This document shows, one piece after another, positions 1 through 49,743 of a stretch of DNA of 49,743 nt. Where the stretch lies: the IMG/VR virus record IMGVR_UViG_3300045988_138037. One strand, given 5' to 3'. The stretch's first letter is position 1; each line of letters starts with the position of its first letter. Both the position numbers and the translations under genes were made by a program. This DNA comes from a virus. Under the pieces are notes generated by a model. That model was not told the origin of the DNA. It saw nothing but the letters and a program-made list of their open reading frames with translations, and ran no database searches.

Positions 1-55
1 AAAAAGAATTAAAAGAATTAAAACTTACTAAAAACATCATCATACCTTTTCCTAA
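1..55. repeat. 55-bp terminal direct repeat identical to 49689..49743 (assembly overlap of a circular or circularly permuted genome)
   Basis: The string aaaaagaattaaaagaattaaaacttactaaaaacatcatcataccttttcctaa occurs at both window ends. Confidence 0.95.
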
Positions 56-89
56 CTTCCAACAAAACACTATAATATCTCCTACACAA

Positions 90-2405
90 ATGAATGATAA
101 CTTTGAGGAGATAGAACACGCTTATAATACCCTTATAGATAATCATAATGGTGCGATAAAGCGTTTAGAAGAAGCTATAAACTCTATCCCAGAAATTGAA
201 GATTTAGTAGGTGTAAAAGGAGATAAAGGGGACAAAGGAGAACAAGGCGAACGTGGTGAGAAAGGTGAGAAGGGCGACAAAGGAGATAAGGGTGATAAAG
301 GAGATAGAGGTGAACCAGGTATACAAGGTATACAGGGTGTAAAAGGAGACAAGGGAGATAAAGGCGATAAGGGTGAAGATGGTGTTATCATATTTGAAGA
401 ATTAACACCAGAACAAAAAGCTACTCTTAAAGGTGATAAGGGGGATAGAGGAGAACAAGGTTTACCAGGTGAAAAAGGCGAGAAGGGTGATAATGGTATA
501 ACTCCAAACATTAAGGTTGGTAAAGTTGTAACTCTTGAGCCAACTGAACAAGCAAATGTTGAGAGAGTTGGCACGTTAGAAAACCCAACATTCAATTTCT
601 ATATTCCAAGAGGTCTTGATGGAAGTGGTGAAGGCTCTGGCGATGGGCACACTCACTCTAATTTAAGTGCATTAAACTCTATAACTCAATCTAAAATAAA
701 TGCGTGGGACGATAAAGCTCCTTCAAATCACTCACATACAGAATATGCAAGTAGTTCACATACACACAGTAATTATGCAAATACATCACATACACATACT
801 GAATACGCTTCAACTAATCATACACATAATTATGCAAGTGCATCACATACTCACTCTGATTACGCTAACAAAACGCATACACATACTGATTATGCTAATA
901 AAACACATACTCATAGTACAAGTGATATAAGTAATTTAAGTAGTTATGTTTCTAGTTTGATTACTAATGATACTTATATAAACTCATTAAAAAGCACTAT
1001 TGATACACTTTCTTCTGAACTTACAAAAGTAAAGACAGATATTGAAGCGTTAAAAAATAACTCTGGTAGTGCTAACATTCCTGTAACAGGCATTAACTGT
1101 TCTGAATGGGAAGTTAATTTACAAGTTGGACAAACAAGACAAATAATTGCAAGTGTTATTCCTTCAAGCGCCACAAACAAATTGATACATTGGTACTCTG
1201 ATAATACTCTTGCTGTTGATGTTAGTTCAAATGGTTTAATAACGGCAAAAGGTGTTGGTTATTCAAAGGTTACTGCTACAACAGATGATGGTGGACACAA
1301 ATATGATATTCGTGTTACCGTAACTGCAAGTAGTGGTGGAGGAAGTGGAAGTACAACTACCTCTGGAATAAAAGTAGCACCTGAAAGTGTTTCAATAGAA
1401 CGTGGTAAAACTGTTGACGTAACAATATCATTTGGAAGTGATGTTATAAACAAAAATATTGAGTGTATGAGTAGTAGTGGAGCTATTGCTAGTGTATCTG
1501 ATTTAGGAAGTCATAGATACAGAATAACAGGAGTAGGTCAAGGACAAACTTCAATAAGATTTAGAACTTCTGATGGGAAATTTGAGGTTTCTTGTTCTGT
1601 AACAGTTACTGCACCCTCAAGTGGTGGTGGAGGTGAAATGACTTCAAATGAGTACGAAGAGTCTTGTAAAAGTGAGTATATACTTGACAAAATGTACCCA
1701 ATGGGTCAAGCACACGAAGCCATACCTAACGGTAATATAACAGGTTGGAAACACAATAGTAGATGGGAAAACCAATATAGACCTACTGCTATGGCTCACA
1801 GTTGTGGTCAAAGTGGATGTCCAGGAACAGGTGCGTTTCAAGCACTAGGTTGTTGGTCTAATATATATAGAGTTGAAGGAACACCTTTTACTCAAAATAC
1901 AGGTGTTGAGATGAAGGATATAAAAGTTTATGGTTGGTATAATGGAGCTTGGGAATTAGTTCAACATCTACCTGTACCAAATGGTAACTTTTACGCAGAG
2001 TCATTTAGTGGAGACAGTAATAGATATTTTGGAGATAGCGTTAAACAATCTAGCACATCAAAAACTATAATACTTAGAGAGGCAAACAAGATTAATTCAG
2101 AAAACTGTATGTATCACCCATTTTCAAATATAAAGGCTTTTGATACTAAATACCAATACATTTATACTTGTATAGACTTACGTAAAGTTAAGTGGAATGA
2201 AAATGGTGTAGATGATAGAGACCAAACTCATTATTGCAGTAATTGTGGTGGAGATTGGTGGTTAAAAGAAGGGTTAATGTTCCACGATAGTTGGCAACAC
2301 AACAAAGGTGTATGTCAACCTAAGATGATTGAAATTACAAATGAATGGAGAAGGTTTAGTATGACTACTGTTCCGCAAGGTTGGTCAAACGGCTTCCCTC
2401 AATAA
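90..2405 (+). CDS. Collagen-like tail fibre / receptor-binding protein. The true start is probably 49682, across the junction.
   Basis: G-X-Y repeats ([18 protein letters not shown]...), eight HxH repeats (SHTHSNYA-type), a coiled coil, two Big_2-like Ig domains and a C-terminal Cys/Trp-rich domain. The frame is open from position 3 and no SD precedes the ATG at 90. Confidence 0.8.
210..383 (+). repeat. Collagen-like G-X-Y triplet tract (19 triplets); a second tract of 7 triplets lies at 432..497
   Basis: [58 protein letters not shown] read from the translation. Confidence 0.9.
648..914 (+). repeat. Array of eight His-x-His motifs with roughly 10-aa periodicity (xxHTHxxYA)
   Basis: GHTHS, NHSHT, SHTHS, SHTHT, NHTHN, SHTHS, THTHT and THTHS in the translation. 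Confidence 0.9.
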
Positions 2406-2474
2406 ACATTGGGTGGCGTTAATTCGCCACTCGTGATAAAATAAATATATATAATTAACAAGAAAGGAAAAGTT

Positions 2475-4601
2475 ATGCAAAATCAATATAACAATTATTT
2501 AAAGAGACAAAAACAACAACCTATAAATAATTTTAAAGAAAAAGTTAGAAACTCGTTAAATGGTAAAACTGTAAATAATACAACAATGCCTAACACGACT
2601 CAAGCTACAATACAAAATAAAGTAAAAGCTATGACTCCTACAACTGGTACGAGTACAAATACAACAGGCTCTGGGGGTGCTAGTGGCGTTTCTACACCTG
2701 TACAAACACCTAATAATATAAATAGTAGAGCAATTATTCCAAACACCTCACAAACCCCTTTAAATGCGTCAGAAGGCACTCCTGTAATAACTACACCTGT
2801 TGAAACAAATCAAGCACAACCTGTTAATGCCGAAGGAGTTGGTGGAGCAGGATTAATGAGTTTATCTGATGTGAATAGTGCGTTAGCAGTAACACCAGAA
2901 ACTACAAGTGGATATAATGTTAATTCAAATGCTAGAACTGCAAGTGCAAATCAAAGAGGTTTAGTATATAACCCACTTGACCCTAACGCAATAGTGCCAG
3001 GAACAGGTGGTATGACACAAGCAGAATACGAAGCAGAAGCAAAAAGAAAACTAGACGCAGGTATAGCACTTGATAATCCAGAGTTATATAATAAATATAC
3101 AAACCAATCTACACCTTACAAATTAGCAGACCAAATACTTCAATCTCAAAAAGAACAAGCAAATAAAGGTTGGCAACTTCAAGAGCAAATGTTCCAACAA
3201 CAACAAGAAGCATTAAAAAAACAACACGAACAATCTAAACTAGAAGCAGAGAACGCTTATAAACAATCTGTTGATACACTAAACGAACAGAAGTATAACC
3301 AAATGGAAGAATTAAACGTATCTGGTACAAATCGTGGTATACAATACTCACCTCAACAATTAGGTTTAGAAAACGTAGCAAATATAAATCACAACAAGAA
3401 TTTAGTAGAAACTTCTAATAAACGTAATGAACTTCTTAATAAATTACAAATCGAAATGAACAACTCTTTAGCTCAATTAAATATGGGGCACTTACAAAAC
3501 TACAATGATTACCAAAATAAATTAAATGGATACCAAACAGATTACTTTGAAAAGTTAATGAATTGGAACAGAGAAGATAATAAAACACAAGATAATCGTG
3601 ATTGGGAACAAAAACTACTTGAAGAAAAACGTGCGTGGGAAGAAGCACAAGCACAAAAAGATAAAGAATTCCAACAAATGATGCAAGAGCTTCAAAACAA
3701 GTTTGATAAAGAACAACAAGATAGTCAAAACAATTGGCAATCTGGTGAAAACAAATTAGATAGAGACCATGATAAAGAAATGGCAGATAACTCAAGAAGC
3801 GGTGGTGGTGGATATTCAAGACGTGGATATTCTGGTTATTCAAGAAGTTATAACCCTTATTCAAGAGGTTATTATGGTGGTTATCAAAACTATGACGGTG
3901 GAGAAATAAGTGCAGATACACTTAATGACGAGATAACACAACAAGCAGTAGATAACAAATTTAAACAACTTTCAACTGATGTGTATAACGCAGTAGATAC
4001 AGGTGGGGTTTATGATTTAATGGAAAGAGCAAGTATATATAACGACTCTGTTTCACCTATGTATAACAGTTATTACGGACTTAATAAAACAGTTGATGAG
4101 AGATTAAACAATACTAGAGAAACTGCATTAAAACACCTTATAAACAAATCAGTAGCAAGAAGTACGAATGGTGCTTATAACATAGGAGATACTGTGTATC
4201 AACATAAATCGCCATTAAGAAAAGATTATATAGATAAAGTAAAGAAAACTCAAGAAGGAACTAAAGCTAAAGTTATGAATAGATTTTCTAATGATAATTT
4301 CGCTAAAATGAAACAAAACCATAAAGCAAATGTAGAAAGCATACATAACGATATTATGAAAGGTTCTAAGAATAAAAATTCCAAAAATAAAACTTCTAAA
4401 CAAAAAGAGAAAAATACTAAAAAACAAGAAAAAGCTAAAGCACAACAAAAGAAACGTGTTGAAATTAATAAAAGTTTTGGTGCTAAAAACCAAGCGTACA
4501 TCAAAAAGCAAATGGCAGAAAAGAAAAAACAACAAGAGAAAACTAAGAAGTTTAAAGATAAAGTTAAAAAGACAGTAAAGAAAATATTTAAGAAAAAATA
4601 A
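2475..4601 (+). CDS. Low-complexity virion protein; candidate internal/ejection protein (positional analogue of T7 gp15)
   Basis: SD gaaaggaaaag upstream. T/S/P/N-rich N-terminus, Q-rich coiled coil, an RGG/SY-rich patch (SRSGGGGYSRRGYSGYSRSYNPYSRGYYGGY) and a poly-Lys C-terminal tail. The call rests on position in the structural module. Confidence 0.35.
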   Translation: MQNQYNNYLKRQKQQPINNFKEKVRNSLNGKTVNNTTMPNTTQATIQNKVKAMTPTTGTSTNTTGSGGASGVSTPVQTPNNINSRAIIPNTSQTPLNASEGTPVITTPVETNQAQPVNAEGVGGAGLMSLSDVNSALAVTPETTSGYNVNSNARTASANQRGLVYNPLDPNAIVPGTGGMTQAEYEAEAKRKLDAGIALDNPELYNKYTNQSTPYKLADQILQSQKEQANKGWQLQEQMFQQQQEALKKQHEQSKLEAENAYKQSVDTLNEQKYNQMEELNVSGTNRGIQYSPQQLGLENVANINHNKNLVETSNKRNELLNKLQIEMNNSLAQLNMGHLQNYNDYQNKLNGYQTDYFEKLMNWNREDNKTQDNRDWEQKLLEEKRAWEEAQAQKDKEFQQMMQELQNKFDKEQQDSQNNWQSGENKLDRDHDKEMADNSRSGGGGYSRRGYSGYSRSYNPYSRGYYGGYQNYDGGEISADTLNDEITQQAVDNKFKQLSTDVYNAVDTGGVYDLMERASIYNDSVSPMYNSYYGLNKTVDERLNNTRETALKHLINKSVARSTNGAYNIGDTVYQHKSPLRKDYIDKVKKTQEGTKAKVMNRFSNDNFAKMKQNHKANVESIHNDIMKGSKNKNSKNKTSKQKEKNTKKQEKAKAQQKKRVEINKSFGAKNQAYIKKQMAEKKKQQEKTKKFKDKVKKTVKKIFKKK

Positions 4602-4617
4602 TTGAAAGGAGGATTTT

Positions 4618-7600
4618 ATGAGTTCTAAAAAGAAAAAGTTTGAACAACAAATTCAACAAAACAAGATAAATAGAGTTACTAATAAAAACGCAAAGTACAA
4701 TAAAAAAATGTCCAAATCAGATGAGAACTACATAAAAGGTAACTATACTAAATCAGTTAATCAAACAGTTTATGGTGTTAAGAAAAACTTAGCAGAAGGT
4801 CAAAAAGTACACGGTTATGGCGATGATTATATAGATACTAAGGGGATGAAAAGAAGTAGATATGTAAAGAAACAAAACGGTGAAAACCCATATGAAGCAA
4901 AATATGCCTACCAAACAGGAAAGCCTAAATACGTAAAAGGTGGTACAAAAGCAGACGGAACTAAATATGATGGGTTTTACAGTAATAAAAGACTTCTTAA
5001 AGGCTATGAAAAAGAGAGTTATAAAAACACAGGTACATTAAATAATAAAGAATATATGCCTAAACAAAAGTACGCATTGATGAGTTCTCACAAATGGGAT
5101 AATGCAGAAAAGTTTAGCGACCACTTAAACACTAAAGTTTGGGACGGTATTGAAACTGCCAAAGCAAATCAACGTAAAGGAAAACACATAAGTAATGCTT
5201 TGGAATATGTAAAAGGTGGAGCAAAAGACGTTATATTTGACCCTGCTATGGACTTTATGAAAAGTATAGGTGCTATTGGAAGTTACGGTCTTGCAGGTAT
5301 TGCAGGTGTAGCAGAAGATAGTGGTAATTTAGCCAAAGCGATAGCAGACCCTAAACGTGATTATAAATATTATAGTCAAGGTAGAAACAACCTTAAAGAA
5401 AATTTAAAGGCGAATAAAGAGGAGCTTGATAAAACAGGTTTTGGTAAGTATATGGGGTCGTTTCTTAGTGAAGCTAAAACACGTGCGGATGAAGGTCAAA
5501 TAAGATTTTTAAAGGACACTGGTAGACATAGCGATGCTATAGAGTATAAAAAACAAATCGAAGAGAATAAGAAAAGAGACACTAACTTACTTAACGTAAC
5601 AGGTTTTGTTATGGATTTACTTGCACCTACTATTGTTGAAGATAAAGTTATTGATGTGGTAAAAGGACTTGGTAAGAATACTGCCAAATCATTTAAAGAA
5701 CTTAAAAATGGTACTGCAAACTTAGCAACAGGTATCATACCAGAAGAAACTGCTAAACTTATGGCTAACTCTAAGAAGTACGCAGGTAAAGGTAGCAAAA
5801 TAACAGGAGCTTCTGATGATGTATTTTACTCTGGTAAAAAAGGTAAAACTGCTACTGACAAATTATTAGATAATCAATTTGAAAAAACAATGGACAATAT
5901 TAAAGACGTTGTTAAGAAAAACCCTAACACATCTAATCTAGGTAAGTTCCTTGATACACTTGATAGTAAACCACTTAAAGGAACGCAACGTAGCATAGAC
6001 GGTAGAACACTTAATAAAAAATATACTCAAACTAAAGATGGTTACATACCTAATCTAATGAATAGTGTTGATGAGGTAGATAATATTGTAAAAGGTAAGG
6101 CAAATGGACAATACTCTATGTTTGGTAAAGACGGAAGTATGAATGCATATATAGATAACATACAAAACCCTTATGCAAGATATGAAAAAGTTATAAACAA
6201 ATATGGAGATGATATAGACGGTCTTGTAAATAAGATAGACTCTATGAGTTCTCATAACGCAGATGCAACACTTGATTACCTTAGAAAAACTAAACCAGAA
6301 GTGTATGAACAAGTAGTAAAAGGTAGTGATGAGATAACTGATATGATAGAAAGTACTACTAGACGTAGAGGTTATGAAACACAACAAAAGATAAAAGATG
6401 ATAACAGATATTTTAATACTAAAGATGTAAACACACCTAAATTTAGTGCAGAAGAACTTGCTAAACAAAAATATATAAAAGAGAATAATTATAAACTTCT
6501 TAAAGATGTTTTTAATCCTAAATTTGTAGATAACGTAGGTAACATAAAAGAAAGAGAAGGACTACTTAGAACAGGTGTTAAAAACTTTGCACAAAAAGTT
6601 AGTACACTTTCAGAAGGTACTCTTGAAGAAGCTAGTGTTCAAATTAAAAACGCAAAATATTTAGTTGATAAAGGTGAGATAGGTGCTCACGAAGTATCTA
6701 AGATGTTGAATGATTTATTCTTTGATGGTAAAGATGTTGTTAGAAGAAATGTAACACCTAGACACGCAAATCAATTACTAGATTATGTAGATGATATGAT
6801 AGTTAAACAAGCTAACGGTGTTTTAGAAGAGCTTGACTCTTTAGGTAATAAAATACCTGTTGGAGAAGGTGCTAGAAAAATATCTGCTTCACTTACTGAT
6901 TATAGATACGATGAGAAGATGTCTAATCTAGCTTCACACTTTGGTGTTAAAAACAAAGCAGAACTTACTGACAGATATAAGGAATTACAAACTAAGAAAA
7001 GAGTACAACCACTTAATACAGAAGAATTCTACGAATATAAAGAACTTGGTGAAAAGATAGCGAAGTGGGATGATGAATATAAAAATGTAAAATATATGTC
7101 TGATGAATATGATGATTACGCTAAAAAAGCATATGGTAAAAAAGACGGTACAGAAGGTTATAAAGAAGCACTTGATGAATTAGCAGAAAAACAAGCTAGA
7201 ATAGATGCTACAAAAGGTAAGGAAAATCAAATCAGAGAAGCTAGACATAAATCTGAACTTGGTTCTGACCCAGATGTAACTGCATCTCCTAGAGCACAAG
7301 GTTTATTCCATAAAAATGTTGATGAATATAATCACGTAAGTCAAAATAATGTCGGTGGTAATATTAAAAACCAAATAAAACCTAAAGACAAGATAGAGTA
7401 CAGTAAGAGCATAGGTCTTAAATACGTAAACTCTAAATATGGGGTTCAAATACCTAAAGATAAGCAAACTTTTAAAAACGTATATGCAAATAAAAATGTA
7501 AAATCTGCCGTAGATAACTTATTAACTCTTATGAATAAAGAAGTTAAACTTACTCAAGGCGGTAAGTATGGTGATGAGTATGCAAAAATAAGATTACTTG

Positions 7601-9960
7601 TAGAGGATAATATTAAATATCTTGATAATCTTGGTGTTGATAGAAAAGTGTATTTTAACGAACTTAAAAACCAAAAACTTAAATTAATCCAATCTATACA
7701 ACAAGATATGCAAGTAGGTAAAAATTTAAACGGAACAAACCCTTTAAATGGTATTATCAAGAACACTACAAAAGGTATTAACCCACTTGAAATGGCTCAC
7801 ATCAAAATAAATGGTAAAGCACTTAATAATATAGATGAACTTACACCAGACCAATTACAATGGAAGTATTTAATGACAGAAGGTGCTAAAACTATTGATG
7901 AGTTGTTTGATATACCAAGCCCTAAAATGTTACAACGTGGAGATAACTTAGGTAGCGAAATAAGTAATATGTTAGGAAATAAGAACAACACACAAACTCT
8001 TGGTGATGTGAATACAAATCTTAACAAAGCTAATAATCCATTTGATGAGTTTTTAGAGAATAAACCTAATCTTAATAATCTACCTACACCTGCTATAAAT
8101 GAATTACCTAATACACCACACTTTAATAATTTTATAAGTAAATTGACAGGTAAAGTTGATGGTGGTGTTCAAGAAGTTATGGATATAGCAGATAATCATA
8201 TCAAGGTTAATGAAGATTATGTTCATCTACCAGATTTATTAAAAGAGCAAAACAACTTCCCTGTTGATGGAGATTTTGATGTACTTGATTTATTAAAACC
8301 TAATGTTGACAACGATAGCCAAGTTAATATGCTTGGATATATAACAGGGCAAAAACTAGATGTTGATAAGAGTTCGCTTTATAAAAACAAAAACAAATCA
8401 CAAATAAAATTACCTAAAATACCTAATGAACTTGATAGTGGAAGTTTCAAGCAATACGCAGATAAACTTTATGAGCTTGGTATTAATCCATATCAAAAAC
8501 CTCCTAAAACAAAACCTAATAATATGCCAAATGAAGTTTATGAATATTGGAATGAGTTTTCAAATAAAGTTTTATCAGATGATGTGTCTAAAAAAGGTAT
8601 TAATGAATTGAAAAAAATAGATGAACACATCGCTAAAAATAGTAAAGAACTTGTAAAGCCTACAAAAACTACACCAGACAAATCTCTTGAAAACTTAAAT
8701 GTATATGAAGATAGTATGAAAAATTCTACAAAAACAATTCATAAAAACATTTATGAGTATAACAAACTTAACAAACACATTGATGATGTTAATATAGATG
8801 ATTATATGGGGTCTACTAATAAAATGTCTAAACATAAAGATAACGAACTTTATGATATGTATAAACGTTGGTTAAACTCTTGGAAAAAAGGACTTACAGT
8901 ATATAACCCAGGTTGGCACGTACAAAACTTCTTCCAAAACAAAGGGCAAAACTACCTTGCACTTGGAGCAGACGCTTTACTACCTCAAACAGAAGCTAGA
9001 AACGTACTTAAACAAATCAATGGTAAAGGTGGTAAAAATGGCTTTATAAAAAGTGCAAAAACTAACCAAGTATATAGTTATGATGAGATAGGAAAACTTG
9101 CACAAGAACTAGGTGTAGTTGACGGTCTTGGAGAAGATGTAAGAAATGCTAGGGGTATATTCCCTAGACTTGAAAATCAAATAGATAACTCGTCTATAAT
9201 GAAATGGTTAGGAACTAACGAACAAACTGCACGTTTAAATCACTTCGTAAAACAAATCGAAAGAGGTATGTCTCCAGAGGATGCTTCTAAATCTGTAAAC
9301 AAATACTTATTTGATTATAGCAAGAAAAATAAAGTTGATGATTTTATGGGAGATTTTGTAGACCCATTCTGGACATTCCATAAAAACAATGCAAGACTTA
9401 TGTATGGTTCAATGTTTGAGCACCCAGGTAAGATAAACTCTATAATAAGAGGTACTAAAGGTTTAGAAAATGGTATACCAGAAGAACAACGCCAAAACGA
9501 AGAGTTTAAATATGGAAAAATACAAAAACCTTATGCAAATCTTACTGATAGTGTAAATGGAGACCAATACAATTATTTATATAAACAAAATATGTTCCCA
9601 AATGTTGAGGACGCTATACCATTTGAAAGAGATGATATAGAAAACAAAATGAACCCTCTTGTACGCATGTTAATACAACAATCACGTGGAGAAGGTAATT
9701 TTGGTAACAAGATAGTTGAAGAAGGTGAAGAACCAGGGTGGAATGAAATAACTATGGAACAAAGATTGAAAGAAGTTCTTATGGATTTAAACCCATTTAT
9801 GCCAAACTTAGTTAAAACATTAGATAGTGAAAAGAATAGACAACAAAAATCAGATGAAGGTAAACAAAGTCAAGAAATTACAGATAAACAAATACTTATG
9901 GATTGGATAAATTATATAACAGGTAATAAGGGGAATTGGTACAGAAATTTAGACTTATAA
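4618..9960 (+). CDS. Giant (1780 aa) virion-associated protein; candidate internal core/ejection protein (positional analogue of T7 gp16)
   Basis: Strong SD gaaaggagg. Basic N-terminus, a Gly/Ala hydrophobic segment (IGAIGSYGLAGIAGVAEDSG), and position between the fibres. No catalytic motif recognised. Confidence 0.35.
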   Translation: MSSKKKKFEQQIQQNKINRVTNKNAKYNKKMSKSDENYIKGNYTKSVNQTVYGVKKNLAEGQKVHGYGDDYIDTKGMKRSRYVKKQNGENPYEAKYAYQTGKPKYVKGGTKADGTKYDGFYSNKRLLKGYEKESYKNTGTLNNKEYMPKQKYALMSSHKWDNAEKFSDHLNTKVWDGIETAKANQRKGKHISNALEYVKGGAKDVIFDPAMDFMKSIGAIGSYGLAGIAGVAEDSGNLAKAIADPKRDYKYYSQGRNNLKENLKANKEELDKTGFGKYMGSFLSEAKTRADEGQIRFLKDTGRHSDAIEYKKQIEENKKRDTNLLNVTGFVMDLLAPTIVEDKVIDVVKGLGKNTAKSFKELKNGTANLATGIIPEETAKLMANSKKYAGKGSKITGASDDVFYSGKKGKTATDKLLDNQFEKTMDNIKDVVKKNPNTSNLGKFLDTLDSKPLKGTQRSIDGRTLNKKYTQTKDGYIPNLMNSVDEVDNIVKGKANGQYSMFGKDGSMNAYIDNIQNPYARYEKVINKYGDDIDGLVNKIDSMSSHNADATLDYLRKTKPEVYEQVVKGSDEITDMIESTTRRRGYETQQKIKDDNRYFNTKDVNTPKFSAEELAKQKYIKENNYKLLKDVFNPKFVDNVGNIKEREGLLRTGVKNFAQKVSTLSEGTLEEASVQIKNAKYLVDKGEIGAHEVSKMLNDLFFDGKDVVRRNVTPRHANQLLDYVDDMIVKQANGVLEELDSLGNKIPVGEGARKISASLTDYRYDEKMSNLASHFGVKNKAELTDRYKELQTKKRVQPLNTEEFYEYKELGEKIAKWDDEYKNVKYMSDEYDDYAKKAYGKKDGTEGYKEALDELAEKQARIDATKGKENQIREARHKSELGSDPDVTASPRAQGLFHKNVDEYNHVSQNNVGGNIKNQIKPKDKIEYSKSIGLKYVNSKYGVQIPKDKQTFKNVYANKNVKSAVDNLLTLMNKEVKLTQGGKYGDEYAKIRLLVEDNIKYLDNLGVDRKVYFNELKNQKLKLIQSIQQDMQVGKNLNGTNPLNGIIKNTTKGINPLEMAHIKINGKALNNIDELTPDQLQWKYLMTEGAKTIDELFDIPSPKMLQRGDNLGSEISNMLGNKNNTQTLGDVNTNLNKANNPFDEFLENKPNLNNLPTPAINELPNTPHFNNFISKLTGKVDGGVQEVMDIADNHIKVNEDYVHLPDLLKEQNNFPVDGDFDVLDLLKPNVDNDSQVNMLGYITGQKLDVDKSSLYKNKNKSQIKLPKIPNELDSGSFKQYADKLYELGINPYQKPPKTKPNNMPNEVYEYWNEFSNKVLSDDVSKKGINELKKIDEHIAKNSKELVKPTKTTPDKSLENLNVYEDSMKNSTKTIHKNIYEYNKLNKHIDDVNIDDYMGSTNKMSKHKDNELYDMYKRWLNSWKKGLTVYNPGWHVQNFFQNKGQNYLALGADALLPQTEARNVLKQINGKGGKNGFIKSAKTNQVYSYDEIGKLAQELGVVDGLGEDVRNARGIFPRLENQIDNSSIMKWLGTNEQTARLNHFVKQIERGMSPEDASKSVNKYLFDYSKKNKVDDFMGDFVDPFWTFHKNNARLMYGSMFEHPGKINSIIRGTKGLENGIPEEQRQNEEFKYGKIQKPYANLTDSVNGDQYNYLYKQNMFPNVEDAIPFERDDIENKMNPLVRMLIQQSRGEGNFGNKIVEEGEEPGWNEITMEQRLKEVLMDLNPFMPNLVKTLDSEKNRQQKSDEGKQSQEITDKQILMDWINYITGNKGNWYRNLDL

Positions 9961-9972
9961 AGGGGTGAGAAA

Positions 9973-10176
9973 GTGGAGCTTAATATGCAACTTATAAATG
10001 AAATAGTAAATAGCCCTAGTGCTTATTTATCACTGTTTATATTGTTATTAGGGTATGTATTATACTCTTCTCAAACAAGAGAAAAAGAGATGAGAGAACA
10101 ATTAGATAAAACCGTACCTGTTCTTGAAAAAATATTAATACGTTTAGATGTAATCGAAGATAAATTAGAAAGGTAA
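9973..10176 (+). CDS. BhlA/UviB-type holin-like small membrane protein
   Basis: One N-terminal TM (AYLSLFILLLGYVLY) followed by a charged coiled tail (REKEMREQLDK...), as in the BhlA family. An alternative ATG start lies at 9985. Confidence 0.55.
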   Translation: MELNMQLINEIVNSPSAYLSLFILLLGYVLYSSQTREKEMREQLDKTVPVLEKILIRLDVIEDKLER

Positions 10177-13100
10177 TGATGTGTATGGATAAAATTATAA
10201 AACACAAAAACGCATATATTGATGCCTTTAAAAAAGGGGTAACAGGGGTTGAGAACAATGTTCTTTACCCTAATGTTGACTCTACTTCTCCATATTATAC
10301 AGAACTTAATGAAGAACAAGAAGTTAGTTCGTTTGCATATGAAGTAGGGAAAACTTTAAAAGGTAATATTGGTGGTTCTGGTGGTGGAGATAATAGTGGT
10401 ACAACTATACCAAATCATAACCACGATGATAGGTATGCAAAAATAGTTCACGACCACGATGGTAGATATTATACTAAAATTCAAATTGATGAGTGGAGAG
10501 ATAGACTTATAAATGGTGATTTGTTATTCAACAAGATAAATTCAAATCATATACAAGCAGGTACTATCGTAGCAGGTAGTACAATAATAGCAAATGGTGC
10601 AATAGGTGATGCTCAAATCAACAAAGTAAGTGCAGATAAACTTGATGCAGGAGTTGTTGACACATCAAAAGTAACAATATCGGGTGCTAATGGTAATTTA
10701 AAACTTAGAGGTAATAGACTTCAAGTATTTGAAGGCATAGGGTCTAAACAATTTGAAAGAGTATCTTTGGGTGATGTGAATGATGACGGTACTGTATATG
10801 GTCTTAGAGTACGTGGTGCAGACGGTCAAACTATATTGTATGATGAGAATGGAGTATATCGTGAAGGTATAACTGACGGTTCTATAAACAATGATAAAAT
10901 AGCAGGAGATGCTAATATAGACGGTGGTAAACTTAATATACACTCTGTTATAGATAATATAAATAAAGATGGTACAGGTACAATACACGGTACTAAAATA
11001 GATATAGACGGAGAGAGTGTAACATCTAAAATATTTAATATCGAACTTAACCAAGATGAACAATCTGAAACAATAGAAAGACAACAATCAGAAATAGACC
11101 AAAATAAAGAACAAATAAAACTTAAAGTAAGTAACCAAAAGTACACGGAAGATATGGCATCTATGACAAGCAAGTTAGAAAAAGCCGAGTCTGACATAGA
11201 GATTTTAAACGAAGGTATAAAACTTACTGCAAGTAAAACAGAAGTACAAAATCAAATCAACAATCTTAAAGATTTCGTATCAGGAGAATTAGGTGATATA
11301 AGTGTTGGTGGAACTAACTACTTAAATAACTCTGCACCTCGTAAAGCTACTGTTGATGAGTTAATAACTTGGGATAGAACGTTAAACGGTACTCGTAAAT
11401 TAACTTATTGGCAAGATTATAATGATAGTGTAGAAAACCCACAGATAGGTTATCATCCACATATAGACCTAGAAACCTTTCATTTCCCTTGTATAGCTCT
11501 TATAAACCGTAATGCGAAGTTTAGTATGGCTAACAGAGAACTAAGTCTTAGGCAGGAAATAAACAATGAAGAAGATATTATAATACCTAATGAACAATAC
11601 GTAATATCTTTTGACGCATATTCTGATACGAGTTTATTTAGTTTCCACGGAGGACTTTATCATAAAAATGTCGAAAGTAATAATTATAACTACCATAGCG
11701 GAAGAATGGATATAACTATCTCACAAGATAATGTAGGTACTTGGAAAAGGTATAGTTATTCGTTTACAATTCACAAAGGAATAGACACATCAGAACCTAT
11801 CTACTTTGTTATTAATGGTCATAACAATCCAGAGGGTAGTGGTTATATAAAAAATATAAAATTAGAAAAAGGTCATATCGTATCTCAATGGACTCCTTCA
11901 CAAACTGACTCTAATGATAGTTTAAATGATGTTGTAAATGATATGAAAGATTTTGTAAACAAATCTATATCTGAATACAATACAAGTATAGATGTTAGAT
12001 TTGATGGTATAACTCAAAGCGTATCTAAAATAGATAAAACTGTCAATGGTGTTAAAAATGATTTAAGTAACTTAGAGATAGGTGCTAGAAACTTAGTTAA
12101 AAACTCTGCATTTATTGACGGTAAAAATAATTGGATATTAGGTGCTAATGTAATTATTGATACAACTAAAACTTTTAATGGGCATCCTTCTTGTAAAAGT
12201 GCACAAAAAGGACTTGCAAGTAATGGTTACAGAGGGTGTGAAAACTATAACCTACCTAATAAAAACTGCTTGTCTATGAAAAAAGGAGAGATTTATACTG
12301 TAAGTTGTTGGTATTATGTTGAAGATAAAAATACTTTTAATGGAATTCTTGCCCTAGAATGTAAAGGTAAGTTAGACAACAATACTTCTAATTCAGTTAT
12401 AATGCGTGTTAGTGTCGATAAAACTGCTATGGTTGAAAGTCAATGGACTAAGATATTTAAAACAATTACTGTTGATAAAGACTATAGTGATGTGTGTGTC
12501 AGAGCGTGGGTAGGTAGAGATGGTATTGCTTGGTTTACTGATTTCAAACTTGAAAAAGGTAATAAATCTACTGATTGGTCTCCTGCACCAGATGATATGA
12601 AAGATTATGTAGATGAAGCTATAACTAATCAAAGTGCAAGTATAGATATTAAATTTGATAGTATAACAAATAGAGTAGAGTCTACTGAACAAACTGTTGA
12701 TGGTGTCAATCAAAAATATACAGAACTTAAACAAACTGTTGATAGCTTTAATTTTACAGGTTTAGTTAAGTTTGAAGATTTATCTAAACTTGGTGGCACT
12801 ATTATAAATGGTGGTAATATAGACACAACTAATCTTCGTGTAAAAGGTGAGTTGATAAGTGGTCAGATAAATGGTGTAGGTGGTATAAAATTTGCTCAAG
12901 GTGCAATTATATCTTCTTATGACTCTCATGTTGGAGGATATAAAGGCATACAAATATCTGCTCCTAGCATCAAACTTGGTGATAAAGTAGACATACATAG
13001 TGCTATAATGTATGGTGATGTTATTGGTAAAAATAATACTAGCTCTGGTACTACAACTTGGACTATGAGTAGTACAGGTGCTTTGAGTTGTGCTAGTGCT

Positions 13101-13751
13101 AAATTAAGTGGAACTTTGAGTGTAAGTGGTGCTATTTATGGTATGAATAATCTTTCACTAGCAAGAGGTTCACTATATGTACCTATCTTTGAAACAAATA
13201 TTACTTGTGATTATATAAGAGGTGGAAACTCTTCTATAGCATTTACAGATACAGGTCCAATACACTTTATATATAATGGATTGAGAAGTTCATTTATTGC
13301 AGGAGGAGTAATATTTTTACCGCATGGTGGGAATGTAAATTGCGACCACTTTAGATTGGGAGCAGGAATTATGGCATCTCCTTCTAGTGGTAGTTTTCAC
13401 TTTTTAACTGCCAATGGAACTACTTCACCACTATATGCAGGAATATTATATTCGGCAACTAGAATGTCTTTAAATGAACCTATGGTTATATCAAACAATT
13501 CTGTTTTTGATAAGATAAATAGTATAGATGTAATAGAAACTAAAGATGGATTAAGGTTATATAACCCTATACCAACCACAAAAGCCATAGACAAATCAAC
13601 CGAAGTTGTAAAGACTGAATATGATGAGGATAAAAACGAAATAAATACGAGTGTAGATTATACATCTGCAATTTCTACACTATGGAAAGCAGTACAAGAA
13701 TTAAAGCAAGAAAATGAAGAACTTAAAAAACTTATAAAAGGAGAGATTTAA
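10176..13751 (+). CDS. Tail fibre/spike protein with duplicated carbohydrate-binding-like modules and a C-terminal intramolecular-chaperone-like domain
   Basis: NHNHDDRY/HDHDGRY His motifs. Two modules end in KLEKGHIVSQWTPS and KLEKGNKSTDWSPAPDD. The C-terminus VDYTSAISTLWKAVQELKQENEELKKL resembles S74-type chaperone domains. Confidence 0.65.
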   Translation: MMCMDKIIKHKNAYIDAFKKGVTGVENNVLYPNVDSTSPYYTELNEEQEVSSFAYEVGKTLKGNIGGSGGGDNSGTTIPNHNHDDRYAKIVHDHDGRYYTKIQIDEWRDRLINGDLLFNKINSNHIQAGTIVAGSTIIANGAIGDAQINKVSADKLDAGVVDTSKVTISGANGNLKLRGNRLQVFEGIGSKQFERVSLGDVNDDGTVYGLRVRGADGQTILYDENGVYREGITDGSINNDKIAGDANIDGGKLNIHSVIDNINKDGTGTIHGTKIDIDGESVTSKIFNIELNQDEQSETIERQQSEIDQNKEQIKLKVSNQKYTEDMASMTSKLEKAESDIEILNEGIKLTASKTEVQNQINNLKDFVSGELGDISVGGTNYLNNSAPRKATVDELITWDRTLNGTRKLTYWQDYNDSVENPQIGYHPHIDLETFHFPCIALINRNAKFSMANRELSLRQEINNEEDIIIPNEQYVISFDAYSDTSLFSFHGGLYHKNVESNNYNYHSGRMDITISQDNVGTWKRYSYSFTIHKGIDTSEPIYFVINGHNNPEGSGYIKNIKLEKGHIVSQWTPSQTDSNDSLNDVVNDMKDFVNKSISEYNTSIDVRFDGITQSVSKIDKTVNGVKNDLSNLEIGARNLVKNSAFIDGKNNWILGANVIIDTTKTFNGHPSCKSAQKGLASNGYRGCENYNLPNKNCLSMKKGEIYTVSCWYYVEDKNTFNGILALECKGKLDNNTSNSVIMRVSVDKTAMVESQWTKIFKTITVDKDYSDVCVRAWVGRDGIAWFTDFKLEKGNKSTDWSPAPDDMKDYVDEAITNQSASIDIKFDSITNRVESTEQTVDGVNQKYTELKQTVDSFNFTGLVKFEDLSKLGGTIINGGNIDTTNLRVKGELISGQINGVGGIKFAQGAIISSYDSHVGGYKGIQISAPSIKLGDKVDIHSAIMYGDVIGKNNTSSGTTTWTMSSTGALSCASAKLSGTLSVSGAIYGMNNLSLARGSLYVPIFETNITCDYIRGGNSSIAFTDTGPIHFIYNGLRSSFIAGGVIFLPHGGNVNCDHFRLGAGIMASPSSGSFHFLTANGTTSPLYAGILYSATRMSLNEPMVISNNSVFDKINSIDVIETKDGLRLYNPIPTTKAIDKSTEVVKTEYDEDKNEINTSVDYTSAISTLWKAVQELKQENEELKKLIKGEI

Positions 13752-13752
13752 T

Positions 13753-14439
13753 ATGAAAATAGGAATAGATATGGGTCATACATTAAGTGGAGAAGGAACG
13801 GGTTCTCAAGGTTGTGGTTACAAAGAACAAAACTTAACTAGAGAACTTGGTAAAATAGTAATAGAAATGCTTAAAAAAGAAGGTCATACTGTTTATGATT
13901 GTACAGTAGACAAATCAAGTAACAATGCTCAACAACTTATAGATAGAGTTAATAAAGCTAATAAACAACCACTAGATTTATTCGTGTCAATACACTTTAA
14001 CGCTTGTGTTAATGATGTGAAGGGTGATGGTCGTACAACAGGTACAGAAGTACTTTTACACTCTATGTCAAGTAAAGCGAAACCTTACGCAGAAAGAATA
14101 GTAAAGAAAATCGCAAATGTAGGTCTTAAAAATAGAGGAGTTAAAACACATAACGCATATGTACTTAAACATACTAAAGCACCTGCATTATTAATAGAGA
14201 CTTGCTTTATAGATGATAGAGATGATATGAATGTATACTTAAAAAGCCCTAGAAAGGTCGCTAAAGCGATTGTAGAAGGTATATTAGATAAAACTATAAC
14301 TGACGTTGTTGAAACGCCTAAAAATGGCTTCTATCGTGTTTTAGTGGGTAGTTATAAGGATAAAAATAACGCTATTAAAAGACAAGAAGAACTTAAATCA
14401 AAAGGTATAGAAGCATCGTTAATATACTTCCAAGAATAA
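13753..14439 (+). CDS. Endolysin: N-acetylmuramoyl-L-alanine amidase (Amidase_3-like) with a C-terminal SPOR domain
   Basis: GIDMGH..., SIHFNA and ETCFIDD motifs. The C-terminus FYRVLVGSYKDKNNAIKRQEELKSKGIEASLIY is SPOR-like. Confidence 0.85.
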   Translation: MKIGIDMGHTLSGEGTGSQGCGYKEQNLTRELGKIVIEMLKKEGHTVYDCTVDKSSNNAQQLIDRVNKANKQPLDLFVSIHFNACVNDVKGDGRTTGTEVLLHSMSSKAKPYAERIVKKIANVGLKNRGVKTHNAYVLKHTKAPALLIETCFIDDRDDMNVYLKSPRKVAKAIVEGILDKTITDVVETPKNGFYRVLVGSYKDKNNAIKRQEELKSKGIEASLIYFQE

Positions 14440-14442
14440 GAC

Positions 14443-14479
14443 AAAAAAAAAGACGAGTAGTTGGGTACTCGTCTTTTTG
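14443..14479. terminator. Bidirectional rho-independent terminator between convergent transcription units
   Basis: A-run, then a 9-bp stem agacgagta/tactcgtct with loop gttggg, then a T-run. Confidence 0.8.
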
Positions 14480-14707
14480 TTCTGAACTTATATATAGTTT
14501 TAATTTGTTGATATTATTTGAAAAATTACGTTGATGTCTTGGTAGTTTATACACTTACCGAGGTGTTTATCTACTCTTTCACGATTTACGTTATTCGAGT
14601 TACATCAACGATTTTAAATACTACATTTGATAAAAATTATTTTACAAAATGACTATTAATGATAATAAAATGTTATTTTTAAAAATTATATTTGGTCTTA
14701 CGACCAT

Positions 14708-14781
14708 TGGCAGGAGTGGTAAGAATTGAACTCACGTCTACGGTTTTGGAGACCGTTGTGTTACCATTACACCACACTCCT
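14708..14781 (-). tRNA. trnW: tRNA-Trp (anticodon CCA) with encoded CCA end
   Basis: The reverse complement AGGAGTGTGGTGTAATGGTAACACAACGGTCTCCAAAACCGTAGACGTGAGTTCAATTCTTACCACTCCTGCCA folds as a 74-nt cloverleaf. It has a 7-bp acceptor stem, anticodon loop CTCCAAA and T-loop TTCAATT. Confidence 0.9.
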
Positions 14782-15010
14782 ATATAAAAGAGGTAAAAAC
14801 CTCTGTTGACGTGGAATATAATTTCAAAGTGCGTTGTTTCGACCCAACGCACTTAGCTGAAAGGAGGTAAATGTTTGAATTTTCTCTTTAAATCAGTTAG
14901 AAGTGAATAGATCCATTTAACATTACAGAAACAATAGTTTTACTTTAAAAAAAATATAATCGCTAATAAGGAGGTGCAACAACATACGATTAAATGTTAT
15001 TACAGTATTA

Positions 15011-15039
15011 ATTATATACGTTCTTTTCTCCTATGTCAA
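15011..15039 (-). promoter_or_regulatory. Consensus sigma-70-type promoter (TTGACA-17 nt-TATAAT) driving the leader plus tRNA-Trp transcript
   Basis: The minus strand reads ttgacataggagaaaagaacgtatataat: -35 at 15039..15034 and -10 at 15016..15011. Confidence 0.7.
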
Positions 15040-15062
15040 TATTTTCCAAGTAAAAAGTGCAC

Positions 15063-15094
15063 AAAAAACTCTGTTTTTTATCAAATCAACAGAG
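15063..15094 (-). terminator. Rho-independent terminator after the 15097..15285 gene
   Basis: Stem ctctgtt/aacagag with a 12-nt loop, followed on the minus strand by TTTTTT. Confidence 0.6.
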
Positions 15095-15096
15095 AA

Positions 15097-15285
15097 TTAT
15101 TTATTTCTTCTATAATAATGTATTAAACACATATTTAGGGAGTTTGCTACACTTATTATATCGCACGATATAGAGTGTACTTCTTCGTTTGTATAATCGT
15201 CTTTATTACGTTCTTTTAACTCCTTTACTAACAAATCAATATCATTAACTAAATCCTCATATCTCGTAAAACTAAACCTGTTCAT
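15097..15285 (-). CDS. Hypothetical small protein (62 aa)
   Basis: The ATG at 15285 follows SD aaaaggag. The ORF-track start at 15339 is a TTG that coincides with a TTGACA box. Confidence 0.5.
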   Translation of the reverse strand: MNRFSFTRYEDLVNDIDLLVKELKERNKDDYTNEEVHSISCDIISVANSLNMCLIHYYRRNK

Positions 15286-15346
15286 TACTTTTCTCCTTTT
15301 TATTTTTAAATCTTTGATTTGAAAATGACCCAGTGTCAACGCTCTG

Positions 15347-15360
15347 TGCGTATATACGCA
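15347..15360. promoter_or_regulatory. Perfect 14-bp palindrome TGCGTATATACGCA (candidate operator)
   Basis: Self-complementary. It sits just upstream (minus sense) of TTGACA at 15339..15334 and shares the CGTATATACG core with the ACGT iterons near 40.4 kb. Confidence 0.45.
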
Positions 15361-15509
15361 TAGTTATACTTAAAACCTTTCTAAACAACTTCGTTGTTGT
15401 AAACTCGATAAACTCGTTTACAGGGAAGGAAGTATTGAGTTAAGTTTGTTACACGTTATTAACACGTTTCTTAACCCCCTACCCCCAAATACATTATAGC
15501 ATAGGTTTT

Positions 15510-15678
15510 TTGTCCACATATGTTATCCACAGAGTTATCCACAGATATTAACAACTTATCCACAGGTTTTGGATAACATAAAAAAGTGCTACACACGTTG
15601 CAATTACTTGTGTGTAGCTTTGTCGAAAAAAACTTATCCACAGATTTACTAAAAAGACTTGACAAGTTTTTGTCCACA
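15510..15678 (+). promoter_or_regulatory. Cluster of seven DnaA-box-like 9-mers: four perfect TTATCCACA, two TTGTCCACA, one inverted tttggataa
   Basis: Boxes at 15510-18, 15523-31, 15535-43, 15556-64, 15568-76 (inverted, 1 mismatch), 15634-42 and 15670-78. A 9-bp inverted repeat gctacacac/gtgtgtagc lies between them. Confidence 0.75.
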
Positions 15679-16101
15679 TACCTTTTCTGGGTATAATTTT
15701 ACTTCTATTCTCGGTAGTTCTTTGTCTAAACTTACGTGCATATCACGTACTAAAACCCACCTATCTTCTTTGAACGCTACGTGTTCTAGTGCGTCCATAA
15801 CTATTTTGTGCATATTGTGGCAATCCCTTCTACGTTTATCTGGGAAGTAATACGTTAATTCACATACTAACCACACACCTTCTTCTTCTAATTTGTAATT
15901 TTGTGATTTGACTGCATTATCTACAATCATCATCACCTTTTGCATATAATCTTGACCTTTTTTCGTCATAAACCTTCTACCACGTTTAAACATATAAAGA
16001 TGGTTTATACTCACCCCAAGAGGTATCACTACGTTTAATTCTTGATTTGGGTATTTAGGTTTTAATCTTATTAAGTCGTCCATACTCATTTCATCCCCCA
16101 T
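15649..16101 (-). CDS. rusA: RusA-family Holliday junction resolvase
   Basis: PDKRRRDCHNMHKIVMDALEHVAFKEDRWV aligns with E. coli RusA [31 protein letters not shown]. Confidence 0.85.
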   Translation of the reverse strand: MGDEMSMDDLIRLKPKYPNQELNVVIPLGVSINHLYMFKRGRRFMTKKGQDYMQKVMMIVDNAVKSQNYKLEEEGVWLVCELTYYFPDKRRRDCHNMHKIVMDALEHVAFKEDRWVLVRDMHVSLDKELPRIEVKLYPEKVCGQKLVKSF

Positions 16102-16290
16102 TTATTTGTAATATCTACAGAATTTTGCTTTTAATCTTGGAAAATATATTTTTTTTAATACATTTATTACTTCACAACTTATATATTCATATGTATGTGC
16201 AAATTTACAATTTTTACAACTTCTATGTTTTTTTCTACGTTTTTTATAATCTTCTTTAGCTTCTTCTAATGTCCATTCTTTTTTCTTCAT
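16102..16290 (-). CDS. Hypothetical small basic Cys-containing protein
   Basis: SD ggggggaaag; 62-aa ORF; CKNC...C motif. Confidence 0.45.
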   Translation of the reverse strand: MKKKEWTLEEAKEDYKKRRKKHRSCKNCKFAHTYEYISCEVINVLKKIYFPRLKAKFCRYYK

Positions 16291-16434
16291 CTTTCCCCCC
16301 TATATAATAACCCTTAGACGCTCTAGGAGCAATTCTAAGGGCTTTTAATTTATTATTTGATTAATTATTCAAGCAACACCTTAATGATGCTAGGAACTCC
16401 TTGTACATCTTGGTACACGAGCTATTTTATATTT

Positions 16435-16950
16435 TTAATACTTATTATCTTGTCTTTTGTGATTTTCTTTATTTTTGTCTTTATAGCACTTGTATAAATC
16501 TTCTATATTGTATCCACACTTATTAACTACTACTCCTAATACCAATAATATTTGGTTTAAATCTTCCCAATCTTTCTCGATAAACATATCGCTTATCATA
16601 CAATCTAGCATACCGATTAAATCATTCATATCATATTCATCTGTATTATAATCGCCTGGTTGCTTTTCTTCTACTAATTCAACTCTATTATCTATTGCTA
16701 TACTTAGTATAAAGTGTAGTACATCACATGCTTCTTCTAGTTGATTAGTTTTATTTTTGTTTTTCTTCCAATATTTAAAACTTTCTATCTCGTTTGCTAA
16801 TTCAAATAACTCTGTTTTTAAAGCTAAGAATTTCTCTATATTTAGGTTAGCGTCCGCAGGTATATCATTTTCTTTTTTTACTCTTGTGTCTAATTTTCTT
16901 TGTAAGCGTCTCATTTCGTTTAATTCTTCTTGTGTAAAAACTGTTCTCAT
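16435..16950 (-). CDS. Dimeric (all-alpha) dUTPase / NTP pyrophosphohydrolase family protein
   Basis: KFLALKTELFELANEIESFKYWK, EEACDVLHFILS and a C-terminal YKDKNKENHKRQDNKY resemble dUTPase_2-family motifs. Confidence 0.65.
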   Translation of the reverse strand: MRTVFTQEELNEMRRLQRKLDTRVKKENDIPADANLNIEKFLALKTELFELANEIESFKYWKKNKNKTNQLEEACDVLHFILSIAIDNRVELVEEKQPGDYNTDEYDMNDLIGMLDCMISDMFIEKDWEDLNQILLVLGVVVNKCGYNIEDLYKCYKDKNKENHKRQDNKY

Positions 16951-16972
16951 ATTATTCCTCCAATATTATAAT

Positions 16973-17332
16973 CTACATATCGCAAATATCTTGCTCGTAC
17001 TCTTTAATTATAACATTTTTTCTATTTTCTGCCAATGCTTTAAGCCCTAATTCACACGTTTGTATTATAGCACTTATACCTGCACAAGTTATACTGTCCT
17101 CGTTATGTCCGTGTACTTCTATATTCATATAACCGTCGCCTTTAGTTATGTTTATTTTAGTTATACCTTCTAGTTTTCTCAATTTTATATCACTCCTTTT
17201 TCTTCCACTTATTATACTTGATACGTGTCCTTGTGTTATTCCGTATTTTTTCGCTATATCTATTTGTTTTTCTCCATTAAGATATGCACTCTTTATCTTT
17301 TCTATTTCGTGATTTGTTAATTTAAACTCCAT
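16973..17332 (-). CDS. prp: Fusion of an N-terminal HTH domain with a Prp-like (ribosomal protein L27-processing) cysteine protease domain
   Basis: HTH: QIDIAKKYGITQGHVSSIISG. Prp catalytic His/Cys signature: EVHGHNEDSITCAGISAIIQT (compare S. aureus Prp GHADHGEYGHDIVCAGASAV). Confidence 0.7.
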   Translation of the reverse strand: MEFKLTNHEIEKIKSAYLNGEKQIDIAKKYGITQGHVSSIISGRKRSDIKLRKLEGITKINITKGDGYMNIEVHGHNEDSITCAGISAIIQTCELGLKALAENRKNVIIKEYEQDICDM

Positions 17333-17336
17333 TTTA

Positions 17337-18161
17337 TTACCCCCACATTTTCGCCATTAAAGTGTTGTACATAAGTGATAAAACTGTCATTACTCCTGTA
17401 TGACCCGTTCCAGATGCTACTAACACATCAAGCTCTTCTAAATCTTCAATTTTTACATCTCCACAAAGTTTACCTTCGTACATATTCATAGAACAATCTA
17501 TTATTATTTGTCCGTCTTTAAAATAACTCTTATCGAAGAATTTAGCTTTACCTATACCTGTTATAACTATATCTGCGTTTTGCATCTTCTCTTTTAAGTT
17601 TTTAGTTTTTGAATGACACATTGTAACAGTTGCATTTTCATCTGTAAGCATTATTTGAAGCGGTTTACCTATTAAATTACTTCTATTTACTATTACTACG
17701 TCTTTTCCTTCTAATTCTGTGATGTGAATTAACATATTTAAAACACCAAGAGCAGTACAAGGGTACATTATTTTACCGTTTTGAGTAGTTAATCTACCTA
17801 TTTGTTTAGTACCTAGACCGTCTACGTCTTTCTCCACATCAATAGTATCAAGAGTTTTACGCTCGTCTAAGTGTTTTGGAAGTGGCAATTGAACTATTAT
17901 ACCATTTGTATCACAATCTGTGTTGTAATACTCTATAATCATTTCTAAATCTCTTTGTGGTATATCGTTTTTTAATAACGTATGTTCAACTTCTATACCT
18001 AACTCTTTGCCTAATTTAATTTTGTTCTTAACATAAGAATTTGATGCTTTATCTCCTTCAACTTGTAATATAACTAATTTAGGAGCAATGCCTTTTGTCA
18101 TTGAAGCCTTAAACGCATCCTTTATTTCTTGTGCTATTTCTTTTGTATTTATTATATTCAT
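17337..18161 (-). CDS. folD: Bifunctional 5,10-methylene-tetrahydrofolate dehydrogenase/cyclohydrolase
   Basis: PKLVILQVEGDKASNSYVKNKIK, GIIVQLPLPKHL, KDVDG, PCTALG, VVIVNRSNLIGKPL and ATVTMCHSKT motifs. Confidence 0.85.
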   Translation of the reverse strand: MNIINTKEIAQEIKDAFKASMTKGIAPKLVILQVEGDKASNSYVKNKIKLGKELGIEVEHTLLKNDIPQRDLEMIIEYYNTDCDTNGIIVQLPLPKHLDERKTLDTIDVEKDVDGLGTKQIGRLTTQNGKIMYPCTALGVLNMLIHITELEGKDVVIVNRSNLIGKPLQIMLTDENATVTMCHSKTKNLKEKMQNADIVITGIGKAKFFDKSYFKDGQIIIDCSMNMYEGKLCGDVKIEDLEELDVLVASGTGHTGVMTVLSLMYNTLMAKMWG

Positions 18162-18179
18162 ATTTTCCCCCTAAGTTAT

Positions 18180-18347
18180 TTATCCATTTATTTGTCTTTC
18201 TCTGTACATTACCATTGCATAATACATTTTATTTTCTGCTTCAAATTTTATATCTATAATTTCTATTTTATTATCATTTATAAAATTATTTACTTTACTT
18301 TCTAACCAAAATGTATCTCCATTTTTTAATATTTTTACTTTTACCAT
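18180..18347 (-). CDS. Cse60-like small protein (55 aa; not in the ORF track)
   Basis: MVKVKILKNGDTFWLESKVNNFINDNKIEIIDIKFEAENKMYYAMVMYRE fits the Cse60 pattern. Its ATG overlaps the stop of the upstream nuclease gene. Confidence 0.5.
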   Translation of the reverse strand: MVKVKILKNGDTFWLESKVNNFINDNKIEIIDIKFEAENKMYYAMVMYRERQING

Positions 18348-19321
18348 CCGTATTTCTGCCTTTCCTCATTAATATTTATCCAATTTTGCACATCATTACC
18401 ATTGCATAATCCTTTTGATTTGAAATCACACATTTTACACTTAAAATAATCTGGTTTAGCAGGTATTGAAAACTTACCTTGCTTGATTTGTGCAAATAGT
18501 TTTTGAACTATTTTTATTTGCTCATTTATGTCTTGTATATATTCTTTTTTACCTACTTTACAAACAAACTTATTACCGTCTATTGACTCAAATACACGCT
18601 CTTTGTACTTACCACTTTTATCAACATCACCTACGTAAACCAACCTAAAGCTCTTAGGCGTTTTTCCATATTTATTTTCTACTGCTTTTAAGTATAGAGC
18701 AGGTTGTAGGTCTGTTGTTAGCTTCTTACCACTCATTACTTTACCTGTTTTCCAATCGACTATATGAAGGTCTCCATTTTCATCTTCCTCAAGTCTATCA
18801 TAAGCTATTGTAACTTGTGGTATATCTTTACCTATTGAGAAGTTTATACGTTCCTCATATTGTATAGCTTTGTTAGTAAGTGTTGGTAGTAGGTTTATAA
18901 ACGAGTTATTACACGTTCTAGCCCTTTCCCACACTCTTTGCATATCTTCTTCTGGATAATCTTCTTCGATGTGAGACATAATCCAATCTAATTGACTTTC
19001 CATTTCTTCTATACTCACATCACCACGTTGTATATGTTCATATAAATCGTGTAAATCACTACCTAATCTAGCAAGTACATTTTGTTTAGGTTCATTACCG
19101 TCTATAACGTGTAGTTTAAAATAGTACGGACAAGATTTATAATCTTCTATTGATGAACGTCTTATCACATCTGGTATCTTTATCTTTTGTTTGTCTGCAC
19201 ATTTATCGCATTTAAACTTGTTTTTTGTGGAGCAATCCTCACATATCTCAACCCCACACTTAACGCATAGGGTCTTGTTTTCCCAAGTTAGTTCTGTTTT
19301 ACATATTTTGCAATAACTCAT
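18341..19321 (-). CDS. Cas4/RecB-family PD-(D/E)XK exonuclease with an N-terminal zinc ribbon and Fe-S-type Cys cluster
   Basis: SCPYYFKLH (first Cys), IVDWKTGK (D-x-K), QPALYLKA (QxxxY) and a C-terminal CKMCDFKSKGLC. N-terminus: CKIC...CVKCG...CEDC...CDKC. Confidence 0.7.
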   Translation of the reverse strand: MSYCKICKTELTWENKTLCVKCGVEICEDCSTKNKFKCDKCADKQKIKIPDVIRRSSIEDYKSCPYYFKLHVIDGNEPKQNVLARLGSDLHDLYEHIQRGDVSIEEMESQLDWIMSHIEEDYPEEDMQRVWERARTCNNSFINLLPTLTNKAIQYEERINFSIGKDIPQVTIAYDRLEEDENGDLHIVDWKTGKVMSGKKLTTDLQPALYLKAVENKYGKTPKSFRLVYVGDVDKSGKYKERVFESIDGNKFVCKVGKKEYIQDINEQIKIVQKLFAQIKQGKFSIPAKPDYFKCKMCDFKSKGLCNGNDVQNWININEERQKYGW

Positions 19322-19670
19322 CGAATTCCCTCTCTATCTTTACATTGTATCTATGTTTATTAGCACAATCTGTACTACAATATCTGTTTTTTCTACTAGA
19401 ATACACTTTATATGTCTCACCACAATACTCGCATATTCTTTCTTCGTATTTATGTTTTGTTCTATACTTTGTATAGCATTTTTTAGAGCAAAATCTTTTA
19501 ACTCCTTCTTTAATCAAATATGGTTTTATTTCAAATTCATCTCCACAAGTTGGGCAGTTTATTTTTACATCTTTTACTCTTCTACTTTTTCCCCAACATT
19601 CTCTGGAGCAGAATTTCTCTACTCCTTGTTTTGGTTTAAATTCTTCTCCACAATATTTACATTTACTCAT
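19299..19670 (-). CDS. Triple zinc-ribbon protein (three CxxCG-x(n)-FCSxxC repeats)
   Basis: CKYCGEEF..FCSRECW, CPTCGDEF..FCSKKCY and CEYCGETY..YCSTDCA. The ATG at 19670 has SD gggaga. Confidence 0.55.
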   Translation of the reverse strand: MSKCKYCGEEFKPKQGVEKFCSRECWGKSRRVKDVKINCPTCGDEFEIKPYLIKEGVKRFCSKKCYTKYRTKHKYEERICEYCGETYKVYSSRKNRYCSTDCANKHRYNVKIEREFDELLQNM

Positions 19671-19698
19671 TTTCAATCTCCCATTATCTTATTAATTC

Positions 19699-19863
19699 TT
19701 AAAAACTACCTAATACCAAAATACCTAATATATATGACATTATACATACCATAACTGCTAGAATTGTCATTTCAATACCTATTTTATCTACAATAAATAA
19801 GCAACCAACTCCTATTGCTAGTATAATTATCATTGTTATTAATCCAACTATAAATGTTATCAT
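19699..19863 (-). CDS. Small two-TM membrane protein (54 aa; not in the ORF track)
   Basis: MITFIVGLITMIIILAIGVGCLFIVDKIGIEMTILAVMVCIMSYILGILVLGSF. ATGA overlap with the dnaE stop. Confidence 0.4.
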   Translation of the reverse strand: MITFIVGLITMIIILAIGVGCLFIVDKIGIEMTILAVMVCIMSYILGILVLGSF

Positions 19864-22800
19864 ATTTTCATTAACTCCAAATCATTTACTATTAAGTCAT
19901 TACCACTTCTTTTACCTTTGACAAGTAATATGTTTCCTTCTTTTGCTTTATCTTTTATATCTTGGCACTCCCAAGTGTTTGCAAATATTAAACATTTTAA
20001 AGCTCCGTGTTGATTTGAACCTGTCATAAAGCACATCATCTTGCCATTTTTCTGCATATGCTCACGTATTTCTGTAACCTCTACAACTTGTATAGCAACC
20101 ATATCATCTGTATAATCAACTATACTTCTTACGTTATAGTTTTCAAGTGGATGTTTTGATAAGTACATTCCATATACATCACGTTCCCACTGCATTTTTA
20201 TTTTCTCATCATAAGGTAAGTGTTCACACTCTACTCCATTTTTAACATCTGTTTTCTTACGATTTCTCATATTGTAGACCCACATAAAATGCTCTCTATT
20301 TTCATTTTCAAAATCAAATATACCTGCTTTTATCATAGCCATTACAACATTTTTCTTTATGTACTTCTTAATACCTCTATCTAACATATCTTCAAATGAT
20401 GATATAGGTACAAGTTCTTTTTGTATATATTTAACTACATCTTCTCCTATACCTTTTAGATAGTTTATAGGTATTCTAATACCTTCTTTAGTCCCTTCAA
20501 ATCTATAACTACCTTTATTTATGTCTGGTGGTAGTATTTTTATGTTTTTCTTTTTACACTCTGCAATTAAAGACTCTACTTTAGATTGGTCTCCTATCTC
20601 AGAGTTTAGAAGTGATGCGTACCAATACACAGGATAATGACACTTTAACCACGCAGTTTTGTACGATAATACTCCATATGAAGTAGAATGTGATTTGTTG
20701 AATGAGTATCCTCCACTAACGGCATCCTCTATTTCTTGCCATATTTTCTCAATGAAATCTCTATCATATCCACGAGAAACACTATCATTAATAAACTTAT
20801 CACGTATATCTGTATCATTTTTTATATCCTTATTCTTTCTTATGTTATTATCTGCAAAAGCTATGTCCCACCCTGCAAATGTCTTGCAATCAAGTAAAAA
20901 CTGTTCTTGATATGTCATAAGACCAACAGTATCTTTCATATACCATTCTCTGTCTGGGTGTATTTCAAACTTCTTACCATTACGTCTTGCAACGTATTCA
21001 TTAAAGTCTCCAACTCCAGGTCTTATTAACGCATTTATCGCTATTAAATCCTCGAATTTCTTTGGCTTTTGTTCCATTATCATAGCACCTTGATTTGCTA
21101 GTTGGAATATTCCACTTACATCACCACTACTTATCATATCGTAAACTTCTTTATCTTCAAAATCAATCTCATCTAAATCTATGTCAATACCTTCGTTTTC
21201 CTTTATCATATCAAGAGCATACCTAACAGTAGTTAAGTTCTCAAGACCAAGCACATCCATTTTGTAGAAACCACACGCTTCTATCTCTTTCTTATCAAAT
21301 TGAACAACAGGTATAGTTCTGTTTCCTGCGTGGTCATTTTCATACGCACAAGGTGTAAGTGATGTTAAGTTATTATATACAACAAACCCTCCTGCGTGTT
21401 TAGACTCGTGAGATATAACTCCTTCTAATCTTCTTATACAAGAAGCTATAAACTCGTTATCATCCATAAACTTTTTAAATTGATTTGACTCATTGTATGC
21501 TTGTTCAACAGTTACATCAAGTCTTTTAGGTATAGAACCACTTATTATTGCTATGTCTTTTTGACTAAAATCAAAAGCACTTAACACTTTTCTTACTACG
21601 TTTTTACAAGATAATGTACCATAAGCCCTTATACGTGCTACATTATCCATACCGTGTAAATCTTGTAAATGTTTAAATACGTGTTCTTGGTCTGAAAAGT
21701 CAACATCTAGGTCTGGTACCCTTCCGTGTGCCAAGAAACGTTCAAACAGTAAATTGTGTGGAACAGGGTCAACATTAGTTATATCCATACAATAAACAAC
21801 TTTACTTCCTGCACCAGAACCTCTACCGTCTCCAACTAATACACCATTCTTTCTCGCATCAACAATATAATCAGCAACATTTATAAAATAACCAGAGTAA
21901 CCTGTCTCACTTATAACTTGAAGTTCGTTTAATATATCTCTTCTGATTTGAGCACGATTAGGATAGTCTTTAGGATATTTCTTTTCAAACCCTTCCCAAG
22001 TTTTCTCTGCTAAGTAATCATCTTCACTCATACCATTTAATTTAGGGTAGTGTGGTAAGAAGTTACCTTTTATAACGTGTGCATTACATTTGTTTGCTAT
22101 CTCGGCAGTATTTAAAATAGCCTCCATTATATATACTTTCTCATTAGCGGAATAGCCTACAAATGTTTCTATCATCTCTTCTGTTGATTTGCACCAATAA
22201 TCATTGGTTGGGAATTTAAACCTCTTTTCATTGTTCATCTTTTGACCAACTTGTAGAGCAAGTAATACTTCGTGTATTTTAGCATCCTCTTTAAGTACAT
22301 AATGTATATCGTTAGTTGCCACTAACTTTATACCTAATTCTTTTGCTATTTTTATTACTTCTTTATTCATAATCCATTGGTCTGGTATATCATTTGGTTG
22401 TATCTCTAAATAAAAATCATCACCAAACACATCTTTGTACTTCTTAGCTTCTAATTTCGCTTCTAAGGGGTTATCAAGTGTTAATTGACCAATTACACCA
22501 CCTATACACGCAGAGCTTATTACAAGTCCTTCTTTTAATTCTGATAGCATTTTAAAATTAACGTGAGGTTTACGATAGAAGTTTTCTTTAAACGCTCTAG
22601 CTTGTAACCTATATAAGTTTTGAAGTCCTATTTGGTCTTTAGCAAATACTATGATGTGATAACCTTGATCTTCTTTACACGCAGTATCGCCTTTACTCAT
22701 ATAAAACTCACATCCAAGAATAGGTTTTATACCTTCTTCTTTACATATTTTTTCAAACTCGTAATGTCCACCCATACTTCCGTGGTCTGTAATCGCTATG

Positions 22801-22922
22801 AACTCTTGTCCAAGTTCTTTAGCACGTTTTACTAACTCTTTTACTTTACTCATACCGTCAAGTGTTGAGTATTCTGTGTGCGTATGGAGGTGACCAAAAC
22901 CTCTCACTATTTTATTCTCCAT
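19860..22922 (-). CDS. dnaE: DNA polymerase III alpha subunit (DnaE-type, N-terminal PHP domain)
   Basis: GFGHLHTHTEYSTLDG and AITDHGSMGG PHP motifs; about 1020 aa. The start at 22922 follows SD aaggaggagg. The GTG at 22946 in the track lacks an SD. Confidence 0.9.
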   Translation of the reverse strand: MENKIVRGFGHLHTHTEYSTLDGMSKVKELVKRAKELGQEFIAITDHGSMGGHYEFEKICKEEGIKPILGCEFYMSKGDTACKEDQGYHIIVFAKDQIGLQNLYRLQARAFKENFYRKPHVNFKMLSELKEGLVISSACIGGVIGQLTLDNPLEAKLEAKKYKDVFGDDFYLEIQPNDIPDQWIMNKEVIKIAKELGIKLVATNDIHYVLKEDAKIHEVLLALQVGQKMNNEKRFKFPTNDYWCKSTEEMIETFVGYSANEKVYIMEAILNTAEIANKCNAHVIKGNFLPHYPKLNGMSEDDYLAEKTWEGFEKKYPKDYPNRAQIRRDILNELQVISETGYSGYFINVADYIVDARKNGVLVGDGRGSGAGSKVVYCMDITNVDPVPHNLLFERFLAHGRVPDLDVDFSDQEHVFKHLQDLHGMDNVARIRAYGTLSCKNVVRKVLSAFDFSQKDIAIISGSIPKRLDVTVEQAYNESNQFKKFMDDNEFIASCIRRLEGVISHESKHAGGFVVYNNLTSLTPCAYENDHAGNRTIPVVQFDKKEIEACGFYKMDVLGLENLTTVRYALDMIKENEGIDIDLDEIDFEDKEVYDMISSGDVSGIFQLANQGAMIMEQKPKKFEDLIAINALIRPGVGDFNEYVARRNGKKFEIHPDREWYMKDTVGLMTYQEQFLLDCKTFAGWDIAFADNNIRKNKDIKNDTDIRDKFINDSVSRGYDRDFIEKIWQEIEDAVSGGYSFNKSHSTSYGVLSYKTAWLKCHYPVYWYASLLNSEIGDQSKVESLIAECKKKNIKILPPDINKGSYRFEGTKEGIRIPINYLKGIGEDVVKYIQKELVPISSFEDMLDRGIKKYIKKNVVMAMIKAGIFDFENENREHFMWVYNMRNRKKTDVKNGVECEHLPYDEKIKMQWERDVYGMYLSKHPLENYNVRSIVDYTDDMVAIQVVEVTEIREHMQKNGKMMCFMTGSNQHGALKCLIFANTWECQDIKDKAKEGNILLVKGKRSGNDLIVNDLELMKI

Positions 22923-23079
22923 AAATTTCCTCCTCCTTATATTCACATTGATTGCACGTTACTTCTTGTTTATAACATCCATATCCGCACATATCAAAAT
23001 AATCACACTCGGCACAACATTCTCCACATTCATTTTTCCATAACTTGATTGGAAATCTTTTATATATCTTCTTATACAT
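22912..23079 (-). CDS. Small Cys-rich protein (55 aa; not in the ORF track)
   Basis: MYKKIYKRFPIKLWKNECGECCAECDYFDMCGYGCYKQEVTCNQCEYKEEEIYGE; overlaps the dnaE start. Confidence 0.35.
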   Translation of the reverse strand: MYKKIYKRFPIKLWKNECGECCAECDYFDMCGYGCYKQEVTCNQCEYKEEEIYGE

Positions 23080-23165
23080 ATTGTTACTTCATTAAATTTA
23101 TTATCGTTATACATATTATTCCTACACAAACAACGATTGCTTCACATATGTTCATAATACCACCC

Positions 23166-23402
23166 CTAATCTACATATAAACTTCCATCTGCATTATATC
23201 TAGGACATAATCCAACACCATTAGCATGACTATATTTTATGTAGTGTACTCCAGTTTTTTCATCTTTGTATACATTAAAATATCCATCTTTACCAACTCT
23301 TGAAAAAATTAAAACATCTTCTGCATTTATATTATTATTAACTCCACATCCTGCTAAAAATGATGTTGCTATTATTAATCCTGTTGATATTATTTTTTTC
23401 AT
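23166..23402 (-). CDS. Small secreted lipoprotein
   Basis: Signal peptide plus lipobox: MKKIISTGLIIATSFLAGC. Confidence 0.7.
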   Translation of the reverse strand: MKKIISTGLIIATSFLAGCGVNNNINAEDVLIFSRVGKDGYFNVYKDEKTGVHYIKYSHANGVGLCPRYNADGSLYVD

Positions 23403-23430
23403 AATACTCCTCCTAATAAAAAGAAGTAGA

Positions 23431-23703
23431 TTACTCTACTTCTTCTACTTCTTGATTATTTTGTATATTTATATTTGTTGCGAAATTTCCGTTACCGTCT
23501 GTTATTATTGATGGGAAACCACCCCATATTATGTCTAGTAAGGCTTGTTCAAGATTTATGGCTTCTTGTCCTGTGGCTATTTTTCTTGACCCTCCGTCAA
23601 CTTCTTTAACCCATAGTTCTGTTGTGTTATCTTCTTTTTTTATTCTGTTGAAACCACATATTAGTAAGTTACGTTCTTTTGATAAAAACCATATTGTATT
23701 CAT
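23431..23703 (-). CDS. Hypothetical protein
   Basis: 90-aa ORF in the operon, with an SD-like ggagg upstream. Confidence 0.5.
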   Translation of the reverse strand: MNTIWFLSKERNLLICGFNRIKKEDNTTELWVKEVDGGSRKIATGQEAINLEQALLDIIWGGFPSIITDGNGNFATNINIQNNQEVEEVE

Positions 23704-23743
23704 AAAATTCCTCCAAGTATGTTTTGTTGATTATATTATACTA

Positions 23744-24112
23744 TTATTTGGTATTTTTTTCAAGTCTTTGTATCTCTCTATCTATATACCAACGAGCTTT
23801 TTTCAAATCTTCTAACTCATCATTTTTATAAGGTGCTCTTGCTATGTATTTTATTGCATTACCTAGTGAAAAACCTAAATTCCAAGACTCTATAAAATCT
23901 ATGGCTTCTATTTCACCTACATTGTAATGATTTGGATGATTAATTGTTTCCTTGCTTGTTAATAACGCAGGTTCTATATTTATTGATAACGCAGGGTAAT
24001 AGTTACCACACGTGTCTGTGCCTTCTGTTCTCATATCAATAAACTCACTATCACGGTTTGTGCAAAAATTATTTTTGTGCCAATCACACGTATTACATAT
24101 AAAACAACTCAT
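23744..24112 (-). CDS. DUF3310-family protein with an N-terminal Cys-rich segment
   Basis: NHPNHYNVGEIEAIDFIESW...GNAIKYIARAPYKN..EDLKKARWYIDREI. The ATG at 24112 overlaps the primase stop by 1 nt. Confidence 0.6.
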   Translation of the reverse strand: MSCFICNTCDWHKNNFCTNRDSEFIDMRTEGTDTCGNYYPALSINIEPALLTSKETINHPNHYNVGEIEAIDFIESWNLGFSLGNAIKYIARAPYKNDELEDLKKARWYIDREIQRLEKNTK

Positions 24113-25098
24113 TATAATATCTTCTCCCTCTGTTCGTATAATCGTTTTAATTCTTGTATTTCGCAACTTCCTGGGTCTACACCGTCTGGCATTTTTATAA
24201 CCCATTGATTTGCTTTATAACGCATCATATCTATTGCTTTTTTCGTTGCATTAAGACCTGCTTCATCTCCGTCATAACTCCATATAACGTCTTTTCCACT
24301 TCTTAATAATATTCTGTATTGCTCTTCTGTTAAATGTGCTCCAAATGTACATACTGCGTTTTCATAACCTGCCTCAAACCAACGCCACACATCAAACATA
24401 CCCTCACATATTATTATCTCTCCATAACCCTTACAAGAGTCTATGTTGTATAATATCTGTCCTGTTTCCATTGTGTGTGGTGCGTGAAACCACTTAGGGT
24501 TATCTTTTGCACGTATTTTACGAAGTGAAACACCAATTCTTACATCATCTATAGTTATAGGTATGACAAGTCTTTCGTAGAGTGTGAATATCCCTCCACT
24601 TTTCTTCTCAACCTCGATTTCTTTTGCATATCTCAAATCAAAATGTCTTAAAGTTTCTTCATTAAAGTTTCTGAAACTCTTAACAGAACTCATTTCGGCT
24701 TTAGGTGTGTATTCCTCTATAACCTTCTTTGTTCTTCTCTTTGATTTGATGTACTTCATAAATCTTTCAACTTCTTTTAAATAGTCATTTTTGCGTTCTG
24801 CTATGATGAGGTTATCTATGTCTATTTCAAGTATTTGAGCCACTATTTTTACTGCTTGTGGAAAAGGCACATCTTCCACTTTTTCTACAAATGTAAAAAC
24901 ATCACCAACTCCACATTCAGAATTGGTATGACAAGCCCAAAGAAATTCCTCATTAACAACGAACGCAGTAGGATTATCTCCTTTATGTATAGGACAAGCA
25001 GAACGTATAAATTCTCCATAATACTGAAAATCAACTCCATAGTGATTAAGTATACGCTCTACATTCATATTTTCTTTTATAACACCTACTGCATCCAT
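24112..25098 (-). CDS. dnaG: DnaG-like DNA primase (CHC2 zinc finger plus TOPRIM)
   Basis: CPIHKGDNPTAFVV zinc finger; IIICEGMFDV and SYDGDEAG TOPRIM motifs. Confidence 0.85.
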   Translation of the reverse strand: MDAVGVIKENMNVERILNHYGVDFQYYGEFIRSACPIHKGDNPTAFVVNEEFLWACHTNSECGVGDVFTFVEKVEDVPFPQAVKIVAQILEIDIDNLIIAERKNDYLKEVERFMKYIKSKRRTKKVIEEYTPKAEMSSVKSFRNFNEETLRHFDLRYAKEIEVEKKSGGIFTLYERLVIPITIDDVRIGVSLRKIRAKDNPKWFHAPHTMETGQILYNIDSCKGYGEIIICEGMFDVWRWFEAGYENAVCTFGAHLTEEQYRILLRSGKDVIWSYDGDEAGLNATKKAIDMMRYKANQWVIKMPDGVDPGSCEIQELKRLYEQREKIL

Positions 25099-25109
25099 AT
25101 TAACCCCTC

Positions 25110-25484
25110 CTATTTTAATTCATTTTCTAATTCTTCCATCGCTAGTAACAAAGCATCTTCAAGTGTCTTACAATTATCTAACTTCTTTCTAAATTCATCT
25201 ACTTTCTTTTTATCTCCTTCTGATAAATGTTCATATAATTCATCTTTTGTCTTTTCAAATAAGTCATCTATTCTTTCATCTCTTTCCATTTCTTCATCTA
25301 TCTTTCTTCTTACTGCTTTACCTACTATTTTTGATATCTCCACAGATAATCTTCCTATCTCTTCTCTTTCCTCTTTAGTTAAATCTTTATTTATCTGTTC
25401 TTGTATAGCCATTCCAAAGTTTAAATCTATTTCGTTTCCTTTTATTTCCATTTCCATTTTTATCTTTACTATATCATTCATCAT
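25110..25484 (-). CDS. Hypothetical acidic coiled-coil protein
   Basis: SD aaaggag; 124 aa; E/K-rich. Confidence 0.5.
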   Translation of the reverse strand: MMNDIVKIKMEMEIKGNEIDLNFGMAIQEQINKDLTKEEREEIGRLSVEISKIVGKAVRRKIDEEMERDERIDDLFEKTKDELYEHLSEGDKKKVDEFRKKLDNCKTLEDALLLAMEELENELK

Positions 25485-25511
25485 TTTTATTTTCTCCTTT
25501 TCATTTTTGTT

Positions 25512-26870
25512 TTATACTTCTCTTATTGTAACAATTTGGTTGTCAAACTGCAAGTTTATTGGAGCAACATCACTTTCTCCATTACGTTGATATGCTATTT
25601 TTAACTGTCTGTTGCCAAGTAATACACTATCTCTTGCAATCTGTTCGTCTGTCTTAGCATATAAGAACATTAATTTAGTAGCAAGTTGTAATATTCTATC
25701 TGAACCTGCTACGTTACTAGCACCCTTCTCAATACCTTTCTCATCATTTCTATTCTCTTGAACTGCCGAGTAAACAGGTATTTTTAAAAGTCCTGCAATA
25801 TCTTTTAGTGTTGATGTGAAAAAACCTAATGCTTGGTACTCTTTTATTTGTTGTAGAGAACCACCTTGACTTGCTGGTACTTTTATATAATCAAAAAATA
25901 ACGCTTGTATGTTATATTTAGATTTATATTGTTTAGCAAGAGCAACAACTTTTTCTGCACTAAAGTTAGGCATATATACGTGATAGTATGGTGCGTCCTT
26001 GATTTGTTTAACTGCGTCCTTAATTTTCGCTATTTTTTCTTGGCTCGTCCCATATTCCGTATCAACTGCAAATAGTCCTGTTACTATCTCGTGAACAGGT
26101 ATGCCTGTTATCATTGAAGTAATTCTATCTTCTTGTTCTTCACTTGTCATTTCTGTATCTATATAAAGTACAGGTAAATCATCTCTTATTGCAAAATTCT
26201 TTGCCCAAGTTGAAAGAACTACTGATTTACCCATTTTTGCTCTAGCACAAACTATAATCAAATCTCCTGCTTGACCACCATTTGTAACTCTATCAAAAAC
26301 AGTCCAACCTACTTGAAGTCCTGCAACAAGTGTAGGTCTTTTTGCACGTTCTTCCAATCTTTTTTCCAAATCAGTACCCATTTTATATACTGATGTTTCG
26401 TTTATAGCACTGTTTGCTATTTCAGTTATCTTGTTTTCTATCTTTCCAACTAACTCACCAGGATTTAGTTTTTCACTTTCATCAGATAACATAAAGTTTT
26501 TCGCATTTTCACATACGTCGTATAACTCTTTTCTTGCGTATGTTTGCTTTATTTTATCGCAGAATATTTTTAAGTTACTTCTATCTATACTCATCATAGA
26601 TATATCTTCTAAGTAACCTAACCCACCAAAATTCTCGATATCTTCCTTCGCTTTCTTATCTGTTATAACTTCCATTATAGCGAGAGCAGAAGGTTTCATC
26701 CCCTTAGAATACAAATACATCATAGCCGTGAATATATGTCTGTGAGCAGGTATAGTGAAGTGTTGAGAGAACACCTCATTGTTTTCTACCTCCACTAATA
26801 AATCTGCATCATTTAAACAAAGGCTAAGCAATGAACGTTCACTTGTAGGGTTGTTGATTATGTGTACCAT
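25512..26870 (-). CDS. dnaB: Replicative DNA helicase (DnaB family)
   Basis: N-terminal SERSLLSLCL, Walker A CARAKMGKS, and RecA-like core motifs (LYIDTEM, FFDYIK). Confidence 0.85.
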   Translation of the reverse strand: MVHIINNPTSERSLLSLCLNDADLLVEVENNEVFSQHFTIPAHRHIFTAMMYLYSKGMKPSALAIMEVITDKKAKEDIENFGGLGYLEDISMMSIDRSNLKIFCDKIKQTYARKELYDVCENAKNFMLSDESEKLNPGELVGKIENKITEIANSAINETSVYKMGTDLEKRLEERAKRPTLVAGLQVGWTVFDRVTNGGQAGDLIIVCARAKMGKSVVLSTWAKNFAIRDDLPVLYIDTEMTSEEQEDRITSMITGIPVHEIVTGLFAVDTEYGTSQEKIAKIKDAVKQIKDAPYYHVYMPNFSAEKVVALAKQYKSKYNIQALFFDYIKVPASQGGSLQQIKEYQALGFFTSTLKDIAGLLKIPVYSAVQENRNDEKGIEKGASNVAGSDRILQLATKLMFLYAKTDEQIARDSVLLGNRQLKIAYQRNGESDVAPINLQFDNQIVTIREV

Positions 26871-26888
26871 TTAATCACCCCTTAACTT

Positions 26889-27281
26889 TTAGTCAAATAT
26901 ACTTGTGTCTACTTTTACCTCTCTAGGTTTCATTTTATCTCTGTTACTTACTTGTGATAATCCATAATCAGAGAATTTATTTTTATCTATCGCTTGTGTT
27001 GTTTGTATCTTTTTGTTTTTAGCCTTTAATAAAGCTAATACTTTGTTTATTTCATATACTATAAAACCAAACGAATATATACCTTTTTCTGGTGGATTAG
27101 CCACACAGTATTCTATTGTGTCTTTTATCTCATCATAAGTGTAACCTACATTTAACAAGTTTTTAGCATTTTTAACTGCAATCATTATGTCTTTATTCGT
27201 GAATTTTAGTCCAGTTTTATCATAAAATAAAAGGACAAGCTCTTTTGCACTTGTCCCTATTTTTTTACTATCTTGGCTCAT
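26889..27281 (-). CDS. Hypothetical; possibly a DnaD-like replication/helicase-loading protein
   Basis: Position directly upstream of dnaB; weak DnaD-C-like pattern YDEIKDTIEYCVAN...IYSFGFIVYEI. Confidence 0.3.
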   Translation of the reverse strand: MSQDSKKIGTSAKELVLLFYDKTGLKFTNKDIMIAVKNAKNLLNVGYTYDEIKDTIEYCVANPPEKGIYSFGFIVYEINKVLALLKAKNKKIQTTQAIDKNKFSDYGLSQVSNRDKMKPREVKVDTSIFD

Positions 27282-27284
27282 CTA

Positions 27285-27923
27285 TTATAAACCTATCTCT
27301 TCATCTTCTTCTGATGATTTGTTAGAGAATACTTCTTCTGGACTCTTACCACTCATTAATCCTAAAACTTGTTCTTGTGTAGGTTTTTTAAATATTTCAT
27401 CAAACGCTTTTAAATCTTTACATAATTCTTTTTGTTCATCAGTTAATTCTGATGGTGTACAAGGTAATAATGTATAAGTTACGTCTGTACTTCCTGCATT
27501 TTGAGTTTTTACTTTTATATTATAACTTCTTATATCTCCTATCTCTTCGTGTAGAGCATGTAATTGAGTAAAGAATGTTTTTCCTTGTTCTAATATTTCA
27601 ACATTACCTGTTTTTAAGTTTAATACGTGCATAGCAAATCTTCTGTTACTTGAATATTGAGGTTTTATTCCTGCTTGTTTTGATGCTTTTATTGCATTAC
27701 ATATTGGACATTCTGCTCCTAAACAAGATACATTTCTCTTTGCTTGTGCTATCCAATGTGCCCATCTTACAAATGGTTCTCCATCTAAAAATCTTAATTC
27801 TGTTAATCCATTTGTTAATTTAGTAAATTCAGTCTTTCCTGTGTTTGATTGAGGGTCTCTTAATACTTCATCCCACCCTCCGAACATTTGTAAATTCATA
27901 GCATTGTTTAATTCTTTCATCAC
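27285..27923 (-). CDS. gp32-like single-stranded DNA-binding protein with a zinc finger, an acidic C-tail and an L27-like N-terminal leader
   Basis: ELRFLDGEPF..H..CLGAECPICNAI..YSSNRRFAMHVL parallels T4 gp32 IRFLPS..H..C..CPVCQYI. Acidic tail SSEEDEEIGL. MNLQMFGG at aa 9-16. Confidence 0.55.
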   Translation of the reverse strand: MMKELNNAMNLQMFGGWDEVLRDPQSNTGKTEFTKLTNGLTELRFLDGEPFVRWAHWIAQAKRNVSCLGAECPICNAIKASKQAGIKPQYSSNRRFAMHVLNLKTGNVEILEQGKTFFTQLHALHEEIGDIRSYNIKVKTQNAGSTDVTYTLLPCTPSELTDEQKELCKDLKAFDEIFKKPTQEQVLGLMSGKSPEEVFSNKSSEEDEEIGL

Positions 27924-28435
27924 GTTTTCTCCTTTAATAGTAAATTTATAAAATTATTTATATCAAGCCCCGACACTTCTCTGTTTCTAACAGTATTTAA
28001 CACGTTGGACTTAATTAACTCATTATTTGGATTGGCAAAATAGGTAATTATCTCCAATCCTTCTCCTTCATTATACTTCATTTTTAAAAACTCTTCAACA
28101 CTTTTAAAATGTATTGGTACTGCTTTTTCTTTAACTCTATGAAACATATCTAAGTTATGATTTTTACCTATAAATCCTTTGGAACAGGTCATAGACGCAT
28201 CAAGTACCCTTAAAAAGTGTTCAGAGTTATGAAGTATATACAAAGCACCATATACTCTGTTATATTTGTTTGTCTTTTTTAACTCGTTTTCTTTTAGTGC
28301 ATAATATTTTCCTTTAATATCATACATTATCGCACCTTCTATGTACCCAAAGCATATAAATTCTAGTGGTAGTTTGAGCTTCTTTTGGTAATCCTCATCA
28401 AGAAGCTCGTTATATAAAAAGACTACTCTTCGCAT
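27920..28435 (-). CDS. Hypothetical protein (weak gamma-glutamyl-cyclotransferase/AIG2-like pattern)
   Basis: VVFLYNELLD ... VYGALYIL spacing is reminiscent of the GGCT fold; not decisive. Confidence 0.25.
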   Translation of the reverse strand: MRRVVFLYNELLDEDYQKKLKLPLEFICFGYIEGAIMYDIKGKYYALKENELKKTNKYNRVYGALYILHNSEHFLRVLDASMTCSKGFIGKNHNLDMFHRVKEKAVPIHFKSVEEFLKMKYNEGEGLEIITYFANPNNELIKSNVLNTVRNREVSGLDINNFINLLLKEKT

Positions 28436-28626
28436 TCTATAACTTCATCATCTTCGTGTTTATCATATTTAGATTGAATACGCTCTAAACTATCTAAACC
28501 TTGTTTTATATCACGAAGTTCTTGTTTTTTGTTTTTTAATTCAGTTTCCATTTCCTCTATTTGGTCTGCTAGTTTTTCAAACATATCTGTTAATGATTTT
28601 ATTTGACTTTTAAACATTTTCAACAC
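28423..28626 (-). CDS. Hypothetical coiled-coil protein
   Basis: 67-aa ORF translationally coupled to its neighbours. Confidence 0.45.
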   Translation of the reverse strand: MLKMFKSQIKSLTDMFEKLADQIEEMETELKNKKQELRDIKQGLDSLERIQSKYDKHEDDEVIECEE

Positions 28627-28843
28627 TCTCCTTTGACATATTCTTATCTATTTCTTTTATTAAATCCTCTATTAACTCTTCTATTTTACATATTGTTCTT
28701 GCTAACTCTATTTCTGAATTAGTATCTTCAATCATTCCTTTGAATATTTCAGTACAAACACTTTCTACATTCATTATTTCCTTCTCTGTGTTAAATTTTA
28801 ATTCAATCTTTAATAAATTTGCTTCTTTTATCATTTTACTCAT
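28610..28843 (-). CDS. Hypothetical protein
   Basis: 77-aa ORF with coupled overlaps. Confidence 0.45.
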   Translation of the reverse strand: MSKMIKEANLLKIELKFNTEKEIMNVESVCTEIFKGMIEDTNSEIELARTICKIEELIEDLIKEIDKNMSKESVENV

Positions 28844-29087
28844 TCTCCTTTAATCTTGATTTGATTTCTACTAATTCAAGCAGTTTTTCGTGTGGTAATC
28901 TAACCAATATTCCTGCTTGTTTTAACCAACTATTTACTGTGTGATAGTGTATATTTAGTTTTTCTGCTATCTCACGTATTGATTTGCCTTCTTCAATGTA
29001 TAAGGTGTGTAACAACTCTTCTATGCACACACCTTCAACCATTTCAATATACTTCATAGATAAAGTTTTATTCTTTATCTCTTTCAA
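28836..29087 (-). CDS. Small HTH DNA-binding protein
   Basis: GKSIREIAEKLNIHYHTVNSWLKQAG helix-turn-helix. Confidence 0.6.
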   Translation of the reverse strand: MKEIKNKTLSMKYIEMVEGVCIEELLHTLYIEEGKSIREIAEKLNIHYHTVNSWLKQAGILVRLPHEKLLELVEIKSRLKENE

Positions 29088-29091
29088 TATA

Positions 29092-29769
29092 TCACCCCCA
29101 AGTTTGTGTCATTACTATTTCATTACTGAAATCTAGTATAGTTTCATTATATACTGTTTCACCATTTATGTAATTAAGTAACTTCCATATAGCGTGTGAT
29201 GTTATCGCTAATGCACTTGGTAAAACTGTTTGAGAAACTCCACAAGCACTTACTTCTGCCTCATCATCACTATAAAATGTTTGTTCATACATCTTTGTTT
29301 GTTCTCTGTTTTTCGGGTCAACTACATATATCCTACCTCCACGTAAATCCATACGTGTTTCTATTAACAAATCAATAGAAGGGTTATTTTTTATAGCTCT
29401 GTTATATATATCTTTTCTTGATTTCATAGTATCTGTAAGCATAAATACTATACCTTGCATTGGAACAGAGCCGTCTACCTTCTCATTTCTTGCATTTACA
29501 GTAAAGCCTGTGAATAACTTTATTATATTACGTATTGATAGAGCTTTGTTTCTATCTATATCTCTAACTCCAAACATCTGATTTGGTAAATTGTGCATAC
29601 CAACTTCATCAAAATCGTATATATGTAAGTTACTTAATCCCATTTTTGCAAGTGAGAAAGCAATCCAACTTCCTGTTGCTCCTGCACCTATTATATTTAT
29701 TTTAGTATTAAACTCCTCTGGGTTTAATATGTTGATTTGACGACTAAAATCATCCATTATTCTTGACAT
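29092..29769 (-). CDS. Minimal ThiF/MoeB-type E1-like adenylyltransferase
   Basis: Rossmann GxGxxG INIIGAGATGSWIAFSLAKMG, then IYDFDEVGMHNLPNQMF (D-x-D..NL.RQ-like) and LTDTMKSR. Confidence 0.7.
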   Translation of the reverse strand: MSRIMDDFSRQINILNPEEFNTKINIIGAGATGSWIAFSLAKMGLSNLHIYDFDEVGMHNLPNQMFGVRDIDRNKALSIRNIIKLFTGFTVNARNEKVDGSVPMQGIVFMLTDTMKSRKDIYNRAIKNNPSIDLLIETRMDLRGGRIYVVDPKNREQTKMYEQTFYSDDEAEVSACGVSQTVLPSALAITSHAIWKLLNYINGETVYNETILDFSNEIVMTQTWG

Positions 29770-29796
29770 CTATATCTCTCCTTTAATTCTTTTTTT

Positions 29797-30090
29797 TTAT
29801 TTTCTATATTTTCTAACATTATATATGTTTATACTTATATCACATATACCTAAAACCTTTATTTCTTCTTTCAAACTGTTGTGTATTACATCATTTACAT
29901 ATATATCAGTTTCTGTAATTTTGATAATATCTGTTATGTTTATAGCTGATTTCATTGTGTTATCATAATCATATATAAACAAACTTGGTTCTTCGCCCGA
30001 TTTTTGTAATAACACATAATCACCTTGATATATTTTACCAAATTCTTCTTCTCTATAACTTGCATCAAATTTTATATTTACTTTACTCAT
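29797..30090 (-). CDS. Hypothetical protein upstream of the E1-like gene
   Basis: SD aagagga; 97 aa. Confidence 0.5.
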   Translation of the reverse strand: MSKVNIKFDASYREEEFGKIYQGDYVLLQKSGEEPSLFIYDYDNTMKSAINITDIIKITETDIYVNDVIHNSLKEEIKVLGICDISINIYNVRKYRK

Positions 30091-30147
30091 TGTTATATCC
30101 TCTTAAAAATATTAAATAAACGTTATGCTTCCTTTAAAATTTTGAAT

Positions 30148-30321
30148 TTAATCCATATTCTTGTGTCTATCTAGCAACAAAGCCATATGTTTTATTTGAA
30201 TTGGATTTTTAAAATCTTTAGCATACAAATTTCTATACTCGCCAGTATGTTTATTTACAACCATAATAAAACTATCTGACTCCATTCTAAGTATCCAATC
30301 TCCCCATTTACCTATTTTCAT
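30148..30321 (-). CDS. Hypothetical small protein (57 aa; not in the ORF track)
   Basis: Strong SD aaggagg 6 nt before the ATG; MKIGKWGDWILRMESDSFIMVVNKHTGEYRNLYAKDF... Confidence 0.45.
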   Translation of the reverse strand: MKIGKWGDWILRMESDSFIMVVNKHTGEYRNLYAKDFKNPIQIKHMALLLDRHKNMD

Positions 30322-30337
30322 AATTTCCTCCTTATTT

Positions 30338-30502
30338 TTATTTAATAAAACGTATCTTAAAATACATTAATATCATAAATAAATTTATCAATAATTGACT
30401 TTTGTGTACAGTATTACTCTTAAATAAAAACAAAGTAAATAAGATATATAATATCGCAAATATATCTATTGGTTCTATTTTATTATTTTTTACTATTTTC
30501 AT
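30338..30502 (-). CDS. Hypothetical small membrane protein (54 aa; not in the ORF track)
   Basis: Strong SD aggagga; hydrophobic segment IDIFAILYILFTLFLF. Confidence 0.4.
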   Translation of the reverse strand: MKIVKNNKIEPIDIFAILYILFTLFLFKSNTVHKSQLLINLFMILMYFKIRFIK

Positions 30503-30511
30503 AACTTCCTC

Positions 30512-30736
30512 CTAATTTCTATTTAAAATACTTATTAATTCTTCTTTTTGTTTTAAACTTAAATTATAAACCTTTTCTATTTCTTCCTCCCACTTTTTAG
30601 GAGCACTCCTCTTTCCTGTTTCTATCATTGATAAAAAAGATGGAGTTACATTTAATTTTATAGCCATATCTTTAAGTAGTTCTCCGTTATCTATTCTCAA
30701 TTTTCTTAAGAATTTTCCAAATTCGGTAAGTTTCAC
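30512..30736 (-). CDS. XRE/Cro-type HTH transcriptional regulator
   Basis: FGKFLRKLRIDNGELLKDMAIKLNVTPSFLSMIETGKR. Confidence 0.8.
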   Translation of the reverse strand: MKLTEFGKFLRKLRIDNGELLKDMAIKLNVTPSFLSMIETGKRSAPKKWEEEIEKVYNLSLKQKEELISILNRN

Positions 30737-30766
30737 ACTATCACTTCCTTTAAAATTTTGATATTT

Positions 30767-30937
30767 TTATTCAATAATTTCTGATATTTGATTATATATA
30801 TCAATTAATAATTCATCAATTTCTTCTCTTTTATTGTTTAATTCTCCCAAAAATCCATTATATTCTTCCATTGAAAAATACAATAAGAATTGTTTTAATA
30901 ACTTTGATTTTTCATCTGTTAGAATTATCCTAACCAT
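30767..30937 (-). CDS. Hypothetical small protein (56 aa; not in the ORF track)
   Basis: Strong SD aggagga; MVRIILTDEKSKLLKQFLLYFSMEEYNGFLGEL... Confidence 0.4.
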   Translation of the reverse strand: MVRIILTDEKSKLLKQFLLYFSMEEYNGFLGELNNKREEIDELLIDIYNQISEIIE

Positions 30938-30960
30938 AATTTCCTCCTAAAACTCCTCTT

Positions 30961-31320
30961 TTAAACTAACAATTCTGGATTTTCGTATATATTTCCTATT
31001 ACTTTACACTTATTGTATATTTTACCTACAAAATAATCTCCTGCTCTATATATCCCAAAGTGATATTCTACTTTTTCAGTTATTATTTCATCTTCAACAT
31101 TTGAATAAAATTCAACTATATCGCCTTCGTATATCTCAGTTCCATTACTATCTTTAATGCCTGTGTATTGCATCAATGTATATAAATATAAAGGTCTTAC
31201 ATCATCTTTGGTGTTTACATAGCAATCATCTCCTAGATGTGAGTATGATACTATTAAATTATCTTGGTCATACATAATATTTTCTTCTTTATTCCATGCT
31301 CTAAATTTAATTTTTCTCAT
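30961..31320 (-). CDS. YopX-family protein
   Basis: KFRAWNKEENIMY ... LMQYTGIKDSNGTEIYEGDIV ... VIGNIYENPELL. Confidence 0.85.
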   Translation of the reverse strand: MRKIKFRAWNKEENIMYDQDNLIVSYSHLGDDCYVNTKDDVRPLYLYTLMQYTGIKDSNGTEIYEGDIVEFYSNVEDEIITEKVEYHFGIYRAGDYFVGKIYNKCKVIGNIYENPELLV

Positions 31321-31329
31321 AACTTCCTC

Positions 31330-32265
31330 CTATTGTATGTAACCTAAATAACTTAAATATTGATTTTCGTTATCTTTACAGTAACTTTCTATTAATATCT
31401 CAAGGTCTATCTCTTCATCTTGTGATAAGAATACTCCTAAATAATCTATAACACTAGAACCGTGTTCTATATAATACATACATTCAAATATATCTTCTGG
31501 TTCTAGCGAGTCAAATATCTCAAGCACTTTATTTTCCTCTTCTTTTTCGCTTGTTTTTTCGTTTTTTTTTGAGTAATTACCATATCCACTATAATCTGTG
31601 TAATCACTCCACCAACTATTACAAGTAGTTACGTTGTTTTTATTAACGTTGTAAGTCTTTTTAGTTACTTTATTACCTATTTCTGATTTGATAGAGTTTA
31701 TTAACTCCTCACTTGGGTCTATTCTTGTACAAATCATCTCTTCTATCTCTGCAATTTTTCTATATAAAGACTCTATTATTTCTGTATCTCCACCATAATT
31801 TATTTCATATGGTAGTTTCTCGTATATAACACCTGTTGTAAAGTCGTATAAATCTATTCTAAAATCACCACTTTTGTTTGCTATTATACGTATAAAGAAA
31901 TCTTCTTCATTTTCTGCGAACACTTCGATTTGCTTATCATCTTGACCAGAAGGTGTAGTAGGCATATTAACGTGAGAATGACCCCACACCTTCATATTAT
32001 TCCATATCTCTACACCATTTTCTTCGTATAACAAGTCCATAGCAAATTCATTAAGTCCTTCTGTTGTTATTTCTGTTGTAGTAGCGTGTACTTCTTGTCT
32101 AAATAAAAACACATCATCTATATAAAATACATTACCTACTCTTCTTGAAGTACCCAACCAACCTATTTCTAGGTCTGATTGGCGTACATACTCCTTCATC
32201 TTGTTCATAGCGTTTAAATTTATACTTATCTTTGGTGCAAATCTATCCATTAACTTAACATTCAT
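31330..32265 (-). CDS. JAB/MPN (JAMM) metallopeptidase with a C-terminal extension
   Basis: Complete JAMM signature: EIGWLG ... HSHVNMPTTPSGQD (H-x-H-x7-S-x2-D). Confidence 0.75.
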   Translation of the reverse strand: MNVKLMDRFAPKISINLNAMNKMKEYVRQSDLEIGWLGTSRRVGNVFYIDDVFLFRQEVHATTTEITTEGLNEFAMDLLYEENGVEIWNNMKVWGHSHVNMPTTPSGQDDKQIEVFAENEEDFFIRIIANKSGDFRIDLYDFTTGVIYEKLPYEINYGGDTEIIESLYRKIAEIEEMICTRIDPSEELINSIKSEIGNKVTKKTYNVNKNNVTTCNSWWSDYTDYSGYGNYSKKNEKTSEKEEENKVLEIFDSLEPEDIFECMYYIEHGSSVIDYLGVFLSQDEEIDLEILIESYCKDNENQYLSYLGYIQ

Positions 32266-32266
32266 A

Positions 32267-33706
32267 TTATAATTCCTCTCTTTCTTCTAACTCTTCTTCG
32301 TAACAATCTTCGCACATTCCTTCTTTTTCTTCTTGACAGTCTGTACAGTACGTATATCCACACTCTTTGCATTGAAATGTATCTTCTTTTCTTACTGCAT
32401 CTCCACATTCTGCACAATCTACAAACAGTTCTTCATAGCAATCTTCACAATACCATTTATCATTTGTGAAGTTCATTTCATCCTTTCTACACTCTTCACC
32501 ACACTCACAACAAGTTTCAATTAAGTCTGAATAACAATCATCACAATGCCATTCATTGTCTATTAAGCTCATTTCATCCTTTCTACACTCTTCACCACAC
32601 TCATAACAAGTTGCAATTAATTCACAATAACAATCATCACAGTAAACATCATCTCCATACCAAGTCATATCATTGTTATGTGCTTTTTCATCACAATTAT
32701 CACAACGGCTATAATCATTTTCATAACATCTTTCACATACATACATACTATTATTATCTATCCAATAAGCGTGGTCATCACACATATGGTCTCCACAATC
32801 TTCGCAATAAAATGCACTATCTTCATCTAATTCCTCATCACATATATGGCAAACTTTGCACTCTCTATCATATGGATTTTCTAAATCATTGCCTCCTTCG
32901 TCTATACAATCCCAATTACGTATGTATGCTCCTGCTGCATCATCTGTATTAACTTGTTGTAAGAAGTTTAAAACAACTATAAACGAAGCATATATCTCGT
33001 AGTTGTTCATATTCTCAACAAGCATAGACCCTGCACTACCCCAACACGCTTCTCCATTTTCTCCATTAACGTGTGGGTGTGGGTCTTTATCTGTCCAATA
33101 TGATTTTCTGTTATAATCCTCATCTAAACCATTTATATAACAAGTCATATCGTCAAAATCAAAACTTAAAAGATATTTATTACCTTTAAACTTGTTACCT
33201 TTCTCATCATATATATCTATGTAATCGGTTTTTATTTCAACTACTTTACCTGTTGGTCTCGCTACTGCACTTACTACATATTTATGGCTTAATATAGCTT
33301 CCATATCACTTGTATAATCTCTACCTTCACCTTCACTACTTAATACTTTTACTCTGCTCATCGCATTTTTGTATGAATTCCAAGCAACATCCATATATTC
33401 TTTATATCTTTTTATATCTCTAAGGTATTCTTGTTCTTCATTTTTAGCTCTTTCTAAAGCCTTTTTATTATCTTTCAAAGCTATCTCATTAAACGCTTTG
33501 CTTAACTCTTTAACTCTATCTTCCATTGTCTTTTCTTTCCTTTCAACTAATTCAAATCTTTCCATTAAATGTCTCTCACTTGGATACTCAACTAAATTCA
33601 TCCAACTGTTACTTAATATCTCTTTAACAGTAGCAGTATCTCCTACTACCATTTTCCCAGAATTTCCATATACTCTTCTAACCACATCTCCTACTTCAAA
33701 TATCAT
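32267..33706 (-). CDS. E2 (UBC)-like domain protein fused to a C-terminal array of CxxC zinc ribbons (RING-like)
   Basis: YLLSFDFDD...DPHPHVNGENGEACWGSAG resembles UBC HPN-x(5-7)-C. The C-terminal 200 aa carry about 15 CxxC pairs, including a 96-nt tandem duplication. Confidence 0.5.
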   Translation of the reverse strand: MIFEVGDVVRRVYGNSGKMVVGDTATVKEILSNSWMNLVEYPSERHLMERFELVERKEKTMEDRVKELSKAFNEIALKDNKKALERAKNEEQEYLRDIKRYKEYMDVAWNSYKNAMSRVKVLSSEGEGRDYTSDMEAILSHKYVVSAVARPTGKVVEIKTDYIDIYDEKGNKFKGNKYLLSFDFDDMTCYINGLDEDYNRKSYWTDKDPHPHVNGENGEACWGSAGSMLVENMNNYEIYASFIVVLNFLQQVNTDDAAGAYIRNWDCIDEGGNDLENPYDRECKVCHICDEELDEDSAFYCEDCGDHMCDDHAYWIDNNSMYVCERCYENDYSRCDNCDEKAHNNDMTWYGDDVYCDDCYCELIATCYECGEECRKDEMSLIDNEWHCDDCYSDLIETCCECGEECRKDEMNFTNDKWYCEDCYEELFVDCAECGDAVRKEDTFQCKECGYTYCTDCQEEKEGMCEDCYEEELEEREEL

Positions 33707-33858
33707 TTATACAACCTCCTAATATTGTATGATTTGGTATTGTAAGTGCTTATACACTTTAAAAAGAGCACAACAGGGTAAAAAATAAGTTTGATATGTA
33801 ATTTTGAAATATCCCCAACGGTATGCGTTGTGCTAAAATTAAAATGTATAAACAAGAA

Positions 33859-33876
33859 GGTCTACGTGTGTAGACC
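33859..33876 (-). terminator. Hairpin downstream of the Ubl gene (possible attenuating terminator)
   Basis: ggtctac-gtgt-gtagacc, followed on the minus strand by ttcttgtttat. Confidence 0.35.
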
Positions 33877-33889
33877 CTCTATTTATTTA

Positions 33890-34708
33890 TTAAGCATTTA
33901 TTTCTGCTATTAATCTTTGTAAGAACATTATTTTATTGTTTATAGCGTGAGCTTCTTCTATGTAAAATCTGTAAGACTTTTCTAAATCTTCTAGCTCTTT
34001 ATTTAAAACATCCATAGCTTTACTATCTTTTGACTCAACTTCTATTTCTCTTACATCAACTACTTCTTCTCTAACTTCTCTTATATCAACTACTTCTTCT
34101 CCATTAAACCCATCAACAATCTCGTTATAAACACTTAAAAACATATCTTCTTCAACTACTAATGTTTCATTACCAACTTCTATTTGTAAAAAGTTATCTC
34201 CACACATATTTATACTGTCTGTATTTATTACTTGTGGAAGTTTTACACCTAATAATATCGTTACTTCTTCTTGTGTACAATCTGTTTTTCTAAAACTAGC
34301 ATTACCTTTTATCATCTTCATAGCAACAAGTAAGTTACCATTGTTTATTCTTGTATCAAGTGCTACCTTCTCACCGTCTAATCTTACCTCGTGGTTAGAT
34401 ACACCTATATTAGCTCTTTCAAATATTTCGTAAGCAGTATCTCCTTCTGTGTACTCAACAACTTCTAATCTACCTGGCATCATACCAACCTTTATGTTTG
34501 GCATATTACCTTTTATCATTTTCATAGCAACTAATAAATTTCCATTGTGTATAGTTCTGTCTAAATCTATCTTTTCTCCGTCTAATCTTATTTCGTGATT
34601 AGATAACTCTACATCTGCTATTTCAAATATTTCTCTTGCAGTTGCTCCTTCGTTTGTAACTACCTCTACTAATCTACCTGGCATCATTCCTACTTTAATT
34701 TTTAACAT
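33890..34708 (-). CDS. Tandem ubiquitin-like (beta-grasp, ThiS/MoaD-like) domain protein with a C-terminal coiled-coil extension
   Basis: Two 68-aa repeats: (M)xKIKVGMMPGRL.VV...G.TA.EIFE.A.....NHE(I/V)RLDGEK..LD..I.NGNLLVAMKMIKGN. Confidence 0.6.
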   Translation of the reverse strand: MLKIKVGMMPGRLVEVVTNEGATAREIFEIADVELSNHEIRLDGEKIDLDRTIHNGNLLVAMKMIKGNMPNIKVGMMPGRLEVVEYTEGDTAYEIFERANIGVSNHEVRLDGEKVALDTRINNGNLLVAMKMIKGNASFRKTDCTQEEVTILLGVKLPQVINTDSINMCGDNFLQIEVGNETLVVEEDMFLSVYNEIVDGFNGEEVVDIREVREEVVDVREIEVESKDSKAMDVLNKELEDLEKSYRFYIEEAHAINNKIMFLQRLIAEINA

Positions 34709-34929
34709 TTCAATTTCCTCCTATCGTGAGCACGACGACTCACACCTAATATGATTTGTATTGTGTGGTATTGTTTAAATACCTAATTTCACCTACTTAC
34801 AACTCGTGTAAGTAAGCAATGTAGACACTTAAACGCTTTTGTTTTTATTCACAGGTCTTTCATTTTTATCTAACTCTGGAGCAGTTAGTATAGCGTGTAT
34901 TATAATCCACATACCTACTACCCAAGTTA

Positions 34930-35121
34930 TTAAAATAAACGTCCCAAACATCTGTCAATCACCCTACCTGTCTTATATAATATGTATGCTATAAATAAAT
35001 TAACGAAGTAAATAACCCAAGTAATAAAATTCATACCTAGATTAAATAATCCCATTTTTATAACTGTTATTGATGTGATACCTCCGTATATAAAAGGTAG
35101 TATAAACTCAAATCTCAACAT
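34930..35121 (-). CDS. Small two-TM membrane protein
   Basis: SD ggaggga; hydrophobic 63-aa ORF. Confidence 0.5.
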   Translation of the reverse strand: MLRFEFILPFIYGGITSITVIKMGLFNLGMNFITWVIYFVNLFIAYILYKTGRVIDRCLGRLF

Positions 35122-35179
35122 AGTTGTCTCCCTCCTGTATTCATAACTTAATATTTCTAAATTAATTTAATTAGAATTA

Positions 35180-35371
35180 TTAAATATATTCTAAAGTACA
35201 TTTCACTTTAACAATCTTAAATCCTCTATCTTTTCTTAAATCTTCAAAATAGCATTTTGCACTTTCTAAAGTGTTAAATCTAATTGCTTCACTTATATTT
35301 TCATTATTATCTCTCATAAAATTACTATTTATAAAATTATTACCTTCCATTATTGTATAAAACTCTTTCAC
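35180..35371 (-). CDS. Hypothetical small protein
   Basis: 63-aa ORF with SD ggagga. Confidence 0.45.
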   Translation of the reverse strand: MKEFYTIMEGNNFINSNFMRDNNENISEAIRFNTLESAKCYFEDLRKDRGFKIVKVKCTLEYI

Positions 35372-35535
35372 AACTATTTTCCTCCGACTTATTTATTTTC
35401 TATTGCACTTTCTTGTTCATTCTTATCACTTTCTTTATATTATAACAAATTCCATACATTTTTTATTATTTTTTTCTTTTTGGAACTTGTTTTTTATAAA
35501 TTATTTACACCCTTAGTCTGTTTTTTTTTATTTTT

Positions 35536-35830
35536 TTATGTTCGTATTAGGGAGCGGTAGCGACCGTCGTAATAAGGTAACAACAAGGCGATAAACTTGG
35601 TTGGAGCAAAGCGACGTGATGAAGTAAGTGAGGGGATTGTATATGATACGAATGAAGTATGTGTAAAAGGTGTGTATAAACGAAGAGAACGCACCGAAGA
35701 ACGTGGAAAGAACGTGAAAAAATACAAATCAAAGTAGCTTTGTTGATGCAATCAACACGTTTTGGTACTTTTGCGTTTCAAAAGTACATTCAGTAAAAGA
35801 AAGGGGAACGAACGTGAGTCTTTCCTCCTT
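35536..35830. ncRNA. GC-rich non-coding island; candidate structured RNA (strand not determined)
   Basis: Composition differs sharply from the flanks, with only overlapping short ORFs on both strands. Hairpins gttgat-gca-atcaac and gtacttttg-cgttt-caaaagtac. Three GAACG(T/C) repeats spaced about 12 nt apart. Confidence 0.3.
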
Positions 35831-35841
35831 TTAAGGGGGTT

Positions 35842-35880
35842 AAAATAAAAAAAGGGAGCAGAACTTAATCCACTCCCTTT
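35842..35880 (-). terminator. Rho-independent terminator after the 463-aa gene
   Basis: 8-bp stem aaagggag/ctcccttt with a 14-nt loop, followed on the minus strand by tttttttatttt. Confidence 0.6.
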
Positions 35881-35886
35881 GAAAAA

Positions 35887-37278
35887 CTATACTAACATAT
35901 CAAGACCTAAAACTTTAAGTATATGCTCTGGTTGACTAACTATAAATGCACCCCATTGGAACGTTGGGTTCACTTCTTTTATAACATCTCTTTGCTCAAA
36001 TACCATTTTTCTAAACTCTGCATAATGTTGCTCTTCTACTAAAGCATATTTAACTTCTCCACCTTGTACAAAGTAAGGTAGTATTCCATTCATCTCTTCT
36101 GGTACATCTTGACCTACACAAGAGTATATTCTGAATACGAAGTTAGTAAGTTCTTTAGCTTGTTGTTGTTCTTCTTTTAATACTAATGAACGAACTTCCC
36201 TACTCTCTCTAGCACTAAACTTAACTAATGTATTATCTTCCATTATAGCTTGTCTAAATCTTTGAGTTGATTTGTTATTAGCAACTTTATTTAATCTAAC
36301 TCTATGCTCTAAATCTCTACATAACATTTCAAAGTTTTGATTAGGTATAGTACAAAGGTAAGTTAATCTAGTACATTCATATTCACCAAGTTGTATGTAT
36401 AAGTTCTTTAAAGTGTTCATTTGAGTGTTATCTAGTTTATTACCTTCATAGTAGTTAGTTATATAATCATATGTTTGTATGAAGTTGAACGCACTCTCTC
36501 TGTTGAACTTAACTTTTATAGTTTCTCTTAATGAACTCCAATTAAATGTATAGTATAACTTATCTTCTGGTCTGTACTCGAAATCTCTAACATCTATATT
36601 GAATTCAGATTTAAGAGTTTCGTGAGTTTCTATATATCTAGCAACATCTGCTATTCTTCTTACTTGTGAGTCTGTTGGTTCTTGTAATTCATAACTCATA
36701 GCCATTAAATCTTTATTGTGCTCGAACCACTCTCTTTTGTGTATATTATTCTTAACTTCTTCAACTATTAGAGCAAAATCACTTCTATGTTTTAATGTCT
36801 CTAATGCTTCTGATAACATTAATCTTTGGTTATAGAATGATATACCGCTTAAAACTTTTATTATTTCTGATGCTTGGTTAGCATTTAAGTTATTTATGAA
36901 CTCTATTTGTTTCGCATCTATGTCCATACCTACTCTATCTCTAAGACCTGCCATTATAGTTTCTGCTTGTCTTGTTGATACTTGTGCAGTAGTAGTGTTG
37001 TAATGTTTCTTACAAAGTTCTTTTAACTTATTACTGAAAGATTTAACTATTATCTTTTGTCTAAATGCTTCTGACTCGTTAAATACAAAATTTACCTCAT
37101 CATCTAACTTAACTTCTTTCATATTGTTTTTAAACTCATCTTCTTTTAAAGTAACTTCTAAGTTAAGTATTTGATTTACTATATTATTTTGTACTCTCTC
37201 GTTACCTCTTTCAAGTGCTTCCATATATTCTGCCTTTAAGTGTTGTAACATTTTTTCTAATTCTCTTCTGTTTCTCAT
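35887..37278 (-). CDS. Hypothetical early protein (463 aa)
   Basis: SD aaaggag; long ORF; no motif recognised. Confidence 0.6.
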   Translation of the reverse strand: MRNRRELEKMLQHLKAEYMEALERGNERVQNNIVNQILNLEVTLKEDEFKNNMKEVKLDDEVNFVFNESEAFRQKIIVKSFSNKLKELCKKHYNTTTAQVSTRQAETIMAGLRDRVGMDIDAKQIEFINNLNANQASEIIKVLSGISFYNQRLMLSEALETLKHRSDFALIVEEVKNNIHKREWFEHNKDLMAMSYELQEPTDSQVRRIADVARYIETHETLKSEFNIDVRDFEYRPEDKLYYTFNWSSLRETIKVKFNRESAFNFIQTYDYITNYYEGNKLDNTQMNTLKNLYIQLGEYECTRLTYLCTIPNQNFEMLCRDLEHRVRLNKVANNKSTQRFRQAIMEDNTLVKFSARESREVRSLVLKEEQQQAKELTNFVFRIYSCVGQDVPEEMNGILPYFVQGGEVKYALVEEQHYAEFRKMVFEQRDVIKEVNPTFQWGAFIVSQPEHILKVLGLDMLV

Positions 37279-37352
37279 TGTCTTTATTCTCCTTTAGTTT
37301 TGATATAGTTTGGTTTTGTAAATTGGAAAAATCTCTACTCCCCAGTAGTCCC

Positions 37353-37544
37353 CTAGTGTCTTTTCTTTAGTGTTTTAAGAATGTTTATAAACACTTGCTT
37401 TATACCACACTCTGGTATAGTTGTATTGTACTTTTCTAAATAGAAAGTTTTAAGCTCGACCCAAGCAGTCTCCTCATCGTGGTTAAGGTTAAAACTAACC
37501 TTTGCTCTTTCGTTTAGGTCTGATATGTTTAGTTGTTTTATCAT
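37353..37544 (-). CDS. Hypothetical small protein
   Basis: SD aaaggag; 63 aa. Confidence 0.5.
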   Translation of the reverse strand: MIKQLNISDLNERAKVSFNLNHDEETAWVELKTFYLEKYNTTIPECGIKQVFINILKTLKKRH

Positions 37545-37632
37545 TACGTCTAACTCCTTTATGTATGTATTATATATTTGTGTTTAATAACACAATGTCG
37601 CCCACATCATTAGATGTGAGCAAGATGTATCA

Positions 37633-37998
37633 TTAAGCAACTAATGTTTTTCTAGCAATGTTAAGTGTATATAATATGTTTGATAACTGCTTAGAGTTTA
37701 AAGTTTTTATGTAATCTTTTTGAGTATCACTCATCTCAACACCTGTTATATCTTTGTATGATTTGAATATACCTATTAATTGTTTAGCAGGTGCGAACTT
37801 AGCAACATCTGTTGCATCTTTACCACTCATTATTGCATATTTTATTCCGTTATCTACCTTATTTTTTAATTCTACCATTTTATTCATCTCTCCTTCTTGT
37901 ACTAATTCTAATTCTTTTACTGATGTGTTTTCCATAACCTCTTCTACCTCGTTTCTTATTTCTACTACTTTCTCCATATTTAATCCTTTTTTAGCCAT
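37633..37998 (-). CDS. Hypothetical early protein
   Basis: SD taggagg; 121 aa. Confidence 0.55.
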   Translation of the reverse strand: MAKKGLNMEKVVEIRNEVEEVMENTSVKELELVQEGEMNKMVELKNKVDNGIKYAIMSGKDATDVAKFAPAKQLIGIFKSYKDITGVEMSDTQKDYIKTLNSKQLSNILYTLNIARKTLVA

Positions 37999-38029
37999 TT
38001 TGACTACCTCCTATAATTTAATTAATAAT

Positions 38030-38081
38030 ATTTATACTTACAACACACACCCTTTAGGGTGTACTTCCCTAAAACGGTTTT
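38030..38081 (-). promoter_or_regulatory. Copy 1 of a conserved ~52-bp element (hairpin acaccc-ttta-gggtgt plus aaaac-g-gtttt) upstream of gene 37633..37998
   Basis: Near-identical to 39084..39134. Confidence 0.6.
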
Positions 38082-38463
38082 AATAAAAAATTCTTAACAC
38101 ATCACTAACTGTGAACTCACTCAAAGAGCTTCTTATATCGTCAAGTGGGTTAGCTCTTACGTAAGGTACATATTTATGACCGTTATCTCTTAGTTGTTGT
38201 ACACCTTCAAGAAGTGTAACTTCTTGGAACGTCTCGCAAACCTCTTGTATATCTACTTCATCAACTTCTTTTATATCAACGATGTTGTACTTATTTTCAA
38301 TGTATTCTCTATACTCTTCAAACTGTAATCTCTTGTTCTCTGCGTATATCTCTGCTTTAATTTTAGATAACTCAACTCTTTTTTTACTAACTTTTCTCTT
38401 TTCTAACTCGAACTTAACTAATTCTCCAACTAATAAAACTAAAACTATTAATAACATATTCAT
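38080..38463 (-). CDS. Hypothetical protein with an N-terminal TM helix
   Basis: MNMLLIVLVLLVGELV...; SD aaaggag. Confidence 0.5.
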   Translation of the reverse strand: MNMLLIVLVLLVGELVKFELEKRKVSKKRVELSKIKAEIYAENKRLQFEEYREYIENKYNIVDIKEVDEVDIQEVCETFQEVTLLEGVQQLRDNGHKYVPYVRANPLDDIRSSLSEFTVSDVLRIFY

Positions 38464-38490
38464 ATTCTCCTTTAAATTTAATATTTTGGT

Positions 38491-38516
38491 ATAAAATAAG
38501 AGGGCTTATAGCCCTC
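38491..38516 (-). terminator. Rho-independent terminator after gene 38522..39034
   Basis: Stem gagggct/agccctc with loop tat, followed by a T-rich run on the minus strand. Confidence 0.6.
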
Positions 38517-38521
38517 GTGTA

Positions 38522-39034
38522 TTACTTAACATCTCCTAAGTAGTAATAATGTCCAAATGAACCACTAGAGTAACTACCTTTACGTTTTAAATTATATTTA
38601 ATTTTAGGTAATAAACTTGAATTAGAGTTCATTAATGTATTTTCAACCTCTGATTTATTTAATTTCATAGCTTTTGAAACTATTTTTGAAAGTGCATCAA
38701 CATTTAGACAGAATTTTGATTCAAACACATAATCTTTACCAACTCTCTTTTTTAAGAATTCGTTTCTAGCACTTTCATTGTTATATATTTTTTTATAGTA
38801 AGTTAATACATTGTGTGCAACCTCATCAACTGTATTTTCTACAAATGTATAAACACCTTCTATAACTTTAACAACACCGTTTTTATTAACTCTAGGCTTT
38901 ATTACACCTGTATTTATAGCTTCTGTAAGTTGAGTTATTATTGATGAGTCATTAACACTATCAACACTAACTTTAACTTTATAATTCATAACTAATCCTA
39001 TAACCATTTCTTCAACTGTAAATAATTCATTCAT
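38522..39034 (-). CDS. Hypothetical early protein (first gene of the leftward unit)
   Basis: The ATG at 39034 follows SD taaggagg. The track start at 39067 has no SD. Confidence 0.55.
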   Translation of the reverse strand: MNELFTVEEMVIGLVMNYKVKVSVDSVNDSSIITQLTEAINTGVIKPRVNKNGVVKVIEGVYTFVENTVDEVAHNVLTYYKKIYNNESARNEFLKKRVGKDYVFESKFCLNVDALSKIVSKAMKLNKSEVENTLMNSNSSLLPKIKYNLKRKGSYSSGSFGHYYYLGDVK

Positions 39035-39083
39035 TTTAATTTCCTCCTTATGTACGTAACAACGCACTACTTAATTAATATAT

Positions 39084-39134
39084 ATTTATACTTGCAACAC
39101 ACACCCTTTAGGGTGTACTCCCCAAAACGGTTTT
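39084..39134 (-). promoter_or_regulatory. Copy 2 of the conserved ~52-bp hairpin element, upstream of gene 38522..39034
   Basis: atttatacttgcaacacacaccctttagggtgtactccccaaaacggtttt versus copy 1: 2 substitutions and a 1-nt indel. Confidence 0.6.
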
Positions 39135-39339
39135 CAAAACAATAAATACATTAGCCGATATACTTGTGATTAGAGTTAGAAAGATTTGATAATGTGTAAA
39201 TGCTTTGCGAAAATTAATTATAATTAATTTTCTAGGTTTGAACGTAGTGAAAACCTATAATAAGATACGTATTATAATGTTATAAAAGAAGTATATAAAA
39301 AGGAGTAGAATAACTCGTAAATTGATGTGAAATTTAACA

Positions 39340-40010
39340 TAATGTGTACGTGTGGTGTGTACTTGTAGTGAATGTGTATGTGAATGTGTAAATTCACTTG
39401 GTGAAGTGTGTTCTTGTGGTAGGTGGGAAATAGGGGGCGTAGCCCCAAACGTACTGCACATATGCGTGGGAGGTAGTTACGTATTACCTAACGTTGTGGA
39501 AGCGTTGTGTGAACTTCCTAGAGCGTGTGAGATACGTTGTGTCTACAAGTTGTGTATGTGCGTGGTGGACGGAGTTCAAAACGAACGAATGTGAGGCTTT
39601 GGGCGAAGTCATAAAGCGAAGCTCAACACGAGGACTACGTTGCTCGAGTGTTTGGGCGGAGCGTAACGGCGAAGCCGTGGACAAATCACTACACTAAATA
39701 CGGTAAATACGTTATTTATACGTGTCTCAAAACTCGATATCGAAAAGCCGAAGGCATACTTGAACAAACACGCCTTATCGTTTGTGAACGCCCTCTGCAA
39801 GAGCACACACACACTTGACCAATGTTATACCACCCCCAGGGTAACGGAAAACGACGCACCATATTTATGTGTGTATGTGTGTGTTGTGTGTGGGTGGTAG
39901 TGTGTCGAACGAAAACATACTCCTTTCCCAACGAGTTCCCAACAAGACCCCCCATACGAGAAAACAGGAGTCCCTCATCAGTATACATAGATAACGTGTA
40001 TATAGGTGTA
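39340..40010. ncRNA. ~670-nt GC-rich non-coding island; candidate large structured RNA (strand and class undetermined)
   Basis: Only short overlapping ORFs on both strands. Local hairpins ggggc-gta-gcccc, acggc-gaa-gccgt and gcc-gaa-ggc. Long-range complementarity taccaccc/gggtggta, and a CA-run against a GT-run. Confidence 0.35.
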
Positions 40011-40221
40011 TAAATGTGAAAAGCCCCCTACAAACGTAGAGAGCTTCTTTTTACTATTTGAAACATTCAAAAATCTAGAATTTATGTGTTGTATAAAAAT
40101 ATCGTATATATATTATAACACAAACGCCGAAAAAGTATGTAACAAAATAGTTACAAAATTGTAACTTTTTAAAAACGTAGTGTTTTCAACACTTTCACAA
40201 ATCAGAAGAAAATACAAGGGC

Positions 40222-40250
40222 TTGACAACAATTTTTTTATAAGTTACTAT
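40222..40250 (+). promoter_or_regulatory. Candidate sigma-70-type promoter for the rightward (late/structural) unit
   Basis: TTGACA, a 17-nt spacer, then TACTAT. Confidence 0.4.
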
Positions 40251-40424
40251 ATACGTATAAATACGTGTAGTAAACGTGTATGAAACGTTCTATAAACCTC
40301 CGTTGGAGGTTTAGTGATTTTCATTACATTCAAATCACACAAATATAAACATATAAATACGTATCTTCCTGTTACTTAAATCTTTGATTTGAGTAACTAA
40401 AACGAGTGAAACGAGTTTTATAGA

Positions 40425-40476
40425 ACGTATTAATAACGTATATAACACGTATATAAACGTGTATATAACGTATAAA
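40425..40476 (+). repeat. Array of five ACGT(G)TAT(ATAA) direct repeats at 10-12 bp spacing, just upstream of the first rightward ORF
   Basis: ACGT cores at 40425, 40436, 40447, 40457 and 40468. A similar array has cores at 40253, 40263, 40274 and 40285. Confidence 0.7.
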
Positions 40477-40487
40477 GGGGTGAAAGA

Positions 40488-40817
40488 GTGATACAATTAT
40501 ACTTAAATATATTTGGTTTAATAGTAGATTTAAACGTAGCAGTTCCTAAACGTAGAAAGCCGAAAAACGATAATATCAATATACAAGAAAAAGCAATTTT
40601 TTATGATGAGATAGAAGAAGAGGAAGTTAATTACGTTAAACCTACTGATATAGAACTTCAAGCTAAACGTTTTGAAGAAGAGTTAAATAATATGGGTATA
40701 TACGATATACCAAACGCATCAGATATACCGCCTACCTATGAAATTCAAGATGATGTCGAGATAATTACAAACGAATTTGAAAAAGAACAACAAGATATGA
40801 TAGAAAGAAGGAGATAG
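40488..40817 (+). CDS. Hypothetical acidic protein
   Basis: GTG start after SD aaagggg; 109 aa. Confidence 0.45.
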   Translation: MIQLYLNIFGLIVDLNVAVPKRRKPKNDNINIQEKAIFYDEIEEEEVNYVKPTDIELQAKRFEEELNNMGIYDIPNASDIPPTYEIQDDVEIITNEFEKEQQDMIERRR

Positions 40818-40818
40818 T

Positions 40819-40914
40819 ATGGAGAAGTTTTTAGACGTATTAATAATAGCTTCTTTACTTGCACCTTTTATAATAACAGATATCATATTAGAAAGGGAGA
40901 ATAAACGTGAGTAA
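40819..40914 (+). CDS. Possible 31-aa membrane peptide (not in the ORF track)
   Basis: SD gaaggag 6 nt upstream; MEKFLDVLIIASLLAPFIITDIILERENKRE. Confidence 0.3.
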   Translation: MEKFLDVLIIASLLAPFIITDIILERENKRE

Positions 40915-41326
40915 TGAAGTACAATTATTAGAACCTAAATTACAACGTTTTGTCCACCTATATTTAACAGGTCAATACAATCAAACTCAATTAGCACAAT
41001 TACTAGAAGTACATAAAAACACTATAAACTCTTGGTTAAAGCGTGAAGATGTAAACATCGCAATCAAAGAGTATCAAGCTATGGAACACGAAATGATCGA
41101 TGTTCAAATCAAAGCTATGCGTATGAAAGCAATAGAGAAGATGAACGAGTTAATGGACTCTCCTATTGATGGTATAGCGTTTCAAGCATGTAAAGATATA
41201 CTTGATAGAACAGGTCATAAAGCTAAGAATGAGATTAAGGTTGATAAAACTGTTAAAACTATCGAAATGCAATTAAGCGACTTAGCAGAAAATCTAATCA
41301 CAGATGTAGAGTTTACTGTTGAATAA
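40907..41326 (+). CDS. terS: Terminase small subunit
   Basis: LQRFVHLYLTG..NQTQLAQLLEVHKNTINSWLK HTH; lies immediately upstream of terL. Confidence 0.7.
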   Translation: MSNEVQLLEPKLQRFVHLYLTGQYNQTQLAQLLEVHKNTINSWLKREDVNIAIKEYQAMEHEMIDVQIKAMRMKAIEKMNELMDSPIDGIAFQACKDILDRTGHKAKNEIKVDKTVKTIEMQLSDLAENLITDVEFTVE

Positions 41327-43007
41327 AACACAGATACTTTTAAAGCGTATCAAAGAAGATAGACCGTTTTATATGGAGAACTTCTTAAAAATACGTAACA
41401 AAGAAGCTAAACTTATACCTTTTAAAATTAATGACGCACAAGAGATGTTTAATAACGAGATTAAAAAGTGTGAAGAAGAAGGTAAGTTAAAGCGATTTAT
41501 AGTCTTAAAAGCACGTCAAATGGGGTTTAGTACGTTTACAGAGGGTTATATATTCCACGATACAACTACTAATACCTTTAAAAACTCAATGATAATAGCA
41601 CACGAAGATAAAGCCACTCAAAACTTATTTAATATGTCAAAACTTTATTACGAAGAATTACCTACTGTAATAAAACCTATGATAAAGTATTCAAACGGTA
41701 AAGAACTTGTTTTTGAGAACCCAACAGGAGACCCTGTTGAGAAGAAGAATAACCCTGGGTTAAGAAGTAAAATAACTGTTGCTACAGCAGGTACAGTAGA
41801 AGTTGGTCGTTCTGCTACTGTGCATAACTTACACGCATCAGAAGTAGCTTTCTTCCCAGACGCAACTACAACAATGCTTGGACTTTTACAATGTGTTCCA
41901 GATACGTTAAATAGTTGTGTAATTCTTGAGTCTACTGCTAATGGTGTCGGAGGTTATTTCTACGATATGTGGCAAAAAGCAACTAGAGGAGAGAATGATT
42001 TTATACCATTATTTTATCCGTGGTTTACAGATAAGACATATACACGTCAATTCACATCAGATAATGAGAAAGAATACTTTGCAAGTACGTTAAATGAGTA
42101 CGAAAGAGTGTTAATGGAGACTAATAATCTAACGTTAGAGCAAATGAATTGGCGTAAATATACAATAGCAAATAAGTGTCAAGGAGACGTAGAGTTATTT
42201 ATGCAAGAATATCCTTCTACACCAGAGGAAGCATTTATAGCAAGTGGTAGACCTGTATTTAATACTGCATCTGTACGTAAATACCTTAATCACGCTAAAG
42301 AAGGAACTAGAGGATACCTTAAAGAGAAGGGTTCTACTGTCGAATTCCTACAAGATGATAAAGGTTACGTTGAAATATGGAAAACACCTATCCCTGGGGA
42401 GTTTTATGTAATAGGAGCAGACGTTGCAGAAGGTAAAATAGAGGGAGACTACTCTGTTGCACAAGTCCTTGATTGTAATTGCGATGTGGTTGCTAAGTGG
42501 TATGGTCATATAGACCCAGACTTATTTGGATTTGAGTTAGTTAAACTTGCAATATACTATAATGAAGCGTATTTAGGAGTAGAGTCAAATAACCACGGTT
42601 TAACAACGCTTAAAGCTATCCAAAGCTACGATTATTGGAATTTATATTTTGCTAAGATTTACGATAGATTTACAGATAGTATAACAAAGAAATTAGGTTG
42701 GCAAACAACGAGTAAAACTAAACCTATGGCGATAGATAAACTAGCAGAGTTTGTTAGAGATTTTCACGTAGGTATAAATGATAAAACAACTATTCAAGAG
42801 TTATTAACGTACATAATTGAAGAAAACGGAAGTACAAACGCTCAACAAGGATGCCACGATGACTGCGTAATGAGTCTTGCTATTGCTCTTCAAGTGTGGC
42901 TTGAGGGTAAGGGAGATAATTATGTACCAGAGGTTGTTGATGAGACTAAAAAAGAGGTCGTAGACCCGTTATTTGAAGATGAAGATGAATTGGAGGTATG
43001 TGAGTGA
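41319..43007 (+). CDS. terL: Terminase large subunit
   Basis: Walker-A-like VLKARQMGFSTF; the ATPase and nuclease halves have typical size; position before the portal gene. Confidence 0.85.
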   Translation: MNKTQILLKRIKEDRPFYMENFLKIRNKEAKLIPFKINDAQEMFNNEIKKCEEEGKLKRFIVLKARQMGFSTFTEGYIFHDTTTNTFKNSMIIAHEDKATQNLFNMSKLYYEELPTVIKPMIKYSNGKELVFENPTGDPVEKKNNPGLRSKITVATAGTVEVGRSATVHNLHASEVAFFPDATTTMLGLLQCVPDTLNSCVILESTANGVGGYFYDMWQKATRGENDFIPLFYPWFTDKTYTRQFTSDNEKEYFASTLNEYERVLMETNNLTLEQMNWRKYTIANKCQGDVELFMQEYPSTPEEAFIASGRPVFNTASVRKYLNHAKEGTRGYLKEKGSTVEFLQDDKGYVEIWKTPIPGEFYVIGADVAEGKIEGDYSVAQVLDCNCDVVAKWYGHIDPDLFGFELVKLAIYYNEAYLGVESNNHGLTTLKAIQSYDYWNLYFAKIYDRFTDSITKKLGWQTTSKTKPMAIDKLAEFVRDFHVGINDKTTIQELLTYIIEENGSTNAQQGCHDDCVMSLAIALQVWLEGKGDNYVPEVVDETKKEVVDPLFEDEDELEVCE

Positions 43008-43231
43008 TAGAACAAAGAAGTATGGCTATTTACAGTTTTAGTGAGGTTTTACAGTATTTAAAAATAGGACACAAGGCTAAAAGACACGATTGGGACGATA
43101 ATGTATCTATATCTTATGACGAATACATGGGAACAATTTATAAGACAGTTGGTAAAACAATTGCACCGTGGGAAGCACCACAAAAAGATTTATTAGCCGA
43201 AGATTGGTTGGTGATAAAGAATGTCGGATAA
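43004..43231 (+). CDS. DUF2829-family protein (the family that includes the Thoeris anti-defence protein Tad2)
   Basis: FSEVLQYLKIGHKAKRHDW ... APWEAPQKDLLAEDWLVI matches the DUF2829 N- and C-terminal signatures. GTG start with SD ggaggt. Confidence 0.55.
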   Translation: MIEQRSMAIYSFSEVLQYLKIGHKAKRHDWDDNVSISYDEYMGTIYKTVGKTIAPWEAPQKDLLAEDWLVIKNVG

Positions 43232-45344
43232 TTCTAAAAAATATATGCCTACTGAAAAGGAAAGAAAACTTGTAGAGTGGGTGTATTCTAAATTTAAACA
43301 AGCATATGTTGCTAAAGCTCCACTTATGGACAAGTGGAAAGAATATATGAGTGCGTATAAAGGTACGTACTTCCAAAATAAGAACTTACCAGATTACAAA
43401 TCAAATGAGATAAGTAATCACGTATTTTCAACAATAGAAACTATAAGACCTATAATGACAGATAATAACCCTAAGTTCTTAGCAGTTCCTTCTACACCAC
43501 AAGGTATGGAATTTTCTGCCGATGTGCAAACTGCACTTGATTATGAATGGGATAGAGAGAAAATGTCTTTAAAACTTCCTGCACAACTTATACCAATGTT
43601 AGTATATGGAAACGCAGTATGGTTTGTTCAATGGGATGGTAAAGACGGTGAATACGGTAATATAAGTATAAAACCTGTTGACCCTTTCAATATATTTCCA
43701 GACCCATTGGCAGAAAGTGTTGACAATTCTGAATTTTTGGTTTATGCTACTTATAGAAACGCAAATCAAATCAAACAACAATTCCCAGAAAAAGCAAGTG
43801 CCATAGAAGGTTCACGTATAACAATGTCTGAATTAGTTGCCGAAAGAGATAATAACGATACACAAGATGCAAACCAAGTTTTAATACTTGAAATGTGGTG
43901 TCGTGATTGGGTAACAATGGACGAGTCGGTAGAAGGTAAAAAACAACTTAAATATCCTAAAGGAAGAGTTATAACGTGTTTACCAGAATTAGGTATCTTG
44001 TTATCTGATAAGAAAAACCCTTATAAAGATGGAAAATTCCCATTTGTACTTATGAAAAACTATGATATACCTTTTGAGTTTTGGGGTGTTGGAGAAATAG
44101 AACAAATAATGTCTCCTCAACACTATGTAAACGAACTTACAAATCAAATCATAGATAATGCTAAAAATACTGCTAATATGCAATGGATAATAGATAAAAA
44201 CTCTGGTATAGGACAAGGTAAACTTACTAACCGTCCAGGACTTGTTATAAGAAAGACTCCTGGTAGTGAAGTTAGAAGAGATACACCACCTGCTATGCCA
44301 AGTTATGTTAGAGAGCAAATAGAAGTTCTTAAAAAAGATATACAAGATATATCTGGAGTGTTTGACTCACTAAAAGGTGAGCAACAAGGTAGTGTAACTG
44401 CGGCGTCTGCAATACTTGCACTTCAAGAAGCATCTCAAGCACGTATACGTTTAAAAATAAAACTTATGGAAGCATCACTTTCTGAACTTGCTCAAATAGT
44501 TTATTCACGTATGCAACAGTTTTGGAAACTAGATAGATGGGTTAGAGTTACTGATGTAGAAGGTAATCCGTCGTTTAGAGAAATTGGTGCACAAGTTCTT
44601 TCAAATGATTATGACTTAAAAGTTATGGCAGGTTCTACAATGCCTGTAAATAGAAACGCTATGTTAGACTTAATGATTAGACTTGCTCAAACAAATGGTG
44701 AGGACGGTTTACCTCTTGTAGATAGAAAAGCCGTATTAGAGTTCTTACCAACAGGAGATAAGAAAGCTATAACAGATAGATTTGCAGAGCTTCAAGCTCA
44801 ACAACAACAAGCTCAACAAGAACAGTTACAACAAGAGCAACAAATGCAAATGCAACAAGCTCAACAACAAAAAGGTGAGTTAGACCAAAGTGTAACTGAA
44901 CAAGTAATGAGTATGTTACAACAAGTTGTTCAAGCGTCTGATTTGACTTCTAAACAAGTTGATGAACTTATAATGGATAAAGAACAAAGAGATAAGAAAG
45001 AGTATGAGTCTCAAATCGAAGAAAAAGGTTATAAGAGAGGATTAAAAGACGGTAAAGTGCAAAGTAAAGAAGAAGAGGAAGAAACGCCTACTGAGGAAAC
45101 TTCTGATGTGAATGAAGAAGAAAAGAAAATGTTAGAAGAACAATTACTTTCTGAAAATGCACAAATGGAAGAAGCACTTAACTCTCAACAAATACCAGAT
45201 GAAGTCTTAGAAGAGTTATTAGCTTTAGCTCAACAAGACCCAGAGATGTTTAGAGAGATATTACAAAACTATCCACAATTAGCAGAAATGCTACAACAAG
45301 ATATGCAAAATATGAATGGGGGAATGATTAATGAAGATATGTAA
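43221..45344 (+). CDS. Portal protein
   Basis: 707 aa, directly after the terminase genes and before the scaffold and capsid genes; Q/E-rich C-terminal tail. Confidence 0.75.
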   Translation: MSDNSKKYMPTEKERKLVEWVYSKFKQAYVAKAPLMDKWKEYMSAYKGTYFQNKNLPDYKSNEISNHVFSTIETIRPIMTDNNPKFLAVPSTPQGMEFSADVQTALDYEWDREKMSLKLPAQLIPMLVYGNAVWFVQWDGKDGEYGNISIKPVDPFNIFPDPLAESVDNSEFLVYATYRNANQIKQQFPEKASAIEGSRITMSELVAERDNNDTQDANQVLILEMWCRDWVTMDESVEGKKQLKYPKGRVITCLPELGILLSDKKNPYKDGKFPFVLMKNYDIPFEFWGVGEIEQIMSPQHYVNELTNQIIDNAKNTANMQWIIDKNSGIGQGKLTNRPGLVIRKTPGSEVRRDTPPAMPSYVREQIEVLKKDIQDISGVFDSLKGEQQGSVTAASAILALQEASQARIRLKIKLMEASLSELAQIVYSRMQQFWKLDRWVRVTDVEGNPSFREIGAQVLSNDYDLKVMAGSTMPVNRNAMLDLMIRLAQTNGEDGLPLVDRKAVLEFLPTGDKKAITDRFAELQAQQQQAQQEQLQQEQQMQMQQAQQQKGELDQSVTEQVMSMLQQVVQASDLTSKQVDELIMDKEQRDKKEYESQIEEKGYKRGLKDGKVQSKEEEEETPTEETSDVNEEEKKMLEEQLLSENAQMEEALNSQQIPDEVLEELLALAQQDPEMFREILQNYPQLAEMLQQDMQNMNGGMINEDM

Positions 45345-46125
45345 AATGAATTTACAAATGTTTGGTATGAACGATGATAGAGACTTCTTTACATCTGCTT
45401 TTAATGAAGCATATAGTATAACTGATAATACAGAAGCACCTTCTGAGCCAATAGAAGAGCCTGTAAGCGACTCTGTTGAGGAAGTTGAAGAAACACCTGT
45501 TGAAACAACTCCAGTGCCTTATAACCCAAATGACGATGAATTAAGAAGGTTGTATGAGGAGCGTTTTGGTAAAGAAGAAGAACCACAACAAGAAGTTAGT
45601 CCTGTGTATGATGAGGAAACTCAATCTGCACTTGATTTATATAAATATTTAGAACAAAACCCACATCTAGTTCAAGCTATGAGAAACGTAGATGTTGAAG
45701 GTTATACAAACTTAAATAACTTTGTTCCAGATGAATTAACTAAGAAGGTTAAAGAGATGGAAGAGTTTATTGAAGAACAAAGATACAACAGTTATGTATC
45801 TGGACTTAAAAACAAGTATTCTGATTTTGATGAAGATAAGGTTTTAGAATATGCAGAAAAACACGATGTTTTAAACTTAGAAGTAGCTTATAAAGCTATG
45901 AAAGCAGATAGTGTTAAAGAGCCAAATGTAGAAGAACTTAGAAAACAAATCAAAGAAGAGTTACTTAATGAACTTAAACAAAACTCCCTTGAGACACAAT
46001 CAATAGTTGGTGGAGTATCCCAAAAGCCTATCAAACAGGATGACAATGTTAATCTGTCAAGTAGAGAGTCAAGGATAGCGAAAGCTATGGGAATGACACC
46101 TAGCGAATATGCCAAGTGGAGATAA
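45331..46125 (+). CDS. Scaffolding protein with an L27-like N-terminal leader
   Basis: Acidic and helical, between portal and capsid. The N-terminus MKICKMNLQMFG resembles the Firmicute L27 leader (MLKLNLQFFA). Confidence 0.65.
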   Translation: MKICKMNLQMFGMNDDRDFFTSAFNEAYSITDNTEAPSEPIEEPVSDSVEEVEETPVETTPVPYNPNDDELRRLYEERFGKEEEPQQEVSPVYDEETQSALDLYKYLEQNPHLVQAMRNVDVEGYTNLNNFVPDELTKKVKEMEEFIEEQRYNSYVSGLKNKYSDFDEDKVLEYAEKHDVLNLEVAYKAMKADSVKEPNVEELRKQIKEELLNELKQNSLETQSIVGGVSQKPIKQDDNVNLSSRESRIAKAMGMTPSEYAKWR

Positions 46126-46163
46126 AATAAATAAAACATAACATAACAAAAGGAGCAAACAAT

Positions 46164-47192
46164 ATGCCAAAATTAAAAATGAACTTACAAATGTTTGGTG
46201 CACAAACACCAGTAGACCCAACAACAACTAACACTCACGTGTCTGAAAACTTTGGTAAATTATTATACCCAGGTTTAAGAAAGATATTCTTCGAGACTTA
46301 TGATGAGATACCAGAGCAATTCCCAAAAATATTCAACGTACAAACTTCTACTTCTGCAACTGAAACAGACCACGGAATGGGAGCATTTGGTGATTGGGAA
46401 GAAAGAACATCAGAAGTTAGCACAGTAGCATACGCTAAAATATCTGATGGTGGAGGTGTTACTTACACTCACAAGGCTTTCACTAAAGGTTTTATGATAG
46501 GTAGAGAATTATACGATGACGAAAAATATGGTCAAATGAAGAAAATGGCTAAAGCACTTGCTAGAGCAGGTAGAGCTAAAGTTGAAAGAGATGCTATAAC
46601 TGTTTTAACTAAAGGTTTCAAAGGAACAAGTGGTGCTTTCAAAGGTAGAGATGAAAAAGAGTTATTCCACGATGCTCATACATTAGTTGACTGTTCAAGT
46701 AAAACTTGTTCAAACTTAGTGAAAGGAGCTTTATCAAGAGAAACATTAAAAGAAGGATTAAAATTAATGAGAACTCAATTAGATGAAGCAGGTAACTTAA
46801 TACAAATGAAAGCTACTAAGTTAATAATACCTCCTGCTTTAGAAGATGAAGCTAGAAGAATATTACATTCTACACAAGTATCTGGAACTGAATTAAATGA
46901 TACAAACGAATACTTAAAGAGTGCAGGTCTTGAAATAGTAGTTCTTGACTACTTAGGAGAAGAAGCAGGTGGTTCTGATACTATGTGGTTCTTACAAGAC
47001 GGTTCAAGACACGAATTAAACTTCTTCTGGAGAGTTAAACCAGAGTTTAAAAATGAAGAAGATTTCGATACTTTCGTTGCTAAGTACAGAGGGTATATGA
47101 GATATTCTTACGGGTTCTCTGATTGGAGAGGTATGGTAGGTTCTAAAGGTGAAGCTGAACTTTCATCAACAGGTAGAGCTTCTAAAAAATAA
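46164..47192 (+). CDS. Major capsid protein with an L27-like N-terminal leader
   Basis: Position, size (342 aa) and a strong terminator downstream; N-terminus MPKLKMNLQMFGA. Confidence 0.75.
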   Translation: MPKLKMNLQMFGAQTPVDPTTTNTHVSENFGKLLYPGLRKIFFETYDEIPEQFPKIFNVQTSTSATETDHGMGAFGDWEERTSEVSTVAYAKISDGGGVTYTHKAFTKGFMIGRELYDDEKYGQMKKMAKALARAGRAKVERDAITVLTKGFKGTSGAFKGRDEKELFHDAHTLVDCSSKTCSNLVKGALSRETLKEGLKLMRTQLDEAGNLIQMKATKLIIPPALEDEARRILHSTQVSGTELNDTNEYLKSAGLEIVVLDYLGEEAGGSDTMWFLQDGSRHELNFFWRVKPEFKNEEDFDTFVAKYRGYMRYSYGFSDWRGMVGSKGEAELSSTGRASKK

Positions 47193-47206
47193 TAAAAATA
47201 TTTAAG

Positions 47207-47236
47207 GGGTAGGGAGTTAATCCCTACTCTTTTTTA
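47207..47236 (+). terminator. Rho-independent terminator after the capsid gene
   Basis: Stem gggtaggga/tccctactc with loop gttaa, followed by tttttt. Confidence 0.8.
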
Positions 47237-47250
47237 AAGGAGTTGATTAT

Positions 47251-47424
47251 ATGATAGAAGATAGATATATGCGTATGTTTGAACTAATCATACAAAGACA
47301 AAACGCTATAATGGATATGTTAAGTTCTTTTATGCAAGTATACGCTAAAGACAATAATCACGCTATCGAAGATGTAAGAGAGGAGTGTGAGTACATAAAT
47401 GACGTTGAAGGATTTGATAACTAG
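47251..47424 (+). CDS. Hypothetical small protein (57 aa; not in the ORF track)
   Basis: SD aaaggag 8 nt upstream; MIEDRYMRMFELIIQRQNAIMDMLSSF... Confidence 0.35.
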   Translation: MIEDRYMRMFELIIQRQNAIMDMLSSFMQVYAKDNNHAIEDVREECEYINDVEGFDN

Positions 47425-47815
47425 AGTTAGGCAATATACTCGAGATATTACAGGTTCACTATTTACACAAGATGATATAATCGCATTTATAAATGAAGGT
47501 GTAGACAGAACTAGACGTTATAAATATTTTAAAGGTATGAAGTATTTAACATCTCTTTCTGATGAGCCAATACTTTTACCTAGCGAGTATCATCATTTAC
47601 TTGCTATATATGGTGCTAGTAGATGTTTTACACAAGATGAACAAAACTACTTAGCTCAACAATTTATGAATGAATATGAGTACAAAACTTCTGAAATGGA
47701 ACAACTTATAAACGACGGAGAGCTTATTATAGAAGGTTATGATGAGAGTAATAATAAGCCATTTGATGCGGTTAAAGATGTGTATTTCACAAAATTTGTA
47801 TTAGGTGGTGAATAG
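47399..47815 (+). CDS. Head-tail adaptor/connector candidate
   Basis: Position after the capsid gene. The N-terminal pattern LKDLITRVRQYTRD...FTQDDIIAFINEGV resembles gp6-like connectors. Confidence 0.4.
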   Translation: MTLKDLITRVRQYTRDITGSLFTQDDIIAFINEGVDRTRRYKYFKGMKYLTSLSDEPILLPSEYHHLLAIYGASRCFTQDEQNYLAQQFMNEYEYKTSEMEQLINDGELIIEGYDESNNKPFDAVKDVYFTKFVLGGE

Positions 47816-49667
47816 TATGTTTAATAGCAAATCATTCATAAACAACTCTTCTGTTCCCTCATCACCTCAAAGAATAACTTTTACTGTTAAGAACTTTACA
47901 GGAGGACTTAATAATACATCTTCTCCTTCGAGACTTAACGACAATGAAAGCCCTAATCTGTTAAATGTACGTTTTAGAAAAGACGGTTTACTTGAAAAAA
48001 GAAGTGGTTTAACTAAATACACATTTCACAACCCTGCACATAACATAGAAGGTAAATTACGTAGATTATGGGTATTAAGACCAGAACCAGGAGTTGAGAC
48101 TTTATTAATGCACGTTGATGAGAATTTTGTGTATGTTAGGTCTGATGGAACTCCAATATTTATACCGTGGGGACAAGATGGTGTATATAAACCTGTTAGT
48201 GGTGTTCAATTTATGGACAAGTTCTTCTTAGTTGATGGGGCAAATCATATAAGATTTTTCAAACTAGAAGATTTAGAAACTATGGATTTACCACGTATAT
48301 ACTTTATATCTACACCCCCTTATGAATATACTCCTAACCCTAAACCTGCCACAAAAGGGGAGTGGAAAGAAGAACAATTTAGAGACCATAGGTGGAGAGC
48401 TTGGTATGAACCTTGCCAATACGAATTAGAGGATGGTTACAAAGGTACTAATATGCAAACTAACAAATGTAATATGCTTATAGTACATAAAGATAGACTT
48501 TATGCCACAGGTAATCCAGACGACCCTAATATGGTTTATATAAGTGATATACTTAATCCGTTTTACTTCCCTGCATCACTTCCTGTACAACTACCTCCTA
48601 ATGGAGATAAGATAAACTGCATGAGAGTATTTGCCGACTCTATAATATTTGGTAGAGATAAAGATGTTTACGCTTTACACGGTAATACAAATAGAGGTAC
48701 AGAAGAAGCATATACGCTTAAAAAGATAAATACTCATACAGGCATAGTAAACGACCATTGTGCAGATGTGATACATAACTTTATGTTCTACGTAGGAACT
48801 GACGGTAACTGTTATAAACTTAAAACAACTAACTCTAGTGAATTAATACTTGCTACACAACAACTTAATACAAAAGTCAATCTATTTGAAAAACCTATAA
48901 GTAAAAACATTTGGGATATACGTAATTGCCACACAGGTTACGATCCATATAATGGTGAATGGTGGATACAGTTAGGTGATTTGAGCCTTATATATAATTA
49001 TCAATTAATGGCTTGGACTGTTTACTCTGGTACTGAAAACGTAATAATGTTTAACTATCACGATAAGTTTTTATTAGGTAGAGATAGAAGTGAAATAATG
49101 TATTTTGACGATAGTGTATGTTATGACTACGATTATGAATATCCAGAGTTAAAACTCCCTATACCTTGTTATTGGACTTCTAAAGACATAGATTTTGGTT
49201 CTCCTATACGTATTAAACAAATCAGAGATACATATGTTGTATCGGAAGTATACGATAATAAGCGTTGTGATGTGAGAGTTAAGTATGATATAGATTATGT
49301 TTCTGTTGAAAATGAAAACAGAATAGAAAGTGAAATAGCACTTTGGGACAAGGCTATTTGGGATAAGAGTAGATTTATAGCATCTAATATATCTCGTTCA
49401 CTACCGATAATGGTTGGTAGACGTGGTAAAACATTTAAGATATGGATAGGTAATGGTTACAAGTTTAAAGACTATGTAACAGAGCTTCCACATCAACAAG
49501 AAACAGATGTTGGTGATTTGTTCTATTGTAACGGTAAATTTTACGTAAGACAACCTAGAAACTATGAAACTAGAGAGTATTATAGAGAACTTGAAGAAGA
49601 AGAACTTTATCAACCAATGAGAATATATGAAATAAGTGGTCTGTACGAATTTAAAGGTTACAGATAA
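47805..49667 (+). CDS. Tail nozzle/tubular protein candidate (beta-propeller-like repeats)
   Basis: Recurrent blade-like segments (DKFFLVDGANHIRFF, DRLYATGNPDDPNMVYISD, SIIFGRDKDVYAL, FMFYVGTDGNCYKL); position as for T7 gp12. An alternative ATG start lies at 47817. Confidence 0.4.
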   Translation: MVNSMFNSKSFINNSSVPSSPQRITFTVKNFTGGLNNTSSPSRLNDNESPNLLNVRFRKDGLLEKRSGLTKYTFHNPAHNIEGKLRRLWVLRPEPGVETLLMHVDENFVYVRSDGTPIFIPWGQDGVYKPVSGVQFMDKFFLVDGANHIRFFKLEDLETMDLPRIYFISTPPYEYTPNPKPATKGEWKEEQFRDHRWRAWYEPCQYELEDGYKGTNMQTNKCNMLIVHKDRLYATGNPDDPNMVYISDILNPFYFPASLPVQLPPNGDKINCMRVFADSIIFGRDKDVYALHGNTNRGTEEAYTLKKINTHTGIVNDHCADVIHNFMFYVGTDGNCYKLKTTNSSELILATQQLNTKVNLFEKPISKNIWDIRNCHTGYDPYNGEWWIQLGDLSLIYNYQLMAWTVYSGTENVIMFNYHDKFLLGRDRSEIMYFDDSVCYDYDYEYPELKLPIPCYWTSKDIDFGSPIRIKQIRDTYVVSEVYDNKRCDVRVKYDIDYVSVENENRIESEIALWDKAIWDKSRFIASNISRSLPIMVGRRGKTFKIWIGNGYKFKDYVTELPHQQETDVGDLFYCNGKFYVRQPRNYETREYYRELEEEELYQPMRIYEISGLYEFKGYR

Positions 49668-49681
49668 CGGAAAGGATAACT

Positions 49682-49743
49682 ATGAAAGAAAAAGAATTAA
49701 AAGAATTAAAACTTACTAAAAACATCATCATACCTTTTCCTAA
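49682..49743 (+). CDS. 5' end of the collagen-like tail fibre gene; continues in frame across the circular junction into 90..2405
   Basis: The ATG at 49682 is preceded by SD gaaagga. [32 protein letters not shown] joins MNDNFEE... in the same frame (32 extra codons). Confidence 0.65.
   Translation, partial: MKEKELKELKLTKNIIIPFP
49689..49743. repeat. 55-bp terminal direct repeat identical to 1..55
   Basis: Exact string identity with the window start. Confidence 0.95.

What the first reader, a model, noticed from the sequence alone, without database searches (positions are those of the whole stretch)
32267..33706. E2-like protein carrying a zinc-ribbon array with a very recent 96-nt tandem duplication
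The C-terminal ~200 aa are almost entirely CxxC-x(n)-CxxC units with acidic spacers, giving a RING/treble-clef-like arrangement. Two adjacent units (..TCYECGEECRKDEMS..HCDDCY.. and ..TCCECGEECRKDEMN..YCEDCY..) are encoded by a direct repeat of period 96 nt. The repeats start at about 32473 and 32569 and share 43 of 44 consecutive nucleotides (tcatttcatcctttctacactcttcaccacactca[c/t]aacaagtt). Such a fresh duplication suggests that the number of fingers is evolving rapidly, as expected for a substrate- or target-recognition module. The N-terminus (MIFEVGDVVRRVYGNSGKMVVGDTATVKEI) looks like a small SH3/KOW-like barrel.
Basis: partly seen in the sequence, partly recalled or inferred. Interest (0 to 1): 0.7.

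Follow-up and report, generated by a model that had tools for sequence, protein, structure and literature searches.

The report
Phage ubiquitin-like tagging cassette, E2-like enzyme
It sits in a conserved four-gene phage cassette with a tandem ubiquitin-like protein, a JAMM protease and an E1-like activating enzyme, so these phages appear to carry their own protein-tagging system.

Summary
ORF 32267..33706 (-) encodes 479 aa. Its last ~200 aa hold 14 CxxC motifs. A 96-nt tandem repeat is present, and the quoted 44-mers at 32473 and 32569 match 43/44.

The duplication is not fresh. Whole copies are 83/96 identical. Their 3' parts are most alike between genomes and their 5' parts within a genome. 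That points to an older duplication plus gene conversion. Unit number does vary among close relatives (1-3 simple units), with long forms scattered over the tree.

The central domain (res 126-282) has no Pfam, PHROG, NCBIfam, PADLOC or PDB-sequence hit, and no significant Foldseek match in PDB. A profile-profile comparison with classical E2s gives 85.6% probability. It places HPH(210-212) on HPN and invariant Cys221 on the catalytic Cys, and it beats 200 shuffled controls.

In 15/15 related loci the gene lies in the order polyUbl - X - JAMM peptidase - ThiF/E1.

The N-terminus is an SH3/KOW-like barrel. The zinc array is LIM/FYVE-like.

Best reading: this is the E2-like, target-selecting component of a phage-borne Ubl conjugation system. 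The E2-like family is widespread (at least 2657 50%-identity clusters) and unannotated. No biochemistry exists.

The parts
33890..34708 (-). Poly-ubiquitin-like protein (272 aa). It has two tandem 68-aa beta-grasp-like units (34505..34708 and 34301..34504), each ending ...KMIKGN, followed by a 136-aa tail with a C-terminal helical segment.
   Evidence: 204-nt tandem repeat. Sub-threshold SAMP2 hits: NCBIfam E 0.0025, and Pfam SAMP2/Ub-RnfH on homologues. Homologues have 1-3 units, all ending K-x-(I/V)-K-G-N, and several ORFs stop 0-2 residues after that N. The gene is present upstream of X in 13/13 loci that have upstream sequence.
32267..33706 (-). Protein X, the finding (479 aa): SH3/KOW-like barrel + long helix + E2-like core + zinc-finger array + acidic tail.
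   Evidence: ORF. AF2 full-length model, mean pLDDT 85.6. 127 close homologues, all metagenomic.
33533..33706 (-). N-terminal small beta-barrel (res 1-58), SH3/KOW-like. It is accessory: absent or duplicated in some relatives.
   Evidence: Five strands in the AF2 model. Foldseek hits to OapB KOW, Spt5 KOW and SH3 domains at probability 0.95-1.0. Absent or repeated in homologues.
33332..33532 (-). Single long helix (res 61-124), basic (pI 9.2), a possible coiled-coil or dimerisation stalk.
   Evidence: AF2 DSSP H61-124. Composition. The coiled-coil role is inferred.
32861..33331 (-). Conserved alpha/beta core (res 126-282), a divergent E2(UBC)-like domain. Layout: helix, six-strand meander, HPH loop, invariant Cys221, three helices.
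   Evidence: Domain AF2 model pLDDT 94.9, pTM 0.90. Invariant W204 H210 P211 H212 C221 G223 L249 D256 A258 G259. hhalign to E2s 85.6%. At least 2657 50%-identity clusters.
33044..33079 (-). HPHVNGENGEAC motif (res 210-221), aligned to HPN...Cys of E2s. Cys221 is the proposed thioester site.
   Evidence: Invariant in 117 sequences. Register in hhalign.
32717..32860 (-). First eight-ligand zinc module (C286,C289 / C301,C304 / C309,H312 / C324,C327), FYVE/RING/PHD-like spacing. It is the only zinc module kept in all relatives, though reduced to four Cys in the ~450-aa class.
   Evidence: Conservation. Weak profile hits to FYVE, p44 and NOT4 RING. Foldseek to FYVE-type domains 2yw8 and 1zbd at probability 1.0.
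32420..32707 (-). Three simple 32-aa CxxC-x17-CxxC treble-clef units (res 334-429), LIM-like. Relatives have 1, 2 or 3.
   Evidence: LIM hits.
32445..32636 (-). The tandem duplication in its best register: copy A 32541..32636 and copy B 32445..32540, 83/96 nt identical.
32303..32419 (-). Last eight-Cys zinc module (res 430-468), followed by an acidic tail (32270..32302).
   Evidence: Cys pattern. Composition.
31330..32265 (-). JAMM/MPN+ metallopeptidase (311 aa). Its start codon lies one base after X's stop. Motif E33 ... H96-S-H98-x7-S106-x2-D109 is at 31939..31980.
   Evidence: Exact JAMM motif. PADLOC JAB E 5e-4. All 11 PDB matches (E<=1) of a 6-sequence profile are JAMM enzymes: Rpn11 E 0.018, CSN5, BRCC36. 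Downstream of X in 15/15 loci.
29092..29769 (-). Minimal ThiF/MoeB-type E1-like adenylating enzyme (225 aa). GAGATG nucleotide loop at 29671..29688. Conserved Cys176 (SACG) at 29242..29244.
   Evidence: Pfam ThiF 3.9e-21. NCBIfam ThiF models. E. coli ThiF in PDB 2e-6. Present in 15/15 loci. Cys conservation.
35887..37278 (-). Possible fifth component: a conserved ~450-500-aa protein of unknown function upstream of the cassette.
   Evidence: Same position in L001-L004. Pairwise similarity is 52% between the window and L001; it is 33%, 23% and 30% (the last over only 50 aa) for L003-L004, L002-L003 and L001-L004. No hit in any family library. Membership is inferred only.

Best explanation
Protein X is the conjugating (E2-like) and target-selecting subunit of a phage-encoded ubiquitin-like protein conjugation cassette.

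Proposed steps:
1. The JAMM peptidase cuts the tandem Ubl precursor after the Gly of each ...IKG|N. This releases ~67-aa Ubl monomers with a C-terminal Gly.
2. The minimal ThiF-type E1 adenylates that Gly, possibly forming a thioester on its conserved Cys176.
3. The Ubl is passed to Cys221 of X. Cys221 sits 11 residues after an HPH motif, in the position of the E2 HPN...Cys active site.
4. X transfers the Ubl to target proteins. It selects them with its own appended modules: the zinc-finger array (a conserved FYVE/RING-like module plus a variable number of LIM-like units), the SH3/KOW-like barrel and the long helix. X therefore works as a fused E2/E3-like enzyme, and no separate E3 is encoded.

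The cassette lies in the replication/early arm of a ~50-kb, 32% GC tailed phage, so the targets are probably host proteins or phage proteins acted on early in infection.

The number of simple zinc units changes by unequal recombination between the 96-nt repeats, and the copies are partly homogenised by gene conversion.

Shown: the gene order and its conservation; the JAMM motif; ThiF homology; the tandem Ubl architecture; profile similarity of X to E2s; the invariant Cys; copy-number variation.

Inferred: every catalytic step, the cleavage site, the targets and the biological role.
For: Cassette: Ubl - X - JAMM - ThiF lie on one strand in 15/15 loci for JAMM and ThiF, and in 13/13 for Ubl. These loci range from 98% down to ~25% identity to X. 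X's stop and the JAMM start are one base apart.

E2 likeness: hhalign gives 47.5% probability with 43 sequences and 85.6% (P 5.5e-6, 114 columns) with 250 sequences. It aligns helix 1, the beta meander, HPH to HPN and Cys221 to the catalytic Cys. The real score is 39.5, against maxima of 17.9 (100 column shuffles) and 27.5 (100 block shuffles), and 15.4 for the reversed alignment. H210, P211, H212 and C221 are invariant in 117 sequences. The secondary-structure order of the confident domain model matches the UBC layout.

Ubl: the units end in IKG-N, like SAMP2's IKGG (SAMP2 sequence recalled from memory). Sub-threshold SAMP2/ThiS/Ub-RnfH hits recur. Single-unit homologues carry only 1-3 residues after the Gly, as ubiquitin precursors do.

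JAMM. E1.

Zinc array as a protein-binding module: LIM and FYVE matches, and it is strongly acidic.

Rapid turnover of unit number.
Against: X shows no hit to UQ_con or any Prok-E2 Pfam model, nor to PADLOC E2 models, even at E<=0.1.

Foldseek of a very confident domain model finds nothing significant in PDB. E2s appear only at E about 1, probability about 0.1 and TM 0.23-0.35. None of the listed top-50 PDB matches is a bacterial E2-like structure.

The sheet has six strands rather than four, and the Asn of HPN is a His.

The E1 is a bare 225-aa adenylation domain with no recognisable ubiquitin-fold or E2-binding domain. SAMP- and ThiS-type systems work without any E2.

There is no experimental evidence of any kind.
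Confidence: 0.55

Rival explanations
1. The cassette is a Ubl/E1/JAMM system, but X is not an E2. It would be a new kind of partner, either an adaptor/E3-like substrate receptor or the main target of modification. The invariant His-Pro-His...Cys...Asp would then form a metal site or a different catalytic centre, and the Ubl would be transferred directly from the E1, as in archaeal SAMPylation.
For: There is no significant structural match to any E2 in PDB despite a model with pLDDT 94.9. No family-library hit exists. H210, H212, C221 and D256 are all invariant, which also fits a metal site. Structural neighbours are only other uncharacterised phage proteins. E2-independent Ubl systems exist (SAMP/UbaA; established knowledge).
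Against: The hhalign similarity to E2s runs over 114 columns in the right order and beats the block-shuffled controls that keep the HPN-Cys block. The motif spacing is 11 residues from the first His to Cys, against 10 in UBE2D2. The strict adjacency of X to the cassette fits an enzyme of the pathway.
Confidence: 0.25
2. The cassette is a sulfur-carrier pathway (ThiS/MoaD-like thiocarboxylate made by ThiF, with the JAMM enzyme unmasking the C-terminal Gly). X would be the sulfur-accepting or sulfur-inserting enzyme for a nucleoside, DNA or cofactor modification, with Cys221 carrying a persulfide and the zinc fingers gripping the substrate.
For: The E1 is closest to ThiF/MoeB-type enzymes. ThiF homologues in cultured phages are annotated as thiamine biosynthesis proteins. 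JAMM + Ubl + E1 sulfur pathways are known (Iyer et al. 2006, PMC1779556). The cassette sits among DNA replication and nucleotide-metabolism genes.
Against: No rhodanese, cysteine desulfurase or PP-loop ATPase was detected among the window ORFs scanned against Pfam, PHROGs or NCBIfam. Head-to-tail poly-Ubl precursors of 2-3 units are a hallmark of conjugation systems (PMC1779556 row 6e). The zinc array is extremely acidic (pI 4.05), which is poor for nucleic-acid binding. X resembles E2s, not any known sulfurtransferase.
Confidence: 0.1
3. X is a stand-alone zinc-finger regulator or DNA/RNA-binding protein, unrelated in function to its neighbours. The E2-like similarity would be a chance resemblance.
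For: Many CxxC zinc ribbons in phage early regions are DNA-binding. The N-terminal barrel resembles KOW domains, some of which bind RNA (OapB).
Against: Gene order is conserved across very divergent loci. Most family members (~450 aa) have only one zinc module, so the array is not the core of the protein. The array is highly acidic.
Confidence: 0.05

Closest known systems
Bil (bacterial ISG15-like) antiphage systems: BilA Ubl, BilB E2, BilC JAMM, BilD E1
   Same: The same four functions are present (Ubl, E2-type protein, JAMM peptidase, E1). No separate E3 is encoded, and the E2 is proposed to pick the target itself (PMC11601596).
   Different: Bil is a bacterial defence operon, whereas this cassette is on phage genomes in the replication/early arm. 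The E1 here is a bare 225-aa ThiF domain rather than an IAD-AAD-CYS multidomain E1. X is not detected by PADLOC's defence-system models. X carries zinc-finger, barrel and helix extensions. The Ubl is a head-to-tail tandem ending in GN.
Bub / type 6E operons (polyUbl, E2-like or RWD-like, JAMM-E1 fusion, DUF6527)
   Same: Ubl proteins with 1-3 tandem beta-grasp domains. A JAMM peptidase processes the Ubl. The E2-like proteins are divergent. Zinc-binding partner proteins were noted in 6e operons.
   Different: Bub works through Ser oxyesters and lacks catalytic Cys residues, whereas X has an invariant Cys. Bub fuses Ubl-E2 and JAMM-E1, whereas here there are four separate genes. No DUF6527 protein is present. 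Bub is bacterial rather than phage-borne.
Classical UBC/E2 enzymes (e.g. UBE2D2, UBC9)
   Same: Helix, beta meander, HPx motif, Cys about 10 residues later, then helices, in that order. Profile similarity 85.6%.
   Different: HPH instead of HPN. Six strands rather than four. No significant sequence-family or Foldseek match. The domain is embedded in a 479-aa multidomain protein.
Archaeal (Caldiarchaeum-type) Ub / E1 / E2 / small RING finger / Rpn11 operon
   Same: A compact prokaryotic-style operon that combines Ub-like, E1, E2 and JAMM components with a zinc-finger E3-like component (PMC5654768, title and abstract listed).
   Different: There the RING protein is a separate small gene and the E2 is a recognisable UBC. 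Here the cross-brace-like zinc module is fused to the E2-like core, and its RING identity is unproven.
LIM-domain proteins (CRP1, LMO2, Lhx3, PINCH)
   Same: Chains of treble-clef CxxC...CxxC zinc units. These are the best PDB sequence and fold matches of the array.
   Different: The scores are weak (E 1e-3 to 0.1). The linkers between zinc sites are 6-7 residues rather than 2. Eight-ligand FYVE/RING-like modules flank the simple units.
Lambda/T1 tail-assembly Ubl (TAPI) with JAB-containing TAPK
   Same: It is the one previously described phage pairing of a Ubl with a JAB peptidase (PMC1779556).
   Different: It is a tail-assembly locus with no E1 and no E2-like protein, in a structural-gene context.

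Membership tests
UBC / E2 superfamily | Significant match to a curated E2 model (Pfam UQ_con, Prok-E2_A-E, PADLOC E2 models) | tested here: not met
   No such hit for X at E<=0.1 in Pfam or PADLOC, and none in NCBIfam at E<=0.01. None for ten distant family members either.
UBC / E2 superfamily | Profile-profile homology to E2s over most of the domain, with the active-site Cys aligned | tested here: met
   hhalign 85.6% probability, P 5.5e-6, 114 columns. HPH aligns with HPN and C221 with the catalytic Cys. The score exceeds 200 shuffled controls and the reversed control.
UBC / E2 superfamily | UBC fold (N-terminal helix, antiparallel meander, Cys loop, crossover helix plus C-terminal helices) recognised by structure comparison | tested here: inconclusive
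   The element order in the pLDDT 94.9 model fits, but with six strands. Foldseek against PDB lists UbcH7, UbcH5b and Ubc9 only at E 0.9-2.2, TM 0.23-0.35 and probability <=0.12.
UBC / E2 superfamily | Invariant catalytic Cys about 10 residues after an HPN-type motif | tested here: met
   H210-P211-H212 and C221 are invariant in 117 sequences. Asn is replaced by His.
UBC / E2 superfamily | Forms a thioester with an E1-activated Ubl | not testable with these tools
   Needs biochemistry.
Prokaryotic Ubl-E1-E2-JAB conjugation operons (Iyer 2006 class 6; Bil/Bub) | Conserved neighbourhood of Ubl, E1-like, E2-like and JAB genes | tested here: met
   Same order and strand in 15/15 loci for JAB and ThiF, and in 13/13 for Ubl.
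Prokaryotic Ubl-E1-E2-JAB conjugation operons (Iyer 2006 class 6; Bil/Bub) | Component proteins match the Bil/Bub/CBASS family models | tested here: not met
   PADLOC gives only a weak JAB hit (E 5e-4) and nothing for X, the Ubl or the 463-aa protein. ThiF scores far below the cut-offs of 6A-MBL cap2_3 and PRTRC_ThiF.
JAMM/MPN+ peptidases (neighbour gene) | E ... HxH-x7-S-x2-D metal-binding motif | tested here: met
   E33 and H96-S-H98-VNMPTTP-S106-GQ-D109, invariant in 6 homologues. All 11 PDB matches (E<=1) of the profile are JAMM enzymes.
Ubiquitin-like beta-grasp modifiers (neighbour gene) | Beta-grasp fold with a C-terminal Gly exposed for adenylation | tested here: inconclusive
   Only sub-threshold SAMP2/ThiS/Ub-RnfH hits. 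A conserved ...KGN end with 0-2 trailing residues.
RING / cross-brace zinc fingers (first zinc module) | Eight ligands binding two zinc ions in a cross-brace, with an E2-binding surface | tested here: inconclusive
   The C2-C2-CH-C2 spacing fits. There are weak FYVE, p44 and NOT4 sequence hits and FYVE-type fold hits at probability 1.0. Ligand pairing and E3 activity could not be examined.
LIM domains (simple zinc units) | Two treble-clef zinc sites separated by a 2-residue linker; Pfam LIM match | tested here: not met
   X has no Pfam LIM hit. Its linkers are 6-7 residues. LIM proteins are only the nearest fold and sequence neighbours, at E 1e-3 to 0.1.

The most novel reading that the evidence does not exclude
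Tailed phages from several lineages carry a complete, self-contained ubiquitination-like machine. The lineages include gut Clostridia-type phages, marine phages and Xanthomonas jumbo phages. The machine consists of a poly-Ubl precursor, a JAMM processing enzyme, a minimal E1, and a previously unrecognised deep branch of the E2 fold fused to RING/FYVE- and LIM-like zinc modules. Phages would use it early in infection to tag host proteins, for example defence or proteostasis factors, or their own replication proteins. The fast-changing zinc-unit number would record an arms race over target recognition. This would be the viral counterpart of the bacterial Bil/Bub/CBASS ubiquitin-like defences.
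Probability: 0.35. Interest if true: 0.85.

Novelty: new variant of a known kind. Interest (0 to 1): 0.65.

Why it matters
Ubiquitin-like conjugation in bacteria has so far been described as a host defence against phages (CBASS Cap2/Cap3, Bil, and probably Bub).

This cassette has the same logic but is carried by the phages themselves. It is conserved from near-identical relatives down to ~25% identity. Its core domain is represented by at least 2657 50%-identity clusters, yet it is absent from Pfam, PHROGs, NCBIfam and PADLOC.

If X is a working E2, three things follow. It adds a deep, easily tested branch to the E2 fold: HPH instead of HPN, with the zinc module in cis. It gives a natural E2-E3 fusion. 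It also suggests that phages rewrite host or viral proteins by Ubl tagging.

The system is small, at four genes, and a related version exists in cultured Xanthomonas phages, so it is directly testable.

The repeat itself is a clean small example of unequal recombination plus gene conversion reshaping a binding array.

Tried and rejected
Searches that found nothing useful for X:
- Pfam, PADLOC, PHROGs and NCBIfam gave no hit beyond coiled-coil noise and phrog_4317 on the N-terminal barrel.
- Megablast and tblastn of the region, of X and of a ~550-aa family member against INPHARED phages gave no match.
- PDB sequence/profile searches of full-length X found only weak LIM/FYVE hits in the zinc region. 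The core domain gave nothing.
- Foldseek of the full-length model found only LIM, KOW/SH3 and weak RBR hits, because the array dominates. I therefore modelled the core alone.
- Foldseek of the core against PDB gave no significant match, best E 0.6. LytR-Cps2A-Psr and AvrB top the list at probability <=0.1 and I rejected them as noise.

Readings rejected:
- The 'fresh duplication' reading.
- 'Independent duplications in each long form of the query type'. This is disfavoured because the copy-specific 3' ends (…WH|CDDC and NFTND.WY|CEDC) are shared by the query, P0011 and P0014. The extra units of P0034/P0040 (C-terminal) and P0052 are separate events at other positions.

Tests on cultured or deposited phages:
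- hhalign of the X profile against Flavobacterium phage FpV4 gp49 and gp51-53 gave no similarity. Against the 491-aa ORF of MT835544 it gave only 4% probability, despite a QPH...C motif.
- A first shuffle-control script timed out, and two more failed on hhalign options.

Genomes and literature:
- The genome-contig scan gave only one locus, a Lachnospiraceae MAG contig, so host assignment remains weak.
- Six literature searches found no description of a phage-borne cassette of this kind. The library lacks most subscription-journal papers, so this is absence of evidence only.
Full report
**1. The observation**

I call it X. Its last 197 residues hold 32 Cys, 14 CxxC motifs and 64 acidic against 14 basic residues, with pI 4.05.

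Tandem Repeats Finder reports a period-96 repeat at 32435..32641, with 2.2 copies and 86% matches. The quoted 44-mer occurs exactly twice, at 32473-32516 and 32569-32612, differing at one base. None of 100 shuffles gave any match. In the best register the copies are 32541..32636 and 32445..32540 and are 83/96 identical. No other in-frame lag in the gene exceeds 56/96.

**2. How old is the duplication?**

Identity is very uneven: 63/68 in the 5' part of the unit but 20/28 in the 3' part. In the zinc-unit register the copies differ at 13 of 32 codons, only 2 of them synonymously.

The same two copies, with the same copy-specific endings (...SLIDN.WH|CDDC and ...NFTND.WY|CEDC), occur in relatives at 94% (P0001, P0002) and 76% (P0011, P0014) protein identity.

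I fetched the DNA of P0011, P0014 and the single-copy P0003 and compared units.
- In the 3' 28 nt, corresponding copies in different genomes are the most alike (25-26/28, against 20-21/28 within a genome).
- In the 5' 68 nt, the two copies within one genome are the most alike (63/68 in the query and 59/68 in P0014, against 55/68 between them).
- The within-genome 5' similarity includes lineage-specific synonymous states, for example TGC-CAC in both P0014 copies.

This is the signature of an older duplication whose 5' part has been homogenised by gene conversion. It is not the signature of a fresh duplication.

**3. Copy-number variation**

Copy number does vary.
- Among 120 homologues, forms of 443-448 aa have 11 CxxC motifs, forms of 477-479 aa have 13-14, and forms of 418-422 aa have 9.
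- The basic plan is an eight-ligand module, then 1-3 simple 32-aa CxxC-x17-CxxC units, then a final eight-Cys module.
- The extra unit is a tandem copy in the query, P0001, P0002, P0011 and P0014. It is a C-terminal addition in P0034 and P0040, and it sits at a different position in P0052.
- On a neighbour-joining tree of the non-repeat part, long forms are scattered in at least six places, each with short sisters. The 447-aa P0003 is nested among the query's closest relatives.

Recurrent gain and loss by unequal recombination, or exchange of arrays between phages, is therefore well supported.

**4. Anatomy of X**

AlphaFold2 with 117 homologues gives mean pLDDT 85.6. The parts are:
- a five-strand barrel (res 1-55);
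- one long helix (61-124);
- an alpha/beta core (132-264);
- the zinc region (283-468). The second repeat copy (385-414) is the only low-confidence part.

Foldseek of the whole model matches LIM proteins for the array (CRP1, LMO2, Lhx3, PINCH; E 1e-3 to 0.07). It matches FYVE-type domains for an eight-ligand module (2yw8, 1zbd; probability 1.0). It matches KOW/SH3 domains for the N-terminal barrel (OapB, Spt5 KOW, SH3; probability 0.95-1.0). Profile searches of PDB sequences agree for the zinc region: LIM, FYVE, p44 and NOT4 RING, all weak.

The barrel is accessory: it is missing in some relatives and doubled in others. Only the first zinc module is universal. It is reduced to a four-Cys ribbon in the commonest ~450-aa architecture.

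**5. The core domain**

Residues 126-282 are the most conserved part. W204, H210, P211, H212, C221, G223, L249, D256, A258 and G259 are invariant in 117 sequences.

The domain has no hit in Pfam, PADLOC, PHROGs or NCBIfam, and none in PDB by sequence profile.

Modelled alone, it is very confident (pLDDT 94.9, pTM 0.90). Its order is helix, six-strand meander, a long loop with HPH and Cys221, then three helices.

Foldseek against PDB gives no significant match (best E 0.6). UbcH7, UbcH5b and Ubc9 do appear, but at E 0.9-2.2 and TM 0.23-0.35.

Against predicted viral structures, the domain matches only uncharacterised phage proteins. These include crAss-like and marine ones, with TM 0.5-0.6 and probability 1.0.

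An exhaustive HMM search finds 2657 50%-identity clusters at E<=1e-3 and 1051 at E<=1e-10. Most are ~450 aa with the domain at residues ~235-385.

**6. Is the core an E2?**

- With the 43-sequence core alignment the result is 47.5% probability.
- With a 250-sequence alignment it is 85.6%, P 5.5e-6, over 114 columns.
- In both, helix 1 aligns with helix 1, the meander with the meander, HPH with HPN, Cys221 with the catalytic Cys, and the following helix and loop with the crossover helix.

Controls: the reversed E2 alignment scores 15.4. One hundred column shuffles reach at most 17.9. One hundred 12-column block shuffles, which keep the HPN-Cys block intact, reach at most 27.5. The real score is 39.5.

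The similarity is therefore more than a shared motif. Together with the negative library and Foldseek results, I rate homology to the UBC fold as likely but not established.

**7. Context**

The downstream gene (31330..32265) starts one base after X's stop. It carries an exact JAMM motif: E33, then H96-S-H98-x7-S106-x2-D109. It has a weak PADLOC JAB hit. All 11 PDB matches (E<=1) of a six-sequence profile are JAMM isopeptidases: Rpn11, CSN5 and BRCC36.

The gene at 29092..29769 is a 225-aa ThiF-type adenylating enzyme (Pfam 3.9e-21; E. coli ThiF 2e-6). It has a GAGATG loop and a conserved Cys176.

The upstream gene (33890..34708) consists of two tandem 68-aa units encoded by a 204-nt repeat, plus a 136-aa tail. 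The units give sub-threshold SAMP2, ThiS and Ub-RnfH hits. Every unit in every homologue ends K-x-(I/V)-K-G-N. Homologues have one, two or three units, and their ORFs often stop 0-2 residues after that N. This is the layout of polyubiquitin precursors.

In 15 of 15 loci carrying an X homologue, JAMM and ThiF follow on the same strand. These loci came from metagenomes, IMG/VR and one MAG, and range from 98% down to ~25% identity. In 13 of 13 loci with upstream sequence, the Ubl gene precedes X.

In the window, a YopX gene and small ORFs are inserted between JAMM and ThiF.

The window is a tailed-phage genome of ~50 kb and 31.7% GC. It encodes terminase, portal, major head, tail, DNA polymerase, DnaB and DnaG. 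The cassette lies in the replication/early arm.

**8. Reach of the cassette**

ThiF homologues occur in cultured phages, where they are annotated 'thiamine biosynthesis protein'.
- In Flavobacterium phage FpV4 and in a human-gut phage record (MT835544), the ORF just upstream of ThiF has a JAMM motif.
- In Xanthomonas jumbo phage PhiXhv-12, the 892-aa protein just upstream of ThiF matches the X core at 80.7% hhalign probability (IHPH...C.G). It ends in a Cys-rich acidic tail.
- FpV4 gp52 and the MT835544 491-aa ORF could not be linked by sequence.

**9. Mechanism proposed**

JAMM trims the tandem Ubl at KG|N. ThiF adenylates the exposed Gly. The Ubl moves to Cys221 of X. X then transfers it to targets chosen by its own zinc modules, barrel and helix, acting as a fused E2/E3-like enzyme.

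The cassette's composition and conservation, the motifs and the profile similarity are shown. All chemistry, the cleavage site, the targets and the biological role (host takeover or counter-defence) are inferred.

Rivals:
- X is a non-E2 partner or the target in an E2-independent, SAMP-like system.
- The cassette is a sulfur-carrier pathway. No sulfurtransferase partner was detected among the window ORFs scanned against the family libraries, and tandem Ubl precursors argue against it.
- X is an unrelated zinc-finger regulator. The conserved synteny and the acidic array argue against it.

**10. Comparison with known systems**

The cassette has the same logic as Bil (Ubl, E2, JAMM, E1, no E3). 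It also resembles the 6E/Bub operons with their poly-Ubls. It differs in several ways:
- it is phage-borne;
- its E1 is minimal;
- its four genes are separate;
- it has an invariant Cys, whereas Bub uses Ser oxyesters;
- its E2-like family is undetected by existing models and is fused to zinc modules.

Six full-text searches found no description of such a phage cassette. The library is incomplete, so prior description cannot be excluded.

**11. Verdict**

The E2-like core, the zinc treble clefs, the SH3/KOW barrel and rapid unit turnover all hold. The 'fresh' duplication does not. The most interesting result lies outside the original claim: X belongs to a widespread, unannotated phage Ubl-conjugation-like cassette.

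Noticed in passing
window 34301..34687 (within gene 33890..34708, minus strand): A 204-nt tandem repeat (1.9 copies, 79% matches) encodes two ubiquitin-like units, each ending KMIKGN. Relatives have 1, 2 or 3 units, so the modifier gene also varies in copy number.
   Followed up: partly
window 35887..37278 (minus strand): A 463-aa protein with no hit in Pfam, PHROGs, PADLOC or NCBIfam. A protein of 447-497 aa sits in the same position upstream of the cassette in L001-L004. Similarity is 52% between the window and L001, and 33%, 23% and 30% (over 50 aa) for L003-L004, L002-L003 and L001-L004. It could be a fifth component or the target.
   Followed up: partly
window 29770..31329 (minus strand): A YopX-family gene (30961..31320) and several small ORFs separate the JAMM and ThiF genes here and in the closest IMG/VR relatives (L013-L015). 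In most other loci ThiF follows JAMM directly. This looks like a mosaic insertion into the cassette.
   Followed up: partly
L007 3250..5928 (Xanthomonas phage PhiXhv-12, PV764601.1 140754..143432): An 892-aa 'hypothetical protein' immediately upstream of the phage's ThiF gene. It contains an X-like core (hhalign 80.7%, motif IHPH...C.G) and a very Cys-rich acidic C-terminus. This is a cultured-phage handle on the family.
   Followed up: partly
L006 4704..5975 (Flavobacterium phage FpV4 gp51) and L008 5069..5980 (MT835544): ORFs with exact JAMM motifs (HSHNTMAVFFSGTD and HSHVNMATNPSGVD) lie directly upstream of ThiF genes that are annotated as thiamine biosynthesis. The JAMM-ThiF pair is therefore broader in phages than the X family detectable by sequence.
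   Followed up: partly
window 15649..18161 (minus strand): Nucleotide and DNA metabolism genes: a bifunctional FolD-like tetrahydrofolate dehydrogenase/cyclohydrolase (17337..18161), a dimeric-type dUTPase (16435..16950), RusA (15649..16101), and a small protein with a sub-threshold Prp-peptidase hit (16973..17332).
   Followed up: no
window 90..2405 (plus strand): A 771-aa structural protein that combines collagen-like/tail-fibre segments with Ig-like domains. It is followed by very large tail or host-range proteins (4618..9960, 1780 aa; 10176..13751, 1191 aa).
   Followed up: no
window 32262..32417 and 32333..32952 (both strands): Several ORFs of 50-113 aa overlap the zinc-array coding region in other frames, with His-, Leu- or Arg-rich low-complexity translations. 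They are by-products of the repetitive, AT-rich sequence and not genes.
   Followed up: no
L012 (JADIMX010000065.1, MAG Candidatus Fimicola merdigallinarum, Lachnospiraceae): This is the only hit among 185,579 representative genomes, an 18-kb contig in a chicken-gut Lachnospiraceae MAG carrying X-JAMM-ThiF. It gives a weak host hint (Clostridia) and suggests the cassette is essentially confined to phage genomes rather than bacterial chromosomes.
   Followed up: partly

What the first reader, a model, noticed from the sequence alone, without database searches (positions are those of the whole stretch)
34301..34708. Polyubiquitin-like precursor: two head-to-tail 68-aa Ubl repeats, each ending in KMIKGN
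Residues 1-68 and 69-136 are clear paralogous repeats: (M)LKIKVGMMPGRLVEVV..EIFEIADVELSNHEIRLDGEKIDLDRTIHNGNLLVAMKMIKGN and MPNIKVGMMPGRLEVVEY..EIFERANIGVSNHEVRLDGEKVALDTRINNGNLLVAMKMIKGN. The pattern of hydrophobic strands, a central helix and a C-terminal ..G tail is that of ThiS/MoaD/ubiquitin. A 136-aa acidic coiled-coil extension follows. The layout resembles eukaryotic polyubiquitin, which needs a peptidase to expose the C-terminal Gly. The neighbouring JAMM protein is the obvious candidate for that step.
Basis: partly seen in the sequence, partly recalled or inferred. Interest (0 to 1): 0.8.

Follow-up and report, generated by a model that had tools for sequence, protein, structure and literature searches.

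The report
Phage-encoded polyubiquitin-like precursor and enzymes
A ~50-kb bacteriophage genome encodes two head-to-tail copies of a small ubiquitin-like protein followed by an extra tail domain, next to a likely trimming protease, an activating enzyme and a probable carrier enzyme, so the phage appears to carry its own ubiquitin-style protein-tagging kit whose tag is made as a polyubiquitin-like precursor.

Summary
ORF 33890-34708 (-) is 272 aa. Residues 1-68 and 69-136 are 71% identical, each ends in KMIKGN, and the AF2 model matches linear di-ubiquitin, polyubiquitin and ISG15 (Foldseek E 2e-8).

The 68-aa unit defines a family with no Pfam or PHROG match (262 representative proteins). It occurs as 1, 2, 3 or 4 head-to-tail units. 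In 251 units the Gly is invariant, the Lys before it is 95% conserved and the Asn after it 93%. Many proteins stop exactly at ...KGN. Close relatives differ by exactly one unit.

The gene heads a conserved phage cassette. Downstream are:
- a 479-aa protein with an invariant HPH...C core (probably E2-like) and LIM-type zinc fingers;
- a JAMM peptidase;

The order matches BilABCD.

Best reading: a phage-encoded Ubl conjugation system. JAMM cuts the modifier precursor at each KG/N junction, which also removes the 136-aa C-terminal domain. Cleavage, conjugation and targets are inferred, not shown. The E2 assignment is only moderately supported.

Verdict: a new variant of a known kind (prokaryotic Ubl-E1-E2-JAB operons). 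It is phage-borne and truly polyubiquitin-like.

The parts
34505..34708 (-). Ubl unit 1 (residues 1-68), beta-grasp, ends KMIKGN
   Evidence: pLDDT ~80, b-b-a-b-b pattern; Foldseek di-ubiquitin/ISG15; unit HMM i-E 7e-29
34301..34504 (-). Ubl unit 2 (residues 69-136). It starts with Met and ends KMIKGN. It is 71% identical to unit 1.
   Evidence: i-E 3e-26
34505..34513 (-). K66-G67-N68: junction motif 1, proposed processing site and reactive Gly
   Evidence: G invariant in 251/251 units, K 95%, N 93%. AF2 pLDDT <50 for residues 64-72, i.e. a flexible tail.
34301..34309 (-). K134-G135-N136: junction motif 2, the boundary to the C-terminal extension
   Evidence: Homologues without an extension end at or 1-3 residues after this motif.
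33893..34300 (-). C-terminal extension (residues 137-272). It has a conserved alpha/beta module (~137-197, nt 34118-34300), an acidic linker (~198-228) and a terminal helix (~229-272, nt 33893-34024). Proposed pro-domain or released fragment.
   Evidence: extension HMM hits only Ubl-fused copies. No Pfam, PHROG or NCBIfam match.
33855..33880 (-). Terminator-like hairpin (11-bp stem) 10 nt after the Ubl stop codon. It could be a partial terminator that gives excess Ubl mRNA over enzyme mRNA.
   Evidence: pattern match only
32267..33706 (-). 479-aa protein: SH3-like domain (1-55), long helix (61-124), HPH...C core (132-265, nt 32912-33313) and four or so LIM/treble-clef zinc fingers (286-460, nt 32327-32851). 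Proposed E2-like carrier with built-in E3-like or substrate-binding fingers.
   Evidence: AF2 pLDDT 85. 13 invariant residues in 121 homologues, including H210 P211 H212 C221. hhalign to E2s. LIM/FYVE/DZR matches.
33044..33079 (-). HPHVNGENGEAC (H210-C221): candidate E2 active-site loop. C221 (nt 33044-33046) is the candidate thioester cysteine.
31330..32265 (-). JAMM/MPN+ metallopeptidase (311 aa). The motif H96-S-H98-x7-S106-x2-D109 is at nt 31939-31980 and the catalytic Glu33 at nt 32167-32169.
   Evidence: PADLOC JAB E 5e-4. Profile against PDB: BRCC36 E 0.08 and CSN5 E 0.41, aligned on the motif. Motif residues are invariant in 4 divergent homologues.
29092..29769 (-). E1-like adenylating enzyme (225 aa, ThiF family). 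GAGATGS is at nt 29668-29688. The single cysteine, C176, is at nt 29242-29244.
   Evidence: Pfam ThiF E 3.9e-21. PADLOC Cap2 E1-E2 models E 1e-11. NCBIfam ThiF E 4e-15. The gene is contiguous with JAMM in relatives L004, L009 and L015.
29797..31320 (-). Small genes (YopX 30961-31320, an XRE-type HTH 30512-30736 and others) lying between JAMM and E1 in this phage only. They are not part of the system.
   Evidence: They are absent between JAMM and E1 in L004 and L009.

Best explanation
The 272-aa protein is the precursor of a phage-encoded ubiquitin-like modifier. It consists of two complete head-to-tail Ubl units, each running from Met to K-G-N, followed by a 136-aa C-terminal domain that blocks the last unit.

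It is the first gene of a conserved cassette, Ubl(n) - HPH..C/zinc-finger protein - JAMM - ThiF-type E1. This is the same order as BilA-B-C-D.

Proposed mechanism, all steps inferred:
1. The JAMM peptidase cuts at each K-G|N junction. Cutting one residue later, after N, is not excluded. This releases two Ubl monomers with a free C-terminal Gly, plus the C-terminal fragment.
2. The E1 adenylates that Gly and probably takes it as a thioester on its only cysteine, C176.
3. The Ubl passes to C221 of the E2-like core of the 479-aa protein. That protein's LIM-type zinc fingers and SH3-like domain choose the target.
4. The Ubl is attached to lysines of unknown host or phage proteins early in infection. 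JAMM can also reverse this.

Encoding several units per gene raises modifier dosage relative to the enzymes, as in eukaryotic polyubiquitin genes.
For: Shown by tools:
- Tandem beta-grasp fold with best matches to linear di-ubiquitin, polyubiquitin and ISG15, and a SAMP2-like signal.
- A family of 262 representatives with 1-4 units.
- Every unit, internal or terminal, keeps K-G-N. G is 251/251, K 95%, N 93%.
- Of the proteins without an extension, 44 end exactly at KGN, and most of the rest have 1-3 extra residues.
- Linkers after N are short and variable (mode 2 aa), the same length as the N-terminal leader. Each unit is therefore a whole-gene copy, and here unit 2 even starts with Met.
- Units within a protein resemble each other more than any unit elsewhere for 149/202 units, up to 100% identical.
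- Two pairs of close relatives differ by a precise one-unit indel.
- The junction residues 64-72 are predicted flexible.
- The cassette Ubl-HPH..C-JAMM-E1 is conserved in all loci with enough flank. These are the window, L001-L004, L009/L010, L013/L014 and L015. The HPH..C protein is down to 21-26% identity, and the cassette always sits in the replication module next to DnaB and primase.
- The JAMM motif is intact and invariant.
- E1 is ThiF-family with a conserved single Cys.
- The HPH..C core aligns co-linearly over 116 columns with eukaryotic E2s: HPH to HPN, C221 to the catalytic Cys, VNTDD to PNPDD. hhalign P is 0.0017 and the score 26.3, against 12.6 +/- 2.5 for column shuffles. The AF2 topology is helix, beta-meander, HPx-Cys loop, helices.

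From the literature: the JAMM enzyme BilC pre-processes BilA to expose its C-terminal Gly and also deconjugates it (PMC10557695).
Against: - No cleavage, adenylation or conjugation was tested.
- N after the Gly is 93% conserved and is very often the last residue. It may therefore be part of the mature tail or of a different chemistry, rather than a mere P1' residue.
- The E2 assignment is weak. No Pfam E2 family matches any of 58 members. There are no E2 hits in the top 50 Foldseek PDB matches or the top 60 PDB profile matches. hhalign probability is only 16%. H210, H212, C221 and C267 could instead be a zinc site.
- The E1 is a minimal 225-aa ThiF-like enzyme without the Cys and UFD domains of E2-charging E1s.
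- One 4-unit homologue (L005) has no E1 or JAMM within its 8.6-kb contig.
- Known bacterial multi-beta-grasp Ubls (BilA, BubA) are not cut between domains (PMC11601603).
Confidence: 0.6

Rival explanations
1. ISG15/BilA-type multi-domain modifier. The two beta-grasp units stay joined. Only the C-terminal 136-aa domain is removed at K134-G135|N136, and the di-Ubl is conjugated as one piece.
For: Bil and Bub Ubls with 2-3 beta-grasp domains act as single proteins (PMC10557695, PMC11601603). Foldseek also matches ISG15. The gene order equals BilABCD.
Against: In ISG15-type proteins only the last domain keeps the reactive tail. Here every internal unit keeps K-G-N (251/251 G) and has a flexible linker. 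Units are near-identical whole-gene copies with variable number. This pattern is expected if each junction is used.
Confidence: 0.15
2. Ubl units serve as cleavable N-terminal carriers for the C-terminal domain, like ubiquitin-ribosomal-protein fusions. JAMM releases the 136-aa fragment as the functional product, and conjugation is secondary or absent.
For: The extension contains a conserved globular module and helix, found in 36 of 148 representatives and always fused after KGN. It is never found as a separate gene in relatives lacking it.
Against: Most family members (112 of 148) have no extension at all yet keep the E1/JAMM/HPH..C cassette. The Ubl itself is therefore the conserved product. 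An E1 is not needed for a mere carrier.
Confidence: 0.08
3. Sulfur-carrier system (ThiS/MoaD/CysO-like). The E1 makes a Ubl thiocarboxylate for synthesis of a thiolated metabolite or nucleoside, with JAMM trimming as in CysO-Mec+ or QbsE-QbsD.
For: The E1 is a minimal ThiF-type enzyme and its best NCBIfam matches are ThiF and MoeB. Homologous phage E1s are annotated as thiamine biosynthesis. JAMM-Ubl-E1 trios without an E2 do sulfur chemistry in bacteria (PMC1779556).
Against: No rhodanese, cysteine desulfurase or thiazole/molybdopterin synthase partner is in the window. The tail is K-G-N, not G-G. Head-to-tail multi-copy precursors and a linked HPH..C/zinc-finger protein are not features of sulfur carriers. 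E1 scores are far below every ThiF/MoeB equivalog cut-off.
Confidence: 0.07
4. The repeats are a structural or adaptor beta-grasp array. K-G-N is a fold-stabilising strand end, with no processing or conjugation, and the linkage to E1 and JAMM is coincidental.
For: Beta-grasp domains serve many non-conjugating roles (PMC1949818). One 4-unit homologue lacks nearby enzymes.
Against: Linkage to E1 and JAMM is conserved across very divergent phages. Proteins end precisely at the motif. The tail is predicted disordered, not structural.
Confidence: 0.03

Closest known systems
Bacterial Bil (BilABCD) ubiquitin-like conjugation operons
   Same: The same four functions occur in the same gene order: Ubl, E2(-like), JAMM deubiquitinase, E1. 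JAMM pre-processing of a C-terminally extended Ubl is experimentally established there (PMC10557695). Ubls with 1-3 beta-grasp domains exist (PMC11601603).
   Different: - This cassette is encoded by a phage, in its replication module, not by a bacterial defence island.
- The E1 is a 225-aa single-domain ThiF-like protein, not the IAD+AAD+CYS enzyme BilD.
- The Ubl family has no detectable sequence match to Pfam Ubl families.
- Every unit keeps its own reactive-tail motif.
- Extra domains sit C-terminal to the tail, whereas in Bil and Bub they are N-terminal.
- The E2-like protein carries LIM-type zinc fingers.
Eukaryotic polyubiquitin genes (UBI4, UBB, UBC)
   Same: Both have head-to-tail whole-unit repeats, each starting at the unit's N-terminus and ending in the reactive Gly motif. 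Copy number is variable. Units within a gene are homogenised. A blocking residue or extension follows the last Gly, and a peptidase is needed to release monomers.
   Different: There is no sequence relationship beyond the beta-grasp fold. The tail is K-G-N rather than R-G-G. The proposed peptidase is a JAMM metalloprotease encoded in the same operon. Some members have a 136-aa domain as the cap rather than a single residue.
Archaeal SAMP / UbaA / HvJAMM1 system
   Same: Both have a small ThiS/MoaD-type Ubl (weak SAMP2 match), a minimal ThiF-type E1 and a JAMM protease that cleaves conjugates and linear fusions. Conjugation there needs no canonical E2.
   Different: SAMPs end in GG and are single-unit. 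They are cellular and also act in sulfur transfer. There is no linked HPH..C/zinc-finger protein.
Bub operons / Iyer-Aravind type 6e operons with 1-3 Ubl repeats (mlr6139 family)
   Same: These are prokaryotic proteins with tandem Ubl repeats linked to JAB and E1, noted in 2006 as reminiscent of polyubiquitin (PMC1779556).
   Different: Those repeats are differentiated domains of one folded protein that forms dimers and filaments (PMC11601603), and they are fused or linked to different enzymes (JAB-E1 fusion, DUF6527). Here the units are near-identical and each has the tail motif.
Lambda/T1 tail assembly protein I (Ubl) with TAPK (JAB + NlpC/P60)
   Same: It is a phage-encoded Ubl with a C-terminal Gly, followed by a further domain and a neighbouring JAB peptidase predicted to cut after the Gly (PMC1779556).
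   Different: It lies in the tail-assembly module, has a single Ubl and has no E1 or E2-like protein. The cassette here is in the early/replication module.
CBASS type II Cap2 (E2-E1) / Cap3 (JAB)
   Same: The best PADLOC matches of the E1 and JAMM proteins are Cap2 and Cap3 models. The chemistry is also E1/E2/JAB.
   Different: Cap2 conjugates the CD-NTase itself. There is no Ubl, the E2 and E1 are fused, and it is a bacterial defence system.

Membership tests
Ubiquitin-like beta-grasp modifiers (ThiS/MoaD/SAMP/ubiquitin superfamily) | beta-grasp fold (b-b-a-b-b) | tested here: met
   The AF2 model of unit 1 has pLDDT ~80 with secondary structure E-E-H-E-E. Foldseek top hits are di-ubiquitin, polyubiquitin and ISG15, E 2e-8, prob 1.0.
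Ubiquitin-like beta-grasp modifiers (ThiS/MoaD/SAMP/ubiquitin superfamily) | flexible C-terminal tail ending in a conserved Gly | tested here: met
   G is invariant in 251/251 units. The tail has pLDDT <50. The Gly is followed by N in 93% of units, so it is penultimate, not terminal, in the gene product.
Ubiquitin-like beta-grasp modifiers (ThiS/MoaD/SAMP/ubiquitin superfamily) | sequence membership in a curated Ubl family (Pfam, NCBIfam) | tested here: not met
   There is no Pfam hit at E<=1. The NCBIfam SAMP2 match is 18 bits against a cut-off of 70. Only 'faint' precomputed ThiS, SAMP2 or ubiquitin hits exist on homologues.
Polyubiquitin-type precursor | head-to-tail whole units, each retaining the reactive tail motif | tested here: met
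   (linker length equals N-terminal leader length; unit 2 begins with Met)
Polyubiquitin-type precursor | variable copy number and within-gene homogenisation | tested here: met
   1-4 units occur. Precise one-unit differences separate ~85-90% identical proteins. 149/202 units are closest to a sister unit. Caveat: the library is clustered at 50%.
Polyubiquitin-type precursor | proteolytic release of monomers | not testable with these tools
   This needs co-expression with the JAMM protein and intact-mass MS.
Bil (BilABCD) systems | operon encoding Ubl, E2, JAMM DUB and E1 | tested here: inconclusive
   Ubl, JAMM and E1 are present in Bil order. The E2 is only suggested and not confirmed.
Bil (BilABCD) systems | E1 with tandem inactive/active adenylation domains and a mobile Cys domain (PMC10557695) | tested here: not met
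   The E1 is 225 aa, a single ThiF domain covering residues 21-212, with one Cys.
Bil (BilABCD) systems | bacterial anti-phage defence function | not testable with these tools
   The cassette is in a phage genome (terminase, portal, capsid, tail, DnaB, primase, polymerase) and in related phage contigs.
JAMM/MPN+ metallopeptidases | E ... H-x-H-x7-S-x2-D zinc site | tested here: met
   E33 and H96-S-H98-x7-S106-x2-D109 are invariant in 4 divergent homologues. PADLOC JAB E 5e-4. BRCC36 and CSN5 align on the motif. There is no Pfam hit.
E1-like (ThiF/MoeB/UBA) adenylating enzymes | Rossmann-type ATP-binding GxGxxG and ThiF-family profile match | tested here: met
   Pfam ThiF E 3.9e-21, 75.7 bits against a cut-off of 28.1. 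GAGATGS is at residues 28-34.
E2 (UBC-fold) conjugating enzymes | UBC fold with HPN-type motif and catalytic Cys ~8-10 residues downstream | tested here: inconclusive
   HPH-x8-C is invariant in 121 sequences. hhalign to E2s gives P 0.0017 over 116 columns, z ~5.5 against shuffles. The AF2 topology is compatible. However, there is no E2 among the top Foldseek or PDB-profile hits and no Pfam E2 hit.

The most novel reading that the evidence does not exclude
A widespread group of tailed phages runs its own ubiquitin-like conjugation pathway. The modifier is made as a true polyprotein of 1-4 head-to-tail units, each ending in K-G-N, sometimes capped by a 136-aa domain.

This would be two firsts:
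- the first polyubiquitin-type gene organisation outside eukaryotes;
- the first Ubl cascade used by a phage rather than against it, tagging host or phage proteins early in infection.

The near-invariant terminal Asn may also mean a non-canonical tail chemistry.
Probability: 0.4. Interest if true: 0.85.

Novelty: new variant of a known kind. Interest (0 to 1): 0.72.

Why it matters
Ubiquitin-like conjugation in bacteria has so far been described as a host defence against phages (Bil, CBASS Cap2/Cap3) or as operons of unknown role (Bub). I found no paper describing a conserved Ubl-E1-JAMM(-E2-like) cassette that belongs to phage genomes.

If the phage uses it to tag host or phage proteins, it would parallel the way eukaryotic viruses hijack ubiquitination. 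It would also give a simple, four-gene, experimentally tractable system.

The precursor shows that the polyubiquitin solution (many identical units per gene, released by a dedicated peptidase) also arose outside eukaryotes. The family is abundant in metagenomes, with hundreds of 90% clusters, yet has no Pfam or PHROG model. Related phage E1s are annotated as 'thiamine biosynthesis', which is probably wrong.

Tried and rejected
- DNA and protein searches of the INPHARED phage collection with the locus and with the di-Ubl found nothing. Only the E1 has distant relatives in cultured phages. Their +/-5 kb flanks have no detectable Ubl, JAMM or HPH..C protein with my HMMs.
- Pfam, PHROGs, PADLOC and NCBIfam give nothing for the Ubl-extension protein except a sub-threshold SAMP2 hit.
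- A search with the L009 E2-like protein gave only 2 hits.
- Attempts to confirm the E2 fold by single-sequence or profile searches of PDB, Pfam on 58 members and Foldseek on the full-length model returned only zinc-finger, SH3 or coiled-coil matches.
- I considered Asn-driven self-cleavage (intein-like succinimide) and Pup-like deamidation of the terminal Asn. Neither has supporting evidence, and a JAMM and a ThiF-type E1 are present, so I kept them only as caveats.
- I considered that the window's cassette might lack an E1, because YopX follows the JAMM gene. This was rejected: the E1 lies 1.5 kb further on.
- Assembly collapse as the cause of the one-unit variants is unlikely, since the units are only 75% identical in DNA.
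Full report
**1. The observation**

The finding sits in a 272-aa ORF on the minus strand, 33890-34708. An AGGAGG site lies 8 nt before the ATG.

Residues 1-68 and 69-136 align without gaps at 48/68 identities. The BLOSUM62 score is 230, against 25 +/- 5 for 1000 shuffles. DNA identity is 153/204. Both units end in LLVAMKMIKGN, and unit 2 begins with Met.

The window is a 32% GC, ~50-kb tailed-phage genome:
- Terminase, portal, capsid and tail genes are on the + strand.
- DnaE-type polymerase, DnaB, primase and exonuclease are on the - strand.
- It has no nucleotide match in INPHARED.
- Near-identical contigs of 48-50 kb are common in metagenomes.

**2. Fold**

I ran AlphaFold2 on an 18-sequence alignment. 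Confidence was moderate for unit 1 (pLDDT ~80) and lower for unit 2. Each unit shows strand-strand-helix-strand-strand. The junction (residues 64-72) and most of the extension are disordered.

Foldseek against PDB puts linear di-ubiquitin, a Naegleria polyubiquitin, tri- and tetra-ubiquitin and ISG15 at the top (E 2e-8 to 1e-5, prob 1.0). NCBIfam gives a sub-threshold SAMP2 match across a whole unit (E 0.0025). No Pfam, PHROG or PADLOC model matches.

The units are beta-grasp Ubl domains of a family that curated libraries do not cover.

**3. The family**

A profile of the 68-aa unit, searched against 1.84 billion representative proteins, found 262 proteins (86 at E<=1e-10).

Of the 148 usable top hits, the architectures were:

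| Units | Residues after the last unit | Proteins |
|---|---|---|
| 1 | fewer than 40 | 33 |
| 2 | fewer than 40 | 53 |
| 3 | fewer than 40 | 21 |
| 4 | fewer than 40 | 5 |
| 1 | 40 or more (typically ~100-180, as here) | 18 |
| 2 | 40 or more (typically ~100-180, as here) | 18 |

In 251 extracted units:
- The Gly of the tail is invariant (251/251).
- The preceding Lys is 95% conserved.
- The following residue is Asn in 93% (Ala 14, Gly 3).
- The only other near-invariant feature is the Pro-Gly turn between strands 1 and 2.

Among proteins without an extension, 44 end exactly at ...KGN, 12 at KGNK and 5 at KGNR. The rest have a few more residues.

The spacer between N and the next core is 1-15 aa (mode 2) and starts with A, S, Q, M or T. 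The N-terminal leader of the first unit has the same length. Each unit is therefore a complete gene-equivalent.

For 149 of 202 units, the closest unit is a sister unit in the same protein (mean 65% identity, up to 100%). This comes with a caveat: the library is clustered at 50% identity.

Two pairs of close relatives differ by exactly one unit. P0139 is 89% identical to the window protein but lacks precisely 68 residues. P0144 against P0123 shows the same.

These are the properties of polyubiquitin genes. They are not those of ISG15-, BilA- or BubA-type multi-domain Ubls, in which only the last domain carries the tail.

**4. The neighbourhood**

All genes below are on the minus strand.

- *32267-33706 (479 aa).* This follows a 183-nt spacer that contains a terminator-like hairpin (33855-33880). 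Its AF2 model is confident (pLDDT 85). It shows an SH3-like domain (1-55), a 60-residue helix, a core (132-265) and about four LIM/treble-clef zinc fingers (286-460). The fingers are supported by LIM, FYVE and DZR matches.
- *31330-32265 (311 aa).* This has E33 and H96-S-H98-x7-S106-x2-D109, the JAMM/MPN+ zinc site, invariant in four homologues down to 30% identity. PADLOC JAB gives E 5e-4. A four-sequence profile picks BRCC36 and CSN5 from PDB, aligned on the motif, at E 0.08-0.8.
- *29797-31320.* A block of small genes follows, including YopX and an HTH protein.
- *29092-29769 (225 aa).* This is a ThiF-family E1: Pfam E 3.9e-21, PADLOC Cap2 models E 1e-11, NCBIfam ThiF E 4e-15. It has GAGATGS and a single, conserved Cys176.

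**5. Conservation of the cassette**

- In L004 (56% identical Ubl) the four genes are contiguous.
- In L009/L010 a three-unit Ubl ending in KGN is followed by a 437-aa protein with the same core but no zinc fingers. A JAMM and a ThiF gene come next.
- In L013/L014 and L015, two-unit Ubls ending in KGN or KGNK are followed by the same three genes.
- In L008, from a 187-kb contig, the order is JAMM-E1-Ubl3.

My HMMs confirm all of these. In every case the cassette lies in the replication module, upstream of DnaB and primase. The order Ubl, E2-like, JAMM, E1 is that of BilA-B-C-D (PMC11601603).

One four-unit homologue, on an 8.6-kb contig, shows no enzymes nearby.

**6. Is the 479-aa protein an E2?**

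An alignment of 121 homologues (down to 21% identity) has 13 invariant residues. They include W204, H210-P211-H212, C221, G223, N253, D256 and W265.

Evidence for an E2 fold:
It aligns 116 columns co-linearly from helix 1 to the PNxxDP loop.
- In that alignment HPH falls on HPN, C221 on the catalytic Cys and VNTDD on PNPDD (P 0.0017).
- Column-shuffled controls score 12.6 +/- 2.5 against 26.3 observed.
- The AF2 secondary-structure order fits a UBC fold.

Evidence against:
- hhalign probability is only 16%.
- No Pfam E2 family hits any of 58 members.
- Neither Foldseek nor PDB profile searches list an E2 among their top hits. Those hits are taken up by the zinc fingers, SH3 domain and coiled coil.
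- H210, H212 and C221, with the near-invariant C267, could also be a metal site.

I rate 'E2-like' at about 0.6. The conjugation model does not depend on it, since archaeal sampylation works with an E1 alone.

**7. Mechanism proposed**

All steps below are inferred.

1. JAMM cuts the precursor at each K-G|N junction. This gives two Ubl monomers and frees them from the 136-aa C-terminal domain.
2. The E1 adenylates the exposed Gly. It probably forms a thioester on C176.
3. The Ubl moves to C221 of the E2-like core.
4. The zinc fingers and SH3-like domain select targets.
5. JAMM also reverses conjugation.

This follows the experimentally shown behaviour of BilC, BilA, BilD and BilB (PMC10557695), and the earlier prediction for phage TAPI/TAPK (PMC1779556).

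Three points are open:
- Whether the cut is after G or after N, since N is 93% conserved and often terminal.
- What the extension does. It has a conserved ~60-aa module, an acidic linker, a CxC motif in many relatives but not here, and a terminal helix.
- What is tagged.

**8. Comparison with known systems and novelty**

Tandem Ubl repeats next to JAB and E1 genes in bacteria were noted in 2006 as 'reminiscent of polyubiquitin' (PMC1779556). Bil and Bub Ubls with 1-3 beta-grasp domains have since been characterised (PMC11601603). The kind of system is therefore known.

The new features are:
- The cassette is a conserved component of phage genomes.
- The Ubl family is unrecognised by curated models.
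- The repeats are true whole units that each carry the tail motif, with copy-number polymorphism.
- The added domain is C-terminal to the tail, so processing is obligatory.
- The E1 is minimal.
- The E2-like protein carries LIM-type fingers.

Four full-text searches found no description of such a phage system. This is absence of evidence only.

I classify it as a new variant of a known kind, with interest 0.72.

Noticed in passing
window 33855-33880 (-) and 35851-35880 (-): Two terminator-like hairpins bracket the Ubl gene and three small upstream ORFs. One lies 10 nt after the Ubl stop and the other just after the 463-aa gene. The Ubl gene may be its own transcription unit, or it may be followed by a leaky terminator that sets Ubl:enzyme stoichiometry.
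   Followed up: partly
window 29797-31320 (-): A block of small genes (YopX 30961-31320, an XRE-type HTH 30512-30736 and several ORFs of 54-97 aa) separates JAMM from E1 in this phage. The two genes are adjacent in relatives L004 and L009, and in L015 a single 159-aa gene lies between them. It looks like a moron-type insertion into the cassette.
   Followed up: partly
window 35887-37278 (-); L004 3226-4605; L009 3558-5057; L013 3300-4589; L015 3103-4527: A 429-499-aa helical protein with no family match always lies a few small genes upstream of the Ubl cassette in these phages. Conserved motifs include LTGGAEGTAS and RITxxQIxxIRxLExRxA in the distant relatives. It could be a partner or target, or just a conserved replication-module gene.
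   Followed up: no
window 34829-35121 (-): Two small, strongly hydrophobic ORFs (40 and 63 aa, overlapping by 22 nt) lie directly upstream of the Ubl gene. A homologous 63-aa ORF is at the same place in L004 (5142-5333).
   Followed up: no
window 35372-35886: A ~515-bp stretch has no convincing ORF. It lies between the terminator after the 463-aa gene and the next small gene. No Rfam family matches it.
   Followed up: partly
L011 (Flavobacterium phage FpV4, NC_041872.1 63878-64564) and L012 (Xanthomonas phage PhiXhv-12, PV764601.1 143445-144128): Cultured phages carry ThiF-like E1 genes (28-30% identical to the window E1) annotated as 'thiamine biosynthesis protein'. They sit among replication genes, and in PhiXhv-12 a ~70-aa ORF follows. 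These may be further phage Ubl systems that are misannotated. My Ubl, JAMM and core HMMs found nothing in the +/-5 kb flanks.
   Followed up: partly
extension domains of homologues (P0123, P0124, P0126-P0128, P0131, P0133, P0134, P0137, P0154 and others): Many relatives have a CxC or CxCxxCxC motif either just before the terminal helix or directly after KGN. The window protein lacks it. It may be a metal or redox site in the pro-domain.
   Followed up: no
window 17337-18161 (-): There is a FolD-like methylene-tetrahydrofolate dehydrogenase/cyclohydrolase gene (phrog_7320, E 4e-70) in the phage. It is an auxiliary metabolic gene, possibly linked to nucleotide or DNA-modification chemistry.
   Followed up: no
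window 14708-14781 (-): A single tRNA-Trp (CCA) gene.
   Followed up: yes
L016 (CAZMFY010000123.1, 7.2-kb contig of an 'uncultured Oscillospiraceae' MAG): This is the only relative found in the genome collection (53% identity). It is a weak hint at a Clostridia host. A short binned contig could equally be phage contamination of the bin.
   Followed up: no
BFVD matches of the 479-aa model: Several uncharacterised phage proteins, one annotated 'Amidoligase enzyme' and one 'LIM domain containing protein', share the zinc-finger region. LIM-type fingers may be a recurrent module on phage protein-modifying enzymes.
   Followed up: no

What the first reader, a model, noticed from the sequence alone, without database searches (positions are those of the whole stretch)
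39340..40010. ~670-nt GC-rich, stop-poor non-coding island in the divergent intergenic region: candidate large structured RNA
Between the leftward early unit and the rightward late unit lies about 1.4 kb with no convincing gene. Its core has a composition quite unlike the AT-rich genome. It produces only short overlapping ORFs on both strands with odd Cys/Val/His-rich translations.

Several compact hairpins with GNRA-like or triloop caps are visible: ggggc-gta-gcccc, acggc-gaa-gccgt and gcc-gaa-ggc. There is a tandem gtgaatgtgta duplication. Long-range complementarity is also present: taccaccc at about 39829 pairs with gggtggta at about 39891, and a CA-run at about 39806 pairs with GT-runs at about 39868-39904.

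In AT-rich phages, GC-rich islands are usually RNA genes. Large ornate phage-associated RNAs (ROOL and GOLLD classes) are of this size, but I cannot assign a class by eye.
Basis: partly seen in the sequence, partly recalled or inferred. Interest (0 to 1): 0.72.

Follow-up and report, generated by a model that had tools for sequence, protein, structure and literature searches.

The report
New large structured non-coding phage element
Between the early and late genes of an abundant uncultivated gut/sewage phage lies a roughly 700-base gene-free stretch whose + strand folds into many small evolutionarily maintained hairpins, most likely a new large non-coding RNA that no catalogue lists and whose job is unknown.

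Summary
Window 39320-40010 is the only GC-rich island (0.45-0.50 against about 0.30) in a 49.7-kb AT-rich phage genome, and it holds no gene.

It is not ROOL, GOLLD, OLE, raiA, HEARO or an intron: Rfam gives nothing, even at E<=10.

Homologous islands sit at the same place in more than 40 metagenomic contigs. They are mosaic and diverge much faster than the flanking genes: islands next to identical TerS proteins are only 74-95% identical.

Helices are kept by compensatory changes. In 39593-39790, 99.5% of cells pair, 11 pairs change on both sides, and covariation is 0.345 against 0.154 in shuffles (0/500).

The + strand is the folding strand: 42 G·U cells against 0 A·C, consensus energy -26.8 against -12.8 kcal/mol, and a lower MFE z-score in 8 of 9 homologues.

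Building blocks:
- C-GNA-G triloop hairpins
- a GAA/GGA internal loop
- hairpins with the loop ACGCCTTATC
- a conserved 3' multi-hairpin domain

No transcript is shown.

Best reading: a new family of large structured phage RNA (about 0.5). Main rival: an origin-type element that works as displaced single-stranded DNA or an R-loop (about 0.2).

The parts
39323..39334 (+). Conserved start motif TTGATGTGAAA(T) that marks the left border of the island
   Evidence: Near-invariant (AATTGATGTGRAA) in all lineages, including L005, L098 and L186, while the sequence after it diverges.
39335..39430 (+). G/T-rich, low-complexity 5' segment (TGTGT, GTGAATGTGTA, GGTGGG repeats). It is hypervariable in length and sequence.
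   Evidence: TRF arrays at 39342-39390. GC skew is +0.29 to +0.42. It aligns poorly even between loci with identical TerS. Assembly breakpoints cluster at its two ends (L004, L005, L236, L237).
39434..39446 (+). Hairpin GGGGC-GTA-GCCCC, followed by AAAC
   Evidence: Invariant in every homologue, including the distant L098/L186 lineage. L005 has a second copy with a different stem, GGAGGGC-GTA-GCCCTTT.
39447..39612 (+). Variable module block. It has allelic versions, and modules are present or absent between phages. It includes TGGAC-GGA-GTTCA at 39566-39578 and the helix GCTNAAA/TTTNGGC.
   Evidence: Module presence and absence seen. RNAalifold on 14 variants predicts 39 pairs but only 2 with double changes, so the structure is weakly tested here.
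39616..39662 (+). Long hairpin H1/H2. Pairs 39616-17 with 39661-62, and 39621-33 with 39644-57. A GAA/GGA purine internal loop is formed by CGAAG (39617-21) and CGGAG (39657-61).
   Evidence: Pair counts:
- pair 39616/39662: AU 9, GC 8, GU 2, AC 0
- helix 2: 11 pairs, 4 with double changes, 99% paired
39666..39678 (+). Hairpin ACGGC-GAA-GCCGT (GNA triloop)
   Evidence: Alleles are ACGGC/GCCGT, TTGCC/GGCAT and TAGCC/GGCTA, with loops GAA or GTA. Two of 4 pairs have double changes.
39734..39755 (+). TCG-ATAT-CGA mini-helix inside the palindrome TCGATATCGA, then hairpin GCC-GAA-GGC
   Evidence: Stem alleles are GCC/GGC, TGC/GCA, TGC/GCG, CGC/GCG, GGC/GCC and GTGC/GCAC, with loops GAA or GTA.
39764..39785 (+). 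Hairpin ACAAAC-[ACGCCTTATC]-GTTTGT (conserved-loop type)
   Evidence: Nine different stems carry this loop across lineages: GCTAAAC, GCGAC, GAAAC, AACACAAC, GGCACAAC, AGGCAC and others. L186 has four or five copies. L073 shows double changes.
39786..39901 (+). Conserved 3' domain:
- Pc: CTCT-GCA-AGAG (39793-96 / 39800-03)
- P1: CA run 39804-14 with TG run 39881-92, plus 39789-92 with 39893-96
- P3: hairpin with C-rich loop CCACCCCCAGG (39824-31 / 39839-45)
- P4: 39854-59 / 39869-74
   Evidence: - It is the most conserved part within the lineage.
- Pc becomes CAAC-GCA-GTTG in L239 and CAAC-GGA-GTTG in L005.
- The same P1/P3/P4 layout appears in single-sequence folds of L098, L186 and L005.
- The P4 stem is replaced between L098 and L186 while the loop GGTAC is kept.
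- A covariance model built from the window lineage finds L005 (E 1e-5), L098 (0.007) and L186 (0.06).
- The motif CACCCC-N-GGGG..AAAA is the only part shared with relatives at 53-62% TerL identity: L014, L016, L017, L019.
39905..40000 (+). C/A-rich tail (CCCAAC repeats, CCCCCC) ending in ATCAGTATACATAGATAACG. It is probably dispensable.
   Evidence: An HNH_3/NUMOD4 endonuclease gene on the - strand replaces it in L083, L085, L087, L220 and L230.
40021..40052 (.). Hairpin with flanking A and T runs (AAAAGCCCCCTAC-AAAC-GTAGAGAGCTTCTTTTT). It is a terminator-like site usable in both directions and a possible 3' end of a + strand transcript.
   Evidence: Sequence. It closes the MFE fold. It is present only in the window/L002 type; L005 has two other + strand terminators, and the L239 lineage has - strand ones.
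39271..39299 (-). Conserved leftward promoter TTTATA-17-TATAAT, probably the early promoter. Its -10 lies in the palindrome ATTATAAT, which also reads TATAAT rightward towards the island.
   Evidence: Promoter scan gives 10 of 12 matches. The 75 nt before the island are almost invariant in 30 loci. L186 has TTTACA-18-TATAAT on the + strand.

Best explanation
Shown. The island is a conserved but fast-evolving non-coding element. Its + strand adopts a defined single-stranded fold with four parts:
- a G/U-rich variable 5' stretch
- an invariant GGGGC-GUA-GCCCC hairpin
- a variable number of small hairpin modules (C-GNA-G triloops, a GAA/GGA purine internal loop, hairpins with the loop ACGCCUUAUC)
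- a conserved 3' domain of about 115 nt, in which a CA-run/UG-run helix encloses three hairpins, one with a C-rich loop

Inferred.
- The molecule is most likely a 600-950 nt non-coding RNA of a family not yet catalogued.
- It would be transcribed rightward from the promoter region shared with the early promoter.
- It would end before the late promoter.

Speculative.
- The loops are conserved, the stems are free to change, and the number of modules varies. I therefore think it works as a multivalent platform: the repeated loops would bind many copies of a protein, from phage or host, early in infection.
- Priming of replication by this transcript is the next most likely role.
For: Non-coding and positionally conserved:
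- no conserved ORF, and no gene called in the homologous loci
- an island at the same place in relatives down to 85% TerL identity, in the L098/L186 lineage (TerL not compared), and in part down to 53% TerL identity

Structure:
- MFE z-scores of -2.5 to -8.6 on the + strand
- in 19 variants of 39593-39790: 29 pairs, 99.5% of cells paired, 11 pairs with double changes
- covariation 0.345 against 0.154±0.012 in shuffles (0/500), and <=0.07 when partners are slid

Strand and RNA-like pattern:
- 42 G·U cells and 0 A·C cells; U·G or G·U is the commonest state at several pairs
- consensus energy -26.8 (+) against -12.8 (-) kcal/mol
- the + strand has the lower z-score in 8 of 9 homologues
- G/A at 39616 covaries with C/U at 39662 through G·U intermediates, which places two CGNAG motifs opposite each other as a purine-rich internal loop

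Conserved loops on changing stems:
- 35 of 49 distinct CGNAG contexts have stems of 3 bp or more
- 9 different stems carry the ACGCCTTATC loop
- the GGTAC-loop hairpin has three compensatory pairs between L098 and L186

The 3' domain recurs in three lineages and is found by a model built on one of them.

A GC-rich island in an AT-rich genome is the classic signature used to find structured RNAs (PMC8723152, PMC11109978).
Against: - No transcript is demonstrated. The only strongly conserved -35/-10 pair next to the island reads leftward, away from it.
- + strand promoter candidates are weak or differ by lineage, and 3' terminators are not conserved.
- C-GNA-G triloops are far more stable in DNA than in RNA, and they are known from ssDNA priming sites and N4 promoters (PMC13037366).
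- In the smallest hairpins G·T and A·C mismatches are equally common, so these give no strand signal.
- Both strands have negative z-scores in L098 and L186.
- Long-range helix P1 rests on repetitive CA/TG tracts, so it is consistent with pairing but not truly compensatory.
- Modules are shuffled as blocks, which can inflate shuffle-based covariation statistics.
- The proposed mechanism, multivalent protein binding, has no direct evidence.
Confidence: 0.5

Rival explanations
1. Origin-type element that acts as single-stranded DNA or an R-loop.
- Transcription or negative supercoiling between the divergent operons exposes the G/T-rich + strand.
- Its mini-hairpins, a motif shown to bind SSB poorly, serve as priming or loading signals for the phage primase and DnaB-like helicase. 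The transcript may itself prime synthesis.
- The models are Ceduovirus (c2) PE1-T, ColE1 RNA II, and the G4 / RSF1010 ssi signals.
For: Position:
- The island sits exactly at the point where the two transcription units diverge, and at the minimum of cumulative GC skew.
- Forks leaving from here would run in the same direction as all genes.

Composition and motifs:
- Strong G over C excess on the + strand at the 5' side.
- All four GCGNAGC heptamers plus one CCGAAGG are clustered on one strand.
- These are the motifs found at G4/St-1/alpha3 priming sites and in RSF1010 ssiA. The DNA form is much more stable than the RNA form and binds SSB poorly (PMC13037366).

Precedent and machinery:
- In c2-type phages the ori is a non-coding, transcript-producing region between divergent early and late modules. 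It is the most variable part of otherwise conserved genomes (PMC7150918).
- The phage encodes DnaE, a DnaB-like helicase, a primase and an SSB, but no recognisable initiator.
Against: - A cluster of seven DnaA boxes, four of them perfect TTATCCACA, lies at 15510-15680. It is a competing origin candidate.
- 600-950 nt with a multi-helix 3' domain is much larger than known ssi or pas signals.
- G·U is the commonest state at several pairs, which fits RNA better than DNA.
- Chimeric c2 origins were reported non-functional, whereas these islands are freely mosaic (PMC7150918).
- No iterons adjoin the core in the window lineage.
Confidence: 0.22
2. Double-stranded DNA element: a packaging site (cos/pac), or a field of protein-binding repeats and inverted repeats between the divergent promoters. 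The apparent covariation would come from co-evolving binding sites.
For: - It lies about 0.9 kb upstream of TerS.
- The deeply conserved core contains an inverted repeat, CCCC-N(0-4)-GGGG.
- In distant relatives the core is followed by phage-specific direct repeats (L016, L019).
- Palindromes that cannot fold on their own are conserved (TCGATATCGA, GTATAC).
- Many contigs end inside or next to the island.
Against: - TerL is of the type found in Stx and T4-like phages, and from my own knowledge these package by headful rather than at a cos site; this was not tested.
- Contig ends coincide with the borders of hypervariable or HNH-polymorphic segments, which points to assembly breaks.
- The spacer of the core inverted repeat varies from 0 to 4 nt, which is hard to reconcile with a dimeric binding site.
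- Local hairpins change their whole stem sequence while keeping the loop. There are 0 A·C against 42 G·U cells, which duplex DNA would not select for.
- The better candidates for TerS or regulator sites are the 11-nt-period ACGTATA arrays at 40248-40465.
Confidence: 0.08
3. Array of N4-type hairpin promoters. Hairpins extruded on the template (+) strand would be recognised by a phage RNA polymerase that transcribes leftward into the early genes.
For: - Stems of 3-5 bp carry 3-nt G-N-A loops, including GCGGAGC, the N4 promoter heptamer (PMC13037366).
- The loops lie on the strand that is the template for the leftward early genes.
- A 1780-aa virion-module ORF has no detectable homologue.
Against: - No RNA polymerase was found by Pfam, PHROGs, PDB sequence search or motif scan in any large ORF.
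- A conserved sigma-70-type promoter already lies between the island and the first early gene.
- Eight or more hairpins are packed in 400 nt with no genes between them.
- Some CGNAG motifs are internal-loop strands rather than hairpin loops.
Confidence: 0.04
4. No function of its own: a recombination-prone junk or hitchhiker segment, for example remnants of mobile DNA and homing-endonuclease traffic. It would be GC-rich by origin, with hairpins as a by-product.
For: - Extreme mosaicism.
- Module gain and loss.
- An HNH endonuclease inserted in some variants.
- The 3' tail is dispensable.
Against: - It is retained at the same position in all relatives examined that have enough flanking sequence.
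- Some motifs are invariant: the GTA hairpin and the 3' domain.
- Compensatory changes keep 99.5% of cells paired.
- z-scores reach -8.6.
Confidence: 0.08

Closest known systems
ROOL and GOLLD (large ornate phage- and prophage-associated RNAs; Rfam; cryo-EM in PMC12286853)
   Same: - Size class (about 600-800 nt).
- Carried by phages of Firmicutes-type hosts.
- Non-coding, and GC-rich relative to the genome.
- Many helices, and an unknown function.
   Different: - No match to either covariance model, even at E<=10.
- This element is modular, with a variable copy number of small hairpins, and it is hypervariable between near-identical phages.
- No evidence for or against multimeric assembly.
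Ceduovirus (lactococcal phage c2) replication origin with its non-coding transcript PE1-T (PMC7150918)
   Same: - A non-coding region between divergently oriented early and late modules.
- The most variable region of otherwise conserved genomes.
- Function is thought to depend on transcript length and structure.
   Different: - No sequence similarity was found: blastn against GenBank phage records found no match.
- c2 origins fall into three discrete, non-recombining types, whereas these islands are freely mosaic.
- The PE1/PE2 promoter arrangement could not be established here.
- The folding strand is opposite to the early-gene sense strand.
Mini-hairpin DNA motifs (GCGNAGC / CCGAAGG) at priming and transcription start signals: G4/St-1/alpha3 complementary-strand origins, RSF1010 ssiA, N4 early promoters (PMC13037366)
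   Same: - The same heptamers occur: GCGTAGC, GCGAAGC twice, GCGGAGC, CCGAAGG.
- They are closed by C-G and extended by short stems.
- All lie on one strand.
   Different: - Known signals are one to three hairpins within 40-150 nt of DNA that is single-stranded for a known reason. Here eight or more lie inside a 700-nt fold with long helices.
- At least two of the motifs pair across an internal loop.
- No cognate RepB'-type primase or N4-type polymerase was found.
ColE1 RNA II (structured pre-primer RNA forming a persistent hybrid at the origin). This comparison rests on my own knowledge.
   Same: - Several hundred nucleotides of structured non-coding RNA.
- G-rich and C-rich segments.
- Located at a presumptive start point of replication.
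   Different: - No antisense RNA I-like partner was identified, and no RNase H / Pol I logic is testable.
- No sequence or structure similarity.
CsrB/RsmZ-type sponge RNAs (many hairpins presenting the same loop motif to one protein). This comparison rests on my own knowledge.
   Same: - Repeated small hairpins with conserved loops (GNA, ACGCCUUAUC) on variable stems.
- Variable number of units.
   Different: - The loops are not restricted to GGA.
- No CsrA-type partner was identified.
- There is an additional conserved multi-helix domain.
- No Rfam match.

Membership tests
ROOL (Rfam) | Match to the family covariance model | tested here: not met
   No match in the window at gathering score, nor in 38900-40600 at E<=10.
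GOLLD (Rfam) | Match to the family covariance model | tested here: not met
   no match.
OLE, raiA, HEARO, group I / group II introns, RNase P, tmRNA, 6S (Rfam) | Match to any of the 4227 Rfam 15 models | tested here: not met
   - The only gathering-level match in the window is a tRNA at 14711-14781.
- The best sub-threshold matches inside the island (39320-40010) have E of 1.2 or more and go to unrelated families.
Structured non-coding RNA (generic) | Secondary structure maintained by compensatory substitutions, with G·U tolerated and A·C avoided | tested here: met
   - 11 pairs with double changes and 99.5% of cells paired.
- Covariation exceeds all 500 shuffles and all slid controls.
- 42 G·U cells against 0 A·C cells.
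Structured non-coding RNA (generic) | An accumulating transcript with defined ends | not testable with these tools
   Only consensus promoter and terminator scans were possible. They are ambiguous.
c2-type transcript-dependent phage origin | Non-coding region between divergent early and late modules, variable between related phages | tested here: met
   definition from PMC7150918.
c2-type transcript-dependent phage origin | Flanked by two early promoters (PE1, PE2), with the non-coding transcript made in the early direction | tested here: inconclusive
   - A PE2-like promoter is present at 39299-39271 on the - strand.
- A leftward promoter-like TGnTATAAT at about 40117-40125 exists only in some variants, and it is inverted in L098.
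- The folding strand is +.
c2-type transcript-dependent phage origin | Supports autonomous plasmid replication | not testable with these tools
   This needs a cloning experiment.
G4 / RSF1010-type single-strand initiation signal | GCGNAGC / CCGAAGG mini-hairpin within a short stem-loop on one strand | tested here: met
G4 / RSF1010-type single-strand initiation signal | Recognition by a primase on single-stranded DNA | not testable with these tools
   A DnaG-type primase gene is present at 24112-25098. Binding cannot be tested.
N4-type hairpin promoter | Stem of 5-7 bp with a 3-nt purine-rich loop on the template strand | tested here: met
   GGGGC-GTA-GCCCC, ACGGC-GAA-GCCGT and TGGAC-GGA-GTTCA lie on the + strand, which is the template for the leftward genes.
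N4-type hairpin promoter | A phage-encoded T7-like (virion) RNA polymerase | tested here: not met
   - No RNA polymerase family or motif was found in any large ORF.
- The 1780-aa ORF remains unclassified, so this is absence of evidence only.
cos packaging site | A terminase of a cos type, and genome ends at the site | tested here: inconclusive
   - The nearest cultured TerL relatives (<37% identity) are Stx-converting and T4-like phages. From my own knowledge these package by headful.
- Contig ends in the island coincide with polymorphic segment borders.
- Physical ends cannot be mapped here.

The most novel reading that the evidence does not exclude
The island would encode a new class of large (600-950 nt), modular, rapidly diversifying phage RNA.
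- Its repeated loop-conserved hairpins would act as decoys or a scaffold for a host protein, for example an immune sensor or nuclease.
- Alternatively it would self-assemble like the ornate RNAs ROOL and GOLLD.
- That would make it an RNA-level player in the phage-host arms race, carried by one of the more abundant uncultivated phage groups of gut and sewage metagenomes.
Probability: 0.2. Interest if true: 0.85.

Novelty: new member of a known kind. Interest (0 to 1): 0.62.

Why it matters
Large structured non-coding RNAs of phages are rare. ROOL and GOLLD are the main examples, and their functions are still unknown.

What this element offers:
- It is well supported by covariation.
- It is absent from Rfam.
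- It is present in many metagenomic contigs. One TerS variant alone is indexed in 984 blocks of the collection.
- It varies strongly between phages whose neighbouring genes are identical. That gives a natural mutational series for working out the structure and for finding what it binds.

If instead it is the replication origin, it would be a second, independent case of a transcript- or hairpin-based origin at the early/late divergence point. It would also be the first large natural array of GNA mini-hairpins.

Either outcome can be tested directly. Strand-specific RNA-seq plus origin mapping in one enrichment culture or one deeply sequenced sample would do it.

Tried and rejected
1. Known RNA families. 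Rfam 15 on the whole window at gathering score, and on 38900-40600 at E<=10, gave only a tRNA elsewhere.
2. Similar DNA in cultured phages. megablast and blastn against 50,697 GenBank phage records gave no match. TerL tblastn gave 37% identity or less.
3. Protein-coding reading. ORFs are 90 aa or shorter on both strands, are not conserved, and are broken by indels. Rejected.
4. More homologues by DNA pattern.
   - GGGGCGTAGCCCCAA(AC) found the family but mostly unrelated stable hairpins: 6 true among 119 metagenome hits.
   - GGGAACGTTAGTAACAC found only loci already known.
   - ACACGCCTTATCGTT gave only chance hits in coding regions.
   - The productive route was exact look-up of TerS variants.
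5. Strand assignment from wobble pairs in the mini-hairpins was uninformative. G·T and A·C counts match chance at helix ends. The longer helices settled the strand.
6. Covariance model R1 of the 3' domain reaches L005, L098 and L186 but not the relatives at 53-62% TerL identity. I did not iterate it.
7. N4-like polymerase. Pfam, PHROGs, PDB sequence search and motif regexes were all negative.
8. DnaA boxes in the island. There are none of note: one 1-mismatch site at 40005. The cluster is at 15.5 kb.
9. cos site. Contig ends near the island turned out to coincide with hypervariable or HNH-polymorphic borders.
10. Host. The genome-collection scan found only small binned MAG contigs (Ruminococcus, Oscillospiraceae, Cellulosilyticum) and a distant Peribacillus prophage. 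This suggests Clostridia but is not reliable.
11. The 5' module block (39447-39612) has few double changes, so its fold stays weakly supported.
Full report
**Setting.**
- The window looks like a complete, circularly permuted phage genome of 49.7 kb with 31% GC.
- A rightward late unit (TerS-like 40907, TerL 41319, P22/SU10-type portal, tail genes) runs off the right end and continues at 1-14439.
- A leftward early unit runs from 39067 down to 15649. It encodes a DnaE-type polymerase, a DnaB-like helicase, a primase, an SSB and an exonuclease.
- The finding lies in the 1.4-kb gap where the two units diverge.
- This phage group has no cultured relative. There is no DNA match in GenBank phages, and TerL identity is 37% or less.
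- It is common in metagenomes. One TerS variant is indexed in 984 blocks of the collection and another in 426, with sample names typical of sewage and gut surveys.

- GC rises to 0.45-0.50 between 39400 and 40000, against 0.25-0.30 on both sides. No other 1-kb bin of the genome exceeds 0.37.
- The gap holds only overlapping ORFs of 25-90 aa on both strands.
- The three hairpins, the tandem GTGAATGTGTA repeat and the long-range complementarities are all at the stated positions.
- The caps are G-N-A triloops closed by C-G, not GNRA tetraloops.

**Not a known RNA family.**
- Rfam 15 finds only a tRNA (14711-14781) at gathering thresholds.
- In 38900-40600 nothing scores better than E=1.2 with permissive filters.
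- ROOL, GOLLD, OLE, raiA, HEARO and the introns are therefore excluded as families.

**Relatives.**
- TerL-based scans, DNA patterns and exact look-ups of TerS variants gave more than 40 distinct homologous islands. All lie between the same conserved leftward promoter and the late promoter.
- No gene is called in the gap, except an HNH_3/NUMOD4 endonuclease gene. In five loci it replaces the C-rich 3' tail.
- The island evolves much faster than its surroundings. Ten loci with an identical TerS protein have islands only 74-95% identical.
- Differences are largely whole modules swapped, gained or lost.
- L005 (TerL 85%) has no blastn similarity yet keeps recognisable landmarks.
- A further lineage (L098, L186) keeps the start motif AATTGATGTGGAA, the G/T-rich 5' part, the invariant GGGGCGTAGCCCCAAAC hairpin and the 3' domain. 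Almost everything else differs.
- Relatives at 53-62% TerL identity share only a short core, CACCCC-N(0-4)-GGGG...AAAA. A flanking helix changes with it:
  - window: TAC-CACCC / GGGTG-GTA
  - L016: ATA-CACCC / GGGTG-TAT
  - L014: TA-CACC / GGTG-TA
  - L019: TACGCAC / GTGTGTA
In the window lineage it competes with helices P3 and P1a, and I could not decide between them.

**Evidence for a maintained fold.**
- Thermodynamics. + strand MFE z-scores are -2.5 (window), -6.2 (L005), -8.6 (L098) and -5.4 (L186) against dinucleotide shuffles.
- Covariation in 39593-39790, from 19 distinct variants:
  - RNAalifold gives six helices and 29 pairs.
  - 99.5% of 546 cells form standard pairs, and 11 pairs show changes on both sides.
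  - The covariation score is 0.345, against 0.154±0.012 in 500 shuffles (none reaches it) and 0.07 or less when partners are slid by 1-3 columns.
- Conserved loops on changing stems:
  - The hairpin at 39747-55 occurs as GCC/GGC, TGC/GCA, TGC/GCG, CGC/GCG, GGC/GCC and GTGC/GCAC, always with a GAA or GUA loop.
  - The loop ACGCCTTATC sits on nine different stems, with four or five copies in L186.
  - The GGTAC-loop hairpin has different stems in L098 and L186.
- Motif statistics:
  - CGNAG occurs 7 times on the island's + strand, 6 of them closing 3 bp or more, and once on the - strand.
  - The other 48 kb have 118 copies on both strands, with about 10% in stems.
  - All four GCGNAGC heptamers of the genome lie at 39437-39675 on the + strand.
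- An instructive detail. The G/A polymorphism at 39616 looked like an A·C mismatch in a mini-hairpin. It in fact covaries with C/U at 39662 (AU 9, GC 8, GU 2). CGAAG (39617) and CGGAG (39657) therefore face each other as a GAA/GGA purine internal loop inside one long hairpin.

**Which strand, and RNA or DNA?**
- In the supported helices there are 42 G·U cells and no A·C cell. U·G or G·U is the commonest state at several pairs.
- The consensus energy is -26.8 kcal/mol on the + strand against -12.8 on the - strand.
- The + strand has the lower z-score in 8 of 9 homologues.
- The conserved G and A of the triloops also make sense only on the + strand.
- So the + strand folds, and the pattern is the one expected of RNA.
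- RNA is not proven, for four reasons:
  - The strongest conserved promoter next to the island (TTTATA-17-TATAAT, 39299-39271) reads leftward into the early genes.
  - Its -10 lies in the palindrome ATTATAAT, which also gives a rightward TATAAT. The rightward -35 is good only in L186.
  - + strand terminators follow the island in the window and in L005 but are not conserved.
  - GCGNAGC and CCGAAGG are the 'mini-hairpin DNA' motifs. They are far more stable as DNA than as RNA, bind SSB poorly, and are known from G4-type and RSF1010 priming signals and from N4 promoters (PMC13037366).

**The 3' domain (39786-39901)** is the most conserved part.
- Elements:
  - Pc is a GCA-triloop hairpin. It is CTCT/AGAG in the window and CAAC/GTTG in L239 and L005.
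  - P1 pairs the CA run with the TG run.
  - P3 is a hairpin presenting the C-rich motif CCACCCCCAGG.
  - P4 is a hairpin whose sequence differs between lineages.
- Single-sequence folds of L098, L186 and L005 give the same layout.
- A covariance model built only on the window lineage finds them at the expected place, with E of 1e-5, 0.007 and 0.06.
- P1 rests on repetitive tracts, so it is consistent with pairing rather than strictly compensatory.

**What it most likely is.**
- I take as shown that this is a functional, non-coding element whose + strand must fold.
- I think a new family of large structured phage RNA is the best single reading (about 0.5).
- For mechanism I favour a multivalent platform: identical loops on free stems, in variable number, would bind many copies of a protein.
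- Replication priming by the transcript comes second.

**The main rival (about 0.2)** is that the element acts at the DNA level as an origin: an R-loop or supercoil-extruded + strand carrying mini-hairpin priming signals.
- In favour:
  - It lies at the divergence point and at the GC-skew minimum.
  - The 5' half is G-rich on the + strand.
  - The Ceduovirus c2 origin is a precedent. It is a non-coding, transcript-producing, hypervariable region between divergent early and late modules (PMC7150918).
- Against:
  - Seven DnaA boxes at 15510-15680 are a competing origin candidate.
  - The size, and the RNA-like wobble pattern.

**Less likely readings.**
- A duplex packaging or protein-binding field (0.08).
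- N4-type hairpin promoters (0.04). No polymerase was found.
- Functionless mosaic DNA (0.08).

**Novelty and interest.**
- The element fails every family test I could run, so it is a new family.
- As a kind of thing it falls within what is already known: a large structured non-coding element of a phage, whether RNA gene or transcript-type origin.
- It is interesting for four reasons. It is abundant. It is strongly supported by covariation. Its architecture is unusual (an array of GNA hairpins plus a conserved junction domain). It diversifies next to the phage's accessory gene hot spots.
- The decisive experiments are simple: strand-specific RNA-seq, origin and terminus mapping, and structure probing.

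Noticed in passing
window 15510-15680: Cluster of seven DnaA boxes. Four are perfect TTATCCACA (15523, 15535, 15556, 15634), plus TTGTCCACA twice and TTATCCAAA once. It lies in the convergent junction between the tRNA / late-unit end and the early-unit end. One box sits in the spacer of a TTGACA-17-TATAAT site (15659-15693). It is a candidate DnaA-dependent origin, a DnaA sink, or a DnaA-regulated promoter.
   Followed up: partly
window 40222-40480: Late promoter TTGACA-17-TACTAT (40222-40250), followed by a hairpin plus T-run (40293-40320) whose stem covaries between lineages (AAACCTCC/GGAGGTTT, AAATGCC/GGCATTT, AAAGCCC/GGGCTTT). The whole is flanked by 53-nt inverted arrays of ACGTATA-type repeats with an 11-nt period (40248-40300 and 40413-40465). 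It looks like a terminator-controlled (antitermination?) late leader with binding sites for a regulator or TerS. L019 has the same layout with different repeats.
   Followed up: partly
window 39068-39270: The early leader is mosaic. Alternative 'cassettes' of palindromes (GAAAATTAATTATAATTAATTTTC; TGTGGATAATTGCAAAGCAATTAGACACA, which contains a perfect DnaA box; CGAAAATGATTTATCATTTTC) are each followed by a hairpin. There is also a covarying hairpin at 39100-39115. This looks like exchangeable operator or immunity types. The first early gene also differs between loci (62 to 220 aa).
   Followed up: partly
L083 2208-2660, L085 2256-2708, L087 2208-2660, L220 102-554, L230 2009-2461: A free-standing HNH_3 (+NUMOD4) homing-endonuclease gene on the - strand, with its own extended -10 promoter. 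It is inserted right after the TG run of the island and replaces the C-rich tail. The polymorphism explains why several contigs end at exactly this junction (L221, L227, L229).
   Followed up: partly
L081-L090, L210-L237: genes after TerL and between TerS and TerL: Variable accessory genes beside the packaging genes in relatives: Tad2-like (one or two copies), Sequestin, DUF6275, Dam or C5 DNA methylase, and a Macro-domain protein at the start of the early unit. These are anti-defence hot spots on both sides of the island.
   Followed up: no
window 4618-9960: A 1780-aa ORF in the virion module has no Pfam, PHROG or PDB sequence match at all. The same holds for the 708-aa (2475-4601), 463-aa (35887-37278) and 479-aa (32267-33706) ORFs.
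   Followed up: partly
window 40139-40175: Conserved overlapping palindromes TGTAACAAAATAGTTACA and GTTACAAAATTGTAAC, followed by TTTTT, just upstream of the late promoter. Present in all lineages. It could be an operator or a weak terminator.
   Followed up: no
window 39323-39331; L005 17-25; L098 (rc) about 3796-3815: The island begins with a tiny reading frame: TTG-ATG-TGA in the window, ATG-ATG-TGA after GGGAGAG in L005, and ATG-TGG-AAG-AAT-ACG-TAA in L098/L186. It may be a start-stop or mini-ORF, or a coincidence.
   Followed up: no
window 40017-40122: A 105-nt segment present only in the window/L002 type. It carries the bidirectional terminator-like hairpin and a leftward TGnTATAAT. The same TGTGTTATAATAT motif is in the rightward orientation in L098/L186. 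It may be a small invertible or mobile promoter-terminator cassette.
   Followed up: no
L036-L080 and L091-L209 (pattern hits): The 15-17-mer GGGGCGTAGCCCCAA(AC) occurs once each in well over a hundred unrelated viral and metagenomic contigs, often as TTTGGGGCGTAGCCCCAAA. It seems to be a widespread very stable GTA-triloop hairpin and is not specific to this element.
   Followed up: no

What the first reader, a model, noticed from the sequence alone, without database searches (positions are those of the whole stretch)
45331..46202. Scaffold and major capsid proteins both start with an L27-type leader (x5-MNLQMFG)
The scaffold begins MKICKMNLQMFGM and the capsid protein begins MPKLKMNLQMFGA. 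The shared heptapeptide closely mimics the N-terminal extension of Firmicute/Fusobacterial L27 (MLKLNLQFF|A in S. aureus), which Prp cleaves after the Phe. This predicts maturation cleavage after ..LQMF in both head proteins. It also constrains the host to a lineage with the L27 extension/Prp system.
Basis: partly seen in the sequence, partly recalled or inferred. Interest (0 to 1): 0.65.

Follow-up and report, generated by a model that had tools for sequence, protein, structure and literature searches.

The report
Prp-type cleavable leader on phage proteins
Three proteins of this roughly 50 kb phage (scaffold, major capsid protein and a single-strand DNA-binding protein) start with the same short leader that copies the cleavable N-terminus of Firmicute ribosomal protein L27, and the phage carries its own shrunken version of the protease (Prp) that cuts such leaders; this is a known kind of phage-host mimicry with two unusual twists.

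Summary
MNLQMFG occurs three times in the window (0 expected by chance).

The leader is conserved in 120/120 close MCP homologues and 58/59 full-length SSB homologues. Most of the wider gpT-like capsid family lacks it. Several leaderless orthologues start exactly at the residue after the Phe (M-ATPVQPT; M-SGWDF). This supports cleavage after ..LQMF.

ORF 16973-17332(-) is an HTH fused to a truncated Prp core of about 60 aa. The core keeps an invariant His/Cys and has lost about 40 internal residues. One relative carries the core alone. More distant relatives, with a canonical xLQxF'A leader on the MCP only, carry a full-length Prp at the syntenic site. One leaderless relative has no Prp there.

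The basic arrangement is known: 80alpha uses host Prp, and Enterococcus phiFL3A and Oenococcus phiS13 have their own Prp plus leaders on both head proteins. New here are the mini-Prp, its early-region location, the SSB substrate and the relaxed motif (P3 K/Q/R, P1' Gly). Cleavage is inferred, not shown. The host is probably a low-GC Bacillota.

The parts
45331..45363 (+). Scaffold leader MKICKMNLQMF (11 aa). The predicted cut is after F11, between 45363 and 45364.
   Evidence: Scaffolds of all 9 close relatives' loci carry a variant: MNLCMFS, MDLQMFS, INLQYFT or INLKMFGF.
45364..46125 (+). Mature part of the putative scaffolding protein. It is acidic with a helical-looking central region, and its C-terminus is ..MGMTPSEYAKWR.
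   Evidence: It lies between portal and MCP. It has no Pfam or PHROG family. Its C-terminus is similar to that of the Bacillus phage PK1 ORF upstream of its MCP.
46164..46196 (+). Major capsid protein leader MPKLKMNLQMF (11 aa). The predicted cut is after F11.
   Evidence: 120/120 close homologues keep K-M-N-L-[K/Q/R]-M-F-G.
46197..47192 (+). Mature major capsid protein, Mu gpT-like. Residues 12-26 (GAQTPVDPTTTNTHV) form a clade-specific linker ahead of the conserved core, which starts near NFGKLLYPGLRKIFF.
   Evidence: PF10124 6.7e-18 and PF25209 4.4e-16. Most distant homologues of about 300 aa align from query residue ~27 and have no leader.
27882..27920 (-). Third leader, MKELNNAMNLQMF (13 aa), at the N-terminus of the probable SSB. 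The predicted cut is after F13.
   Evidence: 58 of 59 full-length homologues keep M-N-L-x-x-F-G. This region has pLDDT <50 in the model, so it is likely flexible.
27285..27881 (-). Probable single-strand DNA-binding protein in the replication module. It has a Cys-rich motif (C66/C71/C74 invariant) and an acidic C-terminal tail.
   Evidence: PHROG 14578 (1.6e-10) and PHROG 1192 (8e-5), both 'single strand DNA binding protein'. AF2 model pLDDT 82. BFVD fold matches with E 1e-9 to 1e-4 include annotated phage SSBs. One source names it 'DNA binding protein'. It lies next to DnaB.
16973..17167 (-). Mini-Prp core (residues 56-119): beta-beta, G75-H76, C83-A-G-I-S-A helix, then a short C-terminal strand. 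About 40 internal residues of a full Prp are missing.
   Evidence: PF04327 scores 23.4 bits against a GA of 27. All 16 homologues hit PF04327, best 2.4e-6. H76 and C83 are invariant. Alignment with full-length phage Prps shows the internal deletion. AF2 gives only a beta-beta-alpha, at low confidence.
17168..17332 (-). N-terminal helix-turn-helix domain fused to the mini-Prp. It is accessory, because some relatives lack it.
   Evidence: Weak Sigma70_r4 and HTH_3 hits. Three helices in the model at pLDDT 74-88. The relative L101:15522-15704 encodes the 60-aa core alone, and P0143 (83 aa) also lacks the HTH.
43221..45344 (+). Portal protein (context). No canonical prohead protease gene lies between portal and MCP or elsewhere in the window.
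   Evidence: P22_portal and SU10_portal hits. Pfam and PHROG scans of most ORFs of about 110 aa or more found no other peptidase.

Best explanation
The 11-13 residue N-terminal segment x(4-7)-M-N-L-Q-M-F is a Prp-type propeptide that copies the cleavable extension of Firmicute ribosomal protein L27. A Prp-family cysteine protease most likely removes it by cutting after the Phe. That would leave G-M-NDD.. on the scaffold, G-AQTPVDP.. on the capsid protein and G-GWDEV.. on the SSB.

The phage lineage carries its own Prp gene in the early region beside the dUTPase gene. It is full-length (99 aa) in more distant relatives. In the window's clade it has shrunk to a core of about 60 aa, and in the window itself that core is fused to an HTH.

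I infer that this mini-Prp, probably as a dimer, is the cognate processing enzyme or an essential part of it. Host Prp may also contribute. By analogy with L27 and 80alpha, the leader probably keeps self-assembling proteins (capsid, scaffold, SSB filament) chaperoned or inactive until it is removed.

Shown here: the motif, its conservation, the position of the leader boundary, the Prp homology, the invariant His/Cys and the co-distribution. Inferred: that cleavage happens, which enzyme does it, and what the leader is for.
For: 1. Three exact copies of MNLQMFG sit at N-termini, with 0 expected by chance.
2. The leader matches the published Prp motif, and Prp has been shown experimentally to cleave both 80alpha CP and SP at F|A (PMC5744158; PMC9405229).
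3. The leader is conserved in 120/120 MCP and 58/59 SSB homologues, with invariant L at P4 and F at P1 and near-invariant N at P5.
4. The leader is a clade-specific add-on. Of the 150 best cluster representatives, only three near relatives carry a recognisable leader (P0145, P0215 and the degenerate P0147). Most of the rest start near query residue 27 with no extension.
5. Leaderless orthologues start exactly at P1' for the MCP (about six sequence types) and for the SSB.
6. Co-distribution with a phage Prp:
   - Window clade: three leaders plus a mini-Prp (window; IMGVR 3300012983_000009).
   - Mid clade (IMGVR 2883993747_000002, almost fully covered): one leader on the MCP plus one full-length Prp at the syntenic site. 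That Prp scores 78 bits on PF04327 and hits PDB 1S12 at 2e-7 and 4PEO/7KLD at 2.7e-4.
   - Leaderless genome (IMGVR 3300018411_000035): the PolIII-PDDEXK-..-RusA slot has no Prp.
7. H76, C83 and the CAGxSA helix are invariant in all 16 mini-Prp homologues, which range from 61 to 95% identity to the window protein.
8. The stand-alone 60-aa core passes the Pfam gathering score, 27.5 against 27.
9. No other protease was found in the window.
10. The clade with the shortened His-Cys loop also has a relaxed P3 (K 79, Q 36, R 4 of 120). In SaPrp that loop contacts the P3 Gln.
Against: - No proteomic or N-terminal data exist, so cleavage is untested.
[quoted passage not shown] The window protein scores below the Pfam gathering cut-off (23.4 against 27). 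Its model is poor (pLDDT 64) and Foldseek found nothing meaningful. It may not be catalytic.
- Bacillus phage PK1, the closest isolate, has an L27-like leader on its scaffold but no Prp gene in its complete genome. A 36 kb mid-clade contig with an MCP leader shows no Prp in the 35 kb examined. So host Prp can evidently suffice for such leaders.
- Only 27.9 of the 44.4 kb of the leaderless control genome were examined.
- The co-distribution rests on about five genomes.
Confidence: 0.62

Rival explanations
1. The leaders are cleaved only by the host's ribosomal Prp, as in 80alpha. The phage mini-Prp is not the processing enzyme. It could be a leader-binding chaperone, a regulator (HTH fusion), or a decoy or dominant-negative subunit that interferes with host Prp dimers and L27 maturation.
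For: - 80alpha CP and SP are cut by host Prp (PMC5744158).
- PK1 has a scaffold leader and no phage Prp.
- The mini-Prp has lost about 40% of the fold and scores below the Pfam cut-off in the window.
- Prp has a proposed chaperone role, and a catalytically dead SaPrp has effects when overexpressed (PMC9405229).
- The HTH fusion suggests a DNA-related role.
Against: - The catalytic His and Cys are invariant in every mini-Prp homologue, which a pure decoy or regulator would not need.
- The HTH is dispensable in relatives.
- Relatives keep a full-length, high-scoring Prp at the same locus together with a leader.
- P3 is mostly Lys and P1' is Gly in this clade. That departs from the L27 consensus on which the host enzyme is selected.
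Confidence: 0.27
2. The shared leader is not a cleavage site at all. It is a retained N-terminal tag, for example for co-translational chaperoning, targeting to an assembly site, or efficient translation initiation.
For: - In 80alpha the SP N-terminus is needed for assembly, but its cleavage is dispensable, and CP cleavage is dispensable too (PMC5744158).
- An SSB carrying the tag shows that the role is not restricted to head maturation.
Against: - The motif is that of a characterised protease substrate, with invariant P1 Phe and a small P1'.
- It co-occurs with a Prp gene.
- Leaderless orthologues begin precisely at P1', as expected if the mature protein starts there.
- Synonymous differences between the three copies argue against an RNA-level signal.
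Confidence: 0.08
3. The repeat is a chance match or a recent DNA duplication or recombination scar with no function.
For: The three copies are nearly identical at the DNA level, with one synonymous change from the scaffold copy in the MCP and one in the SSB over the matched 20 nt.
Against: - None is expected by chance.
- The copies are conserved across homologues down to about 65% identity in three unrelated protein families, with peptide-level but not DNA-level constraint.
Confidence: 0.01

Closest known systems
Staphylococcus phage 80alpha capsid (gp47) and scaffold (gp46) leaders cleaved by host Prp (Wall et al. 2015; PMC5744158)
   Same: Both head proteins carry an N-terminal L27-like leader (..KLNLQHF'A, ..KFNLQFF'A) of 13-14 residues that is cut after Phe. 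The phage has no canonical prohead protease.
   Different: 80alpha has no Prp gene of its own, and its cleavage has been shown experimentally. Here the phage encodes a truncated Prp, P1' is Gly, P2 is Met, P3 is often Lys, and a replication protein (SSB) also carries the leader.
Enterococcus phage phiFL3A (gp45 DUF464 'peptidase') and Oenococcus phage phiS13: phage-encoded full-length Prp in the head module
   Same: A phage-encoded Prp homologue occurs together with L27-type leaders on both scaffold and MCP. In phiFL3A these are LLLLNLQFF'A and IKMNLQIF'A. In phiS13 they are LLNLQRF'A and TVNLQRF'A.
   Different: Their Prp is full length (97-103 aa) and lies between the portal and minor head protein genes. 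Their head proteins belong to a different, SPP1-like head module. I found no experimental work on them in the held literature. Here the Prp is about 60 aa, with or without an HTH, and sits among early genes.
Bacterial Prp (YsxB, MEROPS C108, PF04327) and the long L27 precursor
   Same: The His/Cys dyad context is the same (GH....C-A-x-x-S-A). The substrate motif is (D/N)-L-Q-x-F followed by a small residue. Prp is proposed to chaperone a protein that joins a large assembly.
   Different: [quoted passage not shown] The window protein lacks the middle beta-alpha region. It also has a His-Cys loop 5 residues shorter, like T. maritima TM1457.
Streptomyces phage Kromp gp6 (62 aa, annotated 'protease')
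   Same: It has the same mini architecture (beta-beta, GH..C-AAVSA helix, short C-terminal strand) and scores 29.6 bits on PF04327. Its scaffold and MCP share an N-terminal motif, WF(Q/R)L(T/D)RHD.
   Different: Its host is an actinobacterium. The gene lies between scaffold and MCP. The shared motif is not L27-like. The phage also has a separate annotated capsid maturation protease.
Streptococcus phage Cp-1 protease (the other member of MEROPS clan CR) and T4 gp21 with capsid-targeting/propeptide sequences
   Same: A phage-encoded protease removes N-terminal extensions from capsid and associated proteins.
   Different: The Cp-1 extension is about 40-48 aa and is not L27-like (PMC9405229). T4 gp21 is a serine protease of an unrelated fold (from my own knowledge of T4).

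Membership tests
Prp substrate (L27-type N-terminal propeptide) | The motif lies within the first ~9-15 residues of the protein. | tested here: met
   P1 Phe is residue 11 (scaffold, MCP) or 13 (SSB).
Prp substrate (L27-type N-terminal propeptide) | Consensus MLxx(D/N)LQ(F/L)F'A(S/H), with P1 Phe and a small P1' (PMC9405229). | tested here: met
   The leader is N-L-Q-M-F'G. P5, P4, P3 and P1 match. P2 is Met rather than F/L (80alpha CP has His there). P1' is Gly rather than Ala/Ser, which is still small.
Prp substrate (L27-type N-terminal propeptide) | The leader is actually removed from the mature protein. | not testable with these tools
   The evidence is only indirect: leaderless orthologues start at P1'.
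Prp substrate (L27-type N-terminal propeptide) | A Prp protease is available, from host or phage. | tested here: inconclusive
   A phage Prp-like gene is present. The host was not identified, so the presence of a host Prp is inferred from a likely Bacillota host.
Peptidase_Prp (PF04327, MEROPS C108), for ORF 16973-17332(-) | Score at or above the Pfam gathering threshold (27 bits). | tested here: not met
   The window protein scores 23.4 bits at E 7.2e-5. The stand-alone orthologue L101:15522-15704 scores 27.5 and Kromp gp6 scores 29.6, so both pass. All 16 homologues hit the family at E<=0.01.
Peptidase_Prp (PF04327, MEROPS C108), for ORF 16973-17332(-) | Catalytic His and Cys in the GH...C(A/S)(A/G)xSA context. 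| tested here: met
   G75-H76 and C83-A-G-I-S-A are invariant in 16/16 homologues. They align with the His/Cys of full-length phage Prps, which in turn hit the PDB Prps 1S12 and 4PEO/7KLD.
Peptidase_Prp (PF04327, MEROPS C108), for ORF 16973-17332(-) | [quoted passage not shown] | tested here: not met
   About 40 internal residues are absent relative to the 97-103 aa phage Prps. The Pfam match covers profile positions 2-63 of 90. The AF2 model shows beta-beta-alpha only, at pLDDT about 60.
Peptidase_Prp (PF04327, MEROPS C108), for ORF 16973-17332(-) | Proteolytic activity on the leader, and a homodimeric active form. | not testable with these tools
   This needs expression and an assay.
Mu gpT-like / Phage_capsid_4 major capsid protein | Significant match to PF10124 or PF25209, and position in the head module. 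| tested here: met
   E-values are 6.7e-18 and 4.4e-16, both above their cut-offs. The gene follows the portal and scaffold genes.
Phage single-strand DNA-binding protein, for ORF 27285-27920(-) | Sequence or fold similarity to known SSBs, an acidic C-terminal tail, and replication-module context. | tested here: met
   PHROG 14578 and 1192 both match. BFVD fold hits include annotated SSBs at E 1e-9 to 1e-4. The tail reads ..SSEEDEEIGL. DnaB and primase are neighbours. PDB searches by sequence and by Foldseek were not significant, and ssDNA binding itself is untested.

The most novel reading that the evidence does not exclude
A Prp core of about 60 residues (beta-beta-alpha-beta with the His/Cys dyad) is a working minimal cysteine protease, or the catalytic subunit of one. 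This phage clade has recruited it, away from the head module, to process a small regulon of leader-tagged, self-assembling proteins. That regulon includes the replicative SSB as well as the capsid and scaffold. The L27-type leader would then be a portable 'hold-until-cleaved' tag whose specificity (K-M-N-L-x-M-F|G) has drifted away from the host L27/Prp pair.
Probability: 0.35. Interest if true: 0.72.

Novelty: new variant of a known kind. Interest (0 to 1): 0.55.

Why it matters
Prp/L27 processing is essential in Firmicutes and is being pursued as a narrow-spectrum antibiotic target. Phages are where Prp was discovered.

This lineage offers a natural series on a single capsid backbone:
- no leader and no Prp;
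- a leader on the scaffold only, with host Prp presumably doing the cutting;
- a leader on the MCP with a full-length phage Prp;
- leaders on MCP, scaffold and SSB with a 60-aa mini-Prp.

The series could show what the leader is for, how little of the Prp fold is needed for activity, and how protease and substrate specificity co-evolve. A leader on a replication SSB would extend Prp-type processing beyond ribosomes and virion parts. The motif also gives a cheap host-phylum clue for uncultured phages.

Tried and rejected
- DNA-level search of the head region against 50,697 phage records found only a 126-nt match to Bacillus phage PK1, so no close isolate exists.
- Foldseek of the HTH-mini-Prp model against the PDB returned only HTH regulators at E>0.05. 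The model is too poor (pLDDT 64) to use.
- A profile search of the mini-Prp against PDB sequences gave TM1457 only at E 0.25.
- PDB sequence and Foldseek searches for the SSB were not significant; the top hit was PRD1 P12 SSB at E 0.16. The viral structure library was informative.
- Host identification attempts:
  - The genome-contig scan gave three short MAG contigs (Bacilli, Schnuerera, Lachnospiraceae), and binning of phage contigs is unreliable.
  - Cluster-member and contig look-ups gave no organism names.
- Wall et al. 2015 and 2017 (PMC4418427, PMC5397363) are not held, so I could not check what they say about phage-encoded Prp homologues.
- Within-genome co-variation of P3 between substrates was examined and is not strict. 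Examples are L014 scaffold C against MCP Q, and L015 Q against R. I make no claim from it.
- The protein-shuffle control for shared N-terminal 7-mers was weak, because 31 of 2000 shuffles shared some 7-mer between two ORFs in the six-frame ORF set. I rely on the DNA-pattern control instead.
- Rejected idea: the SSB is a packaged internal protein targeted by the leader, like a T4 capsid-targeting sequence. Its acidic tail and replication-module position make a replicative SSB more likely. This reading is not excluded.

Full report
OBSERVATION. The two ORFs exist as described. ORF 45331-46125(+) begins MKICKMNLQMFGM and ORF 46164-47192(+) begins MPKLKMNLQMFGA, each behind a plausible ribosome-binding site. 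A six-frame scan found the exact heptapeptide MNLQMFG three times, not two. The third copy is at the N-terminus of ORF 27285-27920(-), MKELNNAMNLQMFGGWDEV... The back-translated pattern matches 3 times, with 0 expected in 100 dinucleotide-preserving shuffles. The three DNA copies differ only at synonymous positions.

CONTEXT. The window is a phage genome of about 50 kb at about 31% G+C, and it is circularly permuted. Structural genes run on the + strand from about 40.5 kb through the end and on to 14.4 kb. Early and replication genes lie on the - strand between 15 and 40 kb.
- The head module is terS, terL, a P22/SU10-like portal (43221-45344), the scaffold, a Mu gpT-like/Phage_capsid_4 MCP, and an SU10-like adaptor.
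- The early region encodes Pol III alpha, DnaB, primase, a PD-(D/E)XK nuclease, FolD, a dimeric dUTPase, RusA, ThiF-like and YopX proteins.
- No integrase was found, and no canonical prohead protease.

THE THIRD CARRIER. ORF 27285-27920(-) lies beside DnaB. It matches two PHROG families annotated as single-strand DNA-binding protein. It has an invariant Cys-rich motif and an acidic C-terminal tail. It models well (pLDDT 82, with a disordered leader). Its fold matches phage proteins that include annotated SSBs, at E 1e-9 to 1e-4. PDB searches were not significant. I call it a probable SSB.

CONSERVATION AND BOUNDARY.
- All 120 closest MCP clusters (82-97% identity) keep K-M-N-L-[K 79 / Q 36 / R 4]-M-F-G-[A/V/T].
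- 58 of 59 full-length SSB homologues, down to about 65% identity, keep M-N-L-x-x-F-G.
- All nine loci of close relatives have a leader on the scaffold as well: MNLCMFS, MDLQMFS, INLQYFT or INLKMFGF.
- Most of the wider capsid family lacks the leader. Among the 150 best representatives of 50%-identity clusters, most are about 300 aa and align from query residue ~27. Only P0145 (FDLQMF-A) and P0215 carry a clear leader. P0147 has a degenerate one (MLKLINRLF-A), and a few others have unrelated N-terminal extensions.
- In IMG/VR relatives at 57-66% identity the MCP carries a canonical L27-like leader, [F/L/M]-[D/N/G]-L-Q-x-[F/H/Y]'A-TPVQPT. Their scaffolds start MNI(D/E)EYRA.. with no leader.
- Several relatives have leaderless MCPs that begin M-ATPVQPT, M-PTPVQPT, M-TTPVQPT or M-PVTPI. 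That is exactly at the residue following the Phe in their leader-bearing cousins.
- Mid-clade SSBs begin (TTG)M-SGWDF behind a strong RBS, where the window reads ..LQMF-GGWDEV.

THE PHAGE PRP.
- ORF 16973-17332(-) has an N-terminal HTH. Its C-terminal region hits Peptidase_Prp at 23.4 bits, below the gathering score of 27, and covers profile positions 2-63 of 90.
- All 16 homologues hit the family, and G75-H76 and C83-AGISA are invariant.
- In IMGVR 3300012983_000009 (MCP 76% identical) all three leaders are present. There the Prp part is a stand-alone 60-aa ORF just upstream of the dUTPase gene, and it scores 27.5 bits.
- Walking along the mid-clade contig IMGVR 2883993747_000002 (49.9 kb, almost fully covered) revealed a full-length 99-aa Prp next to the dUTPase and RusA genes, which is the syntenic position. 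It scores 78 bits on PF04327 and hits solved Prps (TM1457 at 2e-7; S. aureus Prp 4PEO/7KLD at 2.7e-4). That genome has a leader only on its MCP.
- Alignment shows that the mini-Prp is a full Prp with about 40 internal residues removed and a His-Cys loop 5 residues shorter.
- A leaderless relative (IMGVR 3300018411_000035) has PolIII, PDDEXK, a MazG-like gene and RusA at that locus and no Prp. Only 27.9 of its 44.4 kb were seen.
- Counter-examples exist. Bacillus phage PK1, the closest isolate at 52% MCP identity, has LLKLDLQKF'S on its scaffold, no leader on its MCP, and no Prp in its complete genome. A 36 kb mid-clade contig with an MCP leader shows no Prp.

WHAT IS ALREADY KNOWN.
- Host Prp cleaves both the CP and SP of S. 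aureus phage 80alpha at F|A within an L27-like leader. Cleavage of CP is dispensable, and the SP leader is needed for assembly (PMC5744158).
- The L27 motif and the roles of P1, P1' and P3 are described in PMC9405229 and PMC9261936.
- A tblastn search with the mid-clade Prp finds full-length Prp homologues in the head modules of Oenococcus, Latilactobacillus, Lactococcus, Brochothrix, Enterococcus, Dorea and Listeria phages. They are annotated 'peptidase' or DUF464.
- In phiFL3A and phiS13 both scaffold and MCP start with L27-type leaders.
- So 'phage Prp plus leaders on both head proteins' is an existing, if little studied, arrangement.
- Streptomyces phage Kromp gp6 is a 62-aa mini-Prp between its scaffold and MCP genes, and those two proteins share a different N-terminal motif.

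MECHANISM.
- Most likely (about 0.6): the leaders are propeptides cut after Phe by a Prp-family protease, with the phage's own mini-Prp as the cognate enzyme and possibly host Prp as well.
- Main rival (about 0.27): host Prp does the cutting, and the mini-Prp is a chaperone, regulator or decoy.
- Points for the phage enzyme: the invariant dyad, the syntenic full-length orthologue, the co-distribution with leaders, the early-region location matching an early substrate (SSB), and a motif that has drifted from the L27 consensus (P3 mostly Lys, P1' Gly).
- Points against: the loss of 40% of the fold, and the PK1 case.
- The purpose of the leader is inferred by analogy with L27 and 80alpha. It may hold or chaperone self-assembling proteins until they are processed.

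HOST. The host was not identified. Several clues point to a low-GC Bacillota host:
- K-MNLQ-xF resembles the L27 leaders of Clostridia, Enterococcus and Lactobacillus more than that of Fusobacterium (FNIQLF).
- The nearest isolate infects Bacillus.
- The MAG bins are Bacilli, Schnuerera and Lachnospiraceae.
- The hosts named for isolate phages with a full-length Prp are all Firmicutes.
- The genome carries a YopX gene and an Amidase_3-SPOR lysin.

VERDICT. The core phenomenon is a new member of a known kind. The mini-Prp, its relocation and HTH fusion, the SSB substrate and the relaxed motif make it a new variant worth a bench test.

Noticed in passing
L006 (Streptomyces phage Kromp MH744420.1) 3249-4350: Kromp gp6 is a 62-aa mini-Prp (PF04327, 29.6 bits) lying between the scaffold and MCP genes. 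The scaffold and MCP share an N-terminal motif, GWFQLTRHD and SWFRLDRHD. This may be an actinophage analogue with a different leader.
   Followed up: partly
P0149, P0150, P0151, P0171: Some gpT-like MCPs at 46-50% identity have N-terminal extensions that are not L27-like. Examples are ..ELLA-VTTP and ..TLIA-IEGVDTHQ. They may represent a different propeptide type. P0147 (MLKLINRLF-A) looks like a degenerate L27-type leader.
   Followed up: no
window 17337-18161(-), 16435-16950(-), 29092-29769(-): The phage encodes a FolD-like methylene-THF dehydrogenase/cyclohydrolase, a dimeric dUTPase and a ThiF-family protein. In the relative L101 the FolD slot is occupied by a 311-aa lipoprotein-like ORF that I did not identify. 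In mid-clade phages the dUTPase is the trimeric type instead.
   Followed up: partly
window 90-2405(+), 10176-13751(+), 4618-9960(+): The large tail proteins include a collagen-repeat plus Big_2 fibre and a CBM_4_9-containing 1191-aa protein. The 1780-aa and 708-aa ORFs have no family hit.
   Followed up: no
window 14708-14781(-): A single tRNA-Trp (CCA) lies at the junction between the lysin gene and the early region.
   Followed up: no
L105/L153/L157 (IMGVR 3300002859_000002, 36.4 kb): This mid-clade contig is 98% identical in MCP to the Prp-bearing 49.9 kb genomes. It lacks the whole block from RusA, dUTPase and Prp onward (about 13 kb): the tail gene is followed directly by DnaB and SSB. 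This is either a deletion variant or an assembly join.
   Followed up: partly
L003 (Schnuerera MAG contig) 5569-6576; L015 3950-: There are odd leader variants. L003 has NLSLH-G, with P3 Ser and P1 His. L015 has MNLRMF-P, with Pro at P1', which a Prp-type enzyme might not accept.
   Followed up: no
L102 (Bacillus phage PK1 OM112209.1) 31088-34151: The PK1 record leaves the portal and scaffold ORFs unannotated between the DUF3307 gene and the MCP. The unannotated scaffold carries the L27-like leader LLKLDLQKF-S.
   Followed up: partly
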